Positions 1 through 64,000 of a DNA stretch of 64,000 nucleotides are shown piece by piece. Positions within the stretch are counted from its first letter, which is position 1, and every line of letters starts with the position of its first letter. Where the stretch lies: IMG/VR virus record IMGVR_UViG_3300044614_001923; one strand, 5' to 3'. Position numbers and translations under genes: made by a program. Source of the DNA: a virus. Taxonomy: Duplodnaviria > Caudoviricetes. The notes beneath the pieces are model-generated. The model was not told where the DNA came from. It did no database searches and saw nothing but the letters and a program-made list of their open reading frames with translations.

Positions 1-261
1 CAACCATAAAGTTCCATCAGTTTTAATTGCAGCAGAATGCCCCAATCCACCATCAACTTGTTTCCAATTAGTTCCTCCAGCGAGAGTAGTAACTGGAGTT
101 GATTTTGTTACGACAATATTATTAATTCCAAGTTGTCCATATAAATTATATCCCCAAGTCCAAAGTTGATCACCAATCCATTGGTCTACTAACCAGGATT
201 CGGTAATGTAAGTTTGGTTTTCTAAGTCTCCTTCTGGAGTTCTAAAGTTGTTCGTGGGCAT
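1..261 (-). CDS. RCC1/BLIP-II repeat (beta-propeller) protein, 5' part only; runs off the window start
   Basis: Not in the ORF track; translated by hand from ATG at 261: MPTNNFRTPEGDLENQTYITESWLVDQWIGDQLWTWGYNLYGQLGINN...NWKQVDGGLGHSAAIKTDGTLWL. WGYNxYGQLG and HSAAIKTDGTLW are RCC1-repeat motifs. Overlaps the upstream gene by 20 nt. Confidence 0.85.
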   Translation of the reverse strand, partial: MPTNNFRTPEGDLENQTYITESWLVDQWIGDQLWTWGYNLYGQLGINNIVVTKSTPVTTLAGGTNWKQVDGGLGHSAAIKTDGTLWL

Positions 262-2257
262 CTAGACGCGCCTCCAGATCATCAATTCTCTTCTGCTGAT
301 CTTTAATCGCCTCTATCAGAACACCAATCAGCATATCATAGCAAACTGATTTCATTCCTTCTGGGTCTGTCTTAACTGCTTCTGGTAGAACCTTTTCTAC
401 ATCTTGTGCAATTACACCAACCGAAGGATCTCCACCATCTTTCCAATTAAATCTTACACCTTTAACTTCATTTAAGATCACAAATGGATCATCAATTCTT
501 TCAATATTCGCTTTGAGTCTTTCATCGGAGGTTGAAGTAAATGTATTTGCATACATTATACCTGAAGTATCAAGTCTTGCTGTAATAGGTTGCTCAGTTC
601 CTAATGTTCCAATACCAGTTCTGAATAAAAGTTCTCCTGGATAAGTTGATGACGCTCCACCAACAAAATCAATTTGACCACCTCTTTGTGAAGAGGAAGT
701 CATTCCTCCAGCAAAGATTGATAATCTTCCTCCATTACTTCCCGAAAAAATTGTCGTTGGTATATCAGTATTATTAGAAGTTACTAAAAGATGCCCAACA
801 CCACCAGAATTACTTACTCCTCCAATAAAATTAACTCTTGCAACGTTCGCTAAAGTAATTCCCAATCCAACATTAACATATCCACCAAAGTAAGCGTTAC
901 TATTTCCAAAATCTACTTGTGTAGAACCATTAATAATGGTGGTATTAAATCCTACATTTCCATTAAAGTAAGAATTCCCTTGAACATGAAACTTTTCAAC
1001 TGGATTTGTGGTTCCTATACCCAGATTGCCAGAAACATAAGCACCACCACCAACTTGAAGATATTGATTTGCAGTTCCAGTTCCCTGTGTAGTTCCAATA
1101 CCAACAAATACTGTTGTAGCATTTGTTAAGTTTCTGGTTTGAAGATAAATTGGTCTGGACTGTCCTGTTTTTGCAACATTAATATAACCAGCATCAATAT
1201 TATCATCATATCCCATCCACATAGTTCTTCCAGTATTTCCAGAAGAAAGCGCAAATGCGTGTGCTCCAGATTCACCAGCAGTAGAAGGATTTGTTCCTGA
1301 TTGTGTTACAAAAAGTCTAGATGTTGGATTTGTGGTTCCTATACCAAGATTATTACTTACATAAGCACCACCAGTAACTTGAAGTGTTTGTGATGCGGTT
1401 CCAGTTGAAGTTCCAGAACCAATCAAAATTGGTCCATTTGTAAATGTTGAAATTCCTGCAGATCTTAATAGAGTAACATCTACAGTTCCGTTTACTGCAG
1501 TTGAAACTCCAGATGTAGTTGAATATGTTGTTTGTGTAGCAAATCCAGCAGTTACTGCGTAAGTTGCTGATGTTGCTGATGTTGCTGATGTAGAAAGACC
1601 TGCAACAGTCGCATAACTGGATGTTGTAGAGAATCCAGTTGATGCTGCATAAGAAACACTACCAACTAATGTTGTTGCTGTTAAAATACCAGTAACAATT
1701 GCACCACCAGCAGTTGTTTGAAATTTCTTTACATTATCATGATAAAGTTCTACTGAACCATTTCCATTAAAAATTGCTGAGTTTTCTCCGCTAGGTGTTA
1801 TAATATTAACGCTAGTATTACTGATTAAATATAAATTTGCAGCAGCATTTGTAATATAACTATTATTATTTGCTCCGTTATGGAAAATTTGAAGATCATT
1901 TCCATCACCAAAGTATAAAGTATCATTATCACCAAAATAAGCGTGATTTTGGAAGGTTGAAACGCCAACTACCCTTAAATTTTGTGCAGTGGCAATACCA
2001 GTGACATTTACATTAACTGATGTGATTATTCCAGTAGCATTTAAATTCCGTAATGTATTAGTATTTGAAGAAACAATAGATTGTGCTGTTAAAATACCAG
2101 TAACATTAACATTACCAACAACTTCAACTTTTGCATTTGGAATAGTAGTTCCAATACCAATATTTTGTCCCTCTTGACTTTTAATATTGATATGTTTACT
2201 GGTATCTAATACCTCAATAAGATTTGCTATTTGCGATAACTCTCTATTATTAGTCAT
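242..2257 (-). CDS. Tail fibre protein with C-terminal intramolecular chaperone (Peptidase_S74-type)
   Basis: GIGTT shaft motifs; C-terminus TSDERLKANIERI...GVRFNWK...VGVIAQDVEKVLPEAV followed by a coiled coil. Confidence 0.9.
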   Translation of the reverse strand: MTNNRELSQIANLIEVLDTSKHINIKSQEGQNIGIGTTIPNAKVEVVGNVNVTGILTAQSIVSSNTNTLRNLNATGIITSVNVNVTGIATAQNLRVVGVSTFQNHAYFGDNDTLYFGDGNDLQIFHNGANNNSYITNAAANLYLISNTSVNIITPSGENSAIFNGNGSVELYHDNVKKFQTTAGGAIVTGILTATTLVGSVSYAASTGFSTTSSYATVAGLSTSATSATSATYAVTAGFATQTTYSTTSGVSTAVNGTVDVTLLRSAGISTFTNGPILIGSGTSTGTASQTLQVTGGAYVSNNLGIGTTNPTSRLFVTQSGTNPSTAGESGAHAFALSSGNTGRTMWMGYDDNIDAGYINVAKTGQSRPIYLQTRNLTNATTVFVGIGTTQGTGTANQYLQVGGGAYVSGNLGIGTTNPVEKFHVQGNSYFNGNVGFNTTIINGSTQVDFGNSNAYFGGYVNVGLGITLANVARVNFIGGVSNSGGVGHLLVTSNNTDIPTTIFSGSNGGRLSIFAGGMTSSSQRGGQIDFVGGASSTYPGELLFRTGIGTLGTEQPITARLDTSGIMYANTFTSTSDERLKANIERIDDPFVILNEVKGVRFNWKDGGDPSVGVIAQDVEKVLPEAVKTDPEGMKSVCYDMLIGVLIEAIKDQQKRIDDLEARLDAHEQL

Positions 2258-2299
2258 TCTGCTGAGGGTTTCTTATAGATTTATTTATTAGATGGTAAA

Positions 2300-3355
2300 T
2301 TAACTTAAACGTGCAGTGACAAATGAGGTTACTTGATCTGTCAACTTATTTGTTGTTGCTCCTAAAGATAAAGCATTTGCATCTGGATTGATTGCGATAG
2401 GTGGATCATTTACATCACCAAGATAGAAATTTAAATCTTCATGAGCATATATTTCTGCAGTTGCAACATCAGTACTATTCAAATATAGAGCAAATGTAGA
2501 ATTAGATTTAATTTCAGATGGAAGTGCATCGTAAAATGTTCTTGCGCGTTCAAATCTATCTGTTGCTCCTCTAGTGACAACCAAAAAAGGACAAAATGCC
2601 GAAGAAGCACTTCTAAAGGGAGATGCTGCTTGATAAAAAATCAAACAATTTTGTCTTCCTGTTGTTGAATTTGGATAATCTGTAGTATATGTTGTTCCTC
2701 CAATTGGTATTGGTGGAATTGCAAAAGCGTTTGCATATACAATTTGAGATTTAATATTAGATCCACCTACATCAGTGTTAGTATCCCGAATAATTGTTTC
2801 AATATCATATCCATCAGTATCTAAAGAAATGCATCCTTTAATAGCAGATCTCAAAGCATTTCTCTGTGCAGTTGTAGTATATGCACTATTAATATAAGTT
2901 GTATTTGTGCATAATAGTGAAACTAAATGTGCTCCAGCACTATGCCCAGCAGCAACAATTTTGTTTGGATTTCCTCCAAAACGATTAACATTTTCAAAAG
3001 TCCACCTCAAAGCAGTAACCACATCATTTATATGATTTGGATGACGTACTCTATTTGTCGCCCAAGTTCCAATATTTGTAGATGGTATTGGGCTTAATCT
3101 ATAATTTACCGTTACAAAAATATAACCCAAAGAATTGAAAAATCTCGCTTTAGAATATGTTGATGATCCTTTATCACCAACTGTCCATGCTCCACCATGA
3201 ACCCAGAAAATGACAGGTCTATTTCCATAAATTCCTTCATTTAGATGATATACATCTAGATTTAATAAATTTTGAGTAACTCCAGAAATAGTATTATGAG
3301 ATATATTTAATATCGGAGAATTATCCTCAGATAAAAACAATCCTTGAATTGACAT
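2300..3355 (-). CDS. Alpha/beta hydrolase (HSL-family carboxylesterase/acetylesterase)
   Basis: HGGAW oxyanion motif, VNYRLSP, FGGNPNKI, nucleophile elbow GHSAG, C-terminal His (YAHED); TAATG coupling to the upstream fibre gene. Confidence 0.9.
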   Translation of the reverse strand: MSIQGLFLSEDNSPILNISHNTISGVTQNLLNLDVYHLNEGIYGNRPVIFWVHGGAWTVGDKGSSTYSKARFFNSLGYIFVTVNYRLSPIPSTNIGTWATNRVRHPNHINDVVTALRWTFENVNRFGGNPNKIVAAGHSAGAHLVSLLCTNTTYINSAYTTTAQRNALRSAIKGCISLDTDGYDIETIIRDTNTDVGGSNIKSQIVYANAFAIPPIPIGGTTYTTDYPNSTTGRQNCLIFYQAASPFRSASSAFCPFLVVTRGATDRFERARTFYDALPSEIKSNSTFALYLNSTDVATAEIYAHEDLNFYLGDVNDPPIAINPDANALSLGATTNKLTDQVTSFVTARLS

Positions 3356-5859
3356 TAGGTAACTCCCGCACCAGTAAGAGCAAAACTATTCGTCCCAACG
3401 CATAAAATAGTTGCCAGAGCATATGAATTTAATCCTCTTGGTCCTGTATCGCCAATAGCAGCTCTTCTTAAGGTTACGCCAGCAGATGGAGTTAGCATTT
3501 GAACAGAAGCACTATTGTTGTATATGGTTACAATATCTCCTGTTGCAAATATGCCCTGAGGAATTGTGACTCCTCCAGTGCTAATTGCAACATGTTTTCC
3601 AACATCTGATTTTACAAGAACATAAGCAGATGCACGAGCATTCTGAGGTAATGTTCTAAGATCTCCCTTAGAATCTGCAAGAGTTGCTGCAGTCACAATT
3701 CCTGAGAATTGTGCATCTCCACTGTTATAAATGACAGTTTGTGGAGATGCAACAGTTGGACCAACTTCAATCTTTCCAGTATTGAATTGATTTGACTGAT
3801 AATCAACATACCATCTGTTTGTTCCACTTGTTCTTAGGTAGATACCTCCAGAAACTCCAGTGTTGTTTGAAACAATCTGACCATTTGATGGATCAATTAA
3901 TGTGCCAGCAGTTGATCCCAGTCCAAGACCAACTTCTCCAACTCTAACCACATCATAAAAAGTTGAAATTCCTATAATACTTAGGGATCCGCCAACAGAT
4001 AATCTTGCTGCTGGAGTTGTTGTTCCTACTCCAACAAATCCATTATTAGTTGTTCTTATAATAGTCCCTGCTGCTCCAACATTTAAAGTTGTCGCAGTTG
4101 CAATTCCTGCGGAAAGATTTGTTGTAGATGTGTGAGTTGCAGTTAAAGAAGTAGTAGTTGAGAAAGAACTTGTAAAATCAGTGCTAGTGAAACTAGTAAT
4201 GATACCAGAAGACGCTGTTAATGAAGTAACTATTCCAGTCGCAATATTTAATGTTGTAATAGTTCCTACACCAGAAACTGATAAGTTAGTAAATTCACCT
4301 CTTCCACTTACAGTAAGTTCTGATGTTGCATTTGTAGTACCAATTCCAACCTTAGAAGTTGTATTAATTCCTGTTGCTGTTGGATTCCAATATAAAGGTT
4401 CTGATAGTAGCGCATTAACTATAACTTGACCGTATGAGGTGCTGATAGAAACATTAGTACCTGCTACGAGTGTTGTTACGATACCAGTGATACTTGATCC
4501 TTCACCTCTAAATGAAGTTGCTGTCAAAGCGCCACTAACATAAGCATTTCCACTTACTGTAAGTGTAGCTACTGGAATATTTGTACCGACACTTACAGAT
4601 GATGTAGTATGAATGCCAGTTGATGTTGGATACCACTTAGATGGATATGCCCATGAAAGATTTCCATCTCCATCCGATGTTAAAGCATCATATTGAGATC
4701 CATTATTAGTTGGTAAACGTAAAGTATAGTTATCAGATCCATCTGGAGCAAGTAGAGAAATTACATGTGGATCTTCACCAGCATAGTATGAGTAAAAATT
4801 AATCTTGGTACTTTCATTTGATTGATTCAAATGCAAATTAATACTAGTGGTATTAATTCCAATATAAGTATATCCAAGTCCTACGCTAATTCTTCCCGAA
4901 GTTGTAACTCCAATAACTTTAAGACCACCATCTACATGCAACTTTTCTTCAGCTGCATTTGTACCTATGCCGACATAAAAAGAATTGTTTCCATACAACC
5001 AAGCAGTGTTTCCAGCACCAATCACAAGTTGATGTGATCCTTCTAAAATAGGAGGAGTTTTAAGAACAGAATCTGGATTAACGTCAAATACATCACCATC
5101 TGCTCCAGTTGGTCCGATCATAACATTATATGATCCAGTTAATCCAGGATTAGATGGATTATATCCTACTCCATTTCCAATGAATATATTATTATTAGAG
5201 TCTGCATATGAGTTACCAGCATATGCTCCTACAAAAACATTATCACTGGAACCTAGATTTGTAAAACTTGATCCAGTCTCTTCTCCTATGAATACGTTTC
5301 TTCTTGCAGTACTGTCTAAAGAAAATCCAGATCTCTTACCAAAAATTATATTTCCCTTATTGCCTCTATATCCTAATGTTAAACCAGTATTAATATTTTC
5401 TCCACCTATTGTAATATAACCACGATAATCATAATCACTATCAGCCGCAGTGGTGAATGTCACCATTCCTGTATTGTTTATACCTCCATTAACATAAAGA
5501 GCAGTGCCACCATATCCAATTGTGCCAACTTCTAATTTAAATCTTGGATTGGTTGTTCCTATACCAACATCAGATAATCTATAGATTCCAGATTCAACTT
5601 CAGTCCAAATTGCATTTACATCTACGGTAACTCTATTTGAGGTATATGCAACTCCTAGATAATTTCCAAAATTTATTGATGTTATTCCAGTTCCAACAAC
5701 AGTGCCATTATCTTCTACTGTTAGTGGCACTGTATTTTGTACCAAAATTACAGAAGAACTAAAACCAACCCACTGAACTCCATTCCAGATAAAAGAAGAA
5801 CCATCTGGGGTAGTATAAACTTCATCTAGTGCTGGAGAATTTGGAAAATTTAGTGCCAC
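3355..5859 (-). CDS. Tail fibre protein (GTG start)
   Basis: N-terminal MALNFPNSP..W.WNG.QW anchor; NxFxGxxAG repeat segment; several WxxTxTGIxTTxxVGIGTTN modules. Confidence 0.85.
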   Translation of the reverse strand: MALNFPNSPALDEVYTTPDGSSFIWNGVQWVGFSSSVILVQNTVPLTVEDNGTVVGTGITSINFGNYLGVAYTSNRVTVDVNAIWTEVESGIYRLSDVGIGTTNPRFKLEVGTIGYGGTALYVNGGINNTGMVTFTTAADSDYDYRGYITIGGENINTGLTLGYRGNKGNIIFGKRSGFSLDSTARRNVFIGEETGSSFTNLGSSDNVFVGAYAGNSYADSNNNIFIGNGVGYNPSNPGLTGSYNVMIGPTGADGDVFDVNPDSVLKTPPILEGSHQLVIGAGNTAWLYGNNSFYVGIGTNAAEEKLHVDGGLKVIGVTTSGRISVGLGYTYIGINTTSINLHLNQSNESTKINFYSYYAGEDPHVISLLAPDGSDNYTLRLPTNNGSQYDALTSDGDGNLSWAYPSKWYPTSTGIHTTSSVSVGTNIPVATLTVSGNAYVSGALTATSFRGEGSSITGIVTTLVAGTNVSISTSYGQVIVNALLSEPLYWNPTATGINTTSKVGIGTTNATSELTVSGRGEFTNLSVSGVGTITTLNIATGIVTSLTASSGIITSFTSTDFTSSFSTTTSLTATHTSTTNLSAGIATATTLNVGAAGTIIRTTNNGFVGVGTTTPAARLSVGGSLSIIGISTFYDVVRVGEVGLGLGSTAGTLIDPSNGQIVSNNTGVSGGIYLRTSGTNRWYVDYQSNQFNTGKIEVGPTVASPQTVIYNSGDAQFSGIVTAATLADSKGDLRTLPQNARASAYVLVKSDVGKHVAISTGGVTIPQGIFATGDIVTIYNNSASVQMLTPSAGVTLRRAAIGDTGPRGLNSYALATILCVGTNSFALTGAGVT

Positions 5860-5893
5860 TTTATTCGCCCTTTATTAGTTATTTATTGAAAGA

Positions 5894-8677
5894 TTAGACC
5901 GCAACAGTACTTAAATTACCAGAGTCATTGACAATGAGACGATATTGAGTTCCTCCTGGAGAAGTGAGAATTATTCCAGTTGAGGTATTAACACCAACTT
6001 TAACGTCACCAATAACAGTAAGAGCACTTGTCGCATTTGTGGTTCCAATACCAACATTTGCTGTTGTGCCAATTCCAGTTGCTGAAGGTTCCCAGTAATT
6101 CGTAATACTAATAGTAGCAATTCCTGAAGTTACAAGAACATCGGCATTACCCTCAAAGTTAATTGTTGTCGCTGTTCCTACTGGAAATTTACTTTGCTGA
6201 AGACTTACTCCTCCAGTAACTCCAGTTAAACCAGAACCATCTCCATAGAATGTGGATGCTTTTACATTACCAACAACATCAAGAGTTACTGTTGGCTGAG
6301 TAGAACCAATACCAATAGATCCATTAACTGTGGATGTAAGTATTGTCCCTCCTGTTCCAACATTAATAACATTGTTAAATGTAGAAATTCCTGAAACTCT
6401 TAACTGAGTTACTGAGGATATTCCTCCAACAACTGAGGTTGCTATTCCAGAAGTTGCAGCATAAGTTGCTTGTGTTGCGATTCCAGCAGTTCCTGCATAA
6501 GTAGCAATTCCAGCGGTTCCTGCATAAGTAGCAATACCAGCAGTTGTTGAATAGGTAGCAATACCAGCAGTTCCTGCATAAGTAGCAATTCCAGCAGTTG
6601 TTGAATAGGTAGCAATACCAGCGGTTACTGAATAAGTTGCTTGAGTTGCTATTCCTGCAGTTGTTGCGTAAGTTGCAATGCCTGCTATACTAGTGTATAT
6701 AACATTAATATCAGTATTAATTCCAATTGTAGCAATACCTGCAATAGAAGTACTAATACTTACATTTCCAGTGAAATTAATATTTGAAATTGCTTGAGTA
6801 AGTGGAACACCATTGTTTGAAACAGTAACAGTGTTTGATTGAACTCCACCATTTGGAGAAAAATCTACCCACTGTGAACTATCATCATCAACATAATATA
6901 TAAATCCTCTTCCTAGCATTGAAGAGTACCAAAGATCTCCGCTAAATGGTGAAGATGGTGCAGTATCTGAAATTGATACGTTGGAACCTCCACCACCGCC
7001 ACCTCCTCCAGATGCATTAATAACAACTCTTCCAGTTGATCCACTAATAGTAATATTAGTTCCAGCAATAATAGAGGTTACAATACCAGAAAGCGCATTT
7101 CCACTTCCAGTATAGACTGGAGAATAGATACTATTTGCTGCTGTTATTATACCAGCAGAAACTGTTGTTGCAGTAACTACACCAGTGATTGCCGCATTTG
7201 GAACAGATAGTAATCCATAAGAAAGTCTTTGTTCACCATTAATTTGATATGATCTATTAGACGAAAGACCAATATTTACATTAGATGTCCAAGCATTATT
7301 AGTATAATCCCATAAGAATTGTTTATTTGTATCACCATAGAGAATTATTCCTCCACCATCTGCTCCAATATCATTTGGAGTTGAAGTAGTTCCGAGACCT
7401 ACGATTTTATCGGTAACTTGTAGGTTTACAGAACTAGTTTCTGTTCTGGTTCCATCTACATATAAATTACCAAGAATTCTTACTGCAGTTCCACCGACTG
7501 AAATAAGCCCTGGAGCATTGATTAAAGAACTGTCAATAACAATATTACCAGCACCAATTCCTCCAGATGCTGTTAAACTTCCACCAATACTTATATTTGA
7601 AGTTGCTTCAATTCCACCACGAACATATAATTGAGTTGTAGTATCTCCAAATGATCCAACTTCGAGTTGATACTGTGGATTTGTAGTTCCTATTCCAACA
7701 TTTGCAGTTGTTCCAATTCCTACTGATGGAGTATTAATCCACCCAGTATCAAGTGCCGCTGCTGTGATATTCGTTAATCCAGAACCATCGCCAATAAATT
7801 GATTAGCAGTTACTACTCCAGTTGCACTAATTCCCCCATTAACATATAGAGAAATTTGTGTAGATGAAGTTCCAACTGTTGCAATACCAAGCGTAGTGAA
7901 TCCAGAAATTGATGCGTTTCCAACTACTGTTAATCTATTGGGAGAATTAGTAGTTCCTATTCCAATATTAGAAGTTGTGTGGATTCCAGTTGCGGTTTGT
8001 TGCCAATAAGATTCTCCACCTCCTCCACCAGCACTATAGACAGTTACTCCATATCCAGTAGTTGTAACTCCTACCGTTGGTCCGACAAAATTAATAGAGG
8101 TTACAAGTCCAGCAATACCTTTTAAAGTATTATTTTCATATACTGTAATTCCACCAATAGTTGCTCCACCAGTTGAAGTTCCTACTGTATCGGAAGTATA
8201 TCCAATAATTTCAACAATGTCATCTACAAATGCAGGATCGTTTAATCTTACCTTTACTCCAGGAATATATGTGTAACTATTCTCCGTTAATTTTACACCA
8301 TTAACGTATACATCAATGAAAGCAGCAACTGATGTGTAATCAAAATCAATTTGATCTTCAGTTGCTGTATAAACAACAGAGGTTCTTAGGTCTGGAAGAG
8401 ATGCCCACTCTATTCCACCAGTACCAGTTGCTCTTAAATATTGATATGCTTGACCAGAAGTGTTGGCAATACTAACAGATCCTGTAAGAACAAGAGAATT
8501 GATAGTTGTGACGCCACTTACACTTATGTGTGTTGCTGCAATGCCACCATTGACATGCAACAAATGAGTTGGAAGACTTGTGCCAATTCCAACTCTATTA
8601 GTATCTGCGTTTGCAAGAATGAGACTTGTATCTACCTCAAGACCATTCTTTACGACGAAATTCTTATTTACGCCCAT
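5894..8677 (-). CDS. Tail fibre protein
   Basis: MGVNKNFVVKNGLEV N-terminus; DVYVNGVKL Ig-like domain; GDLWY..W module; VGIGTTN shaft motifs. Confidence 0.85.
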   Translation of the reverse strand: MGVNKNFVVKNGLEVDTSLILANADTNRVGIGTSLPTHLLHVNGGIAATHISVSGVTTINSLVLTGSVSIANTSGQAYQYLRATGTGGIEWASLPDLRTSVVYTATEDQIDFDYTSVAAFIDVYVNGVKLTENSYTYIPGVKVRLNDPAFVDDIVEIIGYTSDTVGTSTGGATIGGITVYENNTLKGIAGLVTSINFVGPTVGVTTTGYGVTVYSAGGGGGESYWQQTATGIHTTSNIGIGTTNSPNRLTVVGNASISGFTTLGIATVGTSSTQISLYVNGGISATGVVTANQFIGDGSGLTNITAAALDTGWINTPSVGIGTTANVGIGTTNPQYQLEVGSFGDTTTQLYVRGGIEATSNISIGGSLTASGGIGAGNIVIDSSLINAPGLISVGGTAVRILGNLYVDGTRTETSSVNLQVTDKIVGLGTTSTPNDIGADGGGIILYGDTNKQFLWDYTNNAWTSNVNIGLSSNRSYQINGEQRLSYGLLSVPNAAITGVVTATTVSAGIITAANSIYSPVYTGSGNALSGIVTSIIAGTNITISGSTGRVVINASGGGGGGGGSNVSISDTAPSSPFSGDLWYSSMLGRGFIYYVDDDSSQWVDFSPNGGVQSNTVTVSNNGVPLTQAISNINFTGNVSISTSIAGIATIGINTDINVIYTSIAGIATYATTAGIATQATYSVTAGIATYSTTAGIATYAGTAGIATYSTTAGIATYAGTAGIATYAGTAGIATQATYAATSGIATSVVGGISSVTQLRVSGISTFNNVINVGTGGTILTSTVNGSIGIGSTQPTVTLDVVGNVKASTFYGDGSGLTGVTGGVSLQQSKFPVGTATTINFEGNADVLVTSGIATISITNYWEPSATGIGTTANVGIGTTNATSALTVIGDVKVGVNTSTGIILTSPGGTQYRLIVNDSGNLSTVAV
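6438..6686 (-). repeat. In-frame ~27-nt repeats encoding AGIATY(A/S)(T/G)T
   Basis: AGIAT occurs 8 times plus one SGIAT in the 927-aa protein. Confidence 0.9.
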
Positions 8678-8720
8678 TGATACTCCTGAGGTTCACTGTC
8701 CCCTCGTAACTTCTTATTAT

Positions 8721-9095
8721 TTATGCAGTTGGAGGTTCTGGAAAAACTACTTCTTCAGGTGAAGAAAAAGTAGTTGTAATATCTCTCAATTCTTGACGAT
8801 ATGTTTTCCATGATGTTGGAATGTTAGTTCCACATTCTTTTGCTTTTAATACAACCCAGTCGCAATTTGTAAGAAGTTGATCTCTCTCTTTTCTAACTTC
8901 TGCCCATGCAAGATCTAAATCTTCAACTGGAGCAACAAATTCGCCATTAATATATGACCACCCCATTCCAACACCCGCAACTGTTGATGTTTCAACATCG
9001 ACCCAGTTTGGATAATTCTTTGCATGTGATGGTTCAGCAGCTGTCATATTGACAACTACTTCGTTTTCTACAATTGCATAAATTTTGATTGCCAT
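8721..9095 (-). CDS. Tail fibre assembly chaperone-like protein
   Basis: AWAEVRKERDQLLTNCDW...WKTYRQELRDIT...FPEPP motif; lies directly downstream of a Gly-rich fibre gene. Confidence 0.85.
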   Translation of the reverse strand: MAIKIYAIVENEVVVNMTAAEPSHAKNYPNWVDVETSTVAGVGMGWSYINGEFVAPVEDLDLAWAEVRKERDQLLTNCDWVVLKAKECGTNIPTSWKTYRQELRDITTTFSSPEEVVFPEPPTA

Positions 9096-9131
9096 TTTTT
9101 TAATGCTCCTTTTTAGATTTATATAAAATTA

Positions 9132-10925
9132 TTACCATGCCCAAACACGGACAACACCATTTCCACCAGCGCCAGAAGGAGATCCTGGAACAGTATTTCC
9201 CCCTCCTCCACCACCAGGAAATCCTCCGTTAGTTGGAAGAGTGGAACTATTTCCACCATTTCCGCCCGCACCCATAGATGAAGCATAAAGACCACCTAAA
9301 GGTCCACCTCTTCTTAGAGAAGTTCCTCCAATTCCTGCGTTTGCTGCTCCTCCCGCTCCAGGTCCAATTACGGAACTTCCTCCACGAGAAGATACTGATG
9401 CGGTGCCTCCACCAGCTCCAGCTGCTGAAGAATAACCATGACAACCTGTGTTTACTGCTGCTGAAGGTGCTGTGATATAAAAATCTCCAGCATATTGAAG
9501 ATTTCCATCGCCACCATAACCACCTCCAAAATTAGTATTTCTAGCTCCGCCACCACCACCAGCTCTTACAAAGTTATCTGCTGCAACTTCAAAAGAACTT
9601 GGTCCACCATCTTGACCAGTAGTTGTTGTAGAATTTGTTCCTCCTAGTCCTACAATTACAGAGGAAACATCTGGCAAATCTTTTGCTCTGAATAATCGTT
9701 CAACTACACCTCCAGCTCCTCCTCCAGAACAGGTAGATCTTGAATTTCCCGCTCCTCCTCCACCAACACACTGAACATATATCCAATTTGCTCTAAATGG
9801 AAGCGATGCTTGATTGAATGTACCAGAAGAAGTAAATTCTTGCAGATAAGTTTGAACGGTGCTAGCAACACCAACTAGACCAGAACCGTTTCCATAAAAT
9901 GTTGTTGCTGTAATAACACCTGTAATATTTGCACTTGCGCCAATTCTAATATGTTGACTTGTTTCTAAGTCTCCATTTACATATTCTGTTGTTCCTTTAA
10001 GACCTGGATATCCAACTTCTAATACATAATTTGGAATAGTTGTTGAACCAATTCCAACCTTACCATCTGCAGTTGCAGTGATAACTGTTCCTCCAGATCC
10101 AACCGTAATTTTTGGAACTTGAACGTCAGTGTAAGCATTAAGAATACCTACGTTTAACTGATCAGTATCTGGGGAATAATTTAAATTAGTATCTGTTCTT
10201 AATTCTTCTGCTCCAGTTGCTCCATTTACAAAAGTAATGTAGTGTGCTCCAGAGTCAGTACTTGCACCAACAATAGTTGCAGTTGTTGCGTTACTCGCTG
10301 TTCCAGTTAAACTGCCAACAAATCCGCCAGTGGCAGTAACTACGCCACTAATATTCGCATTTCCTTGTACTGTTAATTTCCATGGAGAATTGGTTGTTCC
10401 AATTCCAACATTAGCAGTCGTATGAACACCTGTTGCTGTTTGTTGGAAGTAATTTTGCTCATCAAATGCACTAATAGTTACAATTCCAGATCCTGCTGAT
10501 GTTCCAGATGAAACAATGGTGATATTTGTTCCAGCAACAATTTGAGTTACAATTCCAGTAAGAGATCTACCATCTCCTCTATAAGAGAGAGCAGTGACAA
10601 TACCAGTTGCTCTTAATCCTTGAGCATTAACTGTAACTCCAGATCCAACCTGAAGCTGAGAATCGATGGTTGTGACTCCAACAATTCTCAGATTATTTGG
10701 GATATATGTTACAGCAACACCAGCATTTTGTAAATATCGACCATCTCCATAATAAGTAACAATTCCAGATAAAGAATCAGATGTTGCTGTTATAAAACCA
10801 GCAGTTACTTTTACCGTACCTAAAGTTGTTACTCCAGTTACCCCAGAAACTACGAGACCTTGATCAAAGGTTGGAGATGAACTTCCAGATTTACTTCTGA
10901 TTGTATTAACCTGAATTATAGACAT
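9132..10925 (-). CDS. Tail fibre protein with glycine-rich C-terminal domain
   Basis: MSIIQVNTIRS N-terminus; VGIGTTN modules; C-terminal FTSSGTF..VQCVGGGGAG...GGNGVVRVW Gly-rich domain. Confidence 0.85.
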   Translation of the reverse strand: MSIIQVNTIRSKSGSSSPTFDQGLVVSGVTGVTTLGTVKVTAGFITATSDSLSGIVTYYGDGRYLQNAGVAVTYIPNNLRIVGVTTIDSQLQVGSGVTVNAQGLRATGIVTALSYRGDGRSLTGIVTQIVAGTNITIVSSGTSAGSGIVTISAFDEQNYFQQTATGVHTTANVGIGTTNSPWKLTVQGNANISGVVTATGGFVGSLTGTASNATTATIVGASTDSGAHYITFVNGATGAEELRTDTNLNYSPDTDQLNVGILNAYTDVQVPKITVGSGGTVITATADGKVGIGSTTIPNYVLEVGYPGLKGTTEYVNGDLETSQHIRIGASANITGVITATTFYGNGSGLVGVASTVQTYLQEFTSSGTFNQASLPFRANWIYVQCVGGGGAGNSRSTCSGGGAGGVVERLFRAKDLPDVSSVIVGLGGTNSTTTTGQDGGPSSFEVAADNFVRAGGGGGARNTNFGGGYGGDGNLQYAGDFYITAPSAAVNTGCHGYSSAAGAGGGTASVSSRGGSSVIGPGAGGAANAGIGGTSLRRGGPLGGLYASSMGAGGNGGNSSTLPTNGGFPGGGGGGNTVPGSPSGAGGNGVVRVWAW

Positions 10926-10963
10926 AGTATTGTGTAGTAATCTGTTTTTTTACTCTTATGGTT

Positions 10964-10971
10964 TATTTATA
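10964..10971 (-). promoter_or_regulatory. T4-type late promoter TATAAATA
   Basis: Exact consensus 39 nt upstream of the 9132..10925 start. Confidence 0.7.
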
Positions 10972-10988
10972 GTAGAATAACAAAAGAA

Positions 10989-13900
10989 TTATGCTTGTGT
11001 TTCAATCCAAGTAATACGACCAGATACCAAGAATGGAGATGAACCTCTAATCAATGCGGTATCGATAGGTTTAACTGCAAGAGTTAATACATCTGGACCA
11101 TCTGGATAAAGTCCATCACCACCAAGTACAGAGTTTCCAAGTGTTGCAACTCCATCAAGACCTACAGTTGTTCCGTTCAGTCCTCTCTTGAGAGTAACTC
11201 CTTCAAGTGAAGCTCCACCTTGAGCTCTGAATGAATAGACAACCTGACCACTAGAATAAGTGTCTCCAACTTCATGTTGACAATATTGACTTAAACTTGG
11301 GGAACCAACTTCTTCCCATTCATCACTAGAAAGTTTAGCATTAACGATGAGAGAAACTTCGCAATCGTGAGTTGTAAGAACATTTGCTTCTTTAAGTAGA
11401 ATTTGCATTCTATTAATAATTTCTCTAAAACCAACCTTTCCTGTTGTTGAATTGTCCGCAGAAGGAGCAAGTCTGATTGAAACCAGAGGAATAAATTCCT
11501 TGAGAGTTTCAGCAGTTCCAGAGAATGCATAGAAAGCAAAGTTAGTAGTTCTAGTTACTAACGCTTCCTTATCCATAAAGATTCTATAATCGTCTCTTTG
11601 GCGGTTGGTAATAGTAGCTTGCTCAATTTCAATTGCTGTAATACGAGTTCCTGCTTCAAAGATACCTGTAGTTGAACCTGTGATTTCTTCACCAACAACT
11701 AGAGTTTGTCCCTCTGTTCTATTAATAAATGTAACTACAGTTGAACCTACGCTTGTCTGACCAGTTGGAACTACACCATTGTAGTTTGCAATACCACCAT
11801 TAGTGAATGGAAGAACCTTAGAGTCTGCACTGAAGTGATAAACTCTATCTTGGTCAAACTTGCCATCCATGATGACAGATACGCCCCAGTGATATAGTGA
11901 TGGTGAGAAGAATGGGTCATCTAAGGTTTCAACTTCATATCTGACAGGTAAGTTACCAGATCTAAAGTATGCTTCAGTGAATTGGTTATTATGTATAAAC
12001 TCATGACAATACTTAATTTCACCCTCTTGAGTCTTCATACCAAATCTGATAGTTCCAGCGCCATACCAGGAATAATCCATGTAAAGCATTTGAATTCTAT
12101 TTGTATCAATCTGATATCCACTGATACCAGTTCCATCCATTCTATCAATATTCCATTCACTTTGAGGTACAATAGTATCAATAACTTTACTTGCGGTTAC
12201 TCCACTGAGAGTCTTAGATCTATATGCTGGTTGTACATACATTAGATCGTCATCTAAGATCTTAATAACCTTATATGTTTGACCTCTAAGAATAATTCTA
12301 TCAAACTCTCTAAGTTGGGTAGTAAGTCTTGCACGACTTCCTCTAATCAGATACTCTCCTTTTTCGCAAGTAAAGGAACCAGCAAGTTGTTGAGTATTTG
12401 ATCTTCTTACAACAGATAGAATGTCTCCATCAAACTGGAAGAAGAATCCATTTTGATCATCAAACATACCAGCTTTAAGGTATGCGTCTCTCCAATTTAC
12501 TACGTTAAATACAGGGAATCCTTCAAACTTAGGATCTTTTAATGGTGTAGGAGTTCCTATTCTAATATTAAAATCATCAATAACTTCTTCAATTGCATAC
12601 TCACCATTCAATTCTACTGGATAAGTTGCATTTAGAATTTGGAACTTCTGATCATCGTCAAATGGCGCTTCAGTTGAAATACCATGTGGCCATTTTGTTG
12701 TGACAATCAAGTTAGTTGAAACTCCAACTTCTCCTTGAATTTGAACTTTTTCAATATCATATGTTGGGTTGAAGTTCAATGCCATTGAGCACTGAATACC
12801 CTTTCCTGCTTGATAGCGGAAATACTTTCTTGTTTGCCTAATCAATTGAGAATTAGGAACAAGACCTGCAACAAGTTGTACAGCACCGTCAAATGGTCTA
12901 TGAATTACTTTACTGTCACTGACTGCATACAATCTACTAGGAATGAAGTAATTTGCACTTTCATTGGAGAATGATGGTTCATCCTCAAGTTTAATAACAG
13001 TATTACTCTTTACTTGAACAATCTTAGATTCAAAATAAGTTCCTGGTCCAACGTTTGTACCAACTCCAGATCTATTCTTATAGATTCTGAAAGTATCGCC
13101 AGCAGAGAAATCAGTATAGAAATTGGTATTCTTTCCAGTTACTGTTTCCGACTCAGTATTAATTCCAATTGTACCAGGACCTTGAATAAATCCTTTAATA
13201 CTTCTAGAAATGAATGAATGAGTAAGTGTTGAACCCAAAGAAGTATATACAATCAGATCACTATTATCAACATCATTAAATCTATTGATCGCAAGTTCTT
13301 GGTTTGTTGATAAACCAATATGATTTGAATCAAGAGTTCTTACAAAATAATCAGCATTGTCAGTTAGACCACCAATAACAGCGGATCCATTTGAAGTGTA
13401 TCTGATTTTAGTTCCATCTGCAAGTTTATGATCAATAATTCTAAGCCAATTGGAATTAATTCCAACTCTGGTAGTATCTCCACCAGACATTGTATTGATG
13501 ACTTCTGGAACTTCTACGGTACTATAAAGTGTAAATGCATTTTCAGCATATCCTGTTGAAGTAGTTTCAACATCTTTTACTACATACGTATCGTCAGCAG
13601 CTCCATCGGTATCAATAGTGATAGAATGTGTTCCAATTCCACCTTGACTTGTAAATGATGTAATTCCACAAATCTTAACTGAAGCGGATGTTACACGCTT
13701 GTTAAAGACATTAAGACGATTCTTAGTTGTTGGTACAGCAACTGTAATATAAGTTAATGGATTTCTTCTACGTACTTTATATCTTCTCCAGTAGTACCAC
13801 CAATACCTTCTTCTCCATCTTCTTCTCCATCTTCTACTATAGTAGTAATAATAAAAATATGCAGTAGAAATTCCTACAATCTGGTGAATACCTTGAATGA

Positions 13901-16187
13901 GAACGTTTTCAGCAGCAGTTCCTTCATATCCACTGACTTGAGCATACCCATAACGGAATAGACCTGCTGTGTGAGCAGCGCCAGTAATACAAGTAATTGT
14001 TGCAGTTGCTCTTAATCCTCCCGAATAATTCCAGGAATAAATGTCAAGACTTTCTTGTTCACGAGCAACTCTGAATCGATCATTTGAGATTAGACCATCA
14101 TCAGTTTTTGCATAGAAATAATTATCAGCTGTTAATCCTCCTATAGGAGTTCCAGTGGTTGTATTATATCTAAGTCTTTGATTGTTTGTTAGTTCAGCTC
14201 TAGGTGGATTAGTAATTCGAATTGTAAATGCATTTGGTCCAATTAAAGAAGATGTAAATCTATGATAACCATTAAGAGTTCTAAATGAATCATTTGGATT
14301 CTGAATATTCAGAACTAATTTGTTTCTTAGTCTTGCATCTCTATAATTATAGAGTTCATACCAATTATCTCCAATATCACTCTTAACATTTCTAATCAAA
14401 TAATCTGTGTTATTTGCTAATCCAGATGGAGTTCCACGAGTTCCTGTATTAGTTGTATAGCGAACAGTTTGAGCAGTTCTATAACCTTCTGTGCTAAATC
14501 CTACATCCTGAGGAAGATAGATTGAATGCTGCAGTGGGTGATCAACAACCCGAGATGCCGCAACAAGTCTATCGTCATTCATGTAATAGGTAAGGTAGTA
14601 TCCATAATACCAGTAGTAATACCAATACCAACCCCACCACCAGTACCTATAATATCTTGCTCCAGGTACTCTAATCTGATACTCATTTAAGATGCCAGTA
14701 ACTTTATATGTTCTGTATAGATCAGTCGACCAATTTCCTCTTGTAGTAGTAACACCAATATTTCCAGTATTCCACTTACTAAAGAAGCAAATATTATCAC
14801 CGTATTGCAATCCGTGTGGTTTTGCAAACGTAATGGTTCCTCTTCTATCTACACGGGTGATTCTACCACCATTTGCTTTAATTAAACGGTGAGTTCCAAA
14901 ATCATTAGTTCCTCTAGTTGTTGGAGTTATTGCTGGATCATTAAAATCTCCAGCAACTCTAAACGAAACGAAAGTATATCCAGAACCAACTTGTACATCA
15001 CTGACTTTTAGTGGATGATAACTGGAAATTCCTGGTCCAGGAAAACTGTTTCCTCTGGGCGTATAGAACATAACGACGTCATCATTTTCAACAAGAATAT
15101 TCTTGCCGTTTCCATACTGCTCATCCTTATAGATATAAATTCTTCCAGCATTTGCTTCACCATTAATCTTCCAGTTTGCTCTTGGAACATTCCATTCTTG
15201 ACTTCCAATCCAGTTATCCTCAATATAAGGAAGATTTGCAAGATAAACTGAAGAAATTGGAGTAATTGCAACTCCAGGACCTGGAGATGGAATTGTTGAT
15301 TGGTAATATGTTTCGTTTTGGGTTTCAACGTTTGTAGGACTTTGGAAATTATATTTTTTTGTTGCTCTACTTTTCTTGAGGAAGAGTTTTGTTCCCTCTA
15401 CAATACCAGGAATATTATCTGTTGTAACTCTAAACGTTGACGCAGCGCCAGTGCTTGTCTGAATATCTAGAACTTCAATTGTTGATCCAGTATAGAAAGA
15501 TCCTGGGAAAATAAGAGTAAACTCTGTGTCTAACTGAAGAGTTTTATTGGATCTAAATGGAATCTTAACAGCAAATGTTGTGTCATCAGGAACATCTCTA
15601 ATAATAAAGATACCTTCATACTTTGGATCTTTAAGACCTTGAATGTCTACTACAGAACCAATTTTTAAATTATGAGGTTCTGGGGTCTGTACTACGATAT
15701 AATCGTTACCATCATCTACTTTTACAGTAAGAGCTTCAATATTTTCTTCTGGAATACCTGAAGTATATGAAGTTGGGATATTATTAACTAACTTAACAGT
15801 TTCCCATTTAGTAGTTTGAGTTCCATATTCAAAATCAGTATCAATTAGGGATTGTGGCTCAGATACTCTTAATTTTCCAACAGGATCAAGTAAATGCTTA
15901 GTTGGGATTATTTCAATATCTTCTTTTTCATAATAAATTTGGAATGAATCCGTAGATGCCATTCCAACAGTATTATATGATAAATCAAACGTTGTTTGAT
16001 TTAGTGGAGCATTGTAATTTACTCTGACTGTAGTATCAGGATCTGCAAAGCTGTATACCGCAACGTTTCTGGTTGAGTTTACAATGGATAATAATTTTGG
16101 AAGAGGCACATATCCTTTTGCTGTAATAATACCAACAGAAGGAGTAAAACCAATTATTTGATTACCATAAATTAATTGTCTTGCCAT
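10989..16187 (-). CDS. Giant virion structural protein (paralogue of 48331..53211) with Y/W- and R/W-rich inserts
   Basis: Shared blocks with the 1626-aa protein: LIDTDFEYGxQxTKWE, RPFDG..QxxRQTRxYFRYQxGKG, MDYSWYGAGxIRFG, RSGNLPxRYE, SxRLAPS.D, GGDGxYPxGPDVLT; repeated IGGLTxNxxYxV domains. Confidence 0.8.
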   Translation of the reverse strand: MARQLIYGNQIIGFTPSVGIITAKGYVPLPKLLSIVNSTRNVAVYSFADPDTTVRVNYNAPLNQTTFDLSYNTVGMASTDSFQIYYEKEDIEIIPTKHLLDPVGKLRVSEPQSLIDTDFEYGTQTTKWETVKLVNNIPTSYTSGIPEENIEALTVKVDDGNDYIVVQTPEPHNLKIGSVVDIQGLKDPKYEGIFIIRDVPDDTTFAVKIPFRSNKTLQLDTEFTLIFPGSFYTGSTIEVLDIQTSTGAASTFRVTTDNIPGIVEGTKLFLKKSRATKKYNFQSPTNVETQNETYYQSTIPSPGPGVAITPISSVYLANLPYIEDNWIGSQEWNVPRANWKINGEANAGRIYIYKDEQYGNGKNILVENDDVVMFYTPRGNSFPGPGISSYHPLKVSDVQVGSGYTFVSFRVAGDFNDPAITPTTRGTNDFGTHRLIKANGGRITRVDRRGTITFAKPHGLQYGDNICFFSKWNTGNIGVTTTRGNWSTDLYRTYKVTGILNEYQIRVPGARYYRYWWWGWYWYYYWYYGYYLTYYMNDDRLVAASRVVDHPLQHSIYLPQDVGFSTEGYRTAQTVRYTTNTGTRGTPSGLANNTDYLIRNVKSDIGDNWYELYNYRDARLRNKLVLNIQNPNDSFRTLNGYHRFTSSLIGPNAFTIRITNPPRAELTNNQRLRYNTTTGTPIGGLTADNYFYAKTDDGLISNDRFRVAREQESLDIYSWNYSGGLRATATITCITGAAHTAGLFRYGYAQVSGYEGTAAENVLIQGIHQIVGISTAYFYYYYYSRRWRRRWRRRYWWYYWRRYKVRRRNPLTYITVAVPTTKNRLNVFNKRVTSASVKICGITSFTSQGGIGTHSITIDTDGAADDTYVVKDVETTSTGYAENAFTLYSTVEVPEVINTMSGGDTTRVGINSNWLRIIDHKLADGTKIRYTSNGSAVIGGLTDNADYFVRTLDSNHIGLSTNQELAINRFNDVDNSDLIVYTSLGSTLTHSFISRSIKGFIQGPGTIGINTESETVTGKNTNFYTDFSAGDTFRIYKNRSGVGTNVGPGTYFESKIVQVKSNTVIKLEDEPSFSNESANYFIPSRLYAVSDSKVIHRPFDGAVQLVAGLVPNSQLIRQTRKYFRYQAGKGIQCSMALNFNPTYDIEKVQIQGEVGVSTNLIVTTKWPHGISTEAPFDDDQKFQILNATYPVELNGEYAIEEVIDDFNIRIGTPTPLKDPKFEGFPVFNVVNWRDAYLKAGMFDDQNGFFFQFDGDILSVVRRSNTQQLAGSFTCEKGEYLIRGSRARLTTQLREFDRIILRGQTYKVIKILDDDLMYVQPAYRSKTLSGVTASKVIDTIVPQSEWNIDRMDGTGISGYQIDTNRIQMLYMDYSWYGAGTIRFGMKTQEGEIKYCHEFIHNNQFTEAYFRSGNLPVRYEVETLDDPFFSPSLYHWGVSVIMDGKFDQDRVYHFSADSKVLPFTNGGIANYNGVVPTGQTSVGSTVVTFINRTEGQTLVVGEEITGSTTGIFEAGTRITAIEIEQATITNRQRDDYRIFMDKEALVTRTTNFAFYAFSGTAETLKEFIPLVSIRLAPSADNSTTGKVGFREIINRMQILLKEANVLTTHDCEVSLIVNAKLSSDEWEEVGSPSLSQYCQHEVGDTYSSGQVVYSFRAQGGASLEGVTLKRGLNGTTVGLDGVATLGNSVLGGDGLYPDGPDVLTLAVKPIDTALIRGSSPFLVSGRITWIETQA

Positions 16188-16234
16188 CGAATCCCCTTAT
16201 GCTTCTCTTTAATTAATCTGTATTATTTAGTAAA

Positions 16235-19200
16235 TCAAATACCAAAGATAATTGAAATTCCGTTGACAAAATTTCTAATACTTTGATTTCTAATATAAAG
16301 ATTTGTTTGCATGGTTGCAATACCAGTCACAGCAAGATGCTCTGTAGTTAAAACACCATCAACATCTATATTTTTTAAGAATCTAATGTCTTCAGCGAAA
16401 GTTGAGTATCCAACAATTCTATCAACATAGATATCCGAGAAAGTTGCAACACCAACTACAGAAAAGTCTCCGCCAATATTAACTGATTTTTCAATTCCAA
16501 CACCACCTTTGATAACAATAGATCCTGAAGAAATTCCACTGGATTCTGTTGTATTTGCAAATGTTGTTATTCCATTTATTAAAGTTCTTCCTTGAACATA
16601 TAAAGCAGTGCCACTAATTGCTACAGTTGTACCAATACCAACACTAGATGTTGTAACAAGACCTACTCCACTAATGTCTCTCTTCCAAACGTCGGATACG
16701 TTGAATAGTCCCGATCCATCTCCAGTGAAAGTACCAGACCAAATACCAACAAAAGTATTTCCAACCTTAATAGCACCAAATTGTTCCCACTCGTTATCTG
16801 TAGTGTAAACCCATCCTAAATGACCTCCACTTTGGGGATTTGAATTAAATACAACATCGCCAGGAGAACCAATGTCACTAGGAGCAGAAACTCCAACTGT
16901 ATATTTCTTAGATGTTAGTTGATTTCCCTGTAAGTATAGTGATACCGCTTCAATTCCCTTATCTGATGTTGAAGTTAGTCTGTTAGAGAATACTACTGGT
17001 CCATCAAATCTTGATATAATGTTTCCGTCTGGTCCACCTTCAACTTTGACTGATCTACTAATTGTAACTTCTAATGGAGATAATACATCAAAACCAATAT
17101 TAATTCCTTGAATATCTAAATCTTCACCAGTTACAGTAGGAACAGGTGCATTAAACACTTCTTCCTGACCAGTTGCTGAGTTAATCTTTTTATTTCCGAT
17201 GAAGAAAGAACCTTCTCCATTCATTGCTGTATAAACAGCAACGCCACCATCCATTTTTAAAGAAGTTGCAGCAATCTCTTCTGGTCCAGATAGTTTTCTA
17301 TCTTGACGATCTGGAAGAGAAGTTGAATAGTTTCCTGGTCCAAATCCCAGATATTCAAATGTATGCCCAGATGCCCTGATGATTGAATTCCTACGTAGTT
17401 CAATTGGAACTGGATTTATTTTGAATACTTTTGATCCGATTAAATGTCCACTCTTAAATGTTCCAAGAACACCTCTAAACACTGGAATTTCATTCTGAGT
17501 AACATTCTCTCTAATTCTAACAATTTCATCATCAATTGCTAGATAATCTCCAATTTTTAGACCCAGATTAACTGCGTTAAAAATTACAATGTTATCAATG
17601 TCTGGACCTGTAACTTCTCCATAAAGTGTTGTAGTAATTCCAGCATAATATGGAACCATTCTGCCAGAAATATTTTCATTTTTATTAGTTACTGATCCTG
17701 CATTTGAGGTTAATGCTTCTCTATATGCGTATATTGTTCCTGTTGGAATAGTAGTTGTTTGTACACCAACATTCAATTCAAATTGAGTTTTACTAATAAC
17801 TTTTTTAACAATAAAATCATCATTGTAAGATGATATAGAAGCACCACCTATTTTAACTTTATTATTGATAGCGAAACCATGCGAACCACTTGAAGTGAAT
17901 GTTGCAATTCCAGTATTAACATTATATCTGATCGATGTTATTCCTACAGATGGAGAACCTAGAAGTGCATATGCATTTAGTGTTGCAGTAACACCAATAC
18001 CTGTTCCAGGATTTGCAATTTCAACAAAATGAGCTGACTCTACATCAATTGAAGTACTTGCTCCAATTGATATATTTGTGATTCTATATACGGTATTATA
18101 TTGATCCAGTGTGTCAGGAATAATACCTTGAACACTTAAAACATCTCCAACATTATTGTAAATTGATGTTACACTGACGATACCGATAGTATGTCCAGTT
18201 GTTGTTGCAATTCCAACTACTGCAAGTGTATTTCCAACTCCATAAGCACTTCCTCCATCAATAATATTAACATCTAGAAGTCCTCCACTTACGCTATCGA
18301 TTCTTACAATTGCAGTAGCATCACTACCAACAACGGTTGTACCCAATCCAACAAGTCTAGCATTATAAAATACCTCACTTACTCCAATACCTGTACCATA
18401 ATTTAATCCAGAGTTTGCAATGGATACTTTTGTAATTGCATTTAATCCATGATCATGTTTTGTGGTGATTGTATGATTGTATCCTCCAACACTAGAAGCA
18501 ATATTCTGAATGTCAATTCCATTTTTAGAATCAATAAAATTCTTATTAATTGTTTCTTTAGTAACGCTTCTCTGAGGATCATTTAATACTACCTGACCAA
18601 TTGTAGATCGAGAAGCAAATGATCTAGATGGAAGAGGATCTGAATCAAAATTATCTCGGTTTATTTGTGGATAAAGATTTTCAATAGGTTGACCAAACTT
18701 ATATACATCAAAAGGAGATATATTTGGAGAATTTGATGCATTAGTTACTACAAGGTGATAAACACCATCCCTTTCTCCAGGTATATAACTTTGTATCTCT
18801 TGAACTCTATATACGACATAAGTCTCTTTATACTTTGTTCTTGTTAGATATGGAAGAGCAGTTGTTCTTGTTGATATATCATTCTGGAAGATTCCAGGAT
18901 TGGTTGTTAATGCAACTGTAAATCTTCTTCTAGTAGAAACACTCAGTACAGTAAATTCTCCATTAAATCCAAGATCATCTGTTGCGCTTAGATTTTCAAT
19001 ACTTGAAATATTTTTTAAGCGAACAGTGTTACCTGCTGTCAATTTATGAGGAAGTTCTGTAGTAATTGTTGCAACTCCAGAATTCCAGGTAGCGTTAGAA
19101 ATGAATCTAAAATTCCTTAATTCGTAAGTTGAATTTAATTCTTGATTATCAGTACTCAGATACTTAAGAATTTCTTCATCTGTTTCTGCTGTAGTGGTGC

Positions 19201-21619
19201 TGGATTCTTGAATAACATAACCATCAAGTGGTGGTCTTGCTAGTAAGAAACCTCTTGGAATTACATATCTTAAACGATAAATTGAATCAGAGAATGATCT
19301 AGTATCAGGTGTACGAGTAATATAAGTTCTTGCAGTAGCTTTATATGTAAGATCAGATATTGCATCTGTTATTGTATCAGTTGTTTGTGATATTTGAATG
19401 TACCATTGATTATTTGAAGAATCATATTGAATTGGATGTCCAATATCACCAGATTTTTTATCAGATACTCTACTGATTAACTTTAACTCAGATGTTTCGT
19501 TACTGTATATTTGCGTTTCTTGTCCAATAGTTGCTTCATTCAATGATTTAGCAAGTTTTATCTGTGTTGATCCAATTCCAGTTGCAACATCATTTGTAAT
19601 TACATAATACAAATTATTATTTGTCAGACCATCTGGAAGATGTCCAGTATCGGACATTATCCTGACGGTCTCTCCATTTTCAAAATCATGTGGTGCTTTA
19701 AATGTGATAATATTATTTGTTATTGAATTAGATACTCCATTGATTTTTTTAGAAACAATAGAAACTTTCTCTGAAGTATTTTCATTACTTCCGCCACTCA
19801 TTATAACTTTTGAGGAGTATAATTGAGATAAACCAGACTTAGTAATATTAATATTGATTAATTCATTTCTCTTTGCTCCAATTCTATATCCATCAGAAAT
19901 ATAATCTGGGATAATATCTTGGTTTAATTGATTATAAAGATATAATCTACCTGGAGTAGTTGCTGCATTAGTATTTTCTATATCAATTTGATAGAATTCA
20001 ACTGAGGTCTCTCTTTCCTCATTTTCTCTTGGTGGAATTACGTGAGTAATATATCCATAATCATCTCTTCTAAATGCAAGAGGTCTAAATCCTTTGGATA
20101 CAAGAGAAACAGCACCAAAGTTAGAGTTGGAGTTTGTGATTGAAAGATCACCACCAGATTCCGCAACAAAGTGATTTGCATATCCAATTGCAAATACTGA
20201 TACAATTTGGATAAAAGCATTATTTGATGCTTTGATATGGAAATTTTCTGATTCTGGTTTATATCTTGCTCTTGAATTAGAATACAAGTTAGAAACAGAA
20301 GTATTATCTAAATATGATCCTGTTTCATCATCATAAAGAACAAATGCATTATCATCTTTTTGCAGACCAATTCCAGTGAATTGGGCGACTACCATACTTT
20401 TGAATCCACTTGCCTTGCTTCCATCAGCATGTAATCCGCACATGCCAAATACTGAACGGAGTGAAATATTAAAGATGTATGGAGATGCTGAGGTCACAGT
20501 ATCACTAACAAGAACTAGAGATGCATTTGCAGTTGCATCTGCAGTTGGAGCAGCAATAAGTGGAGGATTCTGTACTTGATAACGAATTACCGATGAACTA
20601 ACAACTTCACTTATAACAAATTGTCCATTATAACCACCAGAATCAACATTTTGAATTTGAATAGGCGTATCTACATCTAGACCTGAAAGTGGTTCTTGTA
20701 ATTCTACAGTAATTGTTGTGCTAGAATCAATTGCATTTCCTGCATAAATTGAAGATATTAATGTCTCTTCTCCAGTTGATCCAACAATTCTAAATTCATC
20801 AACTTTAGTTTGAACATCAATACTTGTTGATGGATAATCTGGAAATATATTTCTTCCACTTGACTCGCCATATGCCAAACCAATTTTTTCATAATACATG
20901 TCAAGATCTGTTCTACCAGCATTAAAATTGCTGATAAAGTCATCATTGATTTTGACATTATTAACACCATCAGCGTACTCAAATACGGTTAATTTGTGGT
21001 GAGAAAAATTTGGAACAAATAGATTAGTTGTATAGTCTTTATAAATGTTTCCATTTGGAGCACCATCAAGAATAGTGAATTGCCAAATATAGGAAGAACC
21101 AGTTAATCTAAAAATTGCAGATCTCTCGATTTCATTATTTTGAGGATCTGGAACGTATTTTGGTCTAATTCTAGTTTTTCTGAGGTCTAATCCAACAATA
21201 GATGTTCCTCTTGGAATAATTACTCCACCATGAACACTATTAAACTTGTATAATTGATTATCTTCAGAGTTTAAATTAAAATCAGAAGTTCCACTAAATG
21301 GTGGGAAATTACTTGAGGTATCACTATTTCTAAGTAAGAAATTGTTTGTACCATTAGGTATCCATCCAGGTCTATTATCTACAATGTGATCACCTGGATA
21401 TAGGAGAATTGTTGTCTTACCAAACCTATCATTATCCAGACCTCTTTGATAAGAAAATCTAGCTGCTTCAATTAATGCCCTTTGAATTGTTTTGAAAGGA
21501 CGAGCAAGAGAATTGCCTTGATTTTCTACACTATCTGTAGAATCTAGACTTGATGGGTCAACATATAATATTTCCCCTTTGATGTTCTTGAGAAAATTAT
21601 CTAAGCGGCTTAGACCCAT
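16235..21619 (-). CDS. Large virion structural protein with N-terminal parallel beta-helix-like region
   Basis: MGLSRLDNFLKN...ARPFKTIQRAL motif typical of pectin-lyase-like folds; repeated HGxxxGxxVxI beta domains; C-terminal fibre segment. Confidence 0.7.
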   Translation of the reverse strand: MGLSRLDNFLKNIKGEILYVDPSSLDSTDSVENQGNSLARPFKTIQRALIEAARFSYQRGLDNDRFGKTTILLYPGDHIVDNRPGWIPNGTNNFLLRNSDTSSNFPPFSGTSDFNLNSEDNQLYKFNSVHGGVIIPRGTSIVGLDLRKTRIRPKYVPDPQNNEIERSAIFRLTGSSYIWQFTILDGAPNGNIYKDYTTNLFVPNFSHHKLTVFEYADGVNNVKINDDFISNFNAGRTDLDMYYEKIGLAYGESSGRNIFPDYPSTSIDVQTKVDEFRIVGSTGEETLISSIYAGNAIDSSTTITVELQEPLSGLDVDTPIQIQNVDSGGYNGQFVISEVVSSSVIRYQVQNPPLIAAPTADATANASLVLVSDTVTSASPYIFNISLRSVFGMCGLHADGSKASGFKSMVVAQFTGIGLQKDDNAFVLYDDETGSYLDNTSVSNLYSNSRARYKPESENFHIKASNNAFIQIVSVFAIGYANHFVAESGGDLSITNSNSNFGAVSLVSKGFRPLAFRRDDYGYITHVIPPRENEERETSVEFYQIDIENTNAATTPGRLYLYNQLNQDIIPDYISDGYRIGAKRNELININITKSGLSQLYSSKVIMSGGSNENTSEKVSIVSKKINGVSNSITNNIITFKAPHDFENGETVRIMSDTGHLPDGLTNNNLYYVITNDVATGIGSTQIKLAKSLNEATIGQETQIYSNETSELKLISRVSDKKSGDIGHPIQYDSSNNQWYIQISQTTDTITDAISDLTYKATARTYITRTPDTRSFSDSIYRLRYVIPRGFLLARPPLDGYVIQESSTTTAETDEEILKYLSTDNQELNSTYELRNFRFISNATWNSGVATITTELPHKLTAGNTVRLKNISSIENLSATDDLGFNGEFTVLSVSTRRRFTVALTTNPGIFQNDISTRTTALPYLTRTKYKETYVVYRVQEIQSYIPGERDGVYHLVVTNASNSPNISPFDVYKFGQPIENLYPQINRDNFDSDPLPSRSFASRSTIGQVVLNDPQRSVTKETINKNFIDSKNGIDIQNIASSVGGYNHTITTKHDHGLNAITKVSIANSGLNYGTGIGVSEVFYNARLVGLGTTVVGSDATAIVRIDSVSGGLLDVNIIDGGSAYGVGNTLAVVGIATTTGHTIGIVSVTSIYNNVGDVLSVQGIIPDTLDQYNTVYRITNISIGASTSIDVESAHFVEIANPGTGIGVTATLNAYALLGSPSVGITSIRYNVNTGIATFTSSGSHGFAINNKVKIGGASISSYNDDFIVKKVISKTQFELNVGVQTTTIPTGTIYAYREALTSNAGSVTNKNENISGRMVPYYAGITTTLYGEVTGPDIDNIVIFNAVNLGLKIGDYLAIDDEIVRIRENVTQNEIPVFRGVLGTFKSGHLIGSKVFKINPVPIELRRNSIIRASGHTFEYLGFGPGNYSTSLPDRQDRKLSGPEEIAATSLKMDGGVAVYTAMNGEGSFFIGNKKINSATGQEEVFNAPVPTVTGEDLDIQGINIGFDVLSPLEVTISRSVKVEGGPDGNIISRFDGPVVFSNRLTSTSDKGIEAVSLYLQGNQLTSKKYTVGVSAPSDIGSPGDVVFNSNPQSGGHLGWVYTTDNEWEQFGAIKVGNTFVGIWSGTFTGDGSGLFNVSDVWKRDISGVGLVTTSSVGIGTTVAISGTALYVQGRTLINGITTFANTTESSGISSGSIVIKGGVGIEKSVNIGGDFSVVGVATFSDIYVDRIVGYSTFAEDIRFLKNIDVDGVLTTEHLAVTGIATMQTNLYIRNQSIRNFVNGISIIFGI

Positions 21620-21659
21620 TGTATTAACGCTATATGTTCTGTTATGTTTATTTATTCAC

Positions 21660-21686
21660 AACAAAACCCCCGATTACTCGGAGGTT
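21660..21686 (-). terminator. Intrinsic terminator
   Basis: Minus strand AACCTCCGA-GTAA-TCGGGGGTT-TTGTT: 9-bp stem, GNRA loop, U-rich tail. Confidence 0.8.
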
Positions 21687-21728
21687 CATGAAGTCACACG
21701 GAAGGGTCTGGTTTTTTGTATCGCTACT
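21660..21728 (-). ncRNA. Candidate ~70-nt small RNA
   Basis: ORF-less interval between a perfect sigma70 promoter and a terminator; family not recognised. Confidence 0.5.
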
Positions 21729-21733
21729 TATAT

Positions 21734-21762
21734 ATTATAAGATATTTAATTATTTTTGTCAA
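21734..21762 (-). promoter_or_regulatory. Consensus sigma70 (early) promoter
   Basis: TTGACA (21757-21762), 17-nt spacer, TATAAT (21734-21739). Confidence 0.85.
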
Positions 21763-21925
21763 GTTTACTACTTAGAAGGTATTCGACAGTATTTGCAACG
21801 TCATTCATTGCGAGTCTTAAATCTGGTCTTTGACCAGATTCTTGTTTAACTATGGGTCTTGAGTCCTCAGTTAGAGTCCACCTCCACTGCCCCATGTCTT
21901 TACAATACCACAAATTAATTTTCAT
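21746..21925 (-). CDS. Small hypothetical protein (59 aa)
   Basis: Not in the track; hand translation MKINLWYCKDMGQWRWTLTEDSRPIVKQESGQRPDLRLAMNDVANTVEYLLSSKLDKNN; fills the gap downstream of the tRNAs. Confidence 0.75.
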   Translation of the reverse strand: MKINLWYCKDMGQWRWTLTEDSRPIVKQESGQRPDLRLAMNDVANTVEYLLSSKLDKNN

Positions 21926-21945
21926 TTACTTCTAATGTTAATGTA

Positions 21946-22027
21946 TGTCGATGAAAGGACTTGAACCTTCAAGGATTGCTCCACTGGAACCTAAACCCAG
22001 CGCGTATACCAATTCCGCCACATCGAC
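21946..22027 (-). tRNA. trnL: tRNA-Leu (anticodon TAG), no encoded CCA
   Basis: GTCGATGTGGCGGAATTGGTATACGCGCTGGGTT-TAG-GTTCCAG..long variable arm..GGTTCAAGTCC..CATCGACA; full cloverleaf. Confidence 0.95.
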
Positions 22028-22031
22028 AGAG

Positions 22032-22103
22032 AGCCCCCGACTGGATTTGAACCAGCGACCAACGGTTTACAAAACCGTTGCTCTACCACTGAGCTACAAG
22101 GGC
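22032..22103 (-). tRNA. trnT: tRNA-Thr (anticodon TGT), no encoded CCA
   Basis: GCCCTTGTAGCTCAGTGGTAGAGCAACGGTTT-TGT-AAACCGTTGGTCGCTGGTTCAAATCCAGTCGGGGGCT; full cloverleaf. Confidence 0.95.
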
Positions 22104-22104
22104 A

Positions 22105-22383
22105 CTAATCACAAGGAAGACATTCTGGATTTTCCAGATCCAATTCGAAAAAACATGGATGACATTCTTCCATAATAAGATAACCAGAAGATTTATATAA
22201 CCTTTCAGCATCATAAATTAAATTATGATTCGCCATAGATATGATCTCTGGATCATCTGTTGCAATTTCGGGAAGTTCATCAAAAGTAAAAGGTACTTCA
22301 TTAATAAAGTACATTTTTACAATCATTATGAGGTCTTCATCAAATTTGTACCAACAGTATCTATGAGTTATTTTATGCTTCAT
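22105..22383 (-). CDS. Hypothetical protein
   Basis: 92-aa acidic ORF with SD-like GAAGG upstream; ends 1 nt before tRNA-Thr. Confidence 0.75.
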   Translation of the reverse strand: MKHKITHRYCWYKFDEDLIMIVKMYFINEVPFTFDELPEIATDDPEIISMANHNLIYDAERLYKSSGYLIMEECHPCFFELDLENPECLPCD

Positions 22384-22522
22384 AGTTACAATTCCTTCTA
22401 TTATATGTAGAAGGTTGGGATAGTGAGTTAAAACTCACACTTTAAAAAAGTAATAAGGGCAAAAATTTGAGGAATTTTTTTTCGCCCTAAAATGGAATTA
22501 AAAGTTGATTTTCTCTGAGAAA

Positions 22523-22705
22523 TTAAAAAGGATTTGAATAAACTAGATTATCTTCATGTACCTGATTACGAACAACCTCAAGAACATTCATAAACTGATC
22601 TACAGTTTGGCAGGTCACTTGCTTTTCTGAACCTTCACTGGAGTACAGATACACTGTACGCTTGATAGGGTCTACCACGCAACGTGAGAGGTACTCGTCT
22701 TGCAT
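22523..22705 (-). CDS. Hypothetical protein (60 aa)
   Basis: ORF preceded by a sigma70 promoter, in strand register with its neighbours. Confidence 0.75.
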   Translation of the reverse strand: MQDEYLSRCVVDPIKRTVYLYSSEGSEKQVTCQTVDQFMNVLEVVRNQVHEDNLVYSNPF

Positions 22706-22730
22706 TTGGTCATCCGTTGATTACCTTAGT

Positions 22731-22759
22731 AATATAGCAGGTCCTATGGTCCGTGTCAA
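22731..22759 (-). promoter_or_regulatory. Sigma70 promoter with extended -10
   Basis: TTGACA, 17 nt, (TGc)TATATT. Confidence 0.75.
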
Positions 22760-23688
22760 GCCCCGTATTCCAGAATTAATCTTCCTTCATCATCACTCAT
22801 TTCAGAATTAATAACATGCTCATCTTGTCTCTCTGCTACAACTATCCAAGAAATTAAATCTGTACAATTTTCATCTTCACATTCAATTTCTAAAATAGAT
22901 CCAGTAATTCTTCCTTTTAATCTAGACCAACCTTCAAGATTTTGTAAGAAAATATCTGGGTTTCTATTTAATTTTTCCCAAGTTCCTGGTGTCATTGTTT
23001 GACCACCTGGAGATACACAATCAACGTCTAGATTAACGGTTGCTTTACCAGTTGATAGTCTTACCTTATTTCTGTAAATGTTATCATATCTTGGACCCTC
23101 AATGAATGAGTGTCTTAATCTTTTAGTTTCTTCAAGTGGGTGATTGATGTCAAAAGTACCAGAACCTTTTGTAAGTGTTCCTTCAATACAACAATCTCCA
23201 AGAACAACTAAATTTTGTTCTATTAGAGTATTGCCGTTTACATAAAGTTTAGCATCCCCAGGTACTGGGCATAGTCCTCCAGGATCATCTGAATAAATTC
23301 CTGCAATAGAAACTCTATCGCTAAAGTATGATTTTCCATATACTTGCAAACGGTAATCTGTGAGACCTGGAATTACACTTTCTCCATCTCCTCCTCCACC
23401 AATAATCTCATATTGCAGAACATAAATTTTGTTTGCTACCTCATATCTTTTAACCCAAAGTTTATCTACAACTAACCTTTTAACATCCTTTGGACCTTCA
23501 AGGGTAGTATATCTTCTGATATATTCATACTCATTTTCTGTAGTTCCAATACCAACTGGTTCAGTAGAACCAAGACCTACTGGTTCTGGTTGTAAAATAT
23601 TAAGCGTTAATGGATATGGATCTGGTGGGAGTGGTTGTGGAGGTATTGATACAAATACGGTTCCGACTCCAGCGGGTGCTTCTGCCAT
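22756..23688 (-). CDS. Baseplate/tail-associated protein with FDIxHP..LxHxxxEGP C-terminal domain
   Basis: Last gene of the gp5 run; C-terminal domain paralogous to that of 23694..24491. Confidence 0.6.
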   Translation of the reverse strand: MAEAPAGVGTVFVSIPPQPLPPDPYPLTLNILQPEPVGLGSTEPVGIGTTENEYEYIRRYTTLEGPKDVKRLVVDKLWVKRYEVANKIYVLQYEIIGGGGDGESVIPGLTDYRLQVYGKSYFSDRVSIAGIYSDDPGGLCPVPGDAKLYVNGNTLIEQNLVVLGDCCIEGTLTKGSGTFDINHPLEETKRLRHSFIEGPRYDNIYRNKVRLSTGKATVNLDVDCVSPGGQTMTPGTWEKLNRNPDIFLQNLEGWSRLKGRITGSILEIECEDENCTDLISWIVVAERQDEHVINSEMSDDEGRLILEYGA

Positions 23689-23693
23689 GATAA

Positions 23694-24491
23694 TTATCTC
23701 CTGTCGTAGTGATATCCAGCAATCGATCTTTGAGAATTATCTCCAGGATAATCTTCAATTGTTCCTCGATACTCTGGTATTAATTTTTCAGTGTCTGCTC
23801 TTTCAGCAAAAATATGATAGAAACAATCAATAGGCATTCCACCATTTGATTGTAAAAATACTTTATTCTCCCCTATTCTTTTTATGATCACATTTTGATG
23901 TGACCCTATAGGAGTTAAAGATACTGTGATTGATGTTGGATCTACAAGATTTGTCCAATATTCTGGTAACTCAATTTCATTTTTATTTTTTACTCTTCCG
24001 CGAACATAAACTGCTGCTTCTGGACCTTCTACACAGGTATGAGTAAGTCTCCAACCTTCTTTTGTTGGATGAGGAATATCAAAGTTTTTCTTTTGATGTA
24101 ACTTATGACCTCCACAATGAGACCATACCTGTGCTGCTGATATGATATTGTCTCCTGCTTTTATTTGAGCACCGACTGTAAGTTGGCGGTCAACATCAAC
24201 TGCTCCAAGAAATGCAGATGGTCCCATAACACCTAAAGTATATGGACTGTTGTTTACGGATTCACAAGCTGAAATTGAGCCAGGAATAGATGGGGTTGGG
24301 GACTCTGGATTCGTCAATGGAGCGTGCATTACACACGCTCCAACCTGAGTCCAATAAGTAGCACTTCCAAAAATCATTGGACCCTGAATATAAGCAGATC
24401 CTCTAATTTCTTTAACTCCTATTCCTAGTGGTTTTGGTTTTCCCAAACCAACTTGAAGTCTTTTTCCTACAGATACATTTGGTAATAACAT
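23694..24491 (-). CDS. Baseplate/tail-associated protein
   Basis: KNFDIPHPTKEGWRLTHTCVEGPEAAVYVRGRV domain seen in phage tail proteins; lies in the gp5 run. Confidence 0.6.
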   Translation of the reverse strand: MLLPNVSVGKRLQVGLGKPKPLGIGVKEIRGSAYIQGPMIFGSATYWTQVGACVMHAPLTNPESPTPSIPGSISACESVNNSPYTLGVMGPSAFLGAVDVDRQLTVGAQIKAGDNIISAAQVWSHCGGHKLHQKKNFDIPHPTKEGWRLTHTCVEGPEAAVYVRGRVKNKNEIELPEYWTNLVDPTSITVSLTPIGSHQNVIIKRIGENKVFLQSNGGMPIDCFYHIFAERADTEKLIPEYRGTIEDYPGDNSQRSIAGYHYDRR

Positions 24492-24497
24492 ATTAAT

Positions 24498-25103
24498 TTA
24501 AGCTTGAATAGTTCCAGAATTAAGTTGAGTATTTGTTTGAATATTTGTATCCCAAAGGGAGGGTTTACTGTTTCCTCCACTACAAGCGTTATCAACTGCT
24601 GCAAATAGACCTGCAGAAAAATTCATAGATGATTTTGCTACAAGTTCACATGCACCTGATGAAAAGAATTTTACCACAGAACTGCCATTAAGTTCAACAT
24701 TTTTAGATCTAAGCATAATTTTTTCATTTGCTTCCATGGTAAGAATGCCTTGATCGTTACCACTAGCATTTTCATTTGCAAGAATATCAATATTTCTTGC
24801 TTTCATTTTTATATCACCATTGAGAGCATTTAAAACAATGTCACCATTCAATGCTTCAATTAGGATTGCCGTTTGACCTTTTTTCTGATCATCTCCACAT
24901 TTAATTTGATAAACTTTTGGGCAACGATTTGTTGTTGTTCCAGCTCTTTTTCCTTCAGAATCAAATGTCATGTAGTGGCGATAATCATATCCACTTCTTG
25001 CCATAAAAGAAGATAGAGTTTGGTCATTGTGAACATGTCCAAATTTTATTTCACCATTTCTAGTGCCATACCTTACTGCATCTCTTGATTCTTTTTTTGC
25101 CAT
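24498..25103 (-). CDS. gp5 C-terminal (beta-helix needle)-like protein
   Basis: Repetitive small-residue beta-strand pattern (ALNGDIVLNALNGDIKMKARNI); immediately follows gp5; start trimmed to MAKKESRD. Confidence 0.55.
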   Translation of the reverse strand: MAKKESRDAVRYGTRNGEIKFGHVHNDQTLSSFMARSGYDYRHYMTFDSEGKRAGTTTNRCPKVYQIKCGDDQKKGQTAILIEALNGDIVLNALNGDIKMKARNIDILANENASGNDQGILTMEANEKIMLRSKNVELNGSSVVKFFSSGACELVAKSSMNFSAGLFAAVDNACSGGNSKPSLWDTNIQTNTQLNSGTIQA

Positions 25104-25108
25104 GTTAA

Positions 25109-27484
25109 TTAGTTCTCTGGGATAAGTCTTCCAACACAATCTACGACTTGTATGATTGGAACTCCTGCTGGAACTTCCTTCACTTCGTCTACTCTATTTA
25201 CACAAAAATTTGGGAGGATTTTTGCATTGTAACCAGTGTCACTTTCAACATATATCGTTGGCCAAAAGTCAAATCCATTTCCAGGATTTATGACTCTAAT
25301 CTCCTCTAAGGTTCCATTTGGACCAAACACTGGTTCAAACTCCGCTCCATTACTGTCTGGATATATTTTTATTTTATCTGTTGGTTGATAGTTCCAACCT
25401 TTTCTTACAACTCTCGGATCACATATTGTTAAGAATACGCCATAAGTATCAGCATTTCCTTTAGGTGGAACTTCTTCTGGTTCCACTGGCAAAGGTGCAG
25501 TTATTTCCATAACATCAGTAGTCATATCTTTAGTAATAACAGTAGTAACTCCACCAAATAAAGGAATTGGAAAGTCTATTTTACTATTCTCAGGAAGAGT
25601 TATTTCATCTCCTGGTTTTAAAATAATTTTTTGTCCAGGAGAAAAAGGACGTTCCCAATCTTTATTTTCTCTTTTAACAATGGTTTGATTTGGTTTTGCC
25701 CACTCTCTCCCATCTCCTCCTTTACTTCCATCTGGCTTTGGCAGATATCCATCACCAGGAGTATCAATTAAAACATTAGTTAGAACAAACTGACCAGTAG
25801 GAACGCCTCCTCCAGCAGGAGCGCCACCTCCAGCAGGAGCGCCTCCTCCAGCAGGTGCAAACTCTGCGATTGCTGCTGCTCCAGAACCTTTTCTGCAAGT
25901 ATCTTGAATCATCACTTCAGGCGAATTATTAATTCCAAAGGTACTTCCTGCATTTACAAGATCAACTGCTAATAAATCACCAGCAGCACTGACTACAGCA
26001 TTTGCAGTGGCATTTTTAAGTTGTCCAAAAAAGTCAACTGTAGGTGGTCCGCATTTTTTAGAATCACCACTACATCCCTTAACACCAGAAACTATAGATG
26101 ATATTGCACTTCCAATATTTACCATTGTGGCAAAATTAGCAGATGCACTACTAACTGCACTCTGAACCTGACCAATCAAACCAGAAATTTGACTTGCGAA
26201 TCCAGCAGCGGCACCAAATATTGCAGTGAGATTAAACTGACTTTGCATTCCTGCTATCGTTCCAGGGCCATCCCACAAACTCCAAGTCAATAAACTCTTA
26301 CAATCTTCTTCTTTTTCACATAAGAAGAATCCAACCAGTGCTTGAATAAGACCTAAAATACCACTAATTCCTCCACCAATACCCAGAAGTGCTAAAAGAG
26401 GTTGTAGTAGGTTACTGATCAGAGCAATCAAAGGTCCCAAAATCTGACCAAGAATTGATCCAGCTACATTTTGAGCAATACATGAAGGAACGTTAACTAG
26501 TTTTTTAGATAGTGGACATACAATCCCTTTAACAATTTTTGGTATTGAATCGATAAATTTATTGAAAAGGCAACTTATCAATTCCCAGACTTTATCTTGA
26601 GTTTTCTTTAACTTAGGTCTATCTTCTTCCCAGACTTTACCATATTCCTTTTTAACTTTCTGCTGAATCAGATCTAAAGTATTTTTTCTAATTTCTTCAA
26701 CAGTATTTTTTAATTTACCAGAAATATAATCAGATGCTTTTTGACATAAAGCATCAGCTTGTCCATCAATTCCTCCAGAAATTCCACTAAGTTTTGCTGA
26801 TATAGAATTCAAAGGATCTTGTAGTCTTTCAACATCTTGAATTAAATCACGAAGAAAAATTTGAATACCTTGTGTTTCATCACCTCCACATTTTCTTTTT
26901 GACGGTAAAGTTGTTTCTTTTTTTCCATCATATTCTTGATCATCATCTATCTTAATTTTTTCTACAGTATCACTCCCAGAATTTGATTCTGTTTTTCCTC
27001 CACCACCTTTGATTCCAAATTCGGCAACTCCATCAGATGACCTATATGGATCTTTTCCATATCCAGTTTTATTATCAAATCCCTTATTATCGTTAGCAGA
27101 ACCTAGAGTTTGATTTTGAGAATCGTTTGGTAAAATACCTACAATAAGATATTCTGCACCATCAGCACCATCTTGAGCTTCAAGTTTAACCCAAGTACCT
27201 TCCTTAATATTTGCCGTCTGTGAAGCATTTGCATGTCCACTTCCAGCAGTAACTGGCATTAAGACGCTACATACTGGCAATTTCTCATCAGGTATTTCTT
27301 TTTGGTCATGTACTCCAACGATACGAACTCTATAACGTTGACCAAACCCAGTAATTACTCCAGGTTGTGTCCATTTTTTTCTTTCTTCATTGGTACACCA
27401 AGTTACTTCCTTCCCAATGATGCCTCTAATGACACCGCTGGTCGCAGTTCCTTGTTGTTGAGATGTTTCAACCTGAAAATACAT
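25109..27484 (-). CDS. gp5: Baseplate hub subunit gp5 (OB-fold N-terminus; no lysozyme domain recognised)
   Basis: RYRVRIVGVH..EIPDEKLP..VLMPVTAGSGH..G.WV...DG OB-fold signature; conserved position in the baseplate block. Confidence 0.8.
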   Translation of the reverse strand: MYFQVETSQQQGTATSGVIRGIIGKEVTWCTNEERKKWTQPGVITGFGQRYRVRIVGVHDQKEIPDEKLPVCSVLMPVTAGSGHANASQTANIKEGTWVKLEAQDGADGAEYLIVGILPNDSQNQTLGSANDNKGFDNKTGYGKDPYRSSDGVAEFGIKGGGGKTESNSGSDTVEKIKIDDDQEYDGKKETTLPSKRKCGGDETQGIQIFLRDLIQDVERLQDPLNSISAKLSGISGGIDGQADALCQKASDYISGKLKNTVEEIRKNTLDLIQQKVKKEYGKVWEEDRPKLKKTQDKVWELISCLFNKFIDSIPKIVKGIVCPLSKKLVNVPSCIAQNVAGSILGQILGPLIALISNLLQPLLALLGIGGGISGILGLIQALVGFFLCEKEEDCKSLLTWSLWDGPGTIAGMQSQFNLTAIFGAAAGFASQISGLIGQVQSAVSSASANFATMVNIGSAISSIVSGVKGCSGDSKKCGPPTVDFFGQLKNATANAVVSAAGDLLAVDLVNAGSTFGINNSPEVMIQDTCRKGSGAAAIAEFAPAGGGAPAGGGAPAGGGVPTGQFVLTNVLIDTPGDGYLPKPDGSKGGDGREWAKPNQTIVKRENKDWERPFSPGQKIILKPGDEITLPENSKIDFPIPLFGGVTTVITKDMTTDVMEITAPLPVEPEEVPPKGNADTYGVFLTICDPRVVRKGWNYQPTDKIKIYPDSNGAEFEPVFGPNGTLEEIRVINPGNGFDFWPTIYVESDTGYNAKILPNFCVNRVDEVKEVPAGVPIIQVVDCVGRLIPEN
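25805..25858 (-). repeat. 3 x 18-bp tandem repeat (APAGGG) in gp5
   Basis: gcctcctccagcaggagc / gccacctccagcaggagc / gcctcctccagcaggtgc. Confidence 0.95.
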
Positions 27485-27489
27485 TTAAA

Positions 27490-27711
27490 TCAATCCTCAT
27501 AAATTCTACACTCTAAAGCCTCTGGGTTTGAATCACAATATAATTCTAGAGGGGTTGGGTCATGTTCATCTCCAGGATGATTTTCTTTGTATGATTCTAA
27601 AGAAATCAATTCATCTTCAGTATGTCTACGTGATTGTGGAGATGTCTGTGGATCATCTAATATTTTTTTATCTTGCTCAATATGTTGAGACAGTGTTCTT
27701 TTGTTGTCCAT
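27490..27711 (-). CDS. cp12: CP12 Calvin-cycle inhibitor (phage type)
   Basis: C-terminal LELYCDSNPEALECRIYED is the CP12 Cys-pair motif; no N-terminal Cys pair, as in phage CP12; start set at ATG 27711. Confidence 0.9.
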   Translation of the reverse strand: MDNKRTLSQHIEQDKKILDDPQTSPQSRRHTEDELISLESYKENHPGDEHDPTPLELYCDSNPEALECRIYED

Positions 27712-27740
27712 ATAAGACAATAGCGTTTGTCTTATTTATT
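27712..27740 (-). promoter_or_regulatory. Late promoter (AATAAATA) overlapping a 9-bp hairpin that abuts the cp12 ATG
   Basis: Minus strand AATAAATA-AGACAA-ACGCTA-TTGTCTTAT-ATG. Confidence 0.6.
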
Positions 27741-27752
27741 ATGGATTATAAT

Positions 27753-29087
27753 CTATTTTTTACCTTCAGTGTCTCTAATTAATGTTAATGCAGTTGTATT
27801 TGCAGTATTTGTCATTTTTGATAGTCCAATTTTATGTGCTAAAGATTCAATCATGTATCTGCCACTTTTTCGTTTAGTTAGTTTTAGTGGTGCCTTTCCT
27901 CCTTTGTTTTCAGGGAAAGTAACTTCGATAATATCACCAGCGTGAAGTTTCACATTTAATGGGATTACTATTTTTAAATTTGAAGTATTCAATTGATTAT
28001 AACGCGCTCTTGCTTGACGCATAATTTCATCAGGTAATAGGTTTTGCTCTTTAGATTTCTTTTTGTCTATAGGTTTTAATTGACCAGTATCTAAAGGTCT
28101 CATATTAATTTTAAATGTCCTATTAGCAAAGTCTAATGCCTCTGCAATAATAGGAATATCTTTTCCAGCATTATTCTTTTTTAGATTTTGAGTTATTGCA
28201 TCAAAAGGAGATGCTTCTTTGTATTTTGTTTTATATGGATCTACTGTTATAGATTCTGATTGAGAAAAAGTTCCACCTTTCATCATGTTCTCAATATCCA
28301 TACTCTTATTGAATTGATAATCCATAATTTTTGCATCATATCCAGGAGGAGCTGCTTCTTCAACTTTTTCATTATAAATGAATTTTGCTTTTGGAGACTC
28401 TGAAAATAATTTATCAATAGATTTAAACTTTATAGAATCTGAGGTTTGATACAATAAGTATCCAGCAAGTTTTCCCTTCGCTCCAGAGAAATCAGGAACG
28501 CAACGTGAAGCTAACCACAAACATTGATCGTATGGAGTTGCAGTCGCTTTATTTCCTTGAAATGTAAAATTTCCAAGTGAAGTATCAACATCAACTTTAA
28601 GAGATGTGCCTAAAGTATTTTTTAATATATCACTTACTGAATCTGATATTAATCCTTCATATTGCTTAATTACTCTTTTCTTAGTATCTTCATTTTCAAC
28701 CATGTCTGGCGACCACATATTCAAATCAACAAGAACTCCTTTAGTATCCTGTACATAATTATAATTTTTTAAAATTAAATCCAAATCTAATTTATTTTTA
28801 TAACCATCCTGCAAAGATATTTTTATTTTTTCTCCAGAGGTTAACTTTGCTTTATCAACTATATTAAGGTCTCCTCCAGTGGGCCCACTTACATCAACAA
28901 TTTTTGATGTTGCTCTTATTGTTGTATCGAAAATGCTTTCAAAATATTGCAATTCTGCAAATCCACCAAGATTCTGACTATTAGAAACCTTGATTACTTC
29001 TCCGCCACCATTCGGAGTGATCGTATATGTACTAATTACTGCTTGGCCAGTTTCAGCTGGCGTATTTGCGTACTTCTTTTCTGCCAT
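27753..29087 (-). CDS. Baseplate hub protein (gp27-like)
   Basis: YFESIFDTT, CLWLASR..GYLLYQT..FKSIDKLF, C-terminal LHAGDIIEVTFP..SGRYMIESLAH pattern of hub proteins. Confidence 0.65.
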   Translation of the reverse strand: MAEKKYANTPAETGQAVISTYTITPNGGGEVIKVSNSQNLGGFAELQYFESIFDTTIRATSKIVDVSGPTGGDLNIVDKAKLTSGEKIKISLQDGYKNKLDLDLILKNYNYVQDTKGVLVDLNMWSPDMVENEDTKKRVIKQYEGLISDSVSDILKNTLGTSLKVDVDTSLGNFTFQGNKATATPYDQCLWLASRCVPDFSGAKGKLAGYLLYQTSDSIKFKSIDKLFSESPKAKFIYNEKVEEAAPPGYDAKIMDYQFNKSMDIENMMKGGTFSQSESITVDPYKTKYKEASPFDAITQNLKKNNAGKDIPIIAEALDFANRTFKINMRPLDTGQLKPIDKKKSKEQNLLPDEIMRQARARYNQLNTSNLKIVIPLNVKLHAGDIIEVTFPENKGGKAPLKLTKRKSGRYMIESLAHKIGLSKMTNTANTTALTLIRDTEGKK

Positions 29088-29089
29088 TT

Positions 29090-32000
29090 TTAGGTCTTAA
29101 TATACACTGTTTTGACAGCTAACACTGAAGATCCTCCACCATAACTCTGGTATTTCTGGAGGCTATTATATTTATTAGGATCCCTTGATGGTGTATTAAT
29201 AACACCTCCACCCTGTTTACCTGTCGTTTCAACGTGCATGTGAGTTGGGTGTCCATGTCCTCCTGGACCCTCTTTAGGAGCCCCCGCCCCATACATTGCT
29301 CCCCAACTATCATGAATTAGCATATTAATGTTTTGTCCTTTTCTATTCTCATACAAAGAATTTAAGACAGAACGATATCTTGCTTTAGAATCTTCTAATG
29401 ATCCCCTAAAGTCAGTAACATCAAGTGCTCTTCCTTCATAGTGTCCCCTTCCTTTATGAACACTAGAAACTGATCCTTTTCCTGGAGTATATCCAACATG
29501 CTTTGTAAAATCTGGATGCTCTGCTACTTTGAATCCTTGTTTTAATAAAGATTTTCCAATTTCAACGATTGTTTTTCCACCTGCAGCAGTTTTTCCACCA
29601 CCAGCACCTCCTCCCATAACAACAATATCACCAAGTTGTGGAGCTTTTGCTGCACCTGGATTTTTAGCTCCATAAGCTTTAGCTGCAGGTCCTACAAACC
29701 ACCCAAAAAAGTTATTGGGTGTATTGGTTGTTCTCTGAACATCTTCAGCACCTTTTTTATTACCACCTCCCATAAAATCAGTTCTTCCCCCAACAAATTT
29801 TCTTGCCTCTTCTTGATATTTTGAATTTTTTAAAGCAGCTGCTGTTCTTTGCAAATCTCCCTTAGAAATTCCTGTTGCGGCAGAAGCAGTATCAAGATCT
29901 TTAATATTATGCCATTCTGGATTTGGAACTCCAGTTCTACCTCTTTTTGGATATTTCCAAGTTGGTTCATATTGACCTTGCCTTAGAACTATTTCTTTAA
30001 TGGTTTTGCCACCATATATTCCAGACGCAACTCTATTATAAATTGATTGGGCAACGTCAGCAGATCCCTGAGGATCTGCATCCTCCATTCTTGAGATTGC
30101 AACTAATGTCCAAAAATCTGCATTTCCACCAGTGACAGTTCCACCCTCTCCAGGAGCACCAACATCTAAAGATGCAGATTCATCTTCTTTTCCTTGAGGA
30201 TCTCCATCTTTTGGGGTTGGTTCTCCTATTTCCTTTAAACCAAGTTGTCTTCTAATAATATTTACTGCTTTTGTAACATCTCTTGATGTTGATTGTCTCA
30301 AGCTATTTTCAATAGCGTTTCTCATCTCCTCTGTAGTTACACCTTTATTCTGATCAATTCTTAAATATCTTCCTGCAGTAACACTTTTTACTTCCCCACC
30401 TTCTTCCATTCTAGTAATATCTCTAGAAACATCTGAATATAATCTATTAATAGTTTTTGATCCCTTTAAAACCCCATAAAGATTTATTAAGGAATCAGAA
30501 ACTTCTTTAAAGAATCCTGTTGTAATGCTTTGACCTAATGCTAGATCAATGGCAGCTCCCATTATTCTTCCAATAAAAGGAATTTTCTTTAGAGTATATG
30601 AAAGTGATAATAATGCATCGAATGGACTTTTCTTATTTTGGTCTGGACTCTTAGGAAAAAGTTCTTGAACCTTATTAATTCCTCCAACATCTTTACCAAC
30701 TTCAACTTTTTGGGGGGATTTAATATTTCTTCTTTTTTGTAATTTTGCAGTTTGCTCATCATCCTTCTTTAGAGTTCTTCCACCTTCTCCAATAATATTG
30801 CCACCATTTGCATGAGCAGCAATCAATCCACCATAAACTCTTCCCTGTGTCCCTGCATTATTTTTCTTATTGCCAAAGAAAATATCATAGAGTTTTCCAC
30901 CTGCCCAGTCTCCAGCAAATCCTCCTAGAACAGCTCCTATAGGACCACCAAAACCAGTACCAATAGCACCAAGTATAGCAGCACCAATTCCTTTAAATGC
31001 TGCTCTTCCTAAAGGTTCTCCCATTGCGACCGAGAGACCGAAATCAATCAGACCTCCAATCAGAGGTAATCTTTTAACAAAAGGTCTAACAATTTTTAGT
31101 GCTGCTTTTGTTCCCCCTTTACCAAGAAGTGAGACCGCTCCTTTTCTAGCAAAATTTGTCGCTGAAGATCTTCCATACTTTCCGCCAAGAGATCTTACGC
31201 CATCTTTTCCAAATTTCTTTATTGCAGCATCTCTACCATATCTTTCCGCATATTTTCTAGCAGCAGCTGGATCAACTGCTCTAGTTCTTCCTGCTCTTCT
31301 ACCTGTAATACCTACATCATCACCACCACCGCCGCCAGCACCACGACCTCCTCTTCCTCCACGACCTCCTCTTCCTCTACCGCCGCGGCCTCCAAAACCT
31401 TTTGATTTTGAGAGTAGTATCGCAAGGATAATTGCGCCATTAATAACCTTATTCAACATTCCAGAGAATTGATCAAATATTTTAAGAGATCCTTCGCCAC
31501 CAACTTTTTTGATAAATCCTCTTATTTGATCAAATTTTTCATAACTAAAATCGATAAAATTAACTAATCCTTCTACAGTTTTAACAAATACTGTTCCTAT
31601 AAACTTTCCAATAGAAATTATTGTTTGAAAAGCTTTATTTGCTTTATCTATATTTTCTTTTGTAAAGAATTTGAAAAATAAATTTCCAGCAATTGTCCAG
31701 AAAAAGAAGTTTAGAATTTTATCTAAGAAACTTGGTTTAGGTATAGAAATTCCACTTCCCTTTCCTTCTTGTTGTTCTTTTTTAGTTTGTTTTTCAAGAT
31801 CATCTTCTCTTGTTTTTCTTCTCTTAACTTTAGATTGTTTATCTTTTTCCGATAAGATTTTACTGTTTGTATCTATAATCTTTTTGAATGTTTTATCAAT
31901 AAACTTAACGCTCTTGTCAATCGCCTTTAAGTTTGGAATTAATTTATCAAAATTAAAAGACTCTTTTGATTTTTGATTACGTAGTTTTATTGTTTTTTGT

Positions 32001-32113
32001 TTTACAACCAGAGGTGATTTTCTAACAATGGCACTAGCACTACTTCTGTTTGCTAAAACAATACCACCACCTTTATCTGTAGATCCGAATAGTTTTTGAG
32101 AAGAGATTGCCAT
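29090..32113 (-). CDS. Tape-measure/hub-like protein with SleB-type cell-wall hydrolase and M15-like peptidase domains
   Basis: Helical and Gly-rich TM-like segments; FWTLVAISRMED..VAQSIYNRV..IVLRQGQYEP; HYEGRALDV..HMHV. Confidence 0.7.
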   Translation of the reverse strand: MAISSQKLFGSTDKGGGIVLANRSSASAIVRKSPLVVKQKTIKLRNQKSKESFNFDKLIPNLKAIDKSVKFIDKTFKKIIDTNSKILSEKDKQSKVKRRKTREDDLEKQTKKEQQEGKGSGISIPKPSFLDKILNFFFWTIAGNLFFKFFTKENIDKANKAFQTIISIGKFIGTVFVKTVEGLVNFIDFSYEKFDQIRGFIKKVGGEGSLKIFDQFSGMLNKVINGAIILAILLSKSKGFGGRGGRGRGGRGGRGGRGAGGGGGDDVGITGRRAGRTRAVDPAAARKYAERYGRDAAIKKFGKDGVRSLGGKYGRSSATNFARKGAVSLLGKGGTKAALKIVRPFVKRLPLIGGLIDFGLSVAMGEPLGRAAFKGIGAAILGAIGTGFGGPIGAVLGGFAGDWAGGKLYDIFFGNKKNNAGTQGRVYGGLIAAHANGGNIIGEGGRTLKKDDEQTAKLQKRRNIKSPQKVEVGKDVGGINKVQELFPKSPDQNKKSPFDALLSLSYTLKKIPFIGRIMGAAIDLALGQSITTGFFKEVSDSLINLYGVLKGSKTINRLYSDVSRDITRMEEGGEVKSVTAGRYLRIDQNKGVTTEEMRNAIENSLRQSTSRDVTKAVNIIRRQLGLKEIGEPTPKDGDPQGKEDESASLDVGAPGEGGTVTGGNADFWTLVAISRMEDADPQGSADVAQSIYNRVASGIYGGKTIKEIVLRQGQYEPTWKYPKRGRTGVPNPEWHNIKDLDTASAATGISKGDLQRTAAALKNSKYQEEARKFVGGRTDFMGGGNKKGAEDVQRTTNTPNNFFGWFVGPAAKAYGAKNPGAAKAPQLGDIVVMGGGAGGGKTAAGGKTIVEIGKSLLKQGFKVAEHPDFTKHVGYTPGKGSVSSVHKGRGHYEGRALDVTDFRGSLEDSKARYRSVLNSLYENRKGQNINMLIHDSWGAMYGAGAPKEGPGGHGHPTHMHVETTGKQGGGVINTPSRDPNKYNSLQKYQSYGGGSSVLAVKTVYIKT

Positions 32114-32117
32114 GATA

Positions 32118-34883
32118 TTATCCTGCTGCTCCTATCCCATAATATTTTTGTTTAATTTGCTCTCTATGATCCATTCCAAATGGACTATTAGTACTTAAGT
32201 TTTCAGATTTTGTTCCTGGAGATGGAGTCGGTGCTTTTGGTCTCATATCAAGAACTTCTGGGGGAAGATTCATCATTTTAACACCAGATCCTGTTGGTAG
32301 CGGATTTATTCCTCCATACTTTCCACTTTTCCAAGCATTTGAATTGGGATCTAAACGTGCATTTATTGATTCAACTGCATCAACCCCACCCTTGTCAACT
32401 GCATCTTTAGTTAAAGCAACAAGTTTTTCTCCAGGTTGAACTCTTATACCTCCCCCACCAGCAAACGGTAAAAATTGTCTATCCGCACCTTCTCCAGGAA
32501 TATTATAACCAGTGTTTTCATTTATATCTATAATTCCTCCACCTTGTTTTTTTGAACTTCTACCTCCTCCCATACCACCACCAGCTGGTTTGTATGCAGG
32601 TTTTGCCGCAGGTTTAGGTGGATTTGCTTTTCTCTTATCCGCTGCTGCTTTCGCAGCATTATAGTCTTTATAATATTTACCATCAGAAGATGAATAATAT
32701 CTTCCAATTGCTGCAGCCCCTGCTTGTTTTGCTCTTGCTTCTGATGCTTTTTGTTGAGCATCTAATCTTCTATTTGCTTCTGGACCACCAAAAGCTCTTT
32801 GACTCCATCTTCCCATTTGTCCAAAAAATCCACCTCTCTTATTGTATTCTTCTCCTCTAGCCCTATTCTCTTCAGAAAATCTTCTTGGCATCATATCTGG
32901 ACCAACATCACTCCAAGTCAATCTATTCAATCTCTGCTGAGATTCCAAAGAGGTTAATCTAGATTTTCTAGCAGCCGCTGCGTCATTATAATTTCCATAT
33001 GTCTTTTGATCAGATGATGAATAATATTTACCCTTTGATTCTGCGTAATCCATTCTCGCAGAATTTCTAGGTCCGCCAAATAATCCTCCTGGTTTTAAGA
33101 ATCCTCCTCCACTCTTATCTCTGTGATCTTGAGCAACATAGATAACCTTATCTCCTTGTTTCATTCCATAGTATATTTTTCCAGCAAGAGTTATTTGCTT
33201 TTCATAAGATCCTCCAGGTGGAAGTTTTACCTTAACAGCATCTCTTCCTTTATACTTTGCTCCATATCCTGTGCCTATATTAGTTCCGAGTTGTGCTCCT
33301 TTAATATTAATTCCAGTACCAGATGCAAGTGCTTTTTGCACTTGTAATTGAGATTCTATTCTTTTTACTCTCTGCTCTATTGTTCTGTCTATAGTTGCAG
33401 CAGCAGATCTTGGTCCACCAGAATATGTCCTTCTAGATTCTGGAGCACCAGATCTTAAACTAACTCCAGTTTCTGGAGATTGATTCATTCCCCCAACTAC
33501 TCCACCTTCATGAAACGCCTGGAGTATTCCGCCAAATCTAGCAGCTCTTATGTTACCTGCATATTTTGGTTTATTTGCATTTGGTCCTCCATGCTGAGAG
33601 TTTAATGCGAGTAAATTCTTAGCACCCACTGCATCAACAGTCTTCTTATTAATTACAACCTCTCCAGGTTGAGCTGCGATTAATTGAGTATCTGGACCAG
33701 CGCCAGTAATTCTAACCCCACTATTATTTTTTACTCTACCTCCTTTTTTAAAGGAAATATCTTTTGATCCTATGAGACCACCACTTGCATATGATTTTGT
33801 TTCTCCAGTCTCAAGTCGATGAATCTGCTCATCAATTTCAGACCCCATTCCCTGAACATTTTTTTGGAACCAATTGAGATTTTCTTTTTGCTTCTTTAAC
33901 TTCTCAATCTTTTCTTCAGGAGTGCCAGGTGCTTCTTCTGTTTTTCTTTCTTGCTCATCTACTGTTTTGGGGAAGAGCATTGGTATCACTGCCCCTGCAC
34001 TGAATAAAGCAATTGCGGCAGTTAAAGCAGGATTAATCCTTGCTAACATAAACAGTCCTCTTATTAGAGTACCTGTAATAGTTGCGATAAATCCCCCTAA
34101 AGGTGTGGCAAATGCCAAGAATCCAGTCAATATTGCAGGCCACCAATCCTTTAAGAATCTAAAAATACTTCCTACTTTCTTTTGATTCTTTGGATCATTA
34201 AACCAATCCAACAATTTAAAGAAAGTATTTCCAAGAAGAGTCCAAAATATAAACTTAAAGATCTTATCAAAGATACTTTCGAATGGTTTTACAACCGCAC
34301 TCACCATACTCTTAAGAACTTCACCCCCGCGGGATTCCATTCCCTGTTCTTTTTCAGATCTTCTCTCATTTTCAGCACGTCTCTTATCCGCCAGTAAACC
34401 TTTATCCAAAAGTTTACTGAGAGTTTTTACTGACTGAGCAATAGAGTCTACTGACTTGCGTATAGAAGAAACTAATTTTTCAAGAGAATCTTTAGAATCT
34501 TTTTTAGGTTCTTGTTTTTTTGGTTCTTCTTTTTTATCTTCTTCCTTTTCTTTCTTAACAGCAGTTCCTGGAAGCAATTTTGGAGTATTTGGTACTTTCT
34601 TTTCTTTTAATATATTAAGATTAGTTACAGACTTTGCACTAATCTTTTTACTCTTTGCTTTAAATCTTCCAGACTTTCCTTTTACTTTTTTAAATTCGTC
34701 TCTTAATAATTCAATCTCTTCAGTTGGGATCTTTTGTTTACCTATGACACCATATTTTACTAATGCCTCTTTGAGCAGAGTAGCATAGGTGTCATAGTCT
34801 AAGTCAAATACATCCTCAAGACCAAGCAGCCTAAGAATTCTTTCATCTATAGATTCTGTTTTTGAAGTCTTAGAGGCTGGCAT
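32118..34883 (-). CDS. Tape-measure/baseplate hub (gp29-like) protein
   Basis: Lys/Glu coiled coil, hydrophobic helices, GAGPDTQLIAAQPGEVVI motif (twice); adjacent to gp51. Confidence 0.6.
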   Translation of the reverse strand: MPASKTSKTESIDERILRLLGLEDVFDLDYDTYATLLKEALVKYGVIGKQKIPTEEIELLRDEFKKVKGKSGRFKAKSKKISAKSVTNLNILKEKKVPNTPKLLPGTAVKKEKEEDKKEEPKKQEPKKDSKDSLEKLVSSIRKSVDSIAQSVKTLSKLLDKGLLADKRRAENERRSEKEQGMESRGGEVLKSMVSAVVKPFESIFDKIFKFIFWTLLGNTFFKLLDWFNDPKNQKKVGSIFRFLKDWWPAILTGFLAFATPLGGFIATITGTLIRGLFMLARINPALTAAIALFSAGAVIPMLFPKTVDEQERKTEEAPGTPEEKIEKLKKQKENLNWFQKNVQGMGSEIDEQIHRLETGETKSYASGGLIGSKDISFKKGGRVKNNSGVRITGAGPDTQLIAAQPGEVVINKKTVDAVGAKNLLALNSQHGGPNANKPKYAGNIRAARFGGILQAFHEGGVVGGMNQSPETGVSLRSGAPESRRTYSGGPRSAAATIDRTIEQRVKRIESQLQVQKALASGTGINIKGAQLGTNIGTGYGAKYKGRDAVKVKLPPGGSYEKQITLAGKIYYGMKQGDKVIYVAQDHRDKSGGGFLKPGGLFGGPRNSARMDYAESKGKYYSSSDQKTYGNYNDAAAARKSRLTSLESQQRLNRLTWSDVGPDMMPRRFSEENRARGEEYNKRGGFFGQMGRWSQRAFGGPEANRRLDAQQKASEARAKQAGAAAIGRYYSSSDGKYYKDYNAAKAAADKRKANPPKPAAKPAYKPAGGGMGGGRSSKKQGGGIIDINENTGYNIPGEGADRQFLPFAGGGGIRVQPGEKLVALTKDAVDKGGVDAVESINARLDPNSNAWKSGKYGGINPLPTGSGVKMMNLPPEVLDMRPKAPTPSPGTKSENLSTNSPFGMDHREQIKQKYYGIGAAG

Positions 34884-35052
34884 TTGCGGACTGTTGTTTT
34901 CTTTCTTCTTCGTCTATATGCTGCTTGAGTAACTCAACATAAATGTCTCTTTCCCAAGGAATCAAATTTTCAATCTCAGTTAATGAATATTTATGATACT
35001 GCATTAGAGAAAAATTAAGTTTAAAATAATTCTCAAGATCCATATGAGACAT
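34870..35052 (-). CDS. gp51: Baseplate hub assembly catalyst
   Basis: NFSLMQYHKYSLTEIENLIPWERDIYVELL. Confidence 0.85.
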   Translation of the reverse strand: MSHMDLENYFKLNFSLMQYHKYSLTEIENLIPWERDIYVELLKQHIDEEERKQQSANASL

Positions 35053-35054
35053 TG

Positions 35055-35774
35055 CTATGCGAAAAAACTTGAGAGTCCCTCCAGCGTTACTTCGCTTTCA
35101 ACTTTTGTATTTGGATTCTTTACCTTGACCTTGTGAGATAATTTTGGCATCGTATCAAAGAACTTTTCAACTTCTTTAAATTGACTTGAGTTCATTTGGT
35201 CCATAAAGTCAACTAGTTCTTTCTTAGTTACATCTGAAGAAGTCCAAACTTCATCTTCTGTAAAAACTTTATCAATACAATCCGCCACAAGTTCAAAAGA
35301 TTTTTCCATAGTATCTCCAGCAGATGAATCAAAATTACTCTTGATAAATTGCTCAAGTGATGGATATCTCATTTCCATCGTAATCTTATCATCAATTTTA
35401 ATTTGTTTATTATGTTCTGGATCTTTAACGACCTTAATATCATCAATATTAATTTTAACTGGAACTGAAGTATCCTCATCATCTGGACAGATGATTCCAA
35501 CTTCAATATCCTCACCAACTGATTTTCCTCTAATGTTCAAAAACAAATACTCAATATCAAAAGTGGGTAAAGATTCTACTTTGATATTTTTTGTTTCTAT
35601 GCAACTTTTAATTACAGTTTTAATTGCATTTGTAATTTGTTTTGTATCTTCACTCTCAAGTGCGATTACGAGAAGTTTTTCTTCTCTAACAAGGAATGGT
35701 CGGTATTTAATCGTTTCCCCAGTTGAGGGAAGTTCCAACTCATATGTTGGCGTAGAAATCTTAGGTAAAGGCAT
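35055..35774 (-). CDS. gp26: Baseplate hub subunit
   Basis: MPLPKISTPTYELELPS..YRPFLVREEK..FDIEYLFLNIRGKSVGE. Confidence 0.9.
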   Translation of the reverse strand: MPLPKISTPTYELELPSTGETIKYRPFLVREEKLLVIALESEDTKQITNAIKTVIKSCIETKNIKVESLPTFDIEYLFLNIRGKSVGEDIEVGIICPDDEDTSVPVKINIDDIKVVKDPEHNKQIKIDDKITMEMRYPSLEQFIKSNFDSSAGDTMEKSFELVADCIDKVFTEDEVWTSSDVTKKELVDFMDQMNSSQFKEVEKFFDTMPKLSHKVKVKNPNTKVESEVTLEGLSSFFA

Positions 35775-35811
35775 AATCTCCTAAACAATTCATATGGATT
35801 ATTTATTAGGG

Positions 35812-36906
35812 TTATGCAATGTTCATTGATCCAGGTGTTTGCTGGAAATCTCCTACAGAACCAGAAAATGGTTTTGTACTTCCTGTAGGTTGTCCCAAAT
35901 TCAGATCATACGCACCAGTATTATCAACGCCAAATTGTGGGTTTTGGAATTCTTCTGCTCTACCATATGCCTGCTGCATTTCATTTCCAGTAATTTTAAA
36001 TTCTGGACTACCTGGATTTTTAGGATCGGGAGATGCTGTATCTTTAGCTGTTGGGTTTACCCTAGCAAAGTATCTAGAAAAACTAAAAGAAACAGTACAC
36101 TTAAGTAATTGAGATTGATCATAAGTCACTGGCATTGAATTAATAGCAATTGGAAATGCCTCTAAAAAGACATATTCAAGAGGAGGAGTAACATCTGGTC
36201 TTCCTGTGTTTTTTTCAAACTTGGTAATAATTAAAGTATCTGTTTTATATTTTACAGGATAGTTCATTCTATAATAATAATTATTATCAGTAAATCCTTT
36301 TGCCTGCTGTTCATTGACAATATATGTTATCCAACCTTCAAAGAATCTAATAACTGTATATCTAGTATCTACATAAAATGTAAAATCAGCTCTATCGTCA
36401 TAAAGTCTTCTATATGCCATCTTCTGTGATACACCATGATAATCATTATTGACATCATGAGTGGCAAGTGTTGATCCAGGCAATGATGCTTCACTGCATG
36501 AAATTTCAATTAGATCAGAATTTATGGAGTTATAAGGAGCTCCTGCATACTGAGGTTCTTTTTGTTTCTGCCAAGAATCGACAGGAGCAGGTGGTTGAAA
36601 TTTACATATAAAGTGAGATGTTGTTGCTGGTTGTAAAATCTGAGTTTTAATATCTGCAATACTTCTTGGTCTAGTTGATGCACCTTTACCTGGACCATTT
36701 CCTGATGGACCAGGATTTGTTGTTGATCCGTCTCCAGTTTGACTTGTAGGCGTTAAATTTAATCCAGAAGAATATGCTTGCTGAGTATTTACACTTGTTG
36801 TGCTTGGAAGTGTTGCTGTTGAATTAATTGGCGCAGCACTCGAAGTAAAATCCGTTCCACCACCAAACGCAAGAGCAGTATTATTTGAAGATGCTTTTAA
36901 AGCCAT
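35812..36906 (-). CDS. Tail tube-fold protein (gp54 / gp19-like initiator)
   Basis: CSEASLPG...FTFYVD..FFEGW..FEK..AFPIAINSMPVTY...VSFSFS tube-fold pattern; low-complexity N- and C-terminal extensions. Confidence 0.7.
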   Translation of the reverse strand: MALKASSNNTALAFGGGTDFTSSAAPINSTATLPSTTSVNTQQAYSSGLNLTPTSQTGDGSTTNPGPSGNGPGKGASTRPRSIADIKTQILQPATTSHFICKFQPPAPVDSWQKQKEPQYAGAPYNSINSDLIEISCSEASLPGSTLATHDVNNDYHGVSQKMAYRRLYDDRADFTFYVDTRYTVIRFFEGWITYIVNEQQAKGFTDNNYYYRMNYPVKYKTDTLIITKFEKNTGRPDVTPPLEYVFLEAFPIAINSMPVTYDQSQLLKCTVSFSFSRYFARVNPTAKDTASPDPKNPGSPEFKITGNEMQQAYGRAEEFQNPQFGVDNTGAYDLNLGQPTGSTKPFSGSVGDFQQTPGSMNIA

Positions 36907-36907
36907 C

Positions 36908-36915
36908 TATAAATA
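36908..36915 (+). promoter_or_regulatory. T4-type late promoter TATAAATA
   Basis: Exact consensus 36 nt upstream of gp4. Confidence 0.7.
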
Positions 36916-36951
36916 TTCCTAGTTTATATAATATGTATAAGAGATTTTGTA

Positions 36952-37404
36952 ATGCCAAAAGATAGTAAGTATCATCAGGGCAAGTTTAGACCACAAAATC
37001 CTGAGAAGTATGTTGGAAATCCAAACAATATAATCTATAGATCTAGTTGGGAATTAAAGTTTTTAAGGTGGTGTGATAGAAATCCCAGTATTTTAAAATA
37101 TGGTTCTGAAGAAATTTCAATTCCTTATTATGATCCAGTAACAAAAAAAGTGAGAAGATATTTTCCAGATGCTTTTGTCGAAATTGTACATAAAGATGGA
37201 AGAAAGTGCAAATATTTAATTGAGATAAAACCAAAAAAACAAACAATGCCTCCCCAGAAAAAGTCACAAAAAAATAAAACATACATTAATGAAATATATA
37301 CCTATGTGACAAATGAAGCAAAGTGGAAAGCTGCACAAGAATTTTGCAAAGATAATTTACTTGAGTTTAAAATAATAACAGAAGATGAATTGGGTATTAT
37401 ATAA
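36952..37404 (+). CDS. gp4: Head completion protein (TnsA-like nuclease fold)
   Basis: YRSSWELKF..YGSEEI.IPYY..RRYFPD..LIEIKPKKQT..NEAKWKAA. Confidence 0.9.
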   Translation: MPKDSKYHQGKFRPQNPEKYVGNPNNIIYRSSWELKFLRWCDRNPSILKYGSEEISIPYYDPVTKKVRRYFPDAFVEIVHKDGRKCKYLIEIKPKKQTMPPQKKSQKNKTYINEIYTYVTNEAKWKAAQEFCKDNLLEFKIITEDELGII

Positions 37405-37754
37405 TGGCACGTAATAGAATAAGTTCAATTAAAAAGAATTTAGATTCATTTAGCACAAAGGATGAATTAAGAAAAGAAATTCTAAATTCATTAAGTGAAA
37501 CTCATGCCTTACCAGAAATTGGAAACTTCTATACTTTTTTACATATTCCAGAAAAGAAAATAATATATGATCAATATCCTCTTGTCGCAACAATTAAATT
37601 GCAAGAATGGGGATTTGAAGGATTAAATTTTCATTCAAAAAATTATAAAAGTTATAAATGGAAGTCTATAAAGAGTAAATATCATTTGATAAGGAATAAT
37701 GAAATTGATGATCTGTTAGAACTAGAATATGGAAAACATCGTCTAAATAGATAA
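37404..37754 (+). CDS. Hypothetical protein, possibly gp2 (DNA end protector)-like
   Basis: GNFYTF..YDQYPLV..GFEGLNFH motif; coupled to gp4. Confidence 0.55.
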   Translation: MARNRISSIKKNLDSFSTKDELRKEILNSLSETHALPEIGNFYTFLHIPEKKIIYDQYPLVATIKLQEWGFEGLNFHSKNYKSYKWKSIKSKYHLIRNNEIDDLLELEYGKHRLNR

Positions 37755-37780
37755 AGCAATTTCCTGTCTCCAAATAATTC

Positions 37781-39082
37781 ATGGCTGGATTAGTTAACGG
37801 TCAATTTACAACAAAATCAATACCAAAAACAATTGTAGATAAAAGTGCTACTACAGGAACTAGATCTGTTTCGTATTCATATGGAACAGCTGTAAATCAG
37901 ACTGATTTTAACAATAAAGTTTTGACTGGAGCAAATCCTAATCAAACAGCTATTGATGTTTATGCAACAACTGGCACAGGAAGAGCGGCACAAAGTCTTG
38001 GAAAAGTCGGAACAACAACAGTAGCAGCAAACGGATCTACTCAGTTTGCTCCAAGTGGAAATTTTAATAAATTACCAGAAGCAGTAAGAAACGATATTTC
38101 AAGCACTGCAGGACAAACTGCAGCTAAGAATGCTATCAATGGGGCTGCGGCTGATGCAAAACTTCAAAACAATTTAACAAGTAAAGCAGGATCGGCGCCT
38201 GGTTCTGCTGCTCCTGCTGCAGCTGCAGGAGCTGCTGGTGCCGCTCCAGGCGTAGCGCCTGCATCTGCAGCAAATTTGCCAGGAACTGGATTTGGTGCAG
38301 AAACTGCAAGTGGAGGTGGAGGAAGATATCCGCTAAGAATGAAAGATGATCAAGATTATGTAATGTTTAAAAGTGAGAAGGGTGGATCCGTAGTAATAGG
38401 TATTCAACCAACTATTCAAGATTCAAATAGACAAAACTGGGGAGAAAGTCAATTAAATCCTTTTCAACTTGCAGGTCTTAAATCTGCAAGTAGATTAGTT
38501 GGAGCGGAAGATTATGCTAAGCAAGCTGGAGAGGAAGTTACTAAATTAATGGATGCATTTAAAGCAGCAACTGGAGACCCTATGATGAAGCAAGCTGCAC
38601 AAACATTTTTTGCTGCACAGGCAATGAGTATGGATACAAATCAATTACTTGCTCGTAGTGATGTTGGTATGGGAGTTATTATGAACCCCAACTTAGAATT
38701 AGTTTATACTGGACCATCTCTAAGAACATTTTCTTATACGTTCAAGATGACTCCAAGAGAAGCAGATGAATCTAAAGCAATAAGAAATATTATAAACTTC
38801 TTTAAATCAAATATGGCTCCTAGAGCATCTCAAATGTTCTTCAAAAGACCTTATTATTTTGATATTATATACAAGGGAAAAGGTGCAACAAGTCTTAATT
38901 TAATAAAAGAAAGATGTGCTTTACTAGAATGTAGCGTAAATTACACTCCAGATGGATCTTATATGACTTACGAAGAAGATGGGTCAATGACATCTTTTCA
39001 AGTTACTTTGCAATTCTCAGAGACATCTCCATTAACAGATAAAGATTATGAAGGTGTAAATGATGGACAAATTTTCTATTAA
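37781..39082 (+). CDS. gp48: Baseplate tail tube cap
   Basis: NPNLELVYTGPSLRTFSYTFKMTPREADE..IINFFK..CALLECSVNYTPDG..LQFSET; Ala-rich N-terminal extension. Confidence 0.9.
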   Translation: MAGLVNGQFTTKSIPKTIVDKSATTGTRSVSYSYGTAVNQTDFNNKVLTGANPNQTAIDVYATTGTGRAAQSLGKVGTTTVAANGSTQFAPSGNFNKLPEAVRNDISSTAGQTAAKNAINGAAADAKLQNNLTSKAGSAPGSAAPAAAAGAAGAAPGVAPASAANLPGTGFGAETASGGGGRYPLRMKDDQDYVMFKSEKGGSVVIGIQPTIQDSNRQNWGESQLNPFQLAGLKSASRLVGAEDYAKQAGEEVTKLMDAFKAATGDPMMKQAAQTFFAAQAMSMDTNQLLARSDVGMGVIMNPNLELVYTGPSLRTFSYTFKMTPREADESKAIRNIINFFKSNMAPRASQMFFKRPYYFDIIYKGKGATSLNLIKERCALLECSVNYTPDGSYMTYEEDGSMTSFQVTLQFSETSPLTDKDYEGVNDGQIFY

Positions 39083-39106
39083 TACTAAACTAATCAATTA
39101 ACTAAA

Positions 39107-40171
39107 ATGCCAGGATATTTCGACGGAGTTCCAAATTTTGAATATGTAGATCGTAATCCAGAAAGGAAAAATATTTCTGATTATACTCCTGTGAAAAATT
39201 TATTTAAGCGTGGAAAAATAAGAGATGAAATATTTGGTGATGGGAAATATTTTGATCAGTATATTATTGAGGGAGATGAAAGACCAGATAATACAGCATT
39301 CCAGTTATATGGAGATGACACCTTAGATTGGGTTATTTTACTTTCTAATAATATTCAAAATGTATTATCTGAGTGGCCTATGACTCAGCAAGCACTTGAT
39401 GAATATCTCCTGAGTAAGTACGGAGATTATAATACATTATATAATGGTATTCGTCATTATGAAACAAAAGAAATAAAAAATTCAAAAGATGTTGTTGTTC
39501 TTAAATCTGGAATTAGAACTAGCAATCAGTGGAAAACAAATGGTAGTTGGATAGAGACAAGCACATCTAAACTCCTAGACATTTATTCTGGAAACAGAAC
39601 CAATACATCAACTACTGTAACAGTTGAAGCATATGGTACTGGATTTACTAATCTTAAAGTTGGAGATCAAGTAACTATCGCAAATGTATCTCAAGACATT
39701 TATAACGGACCTCATGTAGTAACTGAACTTGTAGAAGTTAATCAAGTAACTGTCAATGATTATCAAGTTAAAGTTTTCTCATACGAATTGCCAACTGCAC
39801 CTGAAGTACCAGAACCAAAACTGTCTTTTGTTTTAGATAATGAAGGAATACCAGTCGGAAGTCAAGTTGAGGAAATAAGAGTTACCTTATCAAATTCTCC
39901 AATACCTGGAAACGCATACTACTTCGAATATTTTGATAAGATTCTAGAAAAATTAGTACAAGTTCCTTCTACAGAATTTTTAGTTCCAGTGACAAACTAC
40001 GAACATGAAATTCGTTTAGAAGAAAGAAAAAGAATTATCTTTGCATTAAAGAGAGAATATCTTCCAGTATTATTTGATGATATTCAAACTCAGATGGAAT
40101 ATAAAGAAGGGGGAGATCAATATATCAATAGTACCTTGAAACGCGGAGATAACATAAGACTATACGAATGA
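39107..40171 (+). CDS. gp53: Baseplate wedge subunit with internal insertion
   Basis: GDERPDNTAFQLYGD..LDWVILLSNNI..EWPM..YL..KYG..IRHYET; C-terminal NYEHE..E.KR.I..LK.EYL. Confidence 0.9.
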   Translation: MPGYFDGVPNFEYVDRNPERKNISDYTPVKNLFKRGKIRDEIFGDGKYFDQYIIEGDERPDNTAFQLYGDDTLDWVILLSNNIQNVLSEWPMTQQALDEYLLSKYGDYNTLYNGIRHYETKEIKNSKDVVVLKSGIRTSNQWKTNGSWIETSTSKLLDIYSGNRTNTSTTVTVEAYGTGFTNLKVGDQVTIANVSQDIYNGPHVVTELVEVNQVTVNDYQVKVFSYELPTAPEVPEPKLSFVLDNEGIPVGSQVEEIRVTLSNSPIPGNAYYFEYFDKILEKLVQVPSTEFLVPVTNYEHEIRLEERKRIIFALKREYLPVLFDDIQTQMEYKEGGDQYINSTLKRGDNIRLYE

Positions 40172-40197
40172 AAAAGGGGGCATATGCCCCCTTTCTT
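40171..40197. terminator. Bidirectional intrinsic terminator between convergent gp53 and gp32
   Basis: AAAAAGGGGGCATATGCCCCCTTTCTT inverted repeat with A/T tails on both sides. Confidence 0.85.
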
Positions 40198-40202
40198 GTA
40201 GA

Positions 40203-41159
40203 TCACATATCTACAAGTTTACTGAAGTAAGACAGTGCATCTTCTTCATCTTCGTCTACATCATTTTTAGATGTAGGTTCAGGTACAGACTTACTACGTG
40301 CATAAGAGTCTTCAAGTTCCTTCATGACACGGCTTTCAGACGTTTCATTCTGAGAATACGCCTCATAAGATTCCTCTTCTCGTGCAACAGCAGCAACGGC
40401 GGCAGAAGCAGAACTTGATTTTTGCCCCAGAACACCCTTAAGACGTACTTCCAGTTGCTCATAAGTTTTAAATTGAGAGGGAGAAATAATTTCTTCAAGA
40501 GAGTACTCTTTTTTCCAGAGTGCTTCAAGAGCATCATCATCACTAAGAAGAGCACCAGGAGATTCAAACTCAGACTTGTCGTAGTTCCAGTAACCGTCAA
40601 CCTTACGAATCTTCAGTTTAAAGTTAGCACCTTGCCAGAAGTCAAAGGGATTGATGGGAGTTTCATCTTCAAATTCGGGTTGCATCGCTGCCATGATCTT
40701 ATCAAAGATCTTTTTGCCATACTTGAAGAGGAAAACTTTTCCTTCATTTTGAGGATTTACGGGATCTTTTACAACGTAAATGTTTGAGTAAAAACTCAGT
40801 TTACGCTTTTGCTTACGGACAGTCTCCTTATCTTTATCACTACCACTGTTCCACAGTTCGCGGTTGTGCTCAGAGACAGGATCTTTTTGTCCAATGGTGG
40901 TGAGAGAATTCTCAATATACCATCCACCAGTACCTTGGAAAGCATGAGTGTAGAGTTTCACCCAAGGAAGTTCCTCATTTTCAGGTGCAGGTAGAAAACG
41001 GATAACTGCATATCCATTGCCAGTTTTATCAAGTTCGGGTTTCCAGAGACGCTCATCAGCACCTCCACCAGAAGTGTTATTTACCTTTTCCACTTCTTTA
41101 ACAAGTTTAGCAGTCAAACTGCCAAGAGAAGATTGCTTCTTAAGATTTTCGAAAGACAT
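40203..41159 (-). CDS. gp32: Single-stranded DNA-binding protein
   Basis: GNGYAVIRFLPAP..WYIENSLTTIG.KDPV..GKKIFDKI..NFKLKI..NYDKSEF; acidic tail. Confidence 0.95.
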   Translation of the reverse strand: MSFENLKKQSSLGSLTAKLVKEVEKVNNTSGGGADERLWKPELDKTGNGYAVIRFLPAPENEELPWVKLYTHAFQGTGGWYIENSLTTIGQKDPVSEHNRELWNSGSDKDKETVRKQKRKLSFYSNIYVVKDPVNPQNEGKVFLFKYGKKIFDKIMAAMQPEFEDETPINPFDFWQGANFKLKIRKVDGYWNYDKSEFESPGALLSDDDALEALWKKEYSLEEIISPSQFKTYEQLEVRLKGVLGQKSSSASAAVAAVAREEESYEAYSQNETSESRVMKELEDSYARSKSVPEPTSKNDVDEDEEDALSYFSKLVDM

Positions 41160-41204
41160 TTGTGTACCTCGGATTAATTGGATTTGGCTTTTGTGTACCC
41201 CGTT

Positions 41205-41233
41205 ATTCTAGGAGTCAGACCCAGTTTTGTCAA
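41205..41233 (-). promoter_or_regulatory. Sigma70 promoter for gp32
   Basis: TTGACA, 17 nt, TAGAAT. Confidence 0.8.
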
Positions 41234-41552
41234 TCTGTTCGCGCATGACCTGGATCAGGGAGGACATATTGTTAAAGATAACATTCATATCCACATTAGG
41301 GGGTAATCCCATCATGGTCGCTGAATGAGATATCTTTTCTTTCATTTCTTTTGCTTTTGGATCATCAGATAAACTTAATCTAGTGTATAAGATTTTTTGC
41401 TTATCTAAAAGTCTTTGCAAAAGATCAACATGATGAATTTTTTCATCACTATTCATTCTAACAAATTCAAATACATTTTTATAAATTGCCTCTTGAAGTT
41501 CAGATATTTCTGTAAGTTCAGCGCGGACAACCTCAGAATCGAAAAAACTCAT
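41208..41552 (-). CDS. Conserved cyanophage protein (DUF1825-like)
   Basis: MSFFDSEVVRAEL..Q...YTRLSLSDDP.A; located between gp59 and gp32. Confidence 0.7.
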   Translation of the reverse strand: MSFFDSEVVRAELTEISELQEAIYKNVFEFVRMNSDEKIHHVDLLQRLLDKQKILYTRLSLSDDPKAKEMKEKISHSATMMGLPPNVDMNVIFNNMSSLIQVMREQIDKTGSDS

Positions 41553-42139
41553 AAAAGAGACTCCTTTAAAATTTTTTTATAACGAAATACATCAATATTT
41601 AGAAATGGCGTGTACTTGTTTAATTTCATAGAAACGATCTGCCATATTGGATCCTCAAGTTTTTTGTCAAAATGTTTTTTATATCCAAGAATTTTCTCAA
41701 GTATAAGCAAAGTCTCTAAAGATAAATTACCTTGAAGGTGTTTTTTTAGAATAATAGGATGTCTGTTGTTTTCTATTTTAAAAAATTCATCAAAATTTTG
41801 ACCCGAAAAAATAGATTCAACCTCTTCTTTAAAAAGATAAGAAAGAGATTGAATCTTTTTAGACCATTCTTTATGCTTTTCTTCCCCGTTTCTTATAATT
41901 TCTCCAATCCATAATGATTGAGGATCACTACAAGAAACAAAATTAGAAACAAAAAATGCTTCTATTTCTTTATCAGTTTTTTGTCTGGATAGTTTTTCAT
42001 AGAAAAATCTATCTTTTCTTTTATAAAAGGATTCTAAACTTGCTCTTGTTTTACCACAATACTTGTGATAATCGTAATTATTTTTAGTAAAATGATTTTT
42101 TAAAGATAAGTATAATTTATAACAATCAAATGGTGTCAT
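41549..42139 (-). CDS. gp59: Helicase loader
   Basis: YKLYLSLKNHFT..YDYHKY.GK..F.KRKDRFFYEKLS. Confidence 0.9.
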   Translation of the reverse strand: MTPFDCYKLYLSLKNHFTKNNYDYHKYCGKTRASLESFYKRKDRFFYEKLSRQKTDKEIEAFFVSNFVSCSDPQSLWIGEIIRNGEEKHKEWSKKIQSLSYLFKEEVESIFSGQNFDEFFKIENNRHPIILKKHLQGNLSLETLLILEKILGYKKHFDKKLEDPIWQIVSMKLNKYTPFLNIDVFRYKKILKESLL

Positions 42140-42412
42140 TTAGAATACTAATTTTGCTCTAGATGTTTTCTTCAAAAAATTTAATTCCATTGCTTCATAT
42201 TTAATTTTTTCTTTCAATGGTTTTGGAATTAGTTTAGGAACTGATTCTAAATCAATACTATTCTTTTCACAGAAAAATACAATGGCATCAATGTAATTCA
42301 TATCCTCATTATTGAGGACAAGCTTTTCAATTTCTTGTGCAAATTTAGACGGGCAAAAAAACTTGCTTTCTAATACCTTTTCTAACTCTTGTTGATTGAA
42401 ATTATTCTCCAT
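42140..42412 (-). CDS. gp33: Late promoter transcription co-activator
   Basis: FAQEIEKLV..YIDAIV.FCE.NSIDLESVPKLI.KPLKEKIK.EA.ELNFL; start taken at MENN. Confidence 0.85.
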   Translation of the reverse strand: MENNFNQQELEKVLESKFFCPSKFAQEIEKLVLNNEDMNYIDAIVFFCEKNSIDLESVPKLIPKPLKEKIKYEAMELNFLKKTSRAKLVF

Positions 42413-42462
42413 AAGTTCTAATAGTGTTATTTGCAAATTAATTCACCCGTAATTCTTTTACG

Positions 42463-42491
42463 ATTTTACCAGTTAAGACATATAAAGTCAA
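42463..42491 (-). promoter_or_regulatory. Sigma70 promoter with extended -10, upstream of gp33
   Basis: TTGACT, 17 nt, (TGg)TAAAAT. Confidence 0.7.
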
Positions 42492-43162
42492 GAAACCTGA
42501 TTTGTTTTATCAGAAACAAATTTTTTAATATACTTTGTCAAAAGTCTAATGTGTTTTTCTTTGTCCCGCTCTTCATAAACTTCAACTTCTCCATTTTCAC
42601 ATGCCATAATGATTACAAATTTTTTAACTGAAAGACCAGTTAATTCATGAAGCATACACGCATATGCACAACATTGAACAAAATACCCTTCAATCCAATC
42701 TCTTGGCTTTGGTTGTTTTGATGTTTTGAAATCAATGATTGAAAGTTCCCCATCAAATTCTGCAATACAGTCTACTGTTCCTGCGATTCCTAAGAACTTG
42801 CTATAAAGAGATCCTTCAAGAGCGTGAATATTATTTATACGATTTAAAGCTGGCTTAGCAATTTTAAATAACATCTCAGATAAAGGTTGAACTGTAGGAA
42901 GTTCTTCATTTTTAAGATGATGTTCCACAAGTGTGTGCATATCTGTTCCACGACTTGTTGCTTTTTTTGTAATCTTATCTGCTTCCTCTAGACCAACTCT
43001 TTTTCTCCATTTATTAAAGAATTCTTTTTTATAATTACTTGTGACTGAAGTAATAGAAACAAACTCCAGAGGAGAATTTTCCTCTGGAATCTTATAGTAA
43101 CGAACTCCATCAATCAATACCCTCTCAAGAGAAGGAAGATTCAATTCAATATGATTAAACAT
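42488..43162 (-). CDS. PD-(D/E)XK exonuclease (Cas4/lambda-exo-like)
   Basis: SITSV..RGTDMH..E..L....AGTVDCIAE..IIDFKTS..YFVQ..AYA. Confidence 0.9.
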   Translation of the reverse strand: MFNHIELNLPSLERVLIDGVRYYKIPEENSPLEFVSITSVTSNYKKEFFNKWRKRVGLEEADKITKKATSRGTDMHTLVEHHLKNEELPTVQPLSEMLFKIAKPALNRINNIHALEGSLYSKFLGIAGTVDCIAEFDGELSIIDFKTSKQPKPRDWIEGYFVQCCAYACMLHELTGLSVKKFVIIMACENGEVEVYEERDKEKHIRLLTKYIKKFVSDKTNQVS

Positions 43163-43917
43163 CAGAATCCCAATTCCATTTTTGTAATAAGATATTCTTT
43201 ACAGATTCCTGAGCGTACAATATCCTCAACGCCAAATTCAATAGTATCAAATGATGGCATGATATTAAGAATTCTCATGAAATCGACAATACCATTCTTC
43301 TCGTTTGTTTTGACTAAATCAGTCTGAGTGGCATCTCCACAGAACATAATTTTAGAATCTTCGCCAACTCGAGTAATAATAGAATCAAGTTCATGAAAGT
43401 TTAGATTCTGAAACTCATCTACAATAATAATAGATTTGTCAAGAGTAGTACCTCTGATAAAAGATGTGCTCCAAAAACTAATAGTACCTTGAGTTTTTAG
43501 ACTACCATAAAGCATCTCAAAAGAAGCATCATCTGGCATATAGAACATATACTTGACCATGTTCTTGTATGGTATCTGATAGATATCAGACTTATCTTCA
43601 TGACTTCCTGGAAGAAATCCAATTTCTCTAGTTGCTACTAAAGATCTTACAATATAGATCTTTTCATATGGACTATTCTCATCTAGTACATCTTGAAGAG
43701 CATTGTAGAGAGTGATAAATGTTTTACCTGTTCCAGCGCACCCATATGCCACAATATTTTTATTGTCTGCATATGATTTAAATAAGGATTCTTGATTGTC
43801 TGTGAGAGGTTCAATATCTCTCATCAACTCAAGATTGATTGGTTTTTTGCGCTTCATTTGTTTTGCTGTCATACCAACCCCAATAGGTTGATCAGAACCT
43901 CTCCTTCTTCTTGCCAT
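43162..43917 (-). CDS. phoH: PhoH-family ATPase
   Basis: GCAGTGKT Walker A; IGFLPG; SFIRGTT; IIVDEFQN; MFCGD..QTDL. Confidence 0.95.
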   Translation of the reverse strand: MARRRRGSDQPIGVGMTAKQMKRKKPINLELMRDIEPLTDNQESLFKSYADNKNIVAYGCAGTGKTFITLYNALQDVLDENSPYEKIYIVRSLVATREIGFLPGSHEDKSDIYQIPYKNMVKYMFYMPDDASFEMLYGSLKTQGTISFWSTSFIRGTTLDKSIIIVDEFQNLNFHELDSIITRVGEDSKIMFCGDATQTDLVKTNEKNGIVDFMRILNIMPSFDTIEFGVEDIVRSGICKEYLITKMELGF

Positions 43918-43925
43918 ACTTTTTT

Positions 43926-44171
43926 TTAGTTAATTGGTTTTACTTTTGATCCAGGAACTTGAGATGCCTTATGAAGAACATCATTCCAACCAGGATTTTT
44001 CTTAATCAATTTATCTTTCCATTCGCCAATTTCACCAACACTGGCACAACCTTTTGACCAATCTTTGTCCCAATCTGGATTATCTTTTCTCCATTGTTCA
44101 TAGGATGCAACTGTCATTACAAGTTCTTGAGTCTCGCCAGTATTGTTATTGATAACAGGATATGTAGGCAT
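43926..44171 (-). CDS. Small conserved protein (FmdB-like N-terminus without Zn ligands)
   Basis: MPTYPVIN..TGE; GWNDVLHK..PGSKV; typically found between thyX and phoH. Confidence 0.7.
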   Translation of the reverse strand: MPTYPVINNNTGETQELVMTVASYEQWRKDNPDWDKDWSKGCASVGEIGEWKDKLIKKNPGWNDVLHKASQVPGSKVKPIN

Positions 44172-44195
44172 AATTTTATATGATGTATGTGCTAT

Positions 44196-44882
44196 TTATT
44201 GAATTATAATGGAGGGAGGATCTACACACTCTGAACAACCATCACGGAACCATCCAAGTGCTTCAGATACTGCTGGAAATTGGCATGTAAAGATACACTT
44301 TGCTTCATTCGCAATATCCATGTGTTCCTTCTGTGTACCGTGTCCAGAACGCAAATCAATGTAATGTATCCATGACCTGACTGAGCCTGTCATGTAGAGT
44401 CTTGTGGGCACTGCTAAGGGCAATACAAACCTTGCACACTCCTTTGCAATTCCATCATTCAACATATCTTGATATAGTTTCATTGCTTCACCAAAATGAT
44501 GCTGCATTAGAATTTGATATTTTTGAATAACATATGGATCTACATCATCAATACTATTCTGGCGATTCTTAGTATCTTGGCGACGTAGTTCGGGAACTGG
44601 AATGCTTCCCAGTAAAGAACTATCAGCATACCGCTGTGAAAATTCTTGATATGTAAATGAACGGTGGCGCAAAATTTGAGCTGCCAGACCACGAGTAGTA
44701 TTAATCTCAAGAGTCATTGTTGCCTGCTCAAAAATACTCCAGTGCTGATGCTGAATGCAATACTTAAGCAGTCCAGAAAATTTTTCATTATCCTGATTAG
44801 CAGGGTTACTTACCCGAGCACAATATGCCATATGTTTTTCTGCATCTGGCGTTACAGAAATAAGTTTAACGCTTTGGTTCAT
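44196..44882 (-). CDS. thyX: Flavin-dependent thymidylate synthase
   Basis: HWSIFE..QILRHRSFTYQEFSQRYA..ECARFVLP..R...GTQKEH; start at MNQS (ATGA overlap). Confidence 0.95.
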   Translation of the reverse strand: MNQSVKLISVTPDAEKHMAYCARVSNPANQDNEKFSGLLKYCIQHQHWSIFEQATMTLEINTTRGLAAQILRHRSFTYQEFSQRYADSSLLGSIPVPELRRQDTKNRQNSIDDVDPYVIQKYQILMQHHFGEAMKLYQDMLNDGIAKECARFVLPLAVPTRLYMTGSVRSWIHYIDLRSGHGTQKEHMDIANEAKCIFTCQFPAVSEALGWFRDGCSECVDPPSIIIQ

Positions 44883-45067
44883 TCTTTTTCCTCCCAATAC
44901 TCTCTTTCTTTTTTGCGTAGTTTTTTCAATTCCTTCATCATTTCCTTAATCTCTTGATATGCAACTTCGGGAGACATCTTATCTGACACTTCAAGTCCAA
45001 CAATATATTGAACTTTATCTCCAAACCTAGCAAGTGCTCTTTCAAAAGCAGTTAAATCTTCATACAT
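44879..45067 (-). CDS. Hypothetical protein (62 aa)
   Basis: MYEDLTAFERALARFGDKV; coupled at both ends. Confidence 0.75.
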   Translation of the reverse strand: MYEDLTAFERALARFGDKVQYIVGLEVSDKMSPEVAYQEIKEMMKELKKLRKKEREYWEEKE

Positions 45068-45234
45068 TAGATTTCCTCAGATGGATCATAATACTCAACA
45101 TCATCATCAACATAGGGAGTAATTTCTTCATACTCATAAAGTGAATCAAGATTAGAACCTTCGAGTTCTTCTTTTAAGGCATTAAGATTTGATTCAATTT
45201 CTTCAATTAGTTCAAATACTTTCTTTGTATTCAT
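45067..45234 (-). CDS. Small acidic hypothetical protein (55 aa)
   Basis: Not in the track; MNTKKVFELIEEIESNLNALKEELEGSNLDSLYEYEEITPYVDDDVEYYDPSEEI; TAATG coupling. Confidence 0.7.
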   Translation of the reverse strand: MNTKKVFELIEEIESNLNALKEELEGSNLDSLYEYEEITPYVDDDVEYYDPSEEI

Positions 45235-45257
45235 CTTGAATTAAATAGTCCCAATAT

Positions 45258-45286
45258 ATTCTACACAAAAAAAGAGGGGGAGTCAA
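45258..45286 (-). promoter_or_regulatory. Sigma70 promoter embedded in the terminator hairpin
   Basis: TTGACT (in the terminator loop), 17 nt, TAGAAT. Confidence 0.7.
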
Positions 45287-45296
45287 TCCCCCCTCT
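45267..45296 (-). terminator. Intrinsic terminator closing the riboswitch operon
   Basis: Minus strand AGAGGGGGGATTGACTCCCCCTCTTTTTTTG. Confidence 0.9.
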
Positions 45297-45324
45297 GATT
45301 TAAATATTTTTTCAAACCATTGCA

Positions 45325-45390
45325 CTAGATGAATACGATTGGTCTATTGTCCTTGTCTGTATCATCATAGTGATAATGGTAATCTTGCAT
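45325..45390 (-). CDS. Micro-ORF (21 aa), possibly a truncated remnant
   Basis: MQDYHYHYDDTDKDNRPIVFI; TAATG coupling to the 32-aa ORF. Confidence 0.4.
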   Translation of the reverse strand: MQDYHYHYDDTDKDNRPIVFI

Positions 45391-45488
45391 TACTTATTTC
45401 CAATAAGTTGTGCAAGTGATGCCTGGTGACGACGATTCTCCTTTTGTTTCTGCTCTTTGATGAGTTGAAGTACGTTGAGTTTTTTCAT
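45390..45488 (-). CDS. Basic micro-protein (32 aa)
   Basis: MKKLNVLQLIKEQKQKENRRHQASLAQLIGNK; TGATG coupling; GGAGG 8 nt upstream. Confidence 0.65.
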   Translation of the reverse strand: MKKLNVLQLIKEQKQKENRRHQASLAQLIGNK

Positions 45489-45625
45489 CACTTATGACCC
45501 TCCTTAGTGTACTTAACTCCGCGATAAACTTCGTTGTACTGTTGAGGTTGCTGCATCATTTGCTGTTGATACTCAAGACGCTTTTGCGTATCGTATTCAA
45601 CACCGCGATATACTACTTTAGACAT
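45488..45625 (-). CDS. DUF4278-type small protein (45 aa)
   Basis: MSKVVYRGVEYD...EVYRGVKY with two YRGV motifs; GGAGG SD; directly downstream of the glutamine riboswitch-like RNA. Confidence 0.8.
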   Translation of the reverse strand: MSKVVYRGVEYDTQKRLEYQQQMMQQPQQYNEVYRGVKYTKEGHK

Positions 45626-45639
45626 TAGGATTTCCTCCA

Positions 45640-45751
45640 GAATGAGATGATTAGTCCCGTTCCTTCGGGCGGTTTGCGTTTGCTATTTGCAAATAGCAAA
45701 TGAACGTTCCGTTCCGCCGTCCTACTTGCGTCCAGTTTCCTGGATGAACGT
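45640..45751 (-). promoter_or_regulatory. Tandem glutamine riboswitch-like leader (glnA / Downstream-peptide family)
   Basis: Two units CGTTC-A-hairpin-CGCA...GAACG (P1 = CGTTC/GAACG); the second ends GAAG-GAACG-GG...TCTCAT; DUF4278 downstream. Confidence 0.75.
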
Positions 45752-45757
45752 AAGGTC

Positions 45758-45786
45758 ATTATAGACCCATTACAATATCTATTCAA
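45758..45786 (-). promoter_or_regulatory. Sigma70 promoter for the riboswitch operon
   Basis: TTGAAT, 17 nt, TATAAT; predicted +1 falls at the first aptamer base. Confidence 0.8.
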
Positions 45787-45813
45787 GTAAATTTGTAAAT
45801 TACGATACAAATA

Positions 45814-46140
45814 TTATCTTTCGATATAACTTAAAGTATGACTCTGAGCATAAAGTTGTTGAATGATAATATCACAACCAATTTTAGGATTGCAATCTCC
45901 ACAAGTATAAACATCCACAGCTGCCTTACCATCCTCAGGCCAGGTGTGGATGCTAATATGACTCTCTGAAAGTAAGCAAAGTACGGTAACACCCTGAGGG
46001 TCAAATTTTTTAGATATTGTTTGTACTACGGTAGCGCCACTTGCTACTGCTGCATTTTCCAGTAGATCTATAAGACAACGTTCATCGTCTAAAAGGACAA
46101 ATGAACATCCGTACAGATTTAACAAGTAGTGCTTTCCCAT
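45814..46140 (-). CDS. speD: S-adenosylmethionine decarboxylase proenzyme
   Basis: MGKHYLLNLYGC..F.PQGVT...LSESHISIHTWPE...VDVYTCG (pyruvoyl cleavage at E-S). Confidence 0.95.
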   Translation of the reverse strand: MGKHYLLNLYGCSFVLLDDERCLIDLLENAAVASGATVVQTISKKFDPQGVTVLCLLSESHISIHTWPEDGKAAVDVYTCGDCNPKIGCDIIIQQLYAQSHTLSYIER

Positions 46141-46141
46141 C

Positions 46142-46363
46142 TTACTCTTCTATTTTTTCGTCAGTTGATTGTTGATTTTCTTCATCAGTTTCTTCTAAAA
46201 GTTCAGAAACTATTTTTTCATTTCCTTCCATGACCTTTAATGTGTACATGGGAGACTTCATATATTTTTTAATTTTTTTATACTTTTTTAAAAGTTTTTT
46301 AACTTCATCAGTATAGATAGTAACTTTTGCTTTGCTGCTATCACTTTCAAATCCTTGAGTCAT
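46142..46363 (-). CDS. Hypothetical protein
   Basis: 73-aa ORF in a coupled gene run. Confidence 0.7.
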   Translation of the reverse strand: MTQGFESDSSKAKVTIYTDEVKKLLKKYKKIKKYMKSPMYTLKVMEGNEKIVSELLEETDEENQQSTDEKIEE

Positions 46364-46710
46364 TTTCTTTTCTTTTTATTTGGCGCTTTATATCCCCAAA
46401 GTTTGGGACTTACTCTTCCATAACCAAAGTCAATTTTTTTAATTGCTCCTGGTCCATACTTATCATAATACATATCAAAAATTCGAACCCTTGTTCCCCT
46501 CGTCAAATCAACATGATCAGTTTCTCCGATAGTATACCAAACCAAATATGCATCGTTAGGAAAAGAAGTATCTTTTGCTTTTTCTAGAGTTGTTTTTTCT
46601 AGTAAAATTTCACATCCATAATCTGAGGAAAGAACGTTTTTTTCTTCTTTTCCATATTCTGTCATATTTTTCTCCGTATCTACTGCGGATATCATGAACG
46701 ACCACCCCAA
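46360..46710 (-). CDS. Hypothetical protein
   Basis: 116 aa; FDMYYDKYG..IDFGYGRVSPKLW. Confidence 0.75.
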   Translation of the reverse strand: MGWSFMISAVDTEKNMTEYGKEEKNVLSSDYGCEILLEKTTLEKAKDTSFPNDAYLVWYTIGETDHVDLTRGTRVRIFDMYYDKYGPGAIKKIDFGYGRVSPKLWGYKAPNKKKRK

Positions 46711-47288
46711 GTGATATCGGGATATGCCTCTTTTACATTATCAATTGATAATTTATATTTATCAGTCAATCGTTTGTCCTTTACAAGACACATAATTTCT
46801 GCTTCAAGGGGATGAAGTCCTTGTAGCATGTTAATAAACATTGTCTCTTTTCGAATCTGAGACAATTCATTATTACCACCATTAACAAAAATATAAAAGT
46901 TTTTACATTCGTTTCTAATGGAAGTCTTGGACGTTTCTTCTACAAATTCTTCTGTGCCATAATATCCATTTGATTTTAATCCAGCATTTTTTGCTTTACT
47001 ATCAATCAAATCAGTTAAGTTTCCACCAACAGATGTTTGACCATCTACATTTGCATAAGGAACTGCGCCCTCAGGAACTGCACTAGTGATACTAGGATCA
47101 AAGTTCCAAATTAAAAGAGTCACAAGACCATCATTTCGGTACTCTTTTAGAATTTCAACTTTCTTTGCATTAGATCTTTGTTTTGAAACAAGATCTAAAA
47201 TCTCGTGTTGAAATGGATTTGGTTGAAGTTTTTGAATAGGAGTTTCAGTCTTCCTCTTCGTCGTCGTCTTCGTTGTACTCATAGTCAT
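46692..47288 (-). CDS. Hypothetical protein
   Basis: ~198 aa; LIWNFDPSI..PEGAVPY; LQGLHPLEAE..KDK.L; start at MTMS or MSTT. Confidence 0.75.
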   Translation of the reverse strand: MTMSTTKTTTKRKTETPIQKLQPNPFQHEILDLVSKQRSNAKKVEILKEYRNDGLVTLLIWNFDPSITSAVPEGAVPYANVDGQTSVGGNLTDLIDSKAKNAGLKSNGYYGTEEFVEETSKTSIRNECKNFYIFVNGGNNELSQIRKETMFINMLQGLHPLEAEIMCLVKDKRLTDKYKLSIDNVKEAYPDITWGGRS

Positions 47289-47475
47289 TCTCAAATCGTA
47301 CTGCTAAAATTTCATCTGGTATTACATTTCCATTTTCGTCAAACATTTCTGGATGAGTATATGCAACGTAATTTTTTTCATAAAAATGCTGTTTTGCCAT
47401 CCACCCAAACATTCCTCCCACAAAGAAAAACATGATAGAAATTAAAGTGGTAATGGTAAGCGTTACTGCTAACAT
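47245..47475 (-). CDS. Small membrane protein
   Basis: N-terminal hydrophobic helix, HPEMFDENG motif, acidic tail. Confidence 0.75.
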   Translation of the reverse strand: MLAVTLTITTLISIMFFFVGGMFGWMAKQHFYEKNYVAYTHPEMFDENGNVIPDEILAVRFENDYEYNEDDDEEED

Positions 47476-47497
47476 TTTTAAACCTCCACAAAGAGAG

Positions 47498-47710
47498 TTA
47501 CTTTTTTACAATATTAAAAGAAATTTCAAAATGAAAATGTATCTCCCTTTTGAGGAGAGATATCATCTTACCAAACGCAAGTTGAAACGTTCTCGGCTTT
47601 GATGGTTCCTCCTCCTTATTATATTGACGTAACATTAATTCAAATCCTCTATTGATATGAGGATCTGAACTATTTAGACTGTTTTTTGCGTCTTCCTGGT
47701 CGTTTATCAT
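47498..47710 (-). CDS. Hypothetical protein
   Basis: INRGFELML..REIHFHFEI; start uncertain. Confidence 0.6.
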   Translation of the reverse strand: MINDQEDAKNSLNSSDPHINRGFELMLRQYNKEEEPSKPRTFQLAFGKMISLLKREIHFHFEISFNIVKK

Positions 47711-48029
47711 AGTTGTATCTTTGTGCATCCTCTAAGATACCGTGAAGATAGTCTCTTATTTTTCTTGCTTGTGGTTTTGGAATATGACCATATGCTTCTC
47801 TAAGTTGCTTATGATCATTATCCGCCCCACCTTCAATGTAAGAACTAAGGTCTGTTATAAGACTTGTAATATTTAAAGCTGTTGGACTTACAATAAATTC
47901 CTCAACTTCAATTCTTTTAGTTCCTCTTATCTTGAGATAGTCATAAAATTTTAAAACAAACTGACCATTGAATGCAAAATCAATAGCCTTTTCTACATCA
48001 AAATAGACTTCTCGGATAGTGCTGTTCAT
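47670..48029 (-). CDS. Hypothetical protein
   Basis: 119 aa; YIEGG...LREAYGHIPKPQARKI. Confidence 0.75.
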   Translation of the reverse strand: MNSTIREVYFDVEKAIDFAFNGQFVLKFYDYLKIRGTKRIEVEEFIVSPTALNITSLITDLSSYIEGGADNDHKQLREAYGHIPKPQARKIRDYLHGILEDAQRYNYDKRPGRRKKQSK

Positions 48030-48269
48030 TTAGATAATTTTATTTTCTTGAAGGTACTTGATAGTATCGACACATCCGCCAAGATGTTCTTGATCATTCA
48101 AAATAACCTGAGGAAAAGTAGATCCCTCTCCAAATTCAGCATAAAATTGCTGAGGAGTGAAATCATCATGAAGATCATAAATCTTATGCTCAAGGTCAGA
48201 CAACTCTAGCACCTGAGCAATCTTTTGGCAATAGGGGCATCCTTGCTTAGAATAAACTGTGAATCTCAT
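48030..48269 (-). CDS. nrdC: Glutaredoxin
   Basis: VYSKQGCPYC..TFPQV..GG; start trimmed to MRFT. Confidence 0.9.
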   Translation of the reverse strand: MRFTVYSKQGCPYCQKIAQVLELSDLEHKIYDLHDDFTPQQFYAEFGEGSTFPQVILNDQEHLGGCVDTIKYLQENKII

Positions 48270-48301
48270 AAAATTATGTAAAGAAATATACCTATATTTA
48301 G

Positions 48302-48330
48302 AGTATAGTCTTTTACGCATCAAAAGTCAA
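48302..48330 (-). promoter_or_regulatory. Sigma70 promoter (followed by CTAAATA) upstream of glutaredoxin
   Basis: TTGACT, 17 nt, TATACT. Confidence 0.75.
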
Positions 48331-51300
48331 TTATGCTTGACTTTCCTTCCAAGATAATCTTGCTGAAATAGACATTGGGGTATTAACAGTAATACCAGTA
48401 GTGTTTAGTGGCGCAGCAGCAATTGTAAGAACATCTGGACCATTTGGATAAACACCATCTCCACCAAGAATACAATTTCCTAAAGAAAGCAGCGATGAAA
48501 TATCAGCAGTAAAAGCATTTGGAGTTCTTCTTCCAGTCGAATCTGGAGGGTTTCCAGTTGCTCTGAATGAAAATACTTGAGTTCCTCCACTAACAATATC
48601 AAATGAGTTATGAGAAATGACTTGACTTAGACTTGGAATTCCTTGACCTTGCCAAGTAACACTATCAACTTGACCATTTAAGATTAGACGAATTTCAACG
48701 TCATGTGTTGTTAACACTCCCAGAGAATCAAGTGCAAGTTGCATTCTATTAATAATGTCTCTCTCTCCCAATAATCCCGTAATTCCACCATCTACAGAAG
48801 GTGCAAGTCTAAGTGAGATTAATGGAATGACATCAGGAACTGGGATTACACCTCCAAAAGTATGACTAATATTAGATGCAGTTTGGTTTGCAATAAAGTT
48901 TGTAGATGCAGTTGGTCCAGACGGTGCGGAACTAAAGAAGAAATCGACGTATGCTTGTCCCCCTCCCGCAGAAATTATACGATAAACATATGCAGTTCCT
49001 TTTGCTGCAATTGCAGTACTAGTAATTTCTGTACCAAAAGAAACGTTTCCTATACTTGCAAATCCACTAGCGTCAGTCAAGAATCTGTGTATGTATCTTT
49101 CACCAAATCCTGTAACATTTGTTGGCGTTATGGCATATGCAAATGAAGATCTAAATGTATGAGTTCCCGTTCCTGCTGAAGTAAAATCAATATAAGCATT
49201 TGCTTGTGCATTCACAAGTGTAGTTGCAAGTCTAAAGGTATTACCATCTCTTCTTACGACATAATAATAATTTGCACTTGTAAGTCCGCCAATTACAGTT
49301 CCTCCAGTATTAATATACTGAACTAATGCACCAGTACTAAGTCCATGATTGTTTATTGTTACATAATCATTTCCTGGACCAAAAAATACGTTTGAAGTAT
49401 TTCTTGCAGTAAATGTTGTAATTCCAGTAGAAGTAGTACCATCGGCACGTACATAGGTATAATTTCCTGCTGTTCCAATACCAGTTGCTGTAGATCCAGA
49501 GAATGTCAAAAATGGAGCAGAGGCTGTAAACAGATAAGCATCATCATCTTCAAATTTACCGTCCATCTGTACGGTTGTTCCCCAGTGAGCAAGTGATGGT
49601 GCAAAGACTGGAGTTCCAACATTCAAAATCTCATACCTTGCAGGAAGGTTACCAGATCTCATAAATGCTTCATTTTTTTTGTTATTGTGCTTATATTGAT
49701 GTACGTAAATAACTTCACCTTCTTGATCTTTAAATCCAAAACGTATTTTTCCAGCGCCATACCAAGAATAATCCATGTATGCCATCTGTATTCTAGTTAC
49801 ATCAAGAACATAACCAGTTTCTCCAGTTCCATCGCAAGGATCAATAGACCAATTTATTTGTGCCGTTTTAGTATCAACTGTCTTAGATGTAATAACATTG
49901 CTATTCGTTGTTCCTCTGTATGCTGGTTGAACATACAATGTAGTATTATTTGGAATATTAACTATTTTATAACTTTGACCACGTATAACGATTCGGTCTC
50001 CAACTTCCAGTTGTTGTAAAAATCTTGTGCCAGATCCAATTATTTCATTTGAATTATAAGTTACACTAATTGTCCCCCCTAACTGACCTGTACTATCTCT
50101 TCTAACGGCATAAAGTTGGTCTCCATCATATTCATAGAACATTCCATTTTGGAAATCATACATTCCAGCTCTAAGTTTAGATCCTCCCCAACCTTGTACG
50201 ACCAATTGAGGGAATCCCCCAACAATTGATTGTGAAGGAGCGGTATCCATATAGTACTCAAAAGTATTTGAGTCAATAACAGACTTTACAATAAATTGCC
50301 CATTATAAGGATTTGGACCATTTGTAACTTCAGCATCTCTAATAGTAATACTTTGTGATGTAGTCAATCCATGTGGATAACGTGTTACTGCAGTTGCTGT
50401 TGTACTAATACCAGAAATAGTTGAAATATCAAGAGGAGGATTAAAGTTAATAGCGAACTGCGACGCCAAACCTTTACCTGATTGATAACGGAAATATCTA
50501 CGAGTTTGTCTTACAATTTGAGAATCTGCATTAAATCCAGCATTTATTTCAACTCCACCATCAAAAGGTCTATGTACACTAAATGAATTAGACTTCACAT
50601 AAATTGAAGTTGGCTTTAAGAAATATGTATTACTAACTGAAGTAGATGGGAGAGTACCATTGACTTGTATCTTAGTATCACTAAGAACACCATAAACTGT
50701 TCCTTCAAAGACAGTTGTACTACTGACTCCTACAACAATTGGATCTCCAGATTTGAATGATCGATTAAATTTAGTATCAAATCCCTCAACAAGATCAGAA
50801 TCTGCAGTAATTCTAATTGTACCAACACCAATATTTTCTCCATTTAGATTTGAAGAAGTTAAAGTATGTTGTGTACCAGATCCAGTTGAACTAAAAGTAA
50901 TTGCAACTCCAGCAGTAGCATTTGCAAAAGAACTAGCGAGTCTAAGACCATCTTTTGCAATTCTGATAACATAATAAGATGATCCACTAGTAAGTCCGCC
51001 TATATTGCTTCCTCCTCCATTATTATAAAGTACTTGAGTGCCAGTTGAAAGTCTATGCGAAGGAATTTCAATAAAATTATCACCACCGACATATAATTTT
51101 GACTGAGGGTTAAATGTCGCCTCAATCTTTGGTACTGTTATATTGGAGTTTGTAAATCTAAATCCCGTTGTTCCAAGACCAACAGATGATACTGAATAAA
51201 CTCCATCAAATGCGCCTGTGGTGGTAGTAAAAAATGTTTGAATTCCAACTCCAGCACTGGTGATATTAATAGCTGCTGATCCTTGTGTCTCAGATAATCT

Positions 51301-53211
51301 AAAACGATCATCAGTTACATCTCGCGTATAATATGTTAGTCCCCCAGTCAATCCTCCAATCGTTGTACCAGATCCCACTTCATAAACAACTTCAAGATTA
51401 TCACTTAAACCATGTCCTGCTATTAAAATAGTATTTTTAATTGGATTATCAACTATTTTTTGGAATGAATGGGCAGCTCCCACTGCACCGTATCCAGTAA
51501 TATCAATTCTACTACCAACTGTAGATGTTTTTAATCCAAATTGATTTGTATCTGCAACATCAATATAATACTGAGTATTGTTTGTTAGATTACTTATAGT
51601 TGTTCCTCCACCGTTATTATATGTCCATAGTTCATCAGTAATAAATCCATGATTAGCAATGTAAAAAGTATTTCTTGAACTATTTGCTATAAGAGGAACA
51701 AAAACATTTTCGGATACTGTAGATGTAGTTGCACTAAAGTTAATTCTGGTTCCACCGCCAGATGCTAATGATAAAGTACGTGAAGTTGTACCTGCTGCTT
51801 GGAAATAATAATAAGTTACAACAGTTGACTCATCATATAACTTTGCTGGATTTTGCGTAGTTACTAAAGTTTGCATGATATTGGTTCCAGAAGTAGGACC
51901 AACGCATAGCAAAGGTGTGTTTATATCAGTAACACTTGTATCCTCATTCCAGTTCACAGCATCTGATGTGGTATTAGTCATACTAAGGGCAGTATAACCT
52001 CTGTAGAATCCCAAAATTCCAGTTCCAGTAGCTGCAGTAATGCTGACTGCAGCACCTCCAGATGTATCTGATAATGAAAAACTATTCGTTGAGGCACTAA
52101 CAATATAATAACGGTTATTTGCCGTTAGTCCAGTTGGAGCAGTGCTATTGGGAGCTACAATAAAAAGAACAACTTGCCCATTAGTAAATCCATGAGAATT
52201 GATGTTGATTGCATTAGTAGCAACATCATCTCCACCTCTAGCAAACTTGGTGCTTAATGTACTGGTATAATCCCAAATATCTGTTTTGCGTATTCCCGTA
52301 CCATTGTTTGAATTATATTGATTTGGTTCAAATGTGTTAGTTGTGACAATTGTATCAGCAACTTCAACACTTGATGCGTTAAATTCAAGAGATTGGGTTC
52401 CTAGTGTATCAACGACATAAAATTCTGTCCCAGAAGTAAATCCATGAGGATAAGGAGTTGTAACTGCAATAGTTGAAGGTGTTGCACCATCAGTAGTTAC
52501 AATATCATATGCGATATCAGACCCAGTATAAAATTTTCCAGGAACTAAGTAAGTATATGCTCCACTAATTGTTCCCGTAGAATTTGCAGTGTTTCTTGCA
52601 GAAAATGTAAATATATCAGTACCAGAAACAGACTCAACAATATAACTACCATCTAAATTTGATTGGTTAAGTCCTCTGACATCAAAAGGAATTCCTACAA
52701 TAAGTCCATGATCTATACAAGTAACTGTTAGAATTTTACTTCCAGAAGTTGATTTTATATAAGTTAAGTTTAAAGCAATATCTCCAGTACTGGAATAAAA
52801 TCCAGGAATATTATTTACTAACTCTAGGGTTTCCCATTTTGTTGACTGAAGACCATATTCAAAGTCCGTATCAATAAGAGTTTGAGCTTCAGATATTCTA
52901 AATTTTGATACAGGGTCAGTATAAGTTGGAGATGGTCTAAATCTTACAGAGTCCTCTTCAATTAAGATTTGAAGGGAATCATTAGTGCTCATTGCCGAGC
53001 AATCAGCTGATAAAACAACAGTTGTTAATTCAGTATCATTATCAAAAGTTACAGATATTGCTGTCAAATTAGGATCAGCAAAATTATAAATTATCTTATT
53101 ACTTGTAACGTTAGTAATAAGAAGTAATCTTCTTCTATGAATATTTCCTTCAATCGAAACAGTATTTGTAGATGGTGTAAAAGTGTAACGATGTAAAAGT
53201 GCTTTTGCCAT
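48331..53211 (-). CDS. Giant virion structural protein (paralogue of 10989..16187)
   Basis: Same conserved N-, middle- and C-terminal blocks; at least six HGxxxGxxVxY..IGGLT..YYV..FRLA repeats. Confidence 0.8.
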   Translation of the reverse strand: MAKALLHRYTFTPSTNTVSIEGNIHRRRLLLITNVTSNKIIYNFADPNLTAISVTFDNDTELTTVVLSADCSAMSTNDSLQILIEEDSVRFRPSPTYTDPVSKFRISEAQTLIDTDFEYGLQSTKWETLELVNNIPGFYSSTGDIALNLTYIKSTSGSKILTVTCIDHGLIVGIPFDVRGLNQSNLDGSYIVESVSGTDIFTFSARNTANSTGTISGAYTYLVPGKFYTGSDIAYDIVTTDGATPSTIAVTTPYPHGFTSGTEFYVVDTLGTQSLEFNASSVEVADTIVTTNTFEPNQYNSNNGTGIRKTDIWDYTSTLSTKFARGGDDVATNAININSHGFTNGQVVLFIVAPNSTAPTGLTANNRYYIVSASTNSFSLSDTSGGAAVSITAATGTGILGFYRGYTALSMTNTTSDAVNWNEDTSVTDINTPLLCVGPTSGTNIMQTLVTTQNPAKLYDESTVVTYYYFQAAGTTSRTLSLASGGGTRINFSATTSTVSENVFVPLIANSSRNTFYIANHGFITDELWTYNNGGGTTISNLTNNTQYYIDVADTNQFGLKTSTVGSRIDITGYGAVGAAHSFQKIVDNPIKNTILIAGHGLSDNLEVVYEVGSGTTIGGLTGGLTYYTRDVTDDRFRLSETQGSAAINITSAGVGIQTFFTTTTGAFDGVYSVSSVGLGTTGFRFTNSNITVPKIEATFNPQSKLYVGGDNFIEIPSHRLSTGTQVLYNNGGGSNIGGLTSGSSYYVIRIAKDGLRLASSFANATAGVAITFSSTGSGTQHTLTSSNLNGENIGVGTIRITADSDLVEGFDTKFNRSFKSGDPIVVGVSSTTVFEGTVYGVLSDTKIQVNGTLPSTSVSNTYFLKPTSIYVKSNSFSVHRPFDGGVEINAGFNADSQIVRQTRRYFRYQSGKGLASQFAINFNPPLDISTISGISTTATAVTRYPHGLTTSQSITIRDAEVTNGPNPYNGQFIVKSVIDSNTFEYYMDTAPSQSIVGGFPQLVVQGWGGSKLRAGMYDFQNGMFYEYDGDQLYAVRRDSTGQLGGTISVTYNSNEIIGSGTRFLQQLEVGDRIVIRGQSYKIVNIPNNTTLYVQPAYRGTTNSNVITSKTVDTKTAQINWSIDPCDGTGETGYVLDVTRIQMAYMDYSWYGAGKIRFGFKDQEGEVIYVHQYKHNNKKNEAFMRSGNLPARYEILNVGTPVFAPSLAHWGTTVQMDGKFEDDDAYLFTASAPFLTFSGSTATGIGTAGNYTYVRADGTTSTGITTFTARNTSNVFFGPGNDYVTINNHGLSTGALVQYINTGGTVIGGLTSANYYYVVRRDGNTFRLATTLVNAQANAYIDFTSAGTGTHTFRSSFAYAITPTNVTGFGERYIHRFLTDASGFASIGNVSFGTEITSTAIAAKGTAYVYRIISAGGGQAYVDFFFSSAPSGPTASTNFIANQTASNISHTFGGVIPVPDVIPLISLRLAPSVDGGITGLLGERDIINRMQLALDSLGVLTTHDVEIRLILNGQVDSVTWQGQGIPSLSQVISHNSFDIVSGGTQVFSFRATGNPPDSTGRRTPNAFTADISSLLSLGNCILGGDGVYPNGPDVLTIAAAPLNTTGITVNTPMSISARLSWKESQA

Positions 53212-53251
53212 TTTTTAGATTTACCTCTATTTCTTAAAATCTACAAATTTA

Positions 53252-53440
53252 TCAACCACCCAAACCAATTGATAAAGCAACAGCAAATGACTCAGTTGCT
53301 AATGACGTTCCAGATACGGTGGTTCCATCATGAGTCACTACAGTTTTCTTATCAGTATCATAAGTTATTTCACCTTCAGCACCAGTGAAAGAAGCATGTT
53401 GTGTACTAGATCCTCTTCTTATCTGTACTTGCTTAGTCAT
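53252..53440 (-). CDS. Stand-alone Mtd_N-type anchor peptide (62 aa)
   Basis: QVQIRRGSSTQHASFTGAEGEITYDTDKKTVVTHDG. Confidence 0.8.
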   Translation of the reverse strand: MTKQVQIRRGSSTQHASFTGAEGEITYDTDKKTVVTHDGTTVSGTSLATESFAVALSIGLGG

Positions 53441-53500
53441 TATACTTTGGGACTACTAAAACTTATTTAGGCTTTGAATCAATAGCAATTAGTCTTGATT

Positions 53501-55264
53501 TTATCCAAAGTTTCCAATTGTTGTACCAGTACCAACGCATGTAACCTTCATATAAGAGTTTGATAATGCTGTTATTGTTGCAGTTGAACTAAAAGCAAGT
53601 AAATCTAATCTTGAGTTTGATGCTGGTTGAACTAAACCTTTAATTGTGATTCCGTGAGATGTGCCAGCAGTAAGAGATGCTGAAGTAAATATAGTTACTG
53701 GACTTACTGTTCCACCAACAACAATTGCGTTTGAAGCAGTATTGGCCTGCAACGTAGCAAACGTAAAGTTACCTGTTGACAATGATGCTTGAACCGTAAC
53801 TGTGCCAGCGTTCGTAACTTTTGTAACAAAAACAACTGCTTCTATTTCATAGATGTACCCGCCCAGTAAAGCGGGTCTATTTGTTGCACCAAAAAATGAT
53901 GTTCCAGGACTTGTCGTGTCATTAATTGATAAATTATCTGGTCTGCGAATAAACTGAATCTCAGGAACTAATGCTCTTCGGTTAGCATTTGTCGTATCAT
54001 CATTTGTATGATATAACAGAACTCTATCATATTCAAAAGCACCAGATTCTGGCGTAGTAAGTAGAGTTGTAGATGCAACTGATATTTTTAATGGAGCTGA
54101 GGATGCTGCAGCAGATCCCGTTCCTTCAATATGCAATTCTGCAGTTGGATTTGTAACACTAATTCCAATATTACCACCTAAAGGTTGTAAAACTATGTTA
54201 TATGTTGCTGTTGATGGAACCGTAAATCCAGATTGTATCCACTGTGCAAAATTATTACTAGAACCATATTGACCTATTGAAAGATAATTTCCACCTTGTC
54301 CCGATAAAATAGTATGGGCATTTACGGTAATATCACTGATTGATGGATTTCCTTGTGCAACTGAATTTCCTAACCTTACCACTCCAGTTACGTCAAGTTT
54401 ATATGATGGATTAGTGACACCAACTCCAAGATTACCAGAAACATAAGCACCACCAGTAACTTGAAGTGGTTGTGATACGGTTCCAGTTAAAACGTCAGAT
54501 CCAATTCCAACTTCACCTGTTGAATGGACTACAACTCTATTGGTTAGATTTGTAGATGTAGCAATACCTTCAAAAGTTCCAGAAGTTGCTGCTGTATAAG
54601 TATCAATTCTAACTTGACCACCAGCAAGTCTTATTCTATCCCACCCATTGGAAGCATCTGCATCATTTCCTTTAAATAGAAGAAGTTCCGATCTTTCTGT
54701 TCCAGTGGTCCAAACTCTTTCACCAATATAGGTGTGATTATAAGAACCAGGACCATCACCAGTTGTTCCATAAAATGCAATATAATTTGAAGTTGTTGAA
54801 ACTCCAAGTCTCAAGTTACCATCAACTTGAAGTCTTTCTCCAGGATTTGTGGATCCTATTCCAAGATTACCAGAAACATAAGCACCACCAGTAACTTGAA
54901 GTGGTTGTGATACGGTTCCAGTTGAAGTTCCAGAACCAATAAAAACTGGTCCATTTGTAAATGTAGAGATTCCAGTTACATTAATTAATGCAAATGTAGA
55001 GACTCCAGTTACATTAATTCTTGATACGTTCGGTAACGTTGTAACACCACTAACTATTAAAGTCGTTGCTTCAATATCTTTATTTGTAATTCTTTGAGTT
55101 GCTGCAACTCCCACAAGTTCATGACCACCTTTAGTGGATCCATCATGAACTCTTAGAGTTTTATTTGTAGTGTCTACAGTTACTTCTGCTAAAGCGCCAG
55201 TAAATCCAACACCAGAAGTATGATCAGAGGTAGATCCTCTTCTAAATTGTACTTCTTTGACCAT
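53501..55264 (-). CDS. Tail fibre with Mtd_N anchor domain
   Basis: VQFRRGST..FTGALAEVTVDT..LRVHDG..GGHEL; fibre shaft modules. Confidence 0.85.
   Translation of the reverse strand: MVKEVQFRRGSTSDHTSGVGFTGALAEVTVDTTNKTLRVHDGSTKGGHELVGVAATQRITNKDIEATTLIVSGVTTLPNVSRINVTGVSTFALINVTGISTFTNGPVFIGSGTSTGTVSQPLQVTGGAYVSGNLGIGSTNPGERLQVDGNLRLGVSTTSNYIAFYGTTGDGPGSYNHTYIGERVWTTGTERSELLLFKGNDADASNGWDRIRLAGGQVRIDTYTAATSGTFEGIATSTNLTNRVVVHSTGEVGIGSDVLTGTVSQPLQVTGGAYVSGNLGVGVTNPSYKLDVTGVVRLGNSVAQGNPSISDITVNAHTILSGQGGNYLSIGQYGSSNNFAQWIQSGFTVPSTATYNIVLQPLGGNIGISVTNPTAELHIEGTGSAAASSAPLKISVASTTLLTTPESGAFEYDRVLLYHTNDDTTNANRRALVPEIQFIRRPDNLSINDTTSPGTSFFGATNRPALLGGYIYEIEAVVFVTKVTNAGTVTVQASLSTGNFTFATLQANTASNAIVVGGTVSPVTIFTSASLTAGTSHGITIKGLVQPASNSRLDLLAFSSTATITALSNSYMKVTCVGTGTTIGNFG
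54425..54923 (-). repeat. Perfect 64-bp direct repeat (54425-54488 and 54860-54923)
   Basis: Identical tccaagattaccagaaacataagcacc...gatacggttccagtt; period 435 nt (in frame). Confidence 0.95.
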
Positions 55265-55345
55265 TTATATTCTCCAATTCATTATATTCAATAGACCTTG
55301 TTAAAATTTTTATCTATCAAAATATACTTTAAGTTATTTATTTTA

Positions 55346-56191
55346 CTATACATCTGCAGTATTGGTTGAAGGATACAATCTACTTGGTCCCCATATAATT
55401 CTCACTGCTCCCTGAGCTCCAGCACCTGCCGTAGAAGCATCAGATCCACCGCCACCACCACCATAAGCGCCGCCATTAGATAAAGTTGGTTTTGTACCGC
55501 CAGATCCAGCGTTACCACCCTCTGTTGATGTTGCGGTTGCTGCGCCACTGGTTCCTTCTCCAAGAATTCCTACGCCGCCACCACCGTAACCCTGCGCTGT
55601 ACCGCCACCGCCGCCGCCACCTGCTGCTCCTCCCGTTCCAGCGCCGCCCTGAGCATTGTTTGTTGCTCCATTTCCACCATTTCCAGAATATCCTCCAGCG
55701 CCTCCACCTGCACCATTATATGAAGTACTGTTGTTACCACCAGTTCCACCATCACCACCACCGACTGTTCCACTTACTGGCCCAGCGCCAACCGTTGTTC
55801 CAGTTCCTCCAGCTCCACCAGTCGTCTGAGTACCGCCGCCGCCACCATTTGCCTGAACTAAAACAGTACCAGATCTTAAAATATTAGAAAGGACGCCTGC
55901 GATACCACTAGCAGTTCCAGCAGCTGCAGTACCACCAGATCCAACATTTATAGTTAAAGTTTCGCCAGGTGTAACTGCAAGGTTCACAATATAACGTAAA
56001 CCGCCGCCGCCACCACCAGCTACCTCAGTACCAGATGTTGCGTTTCTAGCTCCTCCTCCTCCACCGCCAACACAAACTGCAGATATTACAAATACATCTT
56101 GAGGAACAACAAAACTAGTTTGTCCAGGAGTAGTAAATAACTGCTGTCCAGCAGGCATTCTTTGATGAAAAAATGATTGTTGTATTGTCAT
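55346..56191 (-). CDS. Glycine-rich tail fibre/adhesin domain protein
   Basis: FTTPGQTSFVVP...VCVGGGGG...GAQGAVRIIWG; same domain as the C-terminus of 9132..10925. Confidence 0.8.
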   Translation of the reverse strand: MTIQQSFFHQRMPAGQQLFTTPGQTSFVVPQDVFVISAVCVGGGGGGARNATSGTEVAGGGGGGLRYIVNLAVTPGETLTINVGSGGTAAAGTASGIAGVLSNILRSGTVLVQANGGGGGTQTTGGAGGTGTTVGAGPVSGTVGGGDGGTGGNNSTSYNGAGGGAGGYSGNGGNGATNNAQGGAGTGGAAGGGGGGGTAQGYGGGGVGILGEGTSGAATATSTEGGNAGSGGTKPTLSNGGAYGGGGGGSDASTAGAGAQGAVRIIWGPSRLYPSTNTADV

Positions 56192-56192
56192 A

Positions 56193-57275
56193 TTAAGTTA
56201 AACCAGCTCCAGAAATTATAAATACGGGATTGGCACCTCCAGTGACACAAAGAAGTGTGCAGATACCATATTGAGCAAGCGTTCTAGTGCCCGTAGTTGC
56301 TGTAGCAGCAAGTCTTAAAGTTACGTTTGTACCTTGAGTTATTGTTTGAGATGATCCAGAGTCGTTATATACAGTTACAACATCTCCAACAGAAAAAATA
56401 CTAGCATTAACTGTAACTCCTCCAGTTGTTATATCAATATGTTTTCCAGCATCTGATGCTGCCAGTATATAAGCACCTGTTTGAGCATTTTGAGGAATTG
56501 CTCTTACATCACCCTTACTATCATTAACAGTTGATGAAGTAGTAACTCCAACAACGGTTAGATTTCTTGCAGTAGAGAATCCAGTAACAGCTAGAGTAGT
56601 AGTAGTAACAATACCTGTAGCGGATATACCACCAGTAAAGTTTCCATTACCAGCGACGTCGAGTTTTGATATCGGATTTGTTGTTCCTACACCAACATTA
56701 CCTCCCAAATATTTTAATGTTAAAACATCTAGTGTAGCGCCATCATTTCTAGATCTATAAAATAGATCACTAGATCCTGTAGATACTGATCCGAAAGCCC
56801 AATCAAATAGTCCATTTGTTTGAAAGTCGAATGCATTTGTTCCTGAAGCATCAGGTCTATTTACACGAACTCTTGCTGTTTGTCCCGATACTTGAATATG
56901 ATTAGTAGCACCATTAATGCTTAAGAGATGATCTGGATTTGTGGTTCCTATGCCAAGATTACCACTTATATAACCACCACCAACAACTTGAAAATCTTGA
57001 TCTGCAGTACCTGTTGAAGTTCCAGTACCAATTAAAACTGGACCAGTAGTAAAAGTTGATACGCCACTAACGGTTACATTTGTCGCAGAAATTAAAGTTT
57101 TATTTGTAATTGCCTGCGTTGCTGCAATACCTACAAGTTCTTTTCCGCCAACAGTTGTTCCATCATGAACCACTGCAATATCTTTATCAGTATTAATCGT
57201 TATTTCCCCTTCGGCACCTGTAAAAGCGGCATGTTCTGCAGTAGTACCTCTCCTAAATTTTACACCCTTTACCAT
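56193..57275 (-). CDS. Tail fibre with Mtd_N anchor domain
   Basis: VKFRRGTTAEHAAFTGAEGEITINTDK..VVHDG..GGKEL; C-terminal domain shared with 3355..5859. Confidence 0.85.
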   Translation of the reverse strand: MVKGVKFRRGTTAEHAAFTGAEGEITINTDKDIAVVHDGTTVGGKELVGIAATQAITNKTLISATNVTVSGVSTFTTGPVLIGTGTSTGTADQDFQVVGGGYISGNLGIGTTNPDHLLSINGATNHIQVSGQTARVRVNRPDASGTNAFDFQTNGLFDWAFGSVSTGSSDLFYRSRNDGATLDVLTLKYLGGNVGVGTTNPISKLDVAGNGNFTGGISATGIVTTTTLAVTGFSTARNLTVVGVTTSSTVNDSKGDVRAIPQNAQTGAYILAASDAGKHIDITTGGVTVNASIFSVGDVVTVYNDSGSSQTITQGTNVTLRLAATATTGTRTLAQYGICTLLCVTGGANPVFIISGAGLT

Positions 57276-57319
57276 TAATCCAGTACCAGATTACTTTTAG
57301 TTATTTATTATATGATTTA

Positions 57320-60300
57320 TTATATGATAGTTACAAAGACGTATGGTTGCCTATAAACAATGTATGTACCAACTCCAACTCCATTTATTTCAATTAATCC
57401 ACCACCAATCTCAGTTGTAGGAGTATAAGATTCTCGTCCATTACCAACGATTGCAATTGTACCAGTTGCTTTATAGTTTGGTCTAAACTTATCAATAGCA
57501 GTTTCATTAATTGAAACTATTCCAGATCCAGTTATATTTGGAACATAGACTTGTATGTTCTGAGTTATTCCTCCAGAGAATAAAATAGATCCAGACCCAA
57601 TTTCTCTAAAGGTATTCTTCTCTACCTTAGATCCAGAGAACTCAAAGAGAACTGTATTTTCTGGTGGATTTGCACCAAAGACCTCGGCAGATCCTCCAAT
57701 TGCAGAGAATGATCCAGAACCAATTTCTGTAGCTGGAGTAAAGGATTGTGTAGAAGATCCAGAGAATGTGGCTGATCCAGATCCACTATAAATGAATACT
57801 GGTCTATTAAGAGAATCTCCGTTGACCTGGACAGATCCAGATCCAATTTCCCTAAAGGTACTCTTCTCTACCTTAGTACCAGAAACCTCAAAGAGAACTG
57901 TATTTTCTGGTGGATTTGCACCTATGGATTCTACAGAACCAACAATTGCAGAGAATGATCCAGAACCAAGTTCTCTAAAGGTATTCTTCTCTACCTTAGT
58001 ACCAGATACTTGGAATAGAACTGTAGAATCTGGAGGATTGATCAGTGTAGATTCTGCTGCTCCAGTAATTGCAGAAAGTGTTCCAGATCCTTTATATGAA
58101 GGTAATGATTTTTGGATTGCATTACCTGTTACTGATAATGTGCCAGTTCCTTGATGAGCATAAGTTGCCTTCAGATTACTATAAGATCCACTAATTTCAA
58201 AGAGAACTGTAGAATCTGGTGGATTGACTAAGGTAGACTCTGCAGATCCAGAGAACGCAGAGAATGATCCAGAACCAATTTCTGTTGTAGGAATGAACGA
58301 TTGTGGAGCAGATCCAGAGAATGTGGCCGATCCCTCTCCAACATGTATCGCTAGTGCTTCAAGAGCAATTATTGCCTCTCCAGAGAACTCAGCGGATCCA
58401 GAACCAATTTCGCTAAATGTATTCTTCTCTACCTTAGATCCAGAGAACTCAAAGAGAACTGTGGAATCTGGAGGATTAACACCTGTTGCTTCCGCTGATC
58501 CAGAGAACGCAGAGAATGATCCAGAACCAATTTCTGCTGTAGGAATAAATGCCTGAGGAGCAGATCCAGAGAATGTGGATGATCCTCTGCCAGCAAATCC
58601 AGGATTCTTTCTTGCCGTTCCTTCTCCAGAGAACTCAGCAGATCCAGAACCAATTTCGCTAAATGTATTCTTCTCTACCTTAGATCCAGAGAACTCAAAG
58701 AGAACTGTGGAATCTGGAGGATTAACACCTGTTGCTTCCGCTGATCCTCCAATTGTAGAGAATGATCCAGAACCAATTTCTGTAGCTGGAGTAAAGGATT
58801 GTGTAGAAGATCCAGAGAATGTGGATGATCCAGATCCAATTTCAACAAATCTATTCTGAAGATTTGTAGCACTTCCAGAAATTGTAACAAATCCAGTACC
58901 AATTTCTCTAAAGGTATTCTTCTCTACCTTAGTACCAGAAACATTAAAGAGAAGTGTAGAGTCTGGTGGATTAACCAGTGCAGATTCTGCTGCACCTGTA
59001 ATTGCAGAGAGAGTACCAGAACCAAGTTCTCTAAAGGAATTCTTCTCTACCTTAGTACCAGAGAACTCAGCGGATCCAGAACCAACCCATTCTGGAGTAC
59101 TCAGAATAATTGTAGTACCACTAAATGTAGCAGATCCAGAACCAATTTCTCTAAAGGTATTCTTTTCTACCTTAGTACCAGAAACATTAAAGAGAACTGT
59201 AGAATCTGGTGGATTGACACCTATTGCTTCCGCTGATCCAGAGAACGCAGAGAATGATCCAGAACCAATTTCTGTAGCTGGAGTAAAGGATTGTGGAGCA
59301 GATCCAGAGAATGTGACTGATCCAGATCCAGTTATGTATGGAACATATACTTGAACATCCTGAGTAATAGATCCAGATACCTGGATAGTTCCATAAGGAT
59401 ATGTTGTCTCATTAAATGGAGAGCTTAAAGTTCCATAATCTTCATAACCGACTTGATCACTGAGTAATCCATAATCATCGTAATCTTGTACAACGCTTAT
59501 AATGCCATGATCATCATATCCATCAAATATAAATATCGCTCTCTCATTATAAGAATAAGTGTTCTTCTCTACCTTAGTACCAGAGAACTCAAAGAGAACT
59601 GTAGAATCTGGTGGATTGACTAATCTAGATTCTGCTGATCCACTAATTGCAGAGAAAGATCCAGATCCAATTTCAGTAGATGGTATGAATGATTGTGAAG
59701 CAGATCCAGAGAAGGTAAGGACAACTGTAGAATCTGGTGGGTTGACTCCTGTTTCTTCAGCAGCACCTGTGATTGCAGAGAAAGATCCAGAACCAATTTC
59801 CCTTAAGGAACTCTTCTCTACCTTAGTTCCAGAGAAGGTAAGGACAACTGTAGAATCTGGAGGATTGACGCCAACAACCTCAGCAGCACCTGTAATTGCA
59901 GAGAATAATCCAGATCCAAGTTCCCTAAAGGTATTTTTCTCTACCTTAGTTCCAGAGAAATCTCCAGATCCCTCTGCTTTATGAACATAAAGTAATTTTG
60001 GTTCATATAATGCAGATCCAGATATTTCAACAGTACCAAAAGGATATGCATCTGCAGTATTAAAAATATAACGATAATCTTCAACTCCTGTTGTCAATTC
60101 AGAATCAATAATAAATCCATAATCAACAAATACTGTCGCAGTAGATCCTATACTTCCATAGTCATCTGGAGTTTGTGCAAGTATTATTGATCTCTCATTA
60201 TAAGAATAGGTATTCTTCTCTACTTTAGTACCAGAGAACTCAAAGAGAACTGTAGAATCTGGAGGATTGACGCCAGCAACCTCAGCAGCACCTGTGATTG

Positions 60301-62107
60301 CAGAGAATGATCCAGATCCAAGTTCTCTAAAGGTATTTTTCTCTACCTTAGTTCCAGAGAATATAGCAAGACCTGAAGTTGGAGGATTGACTCCAGTTTC
60401 TTCTGCAGCACCTGTGATTGCAGAGAAAGATCCAGATCCAAGTTCTCTAAAGGTATTCTTTTCTACCTTAGTACCAGAGAATATAGCAAGACCTGAAGTT
60501 GGAGGATTGACTCCTGTTTCTTCAGCGGCACCTGTGATTGCAGAGAGAGTACCAGATCCAAGTTCTCTAAAGGTATTTTTCTCTACCTTAGTACCAGAGA
60601 ACTCAGCGGAGCCCTCTGCTTTATGAATAAATTGAGTTAAGAATTCTGTAACTGCAGATCCAGATACCTGGATAGTTCCATAAGGATATGTTGTTTCATT
60701 AAATGGAGGATTTACAGATCCATAATCCTCATAAACGACTTGATCCGTAAGTAATCCATAATCATCATAATCTTGAATAACACTTATAACACCATGATCA
60801 TCGTATCCATCAAATATAAATATTGCTCTTTCATTATAAGAATAGGTATTCTTCTCTACTTTAGTACCAGAGAACTCAAAGAGAACTGTAGAATCTGGTG
60901 GGTTTGCTCCAACAACTTCAGCAGCACCTGTAATTGCAGAGAATGATCCAGAACCAATTTCCCTAAAGGAACTCTTCTCTACCTTAGTACCAAAGATTTC
61001 AAATAGTAAATTTTGATCTGGAGGATTGACTCCAGTTTCTTCCGCTGATCCAGAGAAGGTAGAGAAAGATCCAGATCCAAGTTCTCTAAAGGTATTCTTT
61101 TCTACCTTAGTACCAGAGAATATAGCAAGACCTGAAGTTGGAGGATTGACACCAGCAACCTCAGCAGCACCTGTAATTGCAGAGAATGATCCAGAACCAA
61201 TTTCCCTAAAGGTATTCTTTTCAACTTTGATTCCAGAAAACTCAGCAGATCCAGAACCTACATGGATAAATTGAGTTAAGAATTCTGTAACTGCAGATCC
61301 AGATACCTGGATAGTTCCATAAGGATAGGTTGTCTCATTAAATGGAGAGCTTAAAGTTCCATAGTCTTCATAAACAACTTGATCAGTAAGTAAACCATAA
61401 TCATCATAATCTTGTACAACGTTTATGAAACCATAATCATCGTATCCATCGAAGACAAATATCGCTCTCTCATTATAAGAATAAGTGTTCTTCTCTACTT
61501 TAGTACCAGAGAACTCAAAGAGAACTGTAGAATCTGGTGGGTTTGCTCCAACAACTTCTGCAGATCCAGAGAACGCAGAGAATGATCCAGATCCAATTTC
61601 CCTAAAGGAACTCTTCTCTACCTTAGTACCAGAAAAATCTCCAGATCCCTCTGCTTTATGAATATAAAGTAATTTTGGTTCATATAATGCAGATCCAGAG
61701 AACTCAATAGTTCCGTAAGGATATGCATCTCCAGTATAGTAAATATAACGATAGTCTAAAGCTTCAGTCTGATTATCTGCAATAGATCCATAATCAATAA
61801 AGGATGTTACAGTAGATCCTATGCTTCCATAGTCATCTGGCGACTGTGAAAGAATTATAGATCTTTCATTATAAGAATATGTCCGTTCTTCTAACGCATT
61901 ATCAAGATCAAATATGAATTTGCGCTGATCTTGATAATCTAAAAGTTCTTGTTGAGGTGTAAGTATAGATCCATAATCTTCTCGTTCTGTATCGGGAGAA
62001 GATACTAGACCTAAATTTACAGATTCTGTTGAAGATTGTGTTACTAAACCCCAATCTTCTTGAATATAATATTCAGGATATGAAAACGTCTTCAGGTTAA
62101 ATGTCAT
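57320..62107 (-). CDS. Repeat-rich acidic virion surface protein (1595 aa)
   Basis: About 20 copies of FSGTKVEKNTFRE(I/L)GSGSFSAxxGxAExxxVNPP, plus DYG-rich modules. Confidence 0.7.
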   Translation of the reverse strand: MTFNLKTFSYPEYYIQEDWGLVTQSSTESVNLGLVSSPDTEREDYGSILTPQQELLDYQDQRKFIFDLDNALEERTYSYNERSIILSQSPDDYGSIGSTVTSFIDYGSIADNQTEALDYRYIYYTGDAYPYGTIEFSGSALYEPKLLYIHKAEGSGDFSGTKVEKSSFREIGSGSFSAFSGSAEVVGANPPDSTVLFEFSGTKVEKNTYSYNERAIFVFDGYDDYGFINVVQDYDDYGLLTDQVVYEDYGTLSSPFNETTYPYGTIQVSGSAVTEFLTQFIHVGSGSAEFSGIKVEKNTFREIGSGSFSAITGAAEVAGVNPPTSGLAIFSGTKVEKNTFRELGSGSFSTFSGSAEETGVNPPDQNLLFEIFGTKVEKSSFREIGSGSFSAITGAAEVVGANPPDSTVLFEFSGTKVEKNTYSYNERAIFIFDGYDDHGVISVIQDYDDYGLLTDQVVYEDYGSVNPPFNETTYPYGTIQVSGSAVTEFLTQFIHKAEGSAEFSGTKVEKNTFRELGSGTLSAITGAAEETGVNPPTSGLAIFSGTKVEKNTFRELGSGSFSAITGAAEETGVNPPTSGLAIFSGTKVEKNTFRELGSGSFSAITGAAEVAGVNPPDSTVLFEFSGTKVEKNTYSYNERSIILAQTPDDYGSIGSTATVFVDYGFIIDSELTTGVEDYRYIFNTADAYPFGTVEISGSALYEPKLLYVHKAEGSGDFSGTKVEKNTFRELGSGLFSAITGAAEVVGVNPPDSTVVLTFSGTKVEKSSLREIGSGSFSAITGAAEETGVNPPDSTVVLTFSGSASQSFIPSTEIGSGSFSAISGSAESRLVNPPDSTVLFEFSGTKVEKNTYSYNERAIFIFDGYDDHGIISVVQDYDDYGLLSDQVGYEDYGTLSSPFNETTYPYGTIQVSGSITQDVQVYVPYITGSGSVTFSGSAPQSFTPATEIGSGSFSAFSGSAEAIGVNPPDSTVLFNVSGTKVEKNTFREIGSGSATFSGTTIILSTPEWVGSGSAEFSGTKVEKNSFRELGSGTLSAITGAAESALVNPPDSTLLFNVSGTKVEKNTFREIGTGFVTISGSATNLQNRFVEIGSGSSTFSGSSTQSFTPATEIGSGSFSTIGGSAEATGVNPPDSTVLFEFSGSKVEKNTFSEIGSGSAEFSGEGTARKNPGFAGRGSSTFSGSAPQAFIPTAEIGSGSFSAFSGSAEATGVNPPDSTVLFEFSGSKVEKNTFSEIGSGSAEFSGEAIIALEALAIHVGEGSATFSGSAPQSFIPTTEIGSGSFSAFSGSAESTLVNPPDSTVLFEISGSYSNLKATYAHQGTGTLSVTGNAIQKSLPSYKGSGTLSAITGAAESTLINPPDSTVLFQVSGTKVEKNTFRELGSGSFSAIVGSVESIGANPPENTVLFEVSGTKVEKSTFREIGSGSVQVNGDSLNRPVFIYSGSGSATFSGSSTQSFTPATEIGSGSFSAIGGSAEVFGANPPENTVLFEFSGSKVEKNTFREIGSGSILFSGGITQNIQVYVPNITGSGIVSINETAIDKFRPNYKATGTIAIVGNGRESYTPTTEIGGGLIEINGVGVGTYIVYRQPYVFVTII
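60260..60600 (-). repeat. Near-identical 120-nt tandem units
   Basis: Sequence at 60301/60421/60541 and at 60361/60481 aligns almost base for base. Confidence 0.9.
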
Positions 62108-62457
62108 CGTACTTTACCTGAAGCTAGATATGGAGATACTATTCTTTCAAGTCCATTTTCTATTTCAAATACTGTACCAAATCCAATCCAGGTCAAAATA
62201 ATCCCAAAGAAGACTATAGAATCTTCATTGAGATCTTCTATGCGAATAAAAATTGTAGTAAAGTTGTTTTTAGATGATCCCTTTATCTTAAAAGATTCTG
62301 TTTTTCCAGTAGAACAATACGAAAAAGAATTTGGAAGAGGTTTATCTTCCTCTTCATCTTCTAAATCATTATCTTTTTTTACGGGAATACTGCCACAATC
62401 TATGATTTCTGTTGGCAAATCAACTATACTGCCATAATCATCGGGAAAATTTTGCAC
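62104..62457 (-). CDS. Small acidic protein related to the repeat protein (GTG start)
   Basis: PDDYGSI motif shared with 57320..62107; GGAGG SD; ATGA overlap. Confidence 0.65.
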   Translation of the reverse strand: MQNFPDDYGSIVDLPTEIIDCGSIPVKKDNDLEDEEEDKPLPNSFSYCSTGKTESFKIKGSSKNNFTTIFIRIEDLNEDSIVFFGIILTWIGFGTVFEIENGLERIVSPYLASGKVR

Positions 62458-62474
62458 TCTCTACCCTCCATATG

Positions 62475-62504
62475 AAAATAGGGATTGCCCCCAAGAGCAA
62501 TCCC
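62475..62504 (-). terminator. Intrinsic terminator
   Basis: GGGATTGCTC-TTGG-GGGCAATCCC-TATTTT. Confidence 0.75.
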
Positions 62505-62536
62505 CAAAAACTAATCATATAATCTATAAGTATATA

Positions 62537-63583
62537 TCACTCAAGAGTTACGTTAAGAGTAACTTTAATTTCATCACCAGGGTTCTGAATTCTGTAAGGA
62601 CCATTTGTAAATCTTTCAGCGTAGAATACACTATTCAGAAGAGTTGCAGTTCCAGTACCATGAATAGCAGGAGTTGTAAAGAACTCTCTAAGTCCATTTA
62701 CGCTATGAACAGTATAGGTAGATGAAGTAATACCCCAGTTTGCGCCAGTGGTTGTTCCTGACTGATTACCTTGAATAAAGATTACATCTCCTGCAGCCAA
62801 TCCATGGTTTACAGATGTGCTGACCTTTGAGAAGTTAAATCTAACAGTTGATCCAGTAGCAACCTGAATGTTAGCAAGTAGAGGACTATCAAGATAAACA
62901 TATCCAGTCGCTCTGTCGACTCCAACAACCTGTGCGGTAGTAGCAATACCTACAGTGTTACCAGTAATTGCAAGGTGAGTCATTGCCATTCCGACAGTAA
63001 CTTCATCAACACCACCACTATTGATTTGAACGTAACGGTTTCCAATAACTCCAGTTACATCAGTTTTAGTAATAGCTGTTCCAGTACCAACAGTTGCGGC
63101 ATCTTGAACACCAAGTAGAGTAACAGGCATATTATTTGCTCTTGCAAGATAATATCCGTAGATGTAATCTGCGTTTGTATTCAGAGCAACGTCACCACTA
63201 AAGGTAAATGTTTGCTCTGGATATGTTGCAGTCACTGTAGTTCCACCAGTACCAGTTCTTCTAAGAACCCAGCGTGATCCATTTAATAGGATACCATAAT
63301 TTGATGTATAAGACTGATCACTTCTATTGTTTATGCAACTTGGATATCCAGTTACAGGTGCGGTTCCATAACCACATGAAGCAGCAGCTGCACCACCAGC
63401 ATATGGTTCATAATATTTGGTTCTGCTTGGTTCATCACCATCAGCAGGTGTAGTATTACTAGAATATAGTTTAAGAATTAAATTTCTTGGAGAAGTCTCA
63501 GAAAGGGTTGGCACATGATTATTTGCGCCAATCAGATATCTAAGTGATTCTACTTCACCAATAGCTGGTACTAACAGTGCCAT
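62537..63583 (-). CDS. Virion structural protein
   Basis: MALLVPAIGE..LILKLYSSNTTP..YPEQTFTF..IYGYY..YAERFTNGPY.IQNPGDEIKVTLNVTLE. Confidence 0.7.
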   Translation of the reverse strand: MALLVPAIGEVESLRYLIGANNHVPTLSETSPRNLILKLYSSNTTPADGDEPSRTKYYEPYAGGAAAASCGYGTAPVTGYPSCINNRSDQSYTSNYGILLNGSRWVLRRTGTGGTTVTATYPEQTFTFSGDVALNTNADYIYGYYLARANNMPVTLLGVQDAATVGTGTAITKTDVTGVIGNRYVQINSGGVDEVTVGMAMTHLAITGNTVGIATTAQVVGVDRATGYVYLDSPLLANIQVATGSTVRFNFSKVSTSVNHGLAAGDVIFIQGNQSGTTTGANWGITSSTYTVHSVNGLREFFTTPAIHGTGTATLLNSVFYAERFTNGPYRIQNPGDEIKVTLNVTLE

Positions 63584-63629
63584 CTAAAAATCTCCCTCGT
63601 TGGCTTTCGTGTTTAACTAAAGTTATTTA

Positions 63630-64000
63630 TCATAATTTCAATTTAAAGGATATTAGGAATTGCGTAATATCCACAGAATAATTTACCACAAATTTTATAA
63701 TATCCCCAGATAATATTGTAGTATTCCATCCAGTTAACGTATCATCAAATCCCTTATTTGTATTAGATATTGTAGGATAATTGCCAGAAACAATCGACGT
63801 AAAGGTAGGATAACTGGAATAATTTGATTTTTGAATATCAAGTTGAAGATTTCCAGGAGTTTCTGCAAATATCTTCCAAGAATCAATTATACCATTCACA
63901 TCAACTGTTAATAATCCTTTTTCACCTGGCGTCATATTTTGATTTCCGCTATCAACAATAAAATTGACAGTTCTAGTCAGATCAGCAGTTGTTACTAAAG
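63630..64000 (-). CDS. Structural protein, 3' part; frame is open to the window end
   Basis: Frame stays open upstream of the tracked Met (LVTTADLTRTVNFIVDSGNQNMTPGEKG...); GxIDSWxIxAxxxGxLQLDIQKxxYxxYP domain. Confidence 0.7.
   Translation of the reverse strand, partial: LVTTADLTRTVNFIVDSGNQNMTPGEKGLLTVDVNGIIDSWKIFAETPGNLQLDIQKSNYSSYPTFTSIVSGNYPTISNTNKGFDDTLTGWNTTILSGDIIKFVVNYSVDITQFLISFKLKL

Follow-up and report, generated by a model that had tools for sequence, protein, structure and literature searches.

The window, a stretch of 64,000 nucleotides, comes from an uncultured freshwater T4-like phage that is probably a cyanophage, since this T4-like phage carries CP12. A tail-fibre gene cluster in it includes the gene of a very large protein (P0001), which bears two segments of extreme aromatic content, here called patch 1 and patch 2. 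Coordinates of these and the neighbouring features are given in Table 1.

Table 1. Features of the P0001 locus and of its paralogue in the window.
Feature	Coordinates	Strand	Evidence
Virion structural / tail-appendage protein P0001, 1732 aa	10989..16187	-	ORF listing and translation, PHROG matches
Patch 2, aa 777-808 of P0001, Arg/Tyr/Trp segment, net charge +14	13764..13859	-	Translation, orthologues
12-nt tandem repeat, 2.4 perfect copies, encoding RRWR units	13807..13835	-	Tandem Repeats Finder, score 58, 100% matches
Small beta-barrel domain carrying the hairpin (predicted), aa 715-850	13638..14045	-	AF2, mean pLDDT 76.8
First hairpin strand (predicted), aa 779-789	13821..13853	-	AF2 of aa 715-850, E65-75, pLDDT ~68-76
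Hairpin tip (predicted), aa 790-795, RWRRRY	13803..13820	-	AF2, coil between strands
Second hairpin strand (predicted), aa 796-806	13770..13802	-	AF2 of aa 715-850, E82-92, pLDDT 68-76
Patch 1, aa 511-535, Trp/Tyr patch, 19/25 residues aromatic	14583..14657	-	Translation, composition scan
Tail fibre protein, 1794 aa, upstream neighbour	16235..21619	-	PHROG 529 'tail fibre protein', E 0
Protein with Gly-rich domain, downstream neighbour	9132..10925	-	Pfam Gly_rich_2, E 1.3e-13
Tail assembly chaperone	8721..9095	-	Pfam Phage_tail_APC, E 1.7e-15
Paralogue without central region or patches	48331..53211	-	BLASTP; PHROG 5838, E 2.7e-184

P0001 matched two families annotated as 'virion structural protein', PHROG 5838 (E 5e-168, 562 bits, best stretch aa 866-1422) and PHROG 1645 (E 6e-47). 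Tblastn of P0001 retrieved cyanomyovirus virion structural proteins at 33-40% identity; 172 phage records matched, mostly Synechococcus phages at 33-35% identity. From this family annotation, P0001 is a putative component of the virion, located in a tail appendage. Searches of the entire protein against Pfam returned no family, and an ESM Atlas feature search with its C-terminal part returned unnamed viral clusters only. Downstream gene order was identical in every orthologous locus where the downstream gene was available, and in a podovirus-like genome, too, a member of the P0001 family has a tail-fibre gene as its neighbour. The BLASTP alignment with the paralogue was limited to aa 1-283, 847-1462 and 1562-1732 of P0001; it skips the region of patch 2, and the paralogue has no such patch.

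Patch 2 was translated from the minus strand as 13 Arg, 10 Tyr, 5 Trp, 1 Phe, 1 Ser, 1 Lys and 1 Val in 32 residues (Arg 41%, Tyr 31%, Trp 16%). Arg and aromatic residues together make up 91% of it, and no Cys occurs in any orthologue. Given the composition of the window's ORFs (W 0.9%, Y 3.8%, R 3.9%, F 4.6%), in which Trp is the rarest amino acid, the binomial probability of at least 29 R/Y/W/F residues in 32 is ~1e-22. Across all ORFs of the window only two patches of this R/Y/W/F type were found, both within the P0001 gene. The run RRWRRRWRRR is encoded by the perfect 12-nt tandem repeat. An initial annotation, prepared from the sequence of the window, had described an in-frame insert with exactly these Arg, Tyr, Trp and Phe counts, partly built from a repeat, located in a virion protein and missing from the paralogue; each of these points agrees with the translation, the repeat analysis, the family matches and tail-fibre setting, and the paralogue alignment, respectively.

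Patch 2 is genuine and not an assembly artefact, because contigs of three other lake metagenomes (X7, X9 and X10) span it with 0 indels and 0 substitutions inside. The stretch was present in 20 lake or freshwater sequencing runs, among which no RNA run is listed. Read in the +1 frame, both patches stay open for ~35 codons as ordinary Gly/Thr/Asp/Glu-rich fibre sequence, as would be expected if +1 were the true frame, or the assembly in error, and the Arg/Trp/Tyr peptide never made. However, the openness is forced, since none of the codons TGG, TAY and AGA has a T in the middle, and stops bound the +1 frame on either side. In addition, variation in patch 2 is highest at codon position 3 and lowest at position 1 of frame 0, the opposite of what +1 coding predicts, and the sequence agrees among independent assemblies. 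The probability of such an error is close to negligible.

Patch 2 was retained in ten metagenomic orthologues (P0002-P0010, n = 9 independent assemblies, and L016), which are ~52-93% identical over aa 420-1000; an absence from all orthologues, considered in the initial annotation, was thus not observed. Mean pairwise identity was 75% in patch 2 and 84% in the patch core. For comparison, the remainder of the central region reached 50%, and the conserved C-terminal core 79%. The low-complexity, junk-looking patch is therefore among the best-conserved parts of the protein. Its pS (0.3-0.7) was similar to that of the rest of the gene (~0.6), and its pN was about half that of the flanks. TAT and TAC were freely exchanged among the Tyr codons of the orthologues, and AGA accounts for ~80% of Arg codons over the whole gene, so that the AGA runs in patch 2 reflect codon bias. 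Since synonymous divergence is typical of the gene and yet identity is 75% against 50%, the protein sequence of patch 2 is under purifying selection in this frame. The same had been argued beforehand from the cost of Trp and Tyr codons, and the orthologues now bear it out directly.

Patch 2 is constant in length and nearly so in sequence in 8 of the 9 orthologues for which DNA was available. The exception, P0010, has a Gly near the predicted tip beside extra WR units (gains of 6 nt) and a strictly alternating RWRWRWRWR strand. These gains, the perfect 12-nt repeat and the great length differences of patch 1 among orthologues would suit a neutral low-complexity expansion by replication slippage of AGA/TGG/TAY repeats, tolerated in a loop. 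Neutral repeats would, however, drift in length and sequence, whereas patch 2 was held in both despite gene-typical synonymous divergence, with pN below that of the flanks; neutral slippage is thus already disfavoured and very unlikely. The expectation that composition would be conserved while sequence varies failed for patch 2, which is kept nearly letter for letter, and held for patch 1, which varies in both length and sequence. Conservation at the level of single letters therefore suggests that a defined structure or one specific partner is involved rather than a generic polycation.

At the patch 2 site, the more distant orthologues P0011-13 and P0016 show no more than a short stretch with Trp and Arg, and P0017 shows none. 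Patch 2 is therefore a lineage-specific insertion, and among the sequences recovered both patches occur in a single clade of uncultured freshwater phages. When 50,697 phage records were searched, megablast of 12800-14800 gave no match and tblastn of aa 400-1000 gave nothing at E 1e-5, so the central region has no cultured relative among them. A search of 1.84 billion protein representatives returned only P0003, P0016 and P0017 as covering the patch region; the remaining 122 matches fell on a common repeat domain at aa ~890-970. A related-locus search in IMG/VR yielded only one distant family member (L001), and a metagenome scan one further orthologue, L016. An exact-pattern scan of IMG/VR for DNA coding for RRWRRRWRRR was also tried; its 3 matches were all unrelated AGA microsatellites, with 0 orthologues.

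Patch 1 was found in P0001, P0002, P0003, P0005 and L016 and is absent from P0006-P0010. Its length across orthologues ranges from 0 to 51 aa, its sequence varies widely, and its AF2 pLDDT was below 50. Besides patch 2, Trp/Tyr-rich inserts occur at 3 further loops of the P0001 lineage, one of them with 24 Trp in 51 aa (L016), although Trp is so rare elsewhere in the window; these other inserts are variable in length. The idea that both patches elaborate the same loop of one domain type received no sequence support in hhalign, where aa 440-565 and 715-850 aligned only through 18 columns of low complexity, patch against patch (probability 2%).

For structure prediction, aa 715-850 were modelled with AF2 from a 10-row alignment; alignments were shallow overall (10-15 rows). 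Patch 2 is predicted as a two-stranded beta-hairpin with ~11 residues per strand, carried by a small beta-barrel. In a separate model of aa 440-900, the stem strands were symmetric about the same hairpin centre. The pairing register, deduced from this symmetry rather than from model coordinates (i+j=1585), places cation-aromatic pairs across 11 of 15 rungs, the best of all registers; the statistic is weak, as 11/15 was reached by 3.6% of shuffles for P0001 and by 4-37% for orthologues. In this register both faces of the hairpin are mixed, and no separate hydrophobic face is formed. Three copies of aa 715-850 were submitted to complex prediction without controls; the score of 0.00 says nothing either way about self-association.

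Of the 136 residues in the modelled domain, about 80 superposed on the beta-barrel domain of the phi92 endosialidase (4hiz_A, Z 7.4, rmsd 2.4), and a second match was obtained to ubiquitin E1 (4p22_B, Z 6.2); the likeness is one of fold, and a Z below 8 may reflect a common arrangement. The matched region of 4p22_B is presumably the FCCH barrel of the enzyme. Another family relative, P0014, has a Pfam match to E1_FCCH (4.6e-13). When PDB sequences were searched with a profile, no match had an E below 0.36, and Foldseek of the 461-aa model against the PDB gave no match at E <=0.001.

The reading preferred here, to which a probability of roughly 45% is assigned, is that patch 2 forms a structured cationic-aromatic arm whose target is some conserved component, anionic or glycan, of the host's envelope. 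In the variable centre of the giant appendage protein, patch 2 would have been inserted between two existing strands of the small beta-barrel. As nearly every rung of the predicted hairpin sets Arg or Lys opposite Tyr, Trp or Phe, a stiff ribbon would result, with guanidinium groups and aromatic rings on both faces. Such a ribbon might serve as a fixed binding arm of the appendage, with stacked rings and salt bridges giving it a grip on lipopolysaccharide, exopolysaccharide or the membrane interface. It would provide generic, host-independent adhesion, and the length-variable Trp/Tyr loops elsewhere in P0001 would tune specificity. The tail-fibre cluster setting counts in favour of a binding arm, as does the likeness of the modelled domain to the endosialidase barrel. 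The recurrent aromatic inserts at other loops would likewise suit an outward adhesive role. Against it count the moderate pLDDT and the shallow alignments behind the predicted hairpin, together with the weak statistic for its register. The anionic nature of the target is uncertain because some picocyanobacterial lipopolysaccharides are phosphate-poor. Receptor-contacting loops of phage fibres are usually variable; the near-invariance of patch 2 would fit an internal interface equally well and also counts against a binding arm.

The main competing explanation, somewhat less probable, takes up this last point and regards the hairpin as an assembly element, a cation-pi 'Velcro' whose docking site would be an acidic surface on P0001 itself, another subunit or a neighbouring fibre or baseplate protein and which would so fix the appendage architecture with no contact to the host. 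Patch 2 is conserved as strongly as the C-terminal core, a degree common in interfaces but unusual in receptor loops; without the patch, which carries +14, P0001 is acidic (net -24, pI 5.6); and wherever the flanking fibre, Gly-rich and chaperone genes are present, their order relative to the P0001 gene does not change. On the other hand, the distant orthologues and the paralogue in the same genome retain the N- and C-terminal blocks without the hairpin, so basic assembly does not need it. A complementary acidic patch was sought in the window; the sole candidate was a short run of Asp/Glu, located in an unrelated ORF of 200 aa. The length variability of the other aromatic inserts, moreover, resembles surface elaboration.

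It is quite unlikely that the hairpin instead acts as an antimicrobial or cell-penetrating element, which would insert into or disturb the outer membrane at adsorption or contraction and help the tail through. The initial annotation had likened patch 2 to membrane-active RW peptides, and as far as composition goes the comparison stands: RRW-type units beside so high an Arg and aromatic share match synthetic (RW)n peptides as well as natural Arg/Trp peptides whose targets are membranes and DNA (PMC4588174). The alternating strand of P0010 is, in addition, a classic amphipathic beta pattern. In other respects the comparison fails, as patch 2 lies within a large protein, lacks Cys, gives no sign of release and is dominated by Tyr rather than Trp. 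Activity of this kind depends mainly on composition, yet the exact sequence of patch 2 is conserved, and in the predicted register the faces are mixed. In T4-like phages, moreover, the membrane is pierced by the central spike and not by proteins of the fibre cluster, and the window encodes a gp5-like hub at another locus.

A broader and more speculative proposal, itself unlikely, extends the envelope-binding arm to the whole lineage, in which small beta-barrels would time and again have received Trp/Tyr(/Arg/Gly) hairpins on their loops and so have become surfaces for adhesion. Patch 2 would then be a fixed, disulfide-free cation-pi 'zipper', an arm resembling an antimicrobial peptide that binds and locally loosens the host outer envelope in infection. 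Tyr/Trp-rich antibody or synthetic paratopes use such loops on a constant scaffold as binding surfaces, and the phage lineage would provide a natural counterpart of the minimalist Tyr/Trp paratopes. The hairpin would also be a scaffold, new among natural ones, on which stable cationic beta-hairpins can be built, and would engage the envelope in a way new for phages. Host range is set by the fibres and appendages of phages, and in freshwater cyanophages these proteins are almost unstudied. If the ribbon exists as a stand-alone, disulfide-free cation-pi structure, it would be a new natural design for Arg/aromatic beta-hairpins, useful to peptide engineers, and, if it binds as proposed, a handle on how phages grip cyanobacterial envelopes. 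An internal assembly clasp would still have an unusual interface chemistry.

A literature search for Trp-, Tyr- or Arg-rich segments in phage fibres found no precedent. Patch 2 was compared with several known systems. Like the cyanomyovirus proteins of PHROG 5838 (S-RSM4, Syn1, S-RIM44), P0001 has the N-terminal block (aa 1-283) and the C-terminal blocks (aa ~850-1732) and is encoded among tail-fibre genes; unlike them, it has a central region (aa ~284-846) with both patches, unmatched in 50,697 phage records (tblastn, E 1e-5). The modelled hairpin domain superposes in part, at Z below 8, on the barrel of phage endosialidases (phi92, K1F), which bears a sugar-binding site in those enzymes, and on the FCCH-type barrel of ubiquitin E1; in contrast to these, Pfam returned no family at E up to 10 for it (PF12195 and PF16190 included) or for aa 440-565, and with only ~80 of its 136 residues superposed, patch 2 could fall outside the shared barrel core.

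With indolicidin (39% Trp, 23% Arg), tritrpticin, the lactoferricin core and (RW)n, patch 2 shares the extreme proportion of Arg and aromatic residues and the RRW-type units (PMC4588174). Cation-pi chemistry is likely in both cases, and both could plausibly target anionic lipid, lipopolysaccharide or DNA. Whereas the known examples are processed, free peptides of ~13 residues, patch 2 comprises 32 residues inside a 1732-aa protein; evidence of processing into a free peptide was not seen, and predicted beta strands of a folded domain flank the patch. Indolicidin has no defined fold and patch 2 is a predicted structured hairpin, which differs further in being Tyr-dominated and conserved in sequence, not only in composition. 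As a single cationic, Arg/aromatic-rich beta-hairpin, as predicted here, it resembles tachyplesin, polyphemusin, protegrin and arenicin, a class defined by disulfide cyclisation (PMC13001179). Unlike these peptides, patch 2 would have to be stabilised by cross-strand cation-aromatic pairs in place of Cys, and its predicted hairpin is longer (~11 residues per strand) and not secreted.

The hypervariable aromatic and Gly-rich receptor loops of T-even gp38 adhesins likewise place Tyr/Trp/Gly/Arg loops on a constant scaffold (PMC12032242). Compared with gp38 loops, the aromatic content is far more extreme (as in the L016 insert), and patch 2 is constant rather than hypervariable. The likeness to gp38 and to paratopes thus fits the variable patch 1 and the insert sites A and D.

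Translation of the minus strand reproduced exactly the 32 residues quoted in the initial annotation, and so confirmed their composition (13 Arg, 10 Tyr, 5 Trp and 1 Phe) and position within P0001, a 1732-aa protein whose numbering is used below. This Arg/Tyr/Trp stretch is termed patch 2, and a Trp/Tyr stretch of the same protein patch 1 (see table). Relative to the composition of the window's ORFs, the binomial probability of at least 29 such residues in 32 is ~1e-22. Scanning of all ORFs returned two Trp/Tyr-dense patches only, both in the P0001 gene. Three other runs, dated 2020, 2023 and 2025, gave contigs that span patch 2 with neither indels nor internal substitutions, which rules against an assembly artefact. 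The +1 frame is necessarily open across both patches, as no T stands second in TGG, TAY or AGA. It is bounded by stops on either side and resembles ordinary Gly/Thr/Glu-rich sequence. Among nine orthologues, variation in patch 2 peaked at the third codon position of frame 0 (0.30) and was smallest at the first (0.09), the opposite of the pattern expected from a +1 coding frame. Given the contig and codon-position data, an artefact or another reading frame can practically be dismissed. In IMG/VR, the exact DNA pattern for RRWRRRWRRR was found at three further loci (L011, L012 and L013), each time where a long AGA microsatellite terminates. The viral contigs concerned are unrelated, and one is a giant-virus MAG; such simple repeats were rejected as homologues.

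Features of the window and of related loci (residues in P0001 numbering)
Feature	Nucleotides	Strand	Residues	Remarks
P0001 gene	10989..16187	-	1-1732	
Site A			after 473	carriers P0005, L016
Patch 1	14583..14657		511-535	carriers P0001, P0002, P0003, P0005, L016; not in P0006-P0010
Patch 2	13764..13859	-	777-808	carried by all
12-nt tandem repeat	13807..13835			perfect, 2.4 copies; encodes RRWRRRWRRR core of patch 2
Site D			after about 1531	carriers P0007, P0008, P0009
Paralogue	48331..53211			similar to P0001 at aa 1-283 and from aa 847 on only
Carboxylesterase / alpha-beta hydrolase	2300..3355	-		Pfam COesterase, E 7e-23
CP12 domain ORF, 76 aa	27490..27720	-		Pfam E 7e-13
Mtd_N-bearing products	53501..55264; 56193..57275	-		E ~1e-12
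Patch 1 of L016	L016:1753-1905			51 aa
L001, distant relative	L001:277-5304			IMG/VR 3300020470_000077

A search of 5.8 billion proteins yielded a graded orthologue series for P0001. Patch 2 was present in nine of these proteins (P0002-P0010; 52-93% identical to P0001 over aa 420-1000) and in one further orthologue from a metagenome scan, L016. In a codon alignment of the window gene and the eight orthologues with DNA, TAT and TAC exchange freely at the Tyr codons of patch 2. Its pS (0.3-0.7) is near that of the rest of the gene (about 0.6), and its non-synonymous divergence is about half the value of the flanks. Mean pairwise amino acid identity was 75% for patch 2 and 84% for its core, 63% for the flanks, 50% for the rest of the central region and 79% for the conserved C-terminal core. 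Judged from these alignments, the protein sequence itself is under selection, beyond mere composition. Since ~80% of Arg codons gene-wide are AGA, the runs of AGA are explained by codon bias; they do not mark a signal at the nucleotide level. The proposed selection on the insert was thus borne out; the expectation that orthologues keep the composition while the sequence varies was not. That patch 2 is a functionally neutral slippage product is very improbable in view of this conservation.

At the position of patch 2, more distant orthologues have just a short Trp/Arg-containing stretch (P0011-13 and P0016) or nothing (P0017), by which comparison patch 2 is an insertion of roughly 20-30 residues gained once within the clade. 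Slippage in units of 12 nt and 6 nt probably lengthened it. Additional WR units in P0010 make one strand a strict Arg/Trp alternation (RWRWRWRWR), and a Gly stands close to where the tip is predicted. Absence from the paralogue was also verified: the entire central region with both patches is unique to the P0001 copy.

Four different loops of this protein lineage carry Trp/Tyr-rich inserts. Those at sites A and D are independent and 13-25 residues long. Patch 1, with 19 of 25 residues aromatic in P0001, ranges from 0 to 51 aa among orthologues; the L016 version, which shows GWWW-like periodicity, includes 24 Trp, 8 Tyr and 9 Gly. L001 has the N- and C-terminal blocks common to the family around a central region of ~180 aa in which Trp, Tyr, Arg, Asn and Gly are very frequent. 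The four sites and the L001 centre indicate that the variable centre of the family repeatedly gains aromatic loops, among which only patch 2 combines aromatics with Arg and is constant.

In an AF2 model of aa 440-900, strands 779-784 and 801-806 flank a low-confidence tip; patch 1 was unresolved, AF2 giving it no confident structure. The model of aa 715-850 (mean pLDDT 76.8) contains a meander of strands 766-776, 779-789, 796-806 and 811-817, of which patch 2 forms the middle two with a six-residue tip (pLDDT 68-76). The two strands would pair in a putatively exposed hairpin. The symmetry centre at residues 792/793 in both models implies the register i+j=1585, in which Arg/Lys lies opposite an aromatic in 11 of 15 rungs, the best of all registers. 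As 3.6% of composition-preserving shuffles reach this value and the statistic is weaker in some orthologues, cation-aromatic pairing is suggestive only. The segment aa 715-850 has no sequence-level Pfam match. Of its 136 residues, about 80 can be overlaid on the phage phi92 endosialidase beta-barrel domain (Z 7.4); the segment also superposes on the ubiquitin-E1 fragment 4p22_B (Z 6.2), presumably on the FCCH barrel of E1. The ~56 unaligned residues leave room for patch 2 as a putative excursion from a small barrel.

P0001 matches PHROG 5838 (E 5e-168) and PHROG 1645, both named 'virion structural protein', and shares 33-40% identity with proteins annotated as virion structural in Synechococcus myoviruses. 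Its gene lies downstream of that for a 1794-aa tail fibre protein (PHROG 529, E 0) and is followed by a Gly_rich_2-domain gene and a tail assembly chaperone gene. With gp32, gp53, a tail tube protein, a gp5-like hub and CP12 also encoded, the source is a T4-like phage, probably a cyanophage; window DNA was found in 20 lake/freshwater metagenome runs. The CP12 ORF, a cyanophage-type auxiliary metabolic gene, is located between baseplate hub and tail protein genes. The carboxylesterase, amid large fibre-like genes, could be a virion-associated deacetylase. Two products near the paralogous giant protein gene start with the N-terminal domain of the major tropism determinant. A family member also occurs in a 39.9-kb circular podovirus-like genome (L014, MW202722.1), so this giant structural-protein family crosses phage morphotypes. 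There its position between the tail fibre gene and the holin/endolysin genes supports a tail-appendage role.

The favoured reading (probability about 0.45) is that patch 2 forms a structured cationic-aromatic hairpin serving as a fixed binding arm of the tail appendage, which would hold on to a conserved component of the envelope, anionic or glycan, through stacking and salt bridges. The chief alternative, less probable, is an internal clasp for assembly, closing on a partner or on P0001 itself, which is acidic apart from patch 2 (net charge -24 without it). The near-invariance of patch 2 favours this alternative. Against it, more distant orthologues and the paralogue do not have the hairpin and should still assemble, and the sister inserts vary in a surface-like manner. 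True antimicrobial or cell-penetrating action is possible and rather unlikely: such action is governed by residue composition and not by the precise order, a distinct hydrophobic face is missing from the predicted ribbon, and piercing in T4-like phages is done by the central spike. The observation itself was confirmed and extended; the original interpretation, a virion-displayed loop engaging a membrane or polyanion, is supported in part.

P0001 belongs to the cyanomyovirus virion-structural-protein family, and a literature search returned no account of such segments in phage structural proteins. In predicted shape, patch 2 is like the beta-hairpin antimicrobial peptides but lacks disulfides, which define that class (PMC13001179). 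In composition it is like the Arg/Trp antimicrobial peptides and (RW)n designs (PMC4588174); unlike these, it is embedded in a large protein, Tyr-rich and sequence-conserved, which places it outside the Arg/Trp class.

Follow-up and report, generated by a model that had tools for sequence, protein, structure and literature searches.

A 25-residue tract in a virion structural protein of a T4-like lake cyanophage, in which 19 residues are Trp or Tyr, is genuine, is translated in the reading frame of its gene, and is under selection for its aromatic composition. This tract (tract 1, residues 511-535) lies on the minus strand at 14583..14657 of the window, the whole 64,000-nucleotide stretch of viral DNA that was analyzed. 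As to its role, we hold with about even confidence that it is an expanded loop of a small β-barrel that grew by slippage, has been kept aromatic by selection, and forms an exposed, sticky contact with the host envelope.

Gene and phage context

Tract 1 belongs to an open reading frame of 1732 amino acids (10989..16187, minus strand) assigned by profile match to PHROG 5838, "virion structural protein" (E 5e-168, residues 866-1422), and 531 relatives were confirmed in viral contigs. Its upstream neighbor on the same strand encodes a tail fibre protein of 1794 amino acids (16235..21619; PHROG 529 / 4527), and its downstream neighbor, also on the minus strand, a protein of 597 amino acids with a Pfam Gly_rich_2 domain (9132..10925; PF21722). 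In all relatives, the Gly_rich_2 gene is followed by a small Phage_tail_APC gene. The same window encodes a baseplate hub/lysozyme, a tail tube cap, a wedge subunit, and a gp32-type ssDNA-binding protein of a T4-like phage, so that the tract-bearing gene lies among the tail-fibre and baseplate genes of this lake cyanophage. Lake-water metagenomes from 19 studies contain the stretch.

Structural proteins of cyanomyoviruses match only the N- and C-terminal parts of the protein by tblastn. Residues 425-860, which form the middle of the protein, occur only in a small freshwater clade; a library of 1.8 billion representatives contains just five clusters of this part. A Pfam scan of the whole protein returned no family at E ≤ 0.01, and neither megablast against phage records nor a sequence search of the PDB gave a match.

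Composition and conservation of tract 1

Read in frame on the minus strand, tract 1 is RYYRYWWWGWYWYYYWYYGYYLTYY, with 13 Tyr among its aromatic residues, confirming the count given in the earlier note. The rest of the protein, with both of its aromatic tracts excluded, is 10.6% aromatic, which gives a probability of ∼3e-14 per window for at least 19 Trp or Tyr residues in 25. The second of these tracts, an Arg/Trp/Tyr stretch (tract 2, residues 777-808; 13764..13859, minus strand), begins 242 residues C-terminal of tract 1, in agreement with the spacing of about 240 residues estimated from the sequence beforehand.

The N-terminal half of tract 1 is conserved as R-[YF]-Y-R-Y-W-W-W-G-W-Y-W, and its core, Y-W-W-W-G-W, is retained by five diverged sequences. 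The C-terminal half is variable yet still aromatic, with a G/D/N turn position, and exchanges between TAT and TAC are common in the tract among relatives. The earlier description of the tract as charge-poor holds in this phage but does not extend to close relatives, which carry three to four charged residues in the variable half. With only two Arg in 25 residues, tract 1 does not resemble an Arg/Trp antimicrobial or cell-penetrating peptide, a description that suits tract 2 instead.

Reading frame and authenticity

A frameshift artefact was the first explanation considered. Every other Trp- and Tyr-rich window in a six-frame translation of this stretch falls in the -1 frame of a real gene. In a set of 120 viral contigs that have the core DNA motif, the longest open reading frame covering it is in the Gly-rich +1 frame in 94 and in the Trp frame in only four, two of which are long open reading frames. 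The +1 reading of the tract DNA is itself an ordinary-looking sequence rich in Gly, Ile, and Thr, resembling normal Gly-rich fibre sequence. These observations are the case for an artefact or another frame, in which the +1 sequence would be the true product, because of a sequencing error or a programmed frameshift, or the ribosome would bypass the segment.

The tract lies within contigs assembled from independent lake metagenomes; as contigs rather than raw reads, they leave room for rare variants. One contig from another lake metagenome (run X8 record 10) covers positions 13952-14900 with no differences. A second (run X19 record 6) covers 14172-14797 with eight substitutions, none inside tract 1, and no indel; six of the eight substitutions in this variant strain, all near the tract, fall at third codon positions. 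The close relative P0001 is present in separate JGI and ENA assemblies, and homologues at 48-93% identity preserve the tracts at the amino-acid level.

Frame 0 runs through tract 1 without a stop and both flanks are also in frame 0, against a +1 frame that runs into a stop both here and in the relative L163. Variable sites in the tract number 11, 15, and 21 at the first, second, and third codon positions of frame 0, so that the third position varies most; in the +1 frame, these most variable sites would fall at second positions, and that frame's own third position would vary least. The tract of P0001 differs from that of the window at 32 of 78 bases, yet 17 of its 26 residues are aromatic, compared with a mean of 5.9 after random substitution. 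In P0002, 21 of 78 bases differ and 18 of 26 residues are aromatic (random-substitution mean 9.1). None of 100,000 random-substitution simulations reached the observed aromatic counts (P<1e-5), and only ∼10% of the randomly substituted tracts stayed free of stops, the open frame being destroyed about 90% of the time.

The retention of aromatic residues and of the open frame, the codon-position pattern, and the indel-free contigs therefore show that the tract is translated as Trp/Tyr and that its aromatic character is selected. Assembly error or a frameshift, named beforehand as what would overturn the observation, did not materialize: codon-position variation, conservation among homologues, indel-free contigs, and the simulation rule it out. 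An alternative frame would moreover need four compensating shifts in one gene across ten diverged homologues, which is implausible, and we regard this explanation as barely credible. Frame 0 is free of stops here and in four homologues, unlike a translational bypass element of the T4 gene 60 type, in which an in-frame stop follows a take-off codon that has a matching landing codon. A functional RNA structure was also considered. The mRNA over the tract can form a hairpin because of GGTA/TACC complementarity, but its z-score is -2.07, seven of 200 shuffled sequences fold equally well, and relatives do not conserve its second arm.

Distribution and length evolution

A tree built from the tract-free C-terminal 870 residues contains a fully supported clade of ten proteins, and tract 2 is found in all ten. 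The clade consists of three subclades, whose branching order is left unsettled by the tree, and tract 1 is present in only two of them. In the subclade of the window, P0001, and P0002, tract 1 is 25-26 residues long; in that of P0004/L001 and L081, it reaches 45 and about 50 residues, respectively. In the third subclade (P0005-P0009), tract 1 is absent and a loop of 9-10 residues lies between the same anchors (R-Y-x-R ... F/Y-x-x-x-D-R). Tract 1 is therefore an expansion of a pre-existing loop, and its lack in one sister subclade means that it is not essential to the family.

The tract of L081 is nearly all Trp and Gly and shows a 12-nt period with 8.4 copies in TRF; in the window, periodicity is weak at 6 nt for tract 1 and perfect at 12 nt for tract 2. 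The simplest reading is that tract 1 grew by slippage of short units. An in-frame mobile insertion, of the type of the Rickettsia palindromic element, would have many dispersed copies and palindromic ends; this does not fit a tract built of tandem 6- and 12-nt units, and the 20-nt motif common to both tracts occurs within the 64 kb only in them. A common origin of the two was also rejected, as this motif and a seven-residue hhalign match (probability 7.9%) are explained by both tracts being strings of Trp and Tyr.

Fold context

An AF2 model of residues 425-860 was obtained from a 14-row alignment, with a mean pLDDT of 73.9. Tract 1 is effectively not modelled (pLDDT 29-36), and the surrounding domains are ordered. 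In the model, it falls in the β5-β6 loop of domain A, a small predicted β-barrel (residues 434-550; 14538..14888, minus strand) that carries the HGxxxGxxI motif as HGLQYGDNI (residues 458-466; 14790..14816, minus strand). A second barrel of the same predicted fold, domain B (residues 711-843; 13659..14057, minus strand), contains tract 2, which is modelled with low to moderate confidence (pLDDT 51-66) as a long β-hairpin extending strands 4 and 5.

VIA-align placed model residues 10-126 and 287-419, corresponding to the two domains, on the β-barrel of Uba1 FCCH and endosialidases with Z about 8, consistent with the earlier proposal that both inserts sit in domains of one fold. Domain A matched Uba1 FCCH (180-261) with Z 8.1 and an rmsd of 2.5 Å over 75 of 82 residues, and domain B matched residues 257-339 of the phi92 endosialidase with Z 8.9. 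Matches of the barrels to Uba1 FCCH and to phage endosialidase barrel domains had Z 8-8.9 and rmsd 2.3-2.5 Å over 75-82 aligned residues, and further matches were to barrel insertions of the LKA1 tailspike and of a Klebsiella K1 (capsule) lyase. Domains A and B thus appear to share an FCCH-like, endosialidase-type barrel fold, with a Z near 8 lying close to the scores that common, unrelated small barrels attain. Membership in a corresponding sequence profile (Pfam E1_FCCH or similar) was not found in the whole-protein scan at E ≤ 0.01. Foldseek returned nothing at E ≤ 0.001 for the 436-residue model and weak multi-domain matches only for a C-terminal model. An Atlas feature search on tract 1 gave scores of 0.77-0.78, under the lead level.

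The order of strands in the two domains was set from the His motif and from the "VP" that closes strand 5 in both, using the secondary-structure order of the AF2 model. Tract 1 follows β5 (QIRVP) and precedes β6 (RLVAASRVV) of domain A, and tract 2 occupies the β4-β5 hairpin of domain B. The two tracts would therefore sit in the same kind of domain but in neighboring loops, and the earlier idea that they elaborate one equivalent loop position is not borne out by the model. Alignment of the two domains, proposed as a check of loop equivalence, gave it no support either, with profile comparison matching nothing but the aromatic letters.

Aromatic tracts elsewhere

Of 147 distinct open reading frames of the family, 21 have a tract in which at least 10 of 20 residues are Trp or Tyr; the same loci contain 392 non-family open reading frames of at least 200 amino acids, none of which has one (Fisher 5e-13). 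P0004 and L081 have an additional aromatic tract in another loop of domain A, P0006-P0008 have one in a C-terminal loop, and marine relatives carry aromatic tracts at other places in the family protein. The family has repeatedly evolved aromatic loops at differing sites. Outside it, two viral contigs, L270 and L273, encode a Trp/Tyr/Gly tract inside a Gly_rich_2 domain. Like tract 1, these are W/Y/G-rich loops of variable length in a putative host-recognition domain, but the domain that hosts them is a different one and their sequences are unrelated to tract 1, and they therefore have independent origins.

Proposed role and alternatives

The predicted barrel that carries tract 1 belongs to the variable middle of this tail-appendage protein, and its short β5-β6 loop was enlarged by about 18 residues of nearly pure Trp and Tyr. 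The tract probably grew, and still shifts in length, through tandem duplication of short TGG/TAY/GGN units, with selection maintaining its aromatic character. It most likely takes the shape of a β-hairpin or a three-strand meander that turns at the G/D/N position and the invariant Gly, and it would most likely serve as an exposed adhesive surface toward the host envelope, through stacking on sugar rings or insertion at the membrane interface, and it would contribute avidity beside the older Arg/Trp hairpin. We infer the exposure and the adhesive role because Trp and Tyr dominate binding hot spots and sugar sites, because the barrel is an accessory domain in tailspikes, and because the tract turns over quickly. 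Enrichment in binding hot spots and in sugar-binding sites is highest for Trp, Tyr, and Arg, and host-recognition surfaces typically turn over this fast. With its hydrophobicity, the tract could just as well lie buried in an interface.

One alternative is that the tract is an internal structural zipper, packing against itself in an oligomer or pairing through cation-π contacts with the Arg-rich tract 2, and so stiffening the fibre with no host contact. The extreme hydrophobicity of tract 1 suits such a role, as does its occurrence only in proteins that already bear tract 2, and fibre proteins are commonly trimeric. Five relatives nevertheless have tract 2 without tract 1, the free variation in length and in the C-terminal half fits a fixed packing interface poorly, and aromatic tracts arise at many unrelated sites in the family; a zipper is thus considered unlikely. 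The tandem periods of 6 and 12 nt, the variable length and absence from a sister subclade, and the lack of order in the AF2 model could instead point to a functionless product of replication slippage that the loop merely accommodates. This is quite improbable given that the aromatic residues and the open frame are kept far above neutral expectation, that the Y-W-W-W-G-W core is preserved across the five diverged sequences, and that enrichment in aromatic tracts is specific to the family. The 13 Tyr also raise the prospect of a substrate scaffold on which phage enzymes modify Tyr or Trp by sulfation, cross-linking, or glycosylation. No such enzymes are among the listed Pfam matches flanking the tract-bearing relatives, and the L081 tract is mostly Trp rather than Tyr, making a modification scaffold very improbable.

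Beyond the adhesive loop proposed for this one protein, hyper-aromatic Trp/Tyr(/Gly) tracts may represent an undescribed class of adhesive module, recurrently invented in the host-recognition proteins of aquatic phages, arising by slippage and resizing quickly to retune attachment. This generalization is offered tentatively, as a possibility that we consider rather doubtful. Its source would be slippage of microsatellite-like TGG/TAY/GGN units, in DNA that usually encodes a Gly-rich fibre in the neighboring frame. If it is true, the class would have members that rank with the most Trp-rich sequences known in nature, such as the L081 tract of about 50 residues, mostly Trp.

Significance

Trp is the rarest amino acid, and to our knowledge runs of Trp are almost absent from natural proteins, but here selection maintains a nearly pure Trp/Tyr loop whose length in close relatives lies between 0 and about 50 residues. 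A literature search found no description of hyper-aromatic Trp/Tyr tracts of this kind; together with the Pfam scan (E ≤ 0.01), it upholds the earlier statement that the tract has no annotated equivalent. If contact with the host is indeed made through this loop, slippage would provide a very simple means of building binding surfaces; this would bear on host-range change in uncultured lake cyanophages, and minimal aromatic binders could take the loop as their natural template. The tract also carries a warning for annotation, as the same DNA motif looks like an ordinary Gly-rich sequence in the +1 frame and an annotator may take such a tract for a frameshift error.

Comparison with known systems

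The closest cultured counterparts are the virion structural proteins of cyanophages S-RSM4, S-RIM44, and Syn1 (PHROG 5838), which have homologous N- and C-terminal parts at 33-41% identity by tblastn and occupy the same tail-gene neighborhood. These cover only about 45-52% of the query, and the tract-bearing middle is not matched. At the level of predicted structure, endosialidases (K1F endoNF and phi92) and Uba1 FCCH appear to have the same barrel fold as both tract-bearing domains, and tailspikes carry the FCCH-type barrel as an accessory domain inserted into them. At the sequence level, however, nothing matches these barrels, and no known member has a poly-aromatic loop.

Designed tryptophan-zipper hairpins, in which cross-strand Trp pairs form at a tight Gly turn, offer a plausible model for the Y-W-W-W-G-W-Y-W core. 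The conserved Gly and the G/D/N position of tract 1 are compatible with the turns of such a hairpin, in a region modelled at pLDDT 29-36. Unlike these designs, tract 1 occurs in nature, is much longer, and has aromatic residues on both faces; its AF2 pLDDT is below 40.

The adhesins of T-even phages (gp38) combine glycine-rich motifs, arranged as a polyglycine-II sandwich, with hypervariable, aromatic-rich contact loops, and the CDRs of antibodies are rich in Tyr and Trp. The idea shared with tract 1 is that of short, variable receptor-contact loops, enriched in Tyr and Trp, on a conserved scaffold. The likeness is by analogy, since the scaffold is another one and tract 1 is nearly pure Trp and Tyr, of low complexity, and expanded in tandem. 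The Gly-rich motif array of gp38-type adhesins is not seen in the tract-bearing protein, and the Gly_rich_2 domain lies in the neighboring gene. As the principle of aromatic contact loops is already known, tract 1 is rated as an extreme version of the aromatic-rich variable contact loops of gp38 adhesins and antibodies rather than as a new category.

Aromatic tracts in the protein family

Additional aromatic tracts occur in other members of the protein family at different loop positions, including residues 468-491 of homologue P0004, the vicinity of residues 1500-1530 in homologues P0006, P0007, and P0008, and relatives on contig loci L006, L036, L074, L080, and L108; among these are marine relatives in which the entire middle region is rich in W, Y, N, and G. 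A homologue of Trp/Tyr tract 1 (residues 511-535) is encoded on metagenome contig Ga0209557_1001713 (L081:840-1010), where ∼50 residues are dominated by Trp, with Gly at every four to six residues, and are underlain by a 12-nt tandem unit. To our knowledge, few natural coding sequences are as Trp-rich.

Complementarity between GGTA and TACC codon pairs allows the mRNA over tract 1 to fold into a hairpin (window 14575-14640, minus strand; z -2.07), which relatives do not conserve. Nearby, a variant strain present in two further samples from lakes or fresh water differs by eight substitutions at 14181-14481, six of them at third codon positions; four of these fall three bases apart in a 10-nt stretch (14181-14190).

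Reading frames and relation to known proteins

For 94 of 120 viral contigs carrying the DNA motif TAYTGGTGGTGGGGNTGG (L169-L288), the longest open reading frame is the +1, Gly-rich one, and for only four it is the Trp frame. Trp and Gly tracts are frame-shifted images of one another, a relation that may bear on the origin of such tracts.

Two Gly_rich_2 (PF21722) proteins from viral contigs outside the family (L270:2-1813, minus strand; L273:5490-7766, plus strand) contain W/Y/G tracts of 50-60 residues within a C-terminal glycine-rich domain and are an independent instance of the hyper-aromatic tract phenomenon.

The conserved C-terminal core of the 1732-aa protein (residues 860-1732, window 10989-13610) was modeled with AF2 (pLDDT 77), and Foldseek returned only weak matches: phage tail proteins and the concanavalin-like jelly rolls of heparin lyase I and Cel7A. 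These matches hint at a sandwich of lectin or glucanase type.

Follow-up and report, generated by a model that had tools for sequence, protein, structure and literature searches.

A putative small RNA gene of T4-like cyanophages with collinear complementarity to the 3' half of host tRNA-Val(CAC)

The predicted small RNA encoded directly upstream of the tail-fibre gene in this phage DNA is, judging from its sequence, antisense to the 3' half of the host tRNA-Val(CAC), with which it is collinear in shortened form. The regions covered are the acceptor 3' strand, the T stem, the variable loop, the anticodon 3' stem and the anticodon loop, and an invariant GUGUGA in the RNA is complementary to the anticodon-loop sequence UCACAC. 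We are highly confident that the unit is a genuine, conserved RNA gene complementary to this tRNA. That the RNA acts by pairing with tRNA-Val(CAC) is a further step, to which we assign a probability of roughly 0.55, as there are no data on expression, binding or phenotype. The results presented below should be read with this distinction in mind, since they concern the anatomy of the unit, its conservation and the specificity and collinearity of its complementarity, while transcription, pairing in vivo and any effect on translation are all inferred.

Our analysis considered the window, that is, the whole 64-kb stretch of DNA, which belongs to a T4-like cyanomyovirus (a lake cyanophage). Its best matches among deposited phage genomes are ~70% identical, and there is no close relative. 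The features of the locus are collected in Table 1.

Table 1 Features of the small RNA unit and its surroundings in the window. Activities of promoters and terminators are predicted.
Feature	Position	Strand	Remarks
-35 hexamer TTGACA	21757..21762	-	overlaps Leu-Asp-Lys codons close to the 3' end of the 59-aa ORF
-10 hexamer TATAAT	21734..21739	-	17-nt spacer to -35; predicted start G21727
Type A anti-tRNA-Val RNA, predicted non-coding, ~65 nt	about 21663..21727	-	covariance model R1; without conserved ORF
Block 1, GCGAUAC	21718..21724	-	antisense to acceptor 3' strand/T-stem junction GUAUCGC
Block 2, AACCAG	21708..21713	-	antisense to T-stem 5' strand CUGGUU
Block 3, ACCCUUCCGUGUGA (seed of the original prediction)	21694..21707	-	antisense to anticodon loop, 3' stem and variable-loop start
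Intrinsic terminator	21663..21686	-	stem 21684..21667, GUAA loop, AA/UU extension, then U-run
Late-promoter-like AATAAATA (21656..21649) and fibre-gene leader CATAACAGAAC	21636..21656	-	3' of the terminator
Tail-fibre gene, 1794 aa	16235..21619	-	context; ATG at 21619
Upstream early unit	21746..22759	-	context; order: promoter, two small ORFs, two tRNAs, 59-aa ORF
Early-unit promoter TTGACA-17-TATATT, near-consensus	22759..22731	-	sequence match
tRNA-Thr(UGU)	22103..22031	-	early unit
tRNA-Leu(UAG)	22028..21945	-	early unit
59-aa ORF	21925..21746	-	last ORF of the early unit, directly 5' of the sRNA unit

The original prediction, made from the sequence of the window, had described a perfect TTGACA-17-TATAAT promoter followed by a short RNA with a GNRA-loop terminator, and both elements were recovered on the minus strand, enclosing an RNA of ~65 nt. 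The promoter (21762..21734) agrees with the consensus at 12/12 positions and is the sole exact match in the 64 kb, and as such it qualifies by sequence as a sigma-70-type early promoter, its activity being inferred. By itself, promoter-likeness is weak evidence for an sRNA gene, as near-matches are not clearly enriched in the window (3 with at most one mismatch to the consensus, compared with 1.26 expected); around the locus, 20 promoter-like sites were found for 25.8 expected, i.e., no enrichment. The terminator hairpin, CCUCCGA-GUAA-UCGGGGG (21684..21667), is followed by UUUUGUUG and has a folding energy of -17.7 kcal/mol (z = -3.95, with 0/200 shuffles as stable). A GC-rich hairpin and a U-run, the hallmarks of an intrinsic terminator, are thus present in the sequence, although termination itself is inferred. 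A simple terminator scan of the window missed this hairpin, as the stem absorbs part of the U-run. Between the predicted start and the terminator lie ~40 nt of mostly unpaired RNA. The only ATG opens, as had been stated, a 13-codon frame that runs through the terminator; this frame is peculiar to the window copy, being absent in 55/55 other distinct homologues, and no ORF is conserved across the 56 distinct homologues.

Conservation was examined in 80 IMG/VR loci retrieved via the N-terminus of the fibre protein, for each of which the 200 nt upstream of the fibre gene were read. In about half of these loci, the late promoter is preceded by a promoter, a short RNA and a terminator, and the gene found 5' of this unit varies from locus to locus. 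The late promoter of the fibre gene lies 3' of the terminator in all 80 relatives, which fits the earlier suggestion that the terminator insulates the late gene. Late promoter and leader upstream of the fibre ATG are kept in 80/80 loci, as well as in S-SM2 and SynMITS9220M01; the role of AATAAATA as a late promoter is one that we assume from knowledge of T4-like phages. The window RNA also has the position typical of its relatives, namely after an early unit or tRNA cluster, with the terminator right before a late promoter that is usually that of the fibre gene. As the combination of promoter, RNA and terminator recurs in many relatives with the seed kept, it represents more than a chance pairing of a promoter and a hairpin.

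Within the RNA, an alignment of 17 sequences (A1) presents CGAU near the 5' end and GUGUG in mid-RNA as invariant. CCUUCCGUGUG is invariant across all copies of type A, the class to which the window RNA belongs, and GUGUG across every copy; CCUUCC ahead of GUGUG is likewise common to all type A copies. The terminator stems of the relatives differ in sequence, yet each still folds strongly. This was judged from single-sequence folds, since covariation analysis with MAFFT and RNAalifold caught only 4 pairs in the terminator, where stems of unequal length had been misaligned. The original prediction would have been refuted by a conserved terminator accompanied by a drifting seed, and the opposite was found, with an invariant seed and terminator stems that vary and nonetheless pair.

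A covariance model (R1) was built from 17 homologues, the window sequence among them, and an exact 15-mer scan of IMG/VR supplied dozens of extra copies for its alignment. In the window, R1 has a sole match, at 21655..21731(-), with 63.9 bits and an E-value of 4e-13. In total it yielded 81 matches, one per locus or genome, which comprise 56 distinct sequences and score 44-85 bits (52-85 for complete matches). Independent support comes from the 64 further matches that are located outside the model-building set. The complete genomes of the isolates Sf-FR1 and S-SCSM2R each contain a single match, in both cases immediately 5' of the fibre gene. BLASTn across phages, proposed at the outset as a check of seed conservation, was less informative, being too insensitive for so short an RNA: when the locus was compared with 50,697 phage records, the default threshold returned a match only to the 59-aa ORF, while at E <=10 the sRNA matched two isolates.

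The 5' end of the RNA is reached in two ways. In relatives with a promoter of their own, the -10 box stands 6-7 nt ahead of GGCGAUAC. A promoter is missing from about a dozen relatives of type A, among them the isolate Sf-FR1, and there the RNA begins 2 nt past a phage tRNA gene, an arrangement from which these copies would be released by tRNA 3' processing. That the same 5' end, GGCGAUAC, is served by either a promoter or a processing site argues that the RNA, and not the DNA, is under selection.

The identity of the putative partner emerges from host genomes. When the complement of the seed was searched in 151 Cyanobiaceae genomes, allowing at most one mismatch, one 13-mer, TTCACACGGAAGG, was recurrent, occurring once per genome. 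Exact copies are present in 86/151 genomes, in nearly all as a single copy, compared with 4 matches in total for the reversed control. The sites that we read fall inside a tRNA gene in 28 of 29 cases; the gene is 72 nt long, is identified by ARAGORN as tRNA-Val(cac) (reference copy L145:1471-1542:+) and is identical in 27 of 28 loci, from genomes of Synechococcus/Cyanobium size. The small Prochlorococcus genomes that we searched yielded no tRNA-Val(CAC), and five of them have Val(gac) and Val(tac) only. This tRNA is thus dispensable in principle, and hosts differ in owning it.

The complementarity is not confined to the seed. Within block 3, a perfect complement of 13 nt (21706..21694) covers the anticodon loop together with the 3' anticodon stem and the first part of the variable loop, and blocks 1 and 2 contribute 7 and 6 nt. 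The overall match is imperfect, as two small deletions separate the window RNA from an exact antisense copy. When type A RNAs are aligned to the reverse complement of the tRNA, GGCGAUAC(UG) corresponds to the acceptor 3' strand and T-stem 3' strand, (G)ACCCC to the variable loop, UUCC to the anticodon 3' stem and GUGUGA to the anticodon loop, the T-loop complement being deleted. Substitutions within the blocks are in many cases C-to-U changes that keep G.U pairs, or G-to-A changes at block edges, but it should be noted that neutral transitions would look alike.

To what extent this complementarity is specific can be seen from comparisons with other tRNAs. When the possible antisense partners of 33 distinct phage RNAs were ranked over the 29 tRNAs of one host genome, Val(cac) came first for 29 of the RNAs. 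For four RNAs, all of type B (see below), Val(gac), which shares the acceptor and T arms, is ahead of Val(cac) by one point. Antisense z-scores against shuffles are 5-15 (7.3 for the window), with sense-strand scores at background. The window RNA itself has Val(cac) as the best of the 29 host tRNAs, followed closely by Val(gac) (31 vs 29). Duplex energy is lowest with Val(cac) for 16/17 phage RNAs, and cofolding of the window RNA with the tRNA predicts a three-block duplex that leaves the terminator intact (ddG -13.8 kcal/mol).

A survey of exact matches between 43 distinct host tRNA sequences (ARAGORN) and ~1 Mb of phage DNA, with phage tRNA genes excluded, points in the same direction. Antisense matches to Val(cac) of at least 13 nt, 32 in number besides the window's own copy, are by far the commonest class, and the next classes are sense matches of an intron-split phage tRNA gene. 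For antisense to other host tRNAs, a 17-mer scan with up to 3 mismatches was too noisy, and with exact 13-mers only the anti-Val(cac) class was recurrent. R1, when run with laxer filters on 5 host genomes, matched the antisense strand of the tRNA-Val gene in 5/5, as weak full-length matches of 13-23 bits. No homologue of the sRNA was detected in the 151 Cyanobiaceae genomes, where the best R1 scores were 25 bits; of these host matches, one covers the terminator only and one, at full length, is a host Yfr2 gene.

Two further forms share the anticodon-loop complement with type A. Type B RNAs, which are grouped with type A under model R1, retain the T-arm complement and have AAAAA in place of CUUCC. 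Type C, present in S-SM2, Bellamy and others, is a different RNA at the equivalent spot, with (C)CGUGUGAAGGAAGUG right after the -10 box. Its antisense match takes in the anticodon loop and the 5' anticodon stem and continues from there, with up to 18+10 collinear nt, as far as the 5' acceptor strand. The type C 15-mer occurs in >120 IMG/VR stretches, in contexts that include sigma-70-type -10 boxes (some extended -10), late TAAATA motifs, the position after the capsid gene (Syn30, S-M1) and the 5' leader of phage tRNA-Gly precursors. The 64-kb window contains no type C copy, and R1 reaches only 20-21 bits on type C loci, through the terminator. Based on their sequences, we regard the window RNA as a sister class of type C and not as a member. 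Both match the same host tRNA, contain GUGUGA, are found only in phages, are short and terminator-ended and often lie in or near tRNA clusters. However, type C RNAs measure ~42-44 nt, carry the loop complement at the very 5' end and match the 5' half of the tRNA, whereas in the window RNA the loop complement is near the middle and the 3' half is matched. The motif is, accordingly, internal in the window RNA, with GUGUGA followed by CUUCAUG and not by AGGAAGUG.

tRNA-Val(CAC) decodes GUG only, which makes codon usage relevant to any consequence of pairing. In ORFs of the host loci, GTG represents 49-55% of the Val codons (31-36 per 1000 codons), compared with 3.7% (2.7 per 1000 codons) in the ORFs of the window. 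Low GUG use by the phage is not specific, as it avoids every G-ending codon (1.5-10%). On the host side, Val and Leu are the codon families with the highest G-ending share and are thus the best points for a selective attack. The GTG share of Val codons is 0.09 in 41 loci that carry the RNA and 0.13 in 40 that do not, despite the higher GC3 of the carriers, although these loci are not phylogenetically independent. It should also be considered that the codon-usage argument is inferred from candidate host loci, as the window phage's own host was not identified. All isolates found with either RNA class are Synechococcus phages, which is weak evidence given the insensitivity of BLAST.

If the RNA does act on tRNA-Val(CAC), we suggest the following course. 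Early in infection, the sigma-70-type promoter of the unit would drive synthesis of the RNA, and the intrinsic terminator would end it. First contact would be made by GUGUGA on the exposed UCACAC of the anticodon loop, after which the duplex could extend by strand invasion into the anticodon stem, the variable loop, the T stem and the acceptor strand. The tRNA or its precursor would be unfolded or sequestered, possibly exposed to RNases, and lost to translation. Loss of GUG decoding would harm host translation far more than phage translation, since GUG encodes about half of host valines and ~4% of phage valines. The phage tRNA-Val(UAC) that several carriers possess would presumably remain unaffected, its anticodon arm not matching the RNA; such mismatched arms are found in the tRNA-Val(UAC) encoded by the carriers Bellamy and RN05-S. 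A more far-reaching version, which we put forward only tentatively, is a codon-selective host shut-off by RNA alone, in which half-length antisense RNAs would remove tRNA-Val(CAC) and GUG-rich host mRNAs would stall, while GUG-poor phage mRNAs would still be translated with the aid of the phage tRNA-Val(UAC).

Properties of tRNAs themselves also need to be taken into account. A mature tRNA is tightly folded and modified, with only the 7-nt anticodon loop freely accessible, and this speaks against pairing; beyond the loop, pairing would require unfolding or a chaperone. In addition, tRNAs are abundant, and stoichiometric sequestration would therefore demand very high sRNA levels.

Because the unfolding of a mature, modified tRNA is difficult, a serious alternative is that the RNA binds cleaved halves or precursors, even if we judge a role in counter-defence to be unlikely on the whole. 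Under this explanation, the window RNA would bind the 3' half of a cleaved tRNA-Val(CAC), with the sister type C RNA binding the 5' half, or it would shield the loop from an anticodon nuclease. Defences that cut tRNAs, and phage countermeasures to them, are established (PMC10264068, PMC11464382). Each RNA class spans exactly one tRNA half plus the loop, free tRNA halves are single-stranded and easily paired, and the sRNAs sit within or beside phage tRNA clusters, all of which would be accounted for. On the other hand, shielding of the loop would block decoding too, and no ligase or repair gene was noticed beside the locus, although this was not a systematic look. Moreover, we know of no valine-specific anticodon nuclease in picocyanobacteria.

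The window RNA had originally been viewed as a trans-acting sRNA with a seed, an assignment that its layout and conservation uphold. As for the target, the seed and two additional blocks are antisense to tRNA-Val(CAC), which is thus more likely to be the partner than are mRNAs. It seems improbable to us that the pyrimidine-rich seed acts, like Yfr1, on ribosome-binding sites in host or phage mRNAs and that the RNA resembles the tRNA merely as a by-product of its origin. Such an RNA could have precisely this Yfr1-type layout, and CCCUUCC could pair with GGAAGGG-like Shine-Dalgarno regions. Nevertheless, the sole recurrent host match of the 13-nt seed complement (<=1 mismatch) is the tRNA gene, with all else at control level, and mRNA targeting leaves unexplained why this same tRNA is matched, in the right order, by two further blocks at a distance from the seed.

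We consider it no more probable that the RNA is a non-functional relic, that is, an inverted, decaying tRNA-Val fragment (a recombination scar or att-like core) caught between a promoter and an operon terminator. Phage tRNA clusters are recombination hot spots, integrating phages have att cores that reproduce the 3' half of a tRNA gene, and S-SRM01 has a real tRNA-Val(UAC) gene directly after its homologue of the 59-aa ORF. Decay is, however, difficult to reconcile with the retention of the same blocks in 56 distinct copies whose spacers and stems drift, with the antisense orientation of all copies relative to local transcription, or with an RNA start, be it a promoter or a tRNA-processing site, that coincides with the start of complementarity. 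Nor could the tRNA be restored, the T loop being deleted, and the longest exact identity is only 13-15 nt for type A. Other architectures, moreover, aim at the same tRNA from other genome sites, and the relatives are classified as Kyanoviridae, T4-like lytic phages, a point that rests on classification only. An attP core of a tRNA-integrating phage was considered separately and rejected on sequence identity alone, since the longest exact stretch measures 13 nt for the window RNA and 15 nt for its type A relatives, and the T loop is missing.

A sponge for the host sRNA Yfr1 that mimics Yfr2 is very doubtful. GUGUGA does complement the UCACAC of the Yfr1 motif, and there is a likeness between the type C RNA and the 5' end of Yfr2. 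Complementarity of the window RNA to Yfr1 nonetheless amounts to 6 nt, compared with 13+7+6 nt to the tRNA, while type C RNAs are perfect on the tRNA over 15-18 nt and have two bulges on Yfr1; the Rfam family Cyano-1 (Yfr2) did not match the phage RNAs. We dropped this idea, as the tRNA matches are perfect, longer and collinear and RF01701 failed. Least likely of all is a mere terminator of the upstream tRNA/small-ORF operon joined by a chance promoter-like site in the end of the 59-aa ORF, for although TTGACA is partly fixed by Leu-Asp codons, promoter-like sites are not locally enriched (20 vs 25.8) and relatives such as L070, L064 and L053 keep the terminator without the RNA body, that body is the most conserved part between promoter and terminator and recurs behind unrelated upstream genes, so that conservation contradicts the notion.

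Proteins (nucleases and repair enzymes) and tRNA genes of their own are known means by which phages reshape the tRNA pool of the host. If this reading is true, an RNA devoted to a single host tRNA as its pairing partner would constitute a new class of phage-host interaction and a new class of target for bacterial-type sRNAs. Should the shut-off hypothesis also be true, the RNA would be the first natural sRNA dedicated to a mature tRNA and would provide viruses with a new way to tilt translation. Pairing with tRNA-Val(CAC) would, in addition, give a reason for the extra small RNAs in the tRNA clusters of AT-rich cyanophages, and it could bear on the takeover by cyanophages of phototrophs that are among the most abundant in lakes and oceans. 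The proposal is readily testable, as the target tRNA does not vary among marine and freshwater Synechococcus/Cyanobium and carriers are available in culture (S-SM2, Bellamy, Sf-FR1, S-SCSM2R); the prediction is that tRNA-Val(CAC) is lost or trapped, with stalling at GUG.

With regard to known families, scans at the Rfam gathering thresholds of the whole window and 8 relatives detected only tRNAs, a group I intron and a glutamine riboswitch, and a scan of 21600..21800 at E <=10 gave only chance-level matches, with no Yfr-type family and no T-box. The Rfam scan called for by the original prediction thus assigns the sRNA to no family. In full-text literature searches, which did not extend to subscription-only papers, we found no phage RNA antisense to a host tRNA, and a 2025 review of phage sRNAs has as its cyanophage entries only CfrI and the four Rfam-type motifs abiF, wcaG, manA and glnA (PMC12197685). 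Absence from the papers covered by these searches is not proof of novelty.

The resemblance to Yfr1 that had been pointed out is one of layout, i.e., a short sRNA whose 5' end is free or forms a small hairpin and is followed by an unpaired, conserved, pyrimidine-rich motif and a terminator hairpin. The motif itself differs, being ACUCCUCACAC in Yfr1 and CCCUUCCGUGUGA in the window RNA. ACUCCUCACAC is absent from 21655..21733, no Yfr-type Rfam family was significant, and the window RNA therefore cannot be counted as a Yfr1. Yfr1, furthermore, is host-encoded and pairs with mRNAs and with Yfr2 (PMC6778093). Yfr2 is similar in that its conserved motif is aimed at another small stable RNA and not at mRNA (PMC2518516, PMC6778093). 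The 5' end of Yfr2 (GUGUGAGGAGUGC in the host locus L107) resembles a tRNA-Val antisense, but its GGAAACA stem-loop is missing from the phage RNAs. RF01701 (Cyano-1/Yfr2, gathering threshold 41 bits) recovered L107 at 58 bits as a positive control and had no match in 21600..21800 at E <=10, nor at the sRNA loci of five whole phage records.

Other systems share the mode of release or the choice of partner. The 3' external transcribed spacer of the E. coli glyW-cysT-leuZ tRNA operon is a sponge for sRNAs, and the promoter-less phage relatives would similarly release a base-pairing RNA by tRNA 3' processing; the window copy differs in having its own promoter, and its putative partner is a tRNA and not sRNAs. 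Pairing with tRNAs is also a property of the retroviral primer-binding site, which engages the 3' acceptor/T region, and of the T-box specifier, which pairs with the anticodon. Unlike these, the window RNA is accompanied by neither a reverse transcriptase nor a T-box motif, and its complementarity takes in almost the whole 3' half of the tRNA.

The tail-fibre gene (1794 aa in this phage) has a late promoter and leader, (G/C)ATAAATAATCCATAAC(A/G)GAAC, that are kept almost letter for letter in 80 otherwise diverged phages, as seen when window positions 21636-21656 and the 50 nt preceding the fibre ATG in L001, L002 and L004-L083 were compared. Judged from these sequences alone, such conservation is far beyond the needs of a promoter and, therefore, the leader may have a separate role of its own.

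The sister RNA, which is antisense to the 5' half of host tRNA-Val(CAC) and consists of (C)CGUGUGAAGGAAGUG and a hairpin, is present at further genome sites, including Syn30, S-M1 and many IMG/VR loci among L326-L445. It is found 3' of the major capsid gene and follows either late TAAATA motifs or -10 boxes of the sigma-70 type, some of which read TGTGATATAAT. In about eight loci, it serves as a 5' leader, fused directly to a phage tRNA-Gly(UCC) gene.

In the cultured phage Sf-FR1, 18 nt are exactly antisense to the anticodon arm of host tRNA-Gly(CCC), a tRNA that like tRNA-Val(CAC) decodes a single G-ending codon. They lie within a hairpin that has a CTAAATA late motif on one side and a gene's ATG on the other. 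With a chance expectation of about 0.01-0.07, this match may represent either a second element directed against a tRNA or a coincidence. Regarding codon use in the IMG/VR loci L004-L083, those carrying the anti-tRNA-Val RNA have fewer GTG valine codons (median share of valine codons 0.09 vs 0.13 in loci without it) despite a higher GC3 (0.23 vs 0.18), with relatedness uncorrected.

Many cyanophages have a conserved version of the Trp-rich ORF that lies beside the tRNAs. After the S-SRM01 homologue comes a real tRNA-Val(UAC) gene, at the position that the anti-tRNA-Val RNA occupies in the window phage. In L005, a group I intron appears to interrupt a tRNA-Leu(CAG)-like gene of the phage, with an Rfam match to RF00028 (227..416) flanked by exact tRNA-Leu(cag) matches at 213 and 457; this apparently split gene is also found in L006 and L052-L054.

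Locations of the features considered
Feature	Location	Strand
Fibre-gene late promoter and leader	window 21636-21656	-
59-aa ORF	window 21746-21925	-
Glutamine riboswitch (RF01739, 40.7 bits)	window 45654-45752	-
ORF homologue, then tRNA-Val(UAC), S-SRM01	L003:2513-2758	
Sister RNA, Syn30	L086:1503-1560	
Sister RNA, S-M1	L087:1497-1557	
18-nt anti-tRNA-Gly(CCC) match, Sf-FR1	PV340855.1, 120958-120975 (in L227)	
Apparently split tRNA-Leu(CAG)-like gene	L005:213-476	
Host Yfr2 locus compared	L107:1503-1603	-
Host tRNA-Val(CAC) gene compared	L145:1471-1542	+

The ultraconserved motif of the cyanobacterial sRNA Yfr1, ACUCCUCACAC, is the tRNA-Val(CAC) stretch ACUUCCUUCACAC without two U, and the 5' end of Yfr2 (GUGUGAGGAGUGC) thus looks like a tRNA-Val antisense. 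This likeness, which may or may not carry any meaning, explains why the phage RNAs were read as Yfr1 sponges by first readers.

Follow-up and report, generated by a model that had tools for sequence, protein, structure and literature searches.

The question raised by this locus is which of the very small reading frames behind a phage-borne glutamine riboswitch are genuine genes, what they are related to, and whether their products bear on the nitrogen metabolism of the host. The first-pass annotation of the window (the whole 64,000-nt stretch of viral DNA analysed here) described a closed operon in which a promoter, a riboswitch, three coupled micro-ORFs and a terminator follow one another, the terminator loop serving as the −35 element of the next promoter. 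It likened the second peptide to the factors that inactivate glutamine synthetase (GS) and suggested an effect on GS or nitrogen flux. That a glutamine-riboswitch-controlled small-protein gene occurs in cyanophages and in their hosts is known already (PMC2864571, PMC6212724, PMC9964418). The locus was compared with 11 loci from sequenced phages and with 80 IMG/VR loci whose ORF1 is 82–96% identical to that of the window; the latter are called the relatives below.

Layout of the Locus and Its Carrier

The minus strand contains every element, in the order given earlier: promoter, glutamine riboswitch, ORF1, ORF2, ORF3, terminator and the −35 element of the next promoter (Table 1). A closed operon running from promoter to terminator under a glutamine riboswitch is thus supported. 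The term "three coupled micro-ORFs" is not confirmed as it stands: ORF1 and ORF2 are conserved and under purifying selection, but ORF3 is the frameshifted remnant of a longer conserved gene.

Table 1. Features of the cassette and its immediate surroundings, in window coordinates.
Feature	Coordinates	Strand	Remark
speD	46140..45814	−	upstream neighbour of the promoter
Sigma-70-type promoter TTGAAT-17-TATAAT	45786..45758	−	predicted start coincides with the aptamer's 5′ end
Glutamine riboswitch aptamer, glnA type, 52-nt insert with second core	45752..45654	−	RF01739
Shine–Dalgarno sequence GGAGGA of ORF1	45637..45632	−	sequence reading
ORF1, 45 aa, two YRGVxY motifs, Gln-rich linker	45625..45488	−	DUF4278-like, IF17 N-terminal type
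Internal Shine–Dalgarno sequence AAGGAGG for ORF2	45505..45499	−	within ORF1 codons Lys-Glu-Gly
ORF2, 32 aa, basic, helical	45488..45390	−	TGATG junction with ORF1, stop and start having one base in common
ORF3, 21 aa	45390..45325	−	TAATG overlap with ORF2; N-terminal stub of ORF-C
3′ remnant of ORF-C, non-coding	45339..45297	−	reaches the terminator stem
Intrinsic terminator: 9-bp G+C stem (45296..45273), 6-nt loop, T7 run	45296..45266	−	sequence
Next promoter TTGACT-17-TAGAAT	45286..45258	−	its −35 is the terminator loop; drives the 55-aa ORF
55-aa acidic ORF	45234..45067	−	behind the terminator-embedded promoter

The cassette lies in the DNA of a T4-like cyanomyovirus, with speD, thyX, phoH and tRNA genes as neighbours, and the best DNA matches of the window are Kyanoviridae. 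The locus occurs in sequencing runs of lake DNA and in one RNA-labelled run, probably also of DNA, whose contigs cover 45454..45730 only. The best explanation is that the carrier is a freshwater (lake) T4-like cyanomyovirus and that the mini-operon is an early one, transcribed by the host polymerase. In the lake metagenomes, contig depth over 45428–45647 is several-fold above that of the flanks, and many variant contigs cover ORF1. The raised depth over ORF1 fits many co-occurring phage lineages sharing the gene, contig depth being a rough guide.

The Promoter and the Riboswitch Leader

The leader scores 40.7 bits against RF01739, for which the gathering score is 35, and is accordingly a member of the glnA-type glutamine riboswitches. 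The aptamer ends 28 nt before the ATG of ORF1. Of 79 relatives, 36 have a similar promoter whose end lies 7–8 nt ahead of the CGTTCA of the aptamer, and the Shine–Dalgarno sequence of ORF1 is kept in the relatives as (A/G)GGAG, 7–9 nt ahead of the ATG. Both types of glutamine riboswitch increase translation upon glutamine binding, as measured for host leaders (PMC6212724). By eye, the 5′ strand of the aptamer can be paired with the ribosome site of ORF1 in the window at 9 of 10 positions. As a switch mechanism, this anti-Shine–Dalgarno pairing was dropped because across 60 relatives it was no better than in shuffled sequences (mean z −0.38).

The leader region has further features of its own. 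A second glutamine-aptamer-like core sits in the insert of the aptamer, around the palindrome GAACGTTC. In phages S-PM2 and DSL-LC02, each of two aptamer cores scores 33–36 bits by itself, and the DSL-LC02 insert contains an annotated 50-codon ORF (L001, 1319–1471). Upstream of the cassette promoter there is an NtcA-type box, TGTA-N8-TACA (45794–45809, minus strand), whose spacing to the −10 element places its centre at about −50, compared with the canonical −41.5; a GTA-N8-TAC box is found 20–90 nt ahead of the aptamer in 41 of the 80 relatives.

ORF1 and ORF2: Conservation, Selection and Predicted Coupling

ORF1 matches the Pfam family DUF4278 (PF14105) at E = 0.0015 and 19.3 bits, under the curated cut-off of 25.3, and phrog_5049 at E = 1e-10. 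Its two YRG motifs are invariant, and its dN/dS is 0.045. Several public gene calls (P0001, P0011 and P0034) lengthen ORF1 to 90–96 aa by taking an upstream start and reading through the riboswitch; these over-long calls are a systematic mis-annotation of the cassette. A search for longer ORF1 homologues returned only upstream-extended gene calls, and no fused, IF17-like form was found. In phage S-H34, ORF1 (L007, 1301–1432) retains a shortened helix stub ahead of the first YRG.

Of the 80 relatives, 77 have ORF2 directly behind ORF1, the remaining 3 being cut by the end of the contig, and the pair is also present in the isolates S-PM2, DSL-LC02, S-H34, S-SRM01 and S-B68. The dN/dS of ORF2 is 0.154 in subtype a and 0.115 in subtype b. 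The variable sites of the tested frames lie mostly at third codon positions, and in 98% of the sequences stop codons close both alternative frames of ORF2. The encoded peptide has a net charge of about +6. On these comparative data, ORF2 is a genuine gene.

How would ORF2 be translated, being the second cistron? The ORF1/ORF2 junctions of the relatives are ATGA, GTGA or TGATG overlaps. The last codons of ORF1, Lys-Glu-Gly, contain AAGGAGG, which stands 8–10 nt ahead of the ORF2 start. Among 50 distinct sequences, the third position is G in 43 for the Lys codon and in 46 for the Glu codon, while neighbouring third positions vary freely. Such constancy of G at two positions is what a ribosome site maintained within a coding region would leave. 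With an overlap and an internal ribosome site both present, translational coupling of ORF2 to ORF1 is predicted. A predicted complex of the two peptides had a score of 0.00, which is evidence neither for nor against binding.

ORF3, ORF-C and the Optional Modules

A total of 15 of the 80 relatives close the cassette with a Cys-rich ORF of 51–56 aa, here called ORF-C, which has an acidic, His/Tyr-rich N-terminus, the invariant core ..PACY.LTYRGC.YWSCY..HL..WFE.. and a dN/dS of 0.086. AlphaFold2 models its product as a β-hairpin around the YRG turn (residues 19–34, pLDDT 73–85), followed by a helix. Alignment of the DNA with that of L016, L060, L013, L061 and L088 reveals that ORF3 consists of codons 1–17 of ORF-C, after which a 49-nt deletion (junction 45340/45339) alters the frame, so that a TAG is soon read. 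The deletion takes the whole hairpin core, leaving the window without an intact ORF-C. The former C-terminal coding sequence (..WFEKIFKSEGG) persists out of frame, since it doubles as the 5′ flank and stem of the terminator. The deletion allele is present in lake metagenome contigs from three studies (2016, 2020 and 2024) that cover 45133–45559, 44900–45569 and 44900–45471 with no differences. Because identical contigs come from three studies, the deletion is not an assembly error. The functional third peptide of 21 aa that had been proposed thus gives way to a broken stub: ORF3 is evidently a decayed remnant and not a third peptide family, and it may still be translated as a 21-mer.

An optional membrane peptide of 27–28 aa, with a dN/dS of 0.108, occurs in 28 of the 80 relatives and is absent from the window. 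Sequence searches of NCBIfam, Pfam and the PDB with ORF2, ORF3, ORF-C and the membrane peptide gave no match. A tblastn search with ORF2 in the phage collection gave a single match at E = 8, the query being too short for sensitivity, and look-ups in the ESM Atlas for ORF-C and ORF2 gave no usable lead.

The Terminator and the Embedded Promoter

The cassette ends in a G+C-rich hairpin followed by a U-run, as is proper to an intrinsic terminator; terminator-like sites numbered 10, against 0.6 expected in shuffled sequences. The terminator is present in 74 of the 80 relatives, TTGA[CT] lies in the hairpin in 66 of them, and a −10 element follows at 16–18 nt in 59. On these counts, the terminator with an embedded promoter is a conserved design.

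In intact cassettes (L016, 1436–1620, and its relatives), the stop codon TGA of ORF-C falls within the TTGAC of the terminator loop; one stretch is therefore stop codon, terminator loop and −35 element of the next promoter. The 55-aa ORF behind that promoter corresponds in position to a conserved protein of the relatives, MD.EKLKLIVRNLE...DYDE..DDDGYPD, encoded upstream of thyX, and the N-terminus of the window's copy of this acidic protein is strongly diverged.

Homology of ORF2 and the Arrangement of the Pair

The ORF2 peptides of phages fall into three subtypes with the common alignment M-N-x-L-x-x-I-(K/R)..K..(R)L..AQ(L). In the phages Bellamy, S-B43 and S-CAM9, the ORF2 motif begins one fused protein of 55 aa, phrog_545, which has two YRG motifs in its C-terminal half. 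Positions 1–22 of phrog_545 are matched by ORF2 of the window (E = 0.011) and by its homologues in S-PM2 (6e-4) and S-H34 (0.017), and positions 25–55 by ORF1 (E = 3e-4). There is no full-length phrog_545 match in the window; the two portions are covered by separate proteins.

With a profile of the phage ORF2 peptides, matching peptides were detected in 6 genomes out of a cyanobacterial sample of 401, and in 35 out of 201 from the small-genome family Cyanobiaceae. No ORF2 homologue was found in 30 genomes of the order to which a 4.8-Mb 'Synechococcus' MAG belongs, the wrong host group, the matches being in the small-genome Cyanobiaceae. The host peptides begin MN.L.LIR..I.K..RL..AQ and occur as helix-only 33-mers, as a helix followed by 2–3 YRG repeats (57–83 aa, weak DUF4278), or as a helix followed by other short tails. 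RF01704, the Glutamine-II riboswitch, is found above its gathering score directly upstream of these peptides at 4 of 4 and 18 of 20 loci (22/24 together), ending 15–20 nt before the start codon. When the profile of the phage ORF2 peptides was aligned with that of the host helices in hhalign, the probability was 97.8% (E = 9.8e-13, 27 columns), and ORF2 is 45% identical to the helix-only host peptides. ORF2 is accordingly a member, by homology, of the family formed by the N-terminal helix of the host Glutamine-II-riboswitch peptides. The 32-aa peptide, noted earlier as small, basic and helical, is a real micro-protein with host homologues directly behind such riboswitches.

In the window, ORF1 starts directly behind the aptamer, as the host peptides do; ORF2 does not, being a second cistron 164 nt behind it. 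Nor is there a single polypeptide with the helix before the YRG repeats: the window has two ORFs, YRG first and helix second. Because the helix is fused ahead of the YRG repeats both in hosts and in the phages with phrog_545, we conclude that ORF1 and ORF2 probably derive from one host protein, itself controlled by a glutamine riboswitch, whose copy in the phage has been split and its parts exchanged in order. A metagenomic protein of 127 aa (P0054) has the tandem organization helix-YRG-helix-YRG-YRG, and could plausibly be an intermediate between the fused form, with the helix first, and the split form, with YRG first.

A library-wide HMM search gave 65 clusters, all of them small peptides and none fused to a known domain; the tandem protein is one of them. 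AlphaFold2 models the host fused form as one long helix (residues 3–27, pLDDT about 82), the rest being of low confidence. Weinberg et al. (2010) described the YRG motif in 360 of 429 'downstream peptides', the rest being hard to align, and YRGxxY, as in the PII T-loop, in 355 of the 429 (PMC2864571). Genes that are linked to aptamers but match no Pfam family are mentioned by Klahn et al. (2018) (PMC6212724). In the papers searched, the helix module was not found described.

Two host subfamilies show other arrangements. In one (L231, L244, L245 and L218), also behind RF01704, the helix is joined to a tail ..(T/S)KxG.F.SYRPSVFEERQKQAREE..; in another (L234 and L248), the ..KAKRLH.AQL.. helix occurs twice.

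Proposed Mechanism and Alternatives

We read the observed anatomy, conservation, purifying selection, homology to host riboswitch-controlled peptides and decay of ORF3 together, and consider the following joint explanation probable. The glutamine riboswitch of the leader would gate the translation of ORF1, and ORF2, a basic amphipathic helix, would be made by translational coupling through the overlapping stop and start codons and the AAGGAGG inside ORF1. The two peptides would be the parts of a split host protein, acting together on a nitrogen-status target in the host, and the third frame would be the dead stub of ORF-C, a further optional module gene. If the phage switch behaves as the host leaders do (PMC6212724), it would turn the genes on at high glutamine, so that an infected cell replete in nitrogen would produce ORF1 and, by coupling, ORF2. 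From this regulation and from the published DUF4278 proposal (PMC6212724, PMC6316151), we infer, as the first-pass annotation did, a possible effect on GS or nitrogen flux; GS inhibition and PII T-loop mimicry are the two concrete proposals for the target, the support for each being contextual.

It could be argued that only ORF1 matters and that, between it and the terminator, ORF2 and ORF3 are chance frames of a 3′ untranslated region. The two frames are very short, most records leave them unannotated, and ORF3 is indeed not an intact gene. For ORF2, however, the conservation in 77 of 80 relatives, the dN/dS of 0.15, the closed other frames and the embedded Shine–Dalgarno sequence all speak against chance, as do its fusion to the YRG protein elsewhere and its host homologues with a riboswitch of their own, and we give this reading almost no credence. 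Mimicry of PII would have the YRGxxY of ORF1 imitate the PII T-loop and so draw partner proteins or modifying enzymes away from PII in competition with it, with assistance from the helix. The sharing of YRGxxY between the downstream peptides and the PII T-loop has been noted (Weinberg et al., 2010, Additional file 1; PMC2864571), and AlphaFold2 places the YRG motif of ORF-C at the turn of a modelled β-hairpin. Yet the likeness spans six residues only, and profile searches of the PDB with ORF1 and with the host fused form gave chance-level matches, PII not among them; such mimicry appears quite improbable.

The remaining alternative is a split mimic of IF17/IF7, in which ORF1 would correspond to the DUF4278 portion, while an arginine-rich helix, ORF2, would bind and inactivate host glutamine synthetase at high glutamine. 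YRG repeats followed by a basic helix is the order in real IF17 sequences behind glnA aptamers, the same riboswitch class regulates (PMC6212724), ORF2 is basic with conserved Lys/Arg, and DUF4278 proteins of picocyanobacteria have been proposed as possible GS inhibitors (PMC6316151). Against this, the N-terminal DUF4278 part of IF17 is reported to be dispensable for GS inactivation, and picocyanobacteria are reported to be without IF-mediated GS control (PMC6316151). As a reference for IF17 and IF7, 20 real IF17 and short IF7-like sequences were fetched from cyanobacterial loci by aptamer pattern. In hhalign comparisons with the IF7-like region, ORF2 (all sequences, and subtype a) and the host helix scored 8.4–10.3, values reached by 20–48% of column-shuffled controls; an alternative host C-terminal family (..LQRRL.VA..GD..) was likewise not above shuffles against ORF2. 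By eye, ORF2 resembles the IF7-like region in RR.QA...L..(I/V)G, a likeness without statistical support, and the arginine-rich C-terminal region of the IF7 type is absent from ORF1. Membership of ORF2 in IF7/IF17 is therefore not supported, and ORF2 as a homologue of IF7 or of the IF17 C-terminus was rejected, the profile–profile signal being no better than that of shuffled controls. The earlier likening of ORF2 to these factors therefore stands for a small, basic, helical peptide but not for homology. A functional analogy to IF17, a basic helix next to YRG repeats, is possible; the split mimic as such we regard as unlikely.

Relation to Known Systems

We return to the preferred reading, a riboswitch-gated ORF1 with a coupled ORF2 derived from one host protein. 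The closest parallels are the picocyanobacterial RF01704 peptides (e.g., the Prochlorococcus PMM1846/yfr6 locus; PMC2864571, PMC6212724), which likewise have a leader aptamer, small size, and a promoter and terminator of their own, and which share with the window the YRGxxY repeats of ORF1 and the MN.L..I..K..RL..AQ helix of ORF2. In contrast to these, the window has two cistrons, predicted to be coupled, with YRG first, an RF01739 aptamer with a nested core, and a viral location. The phrog_545 gene likewise follows a glutamine aptamer and has nrdC/speD on one side and thyX on the other, but it encodes one polypeptide with the helix first, whereas the window encodes two, the helix being the second and the YRG motifs being separated by a Gln-rich linker. 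The gifB gene (IF17) of Synechocystis sp. PCC 6803, under a type 1 riboswitch (PMC6212724), has the same riboswitch class and a DUF4278-type YRG portion followed by a basic helix. It differs in that IF17 is one chain of about 150 aa, compared with chains of 45 and 32 aa in the window, and IF7-like homology is not detectable here. In S-PM2, p190/p191 (AJ630128; hypothetical proteins, T4-like GC 872/873) present the order speD, aptamers, 56-aa YRG protein, overlapping 37-aa helix peptide and terminator; the peptides are about 40–50% identical to those of the window, and S-PM2 is without a third ORF.

What is new relative to the published accounts (PMC2864571, PMC6212724, PMC9964418) is the recognition of the helix as a conserved module in its own right, the split and swapped arrangement with its predicted translational coupling, and the optional membrane and Cys-rich peptides, together with the decayed third gene of the window.

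Significance

A second, unannotated module, a basic helix of 25 residues, joins the DUF4278 'IF17-like' regulon in hosts and phages, occurring alone, fused ahead of YRG repeats, or as a second cistron predicted to be coupled. Annotation is also corrected, since most records either miss the ORFs of the cassette or lengthen ORF1 across the riboswitch. Together, the optional membrane and Cys-rich hairpin peptides point to a modular micro-protein cassette that evolves fast in lake phage populations. The same cassette is available in a culturable system, as p190/p191 of S-PM2 in Synechococcus WH7803.

What the DUF4278 'IF17-like' proteins do in the dominant picocyanobacteria of oceans and lakes is the question that these findings address, and two separable parts are offered for it. 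Tentatively, and conceding that it may well prove wrong, we suggest that the helix could be the working part of an unrecognised class of picocyanobacterial glutamine-riboswitch regulators, which with the YRG peptide would form a two-piece inhibitor of GS or of a PII-pathway enzyme, deployed by the phage. If this were true, the phage would throttle the nitrogen assimilation of its host once glutamine is plentiful, in hosts said to lack IF7/IF17.
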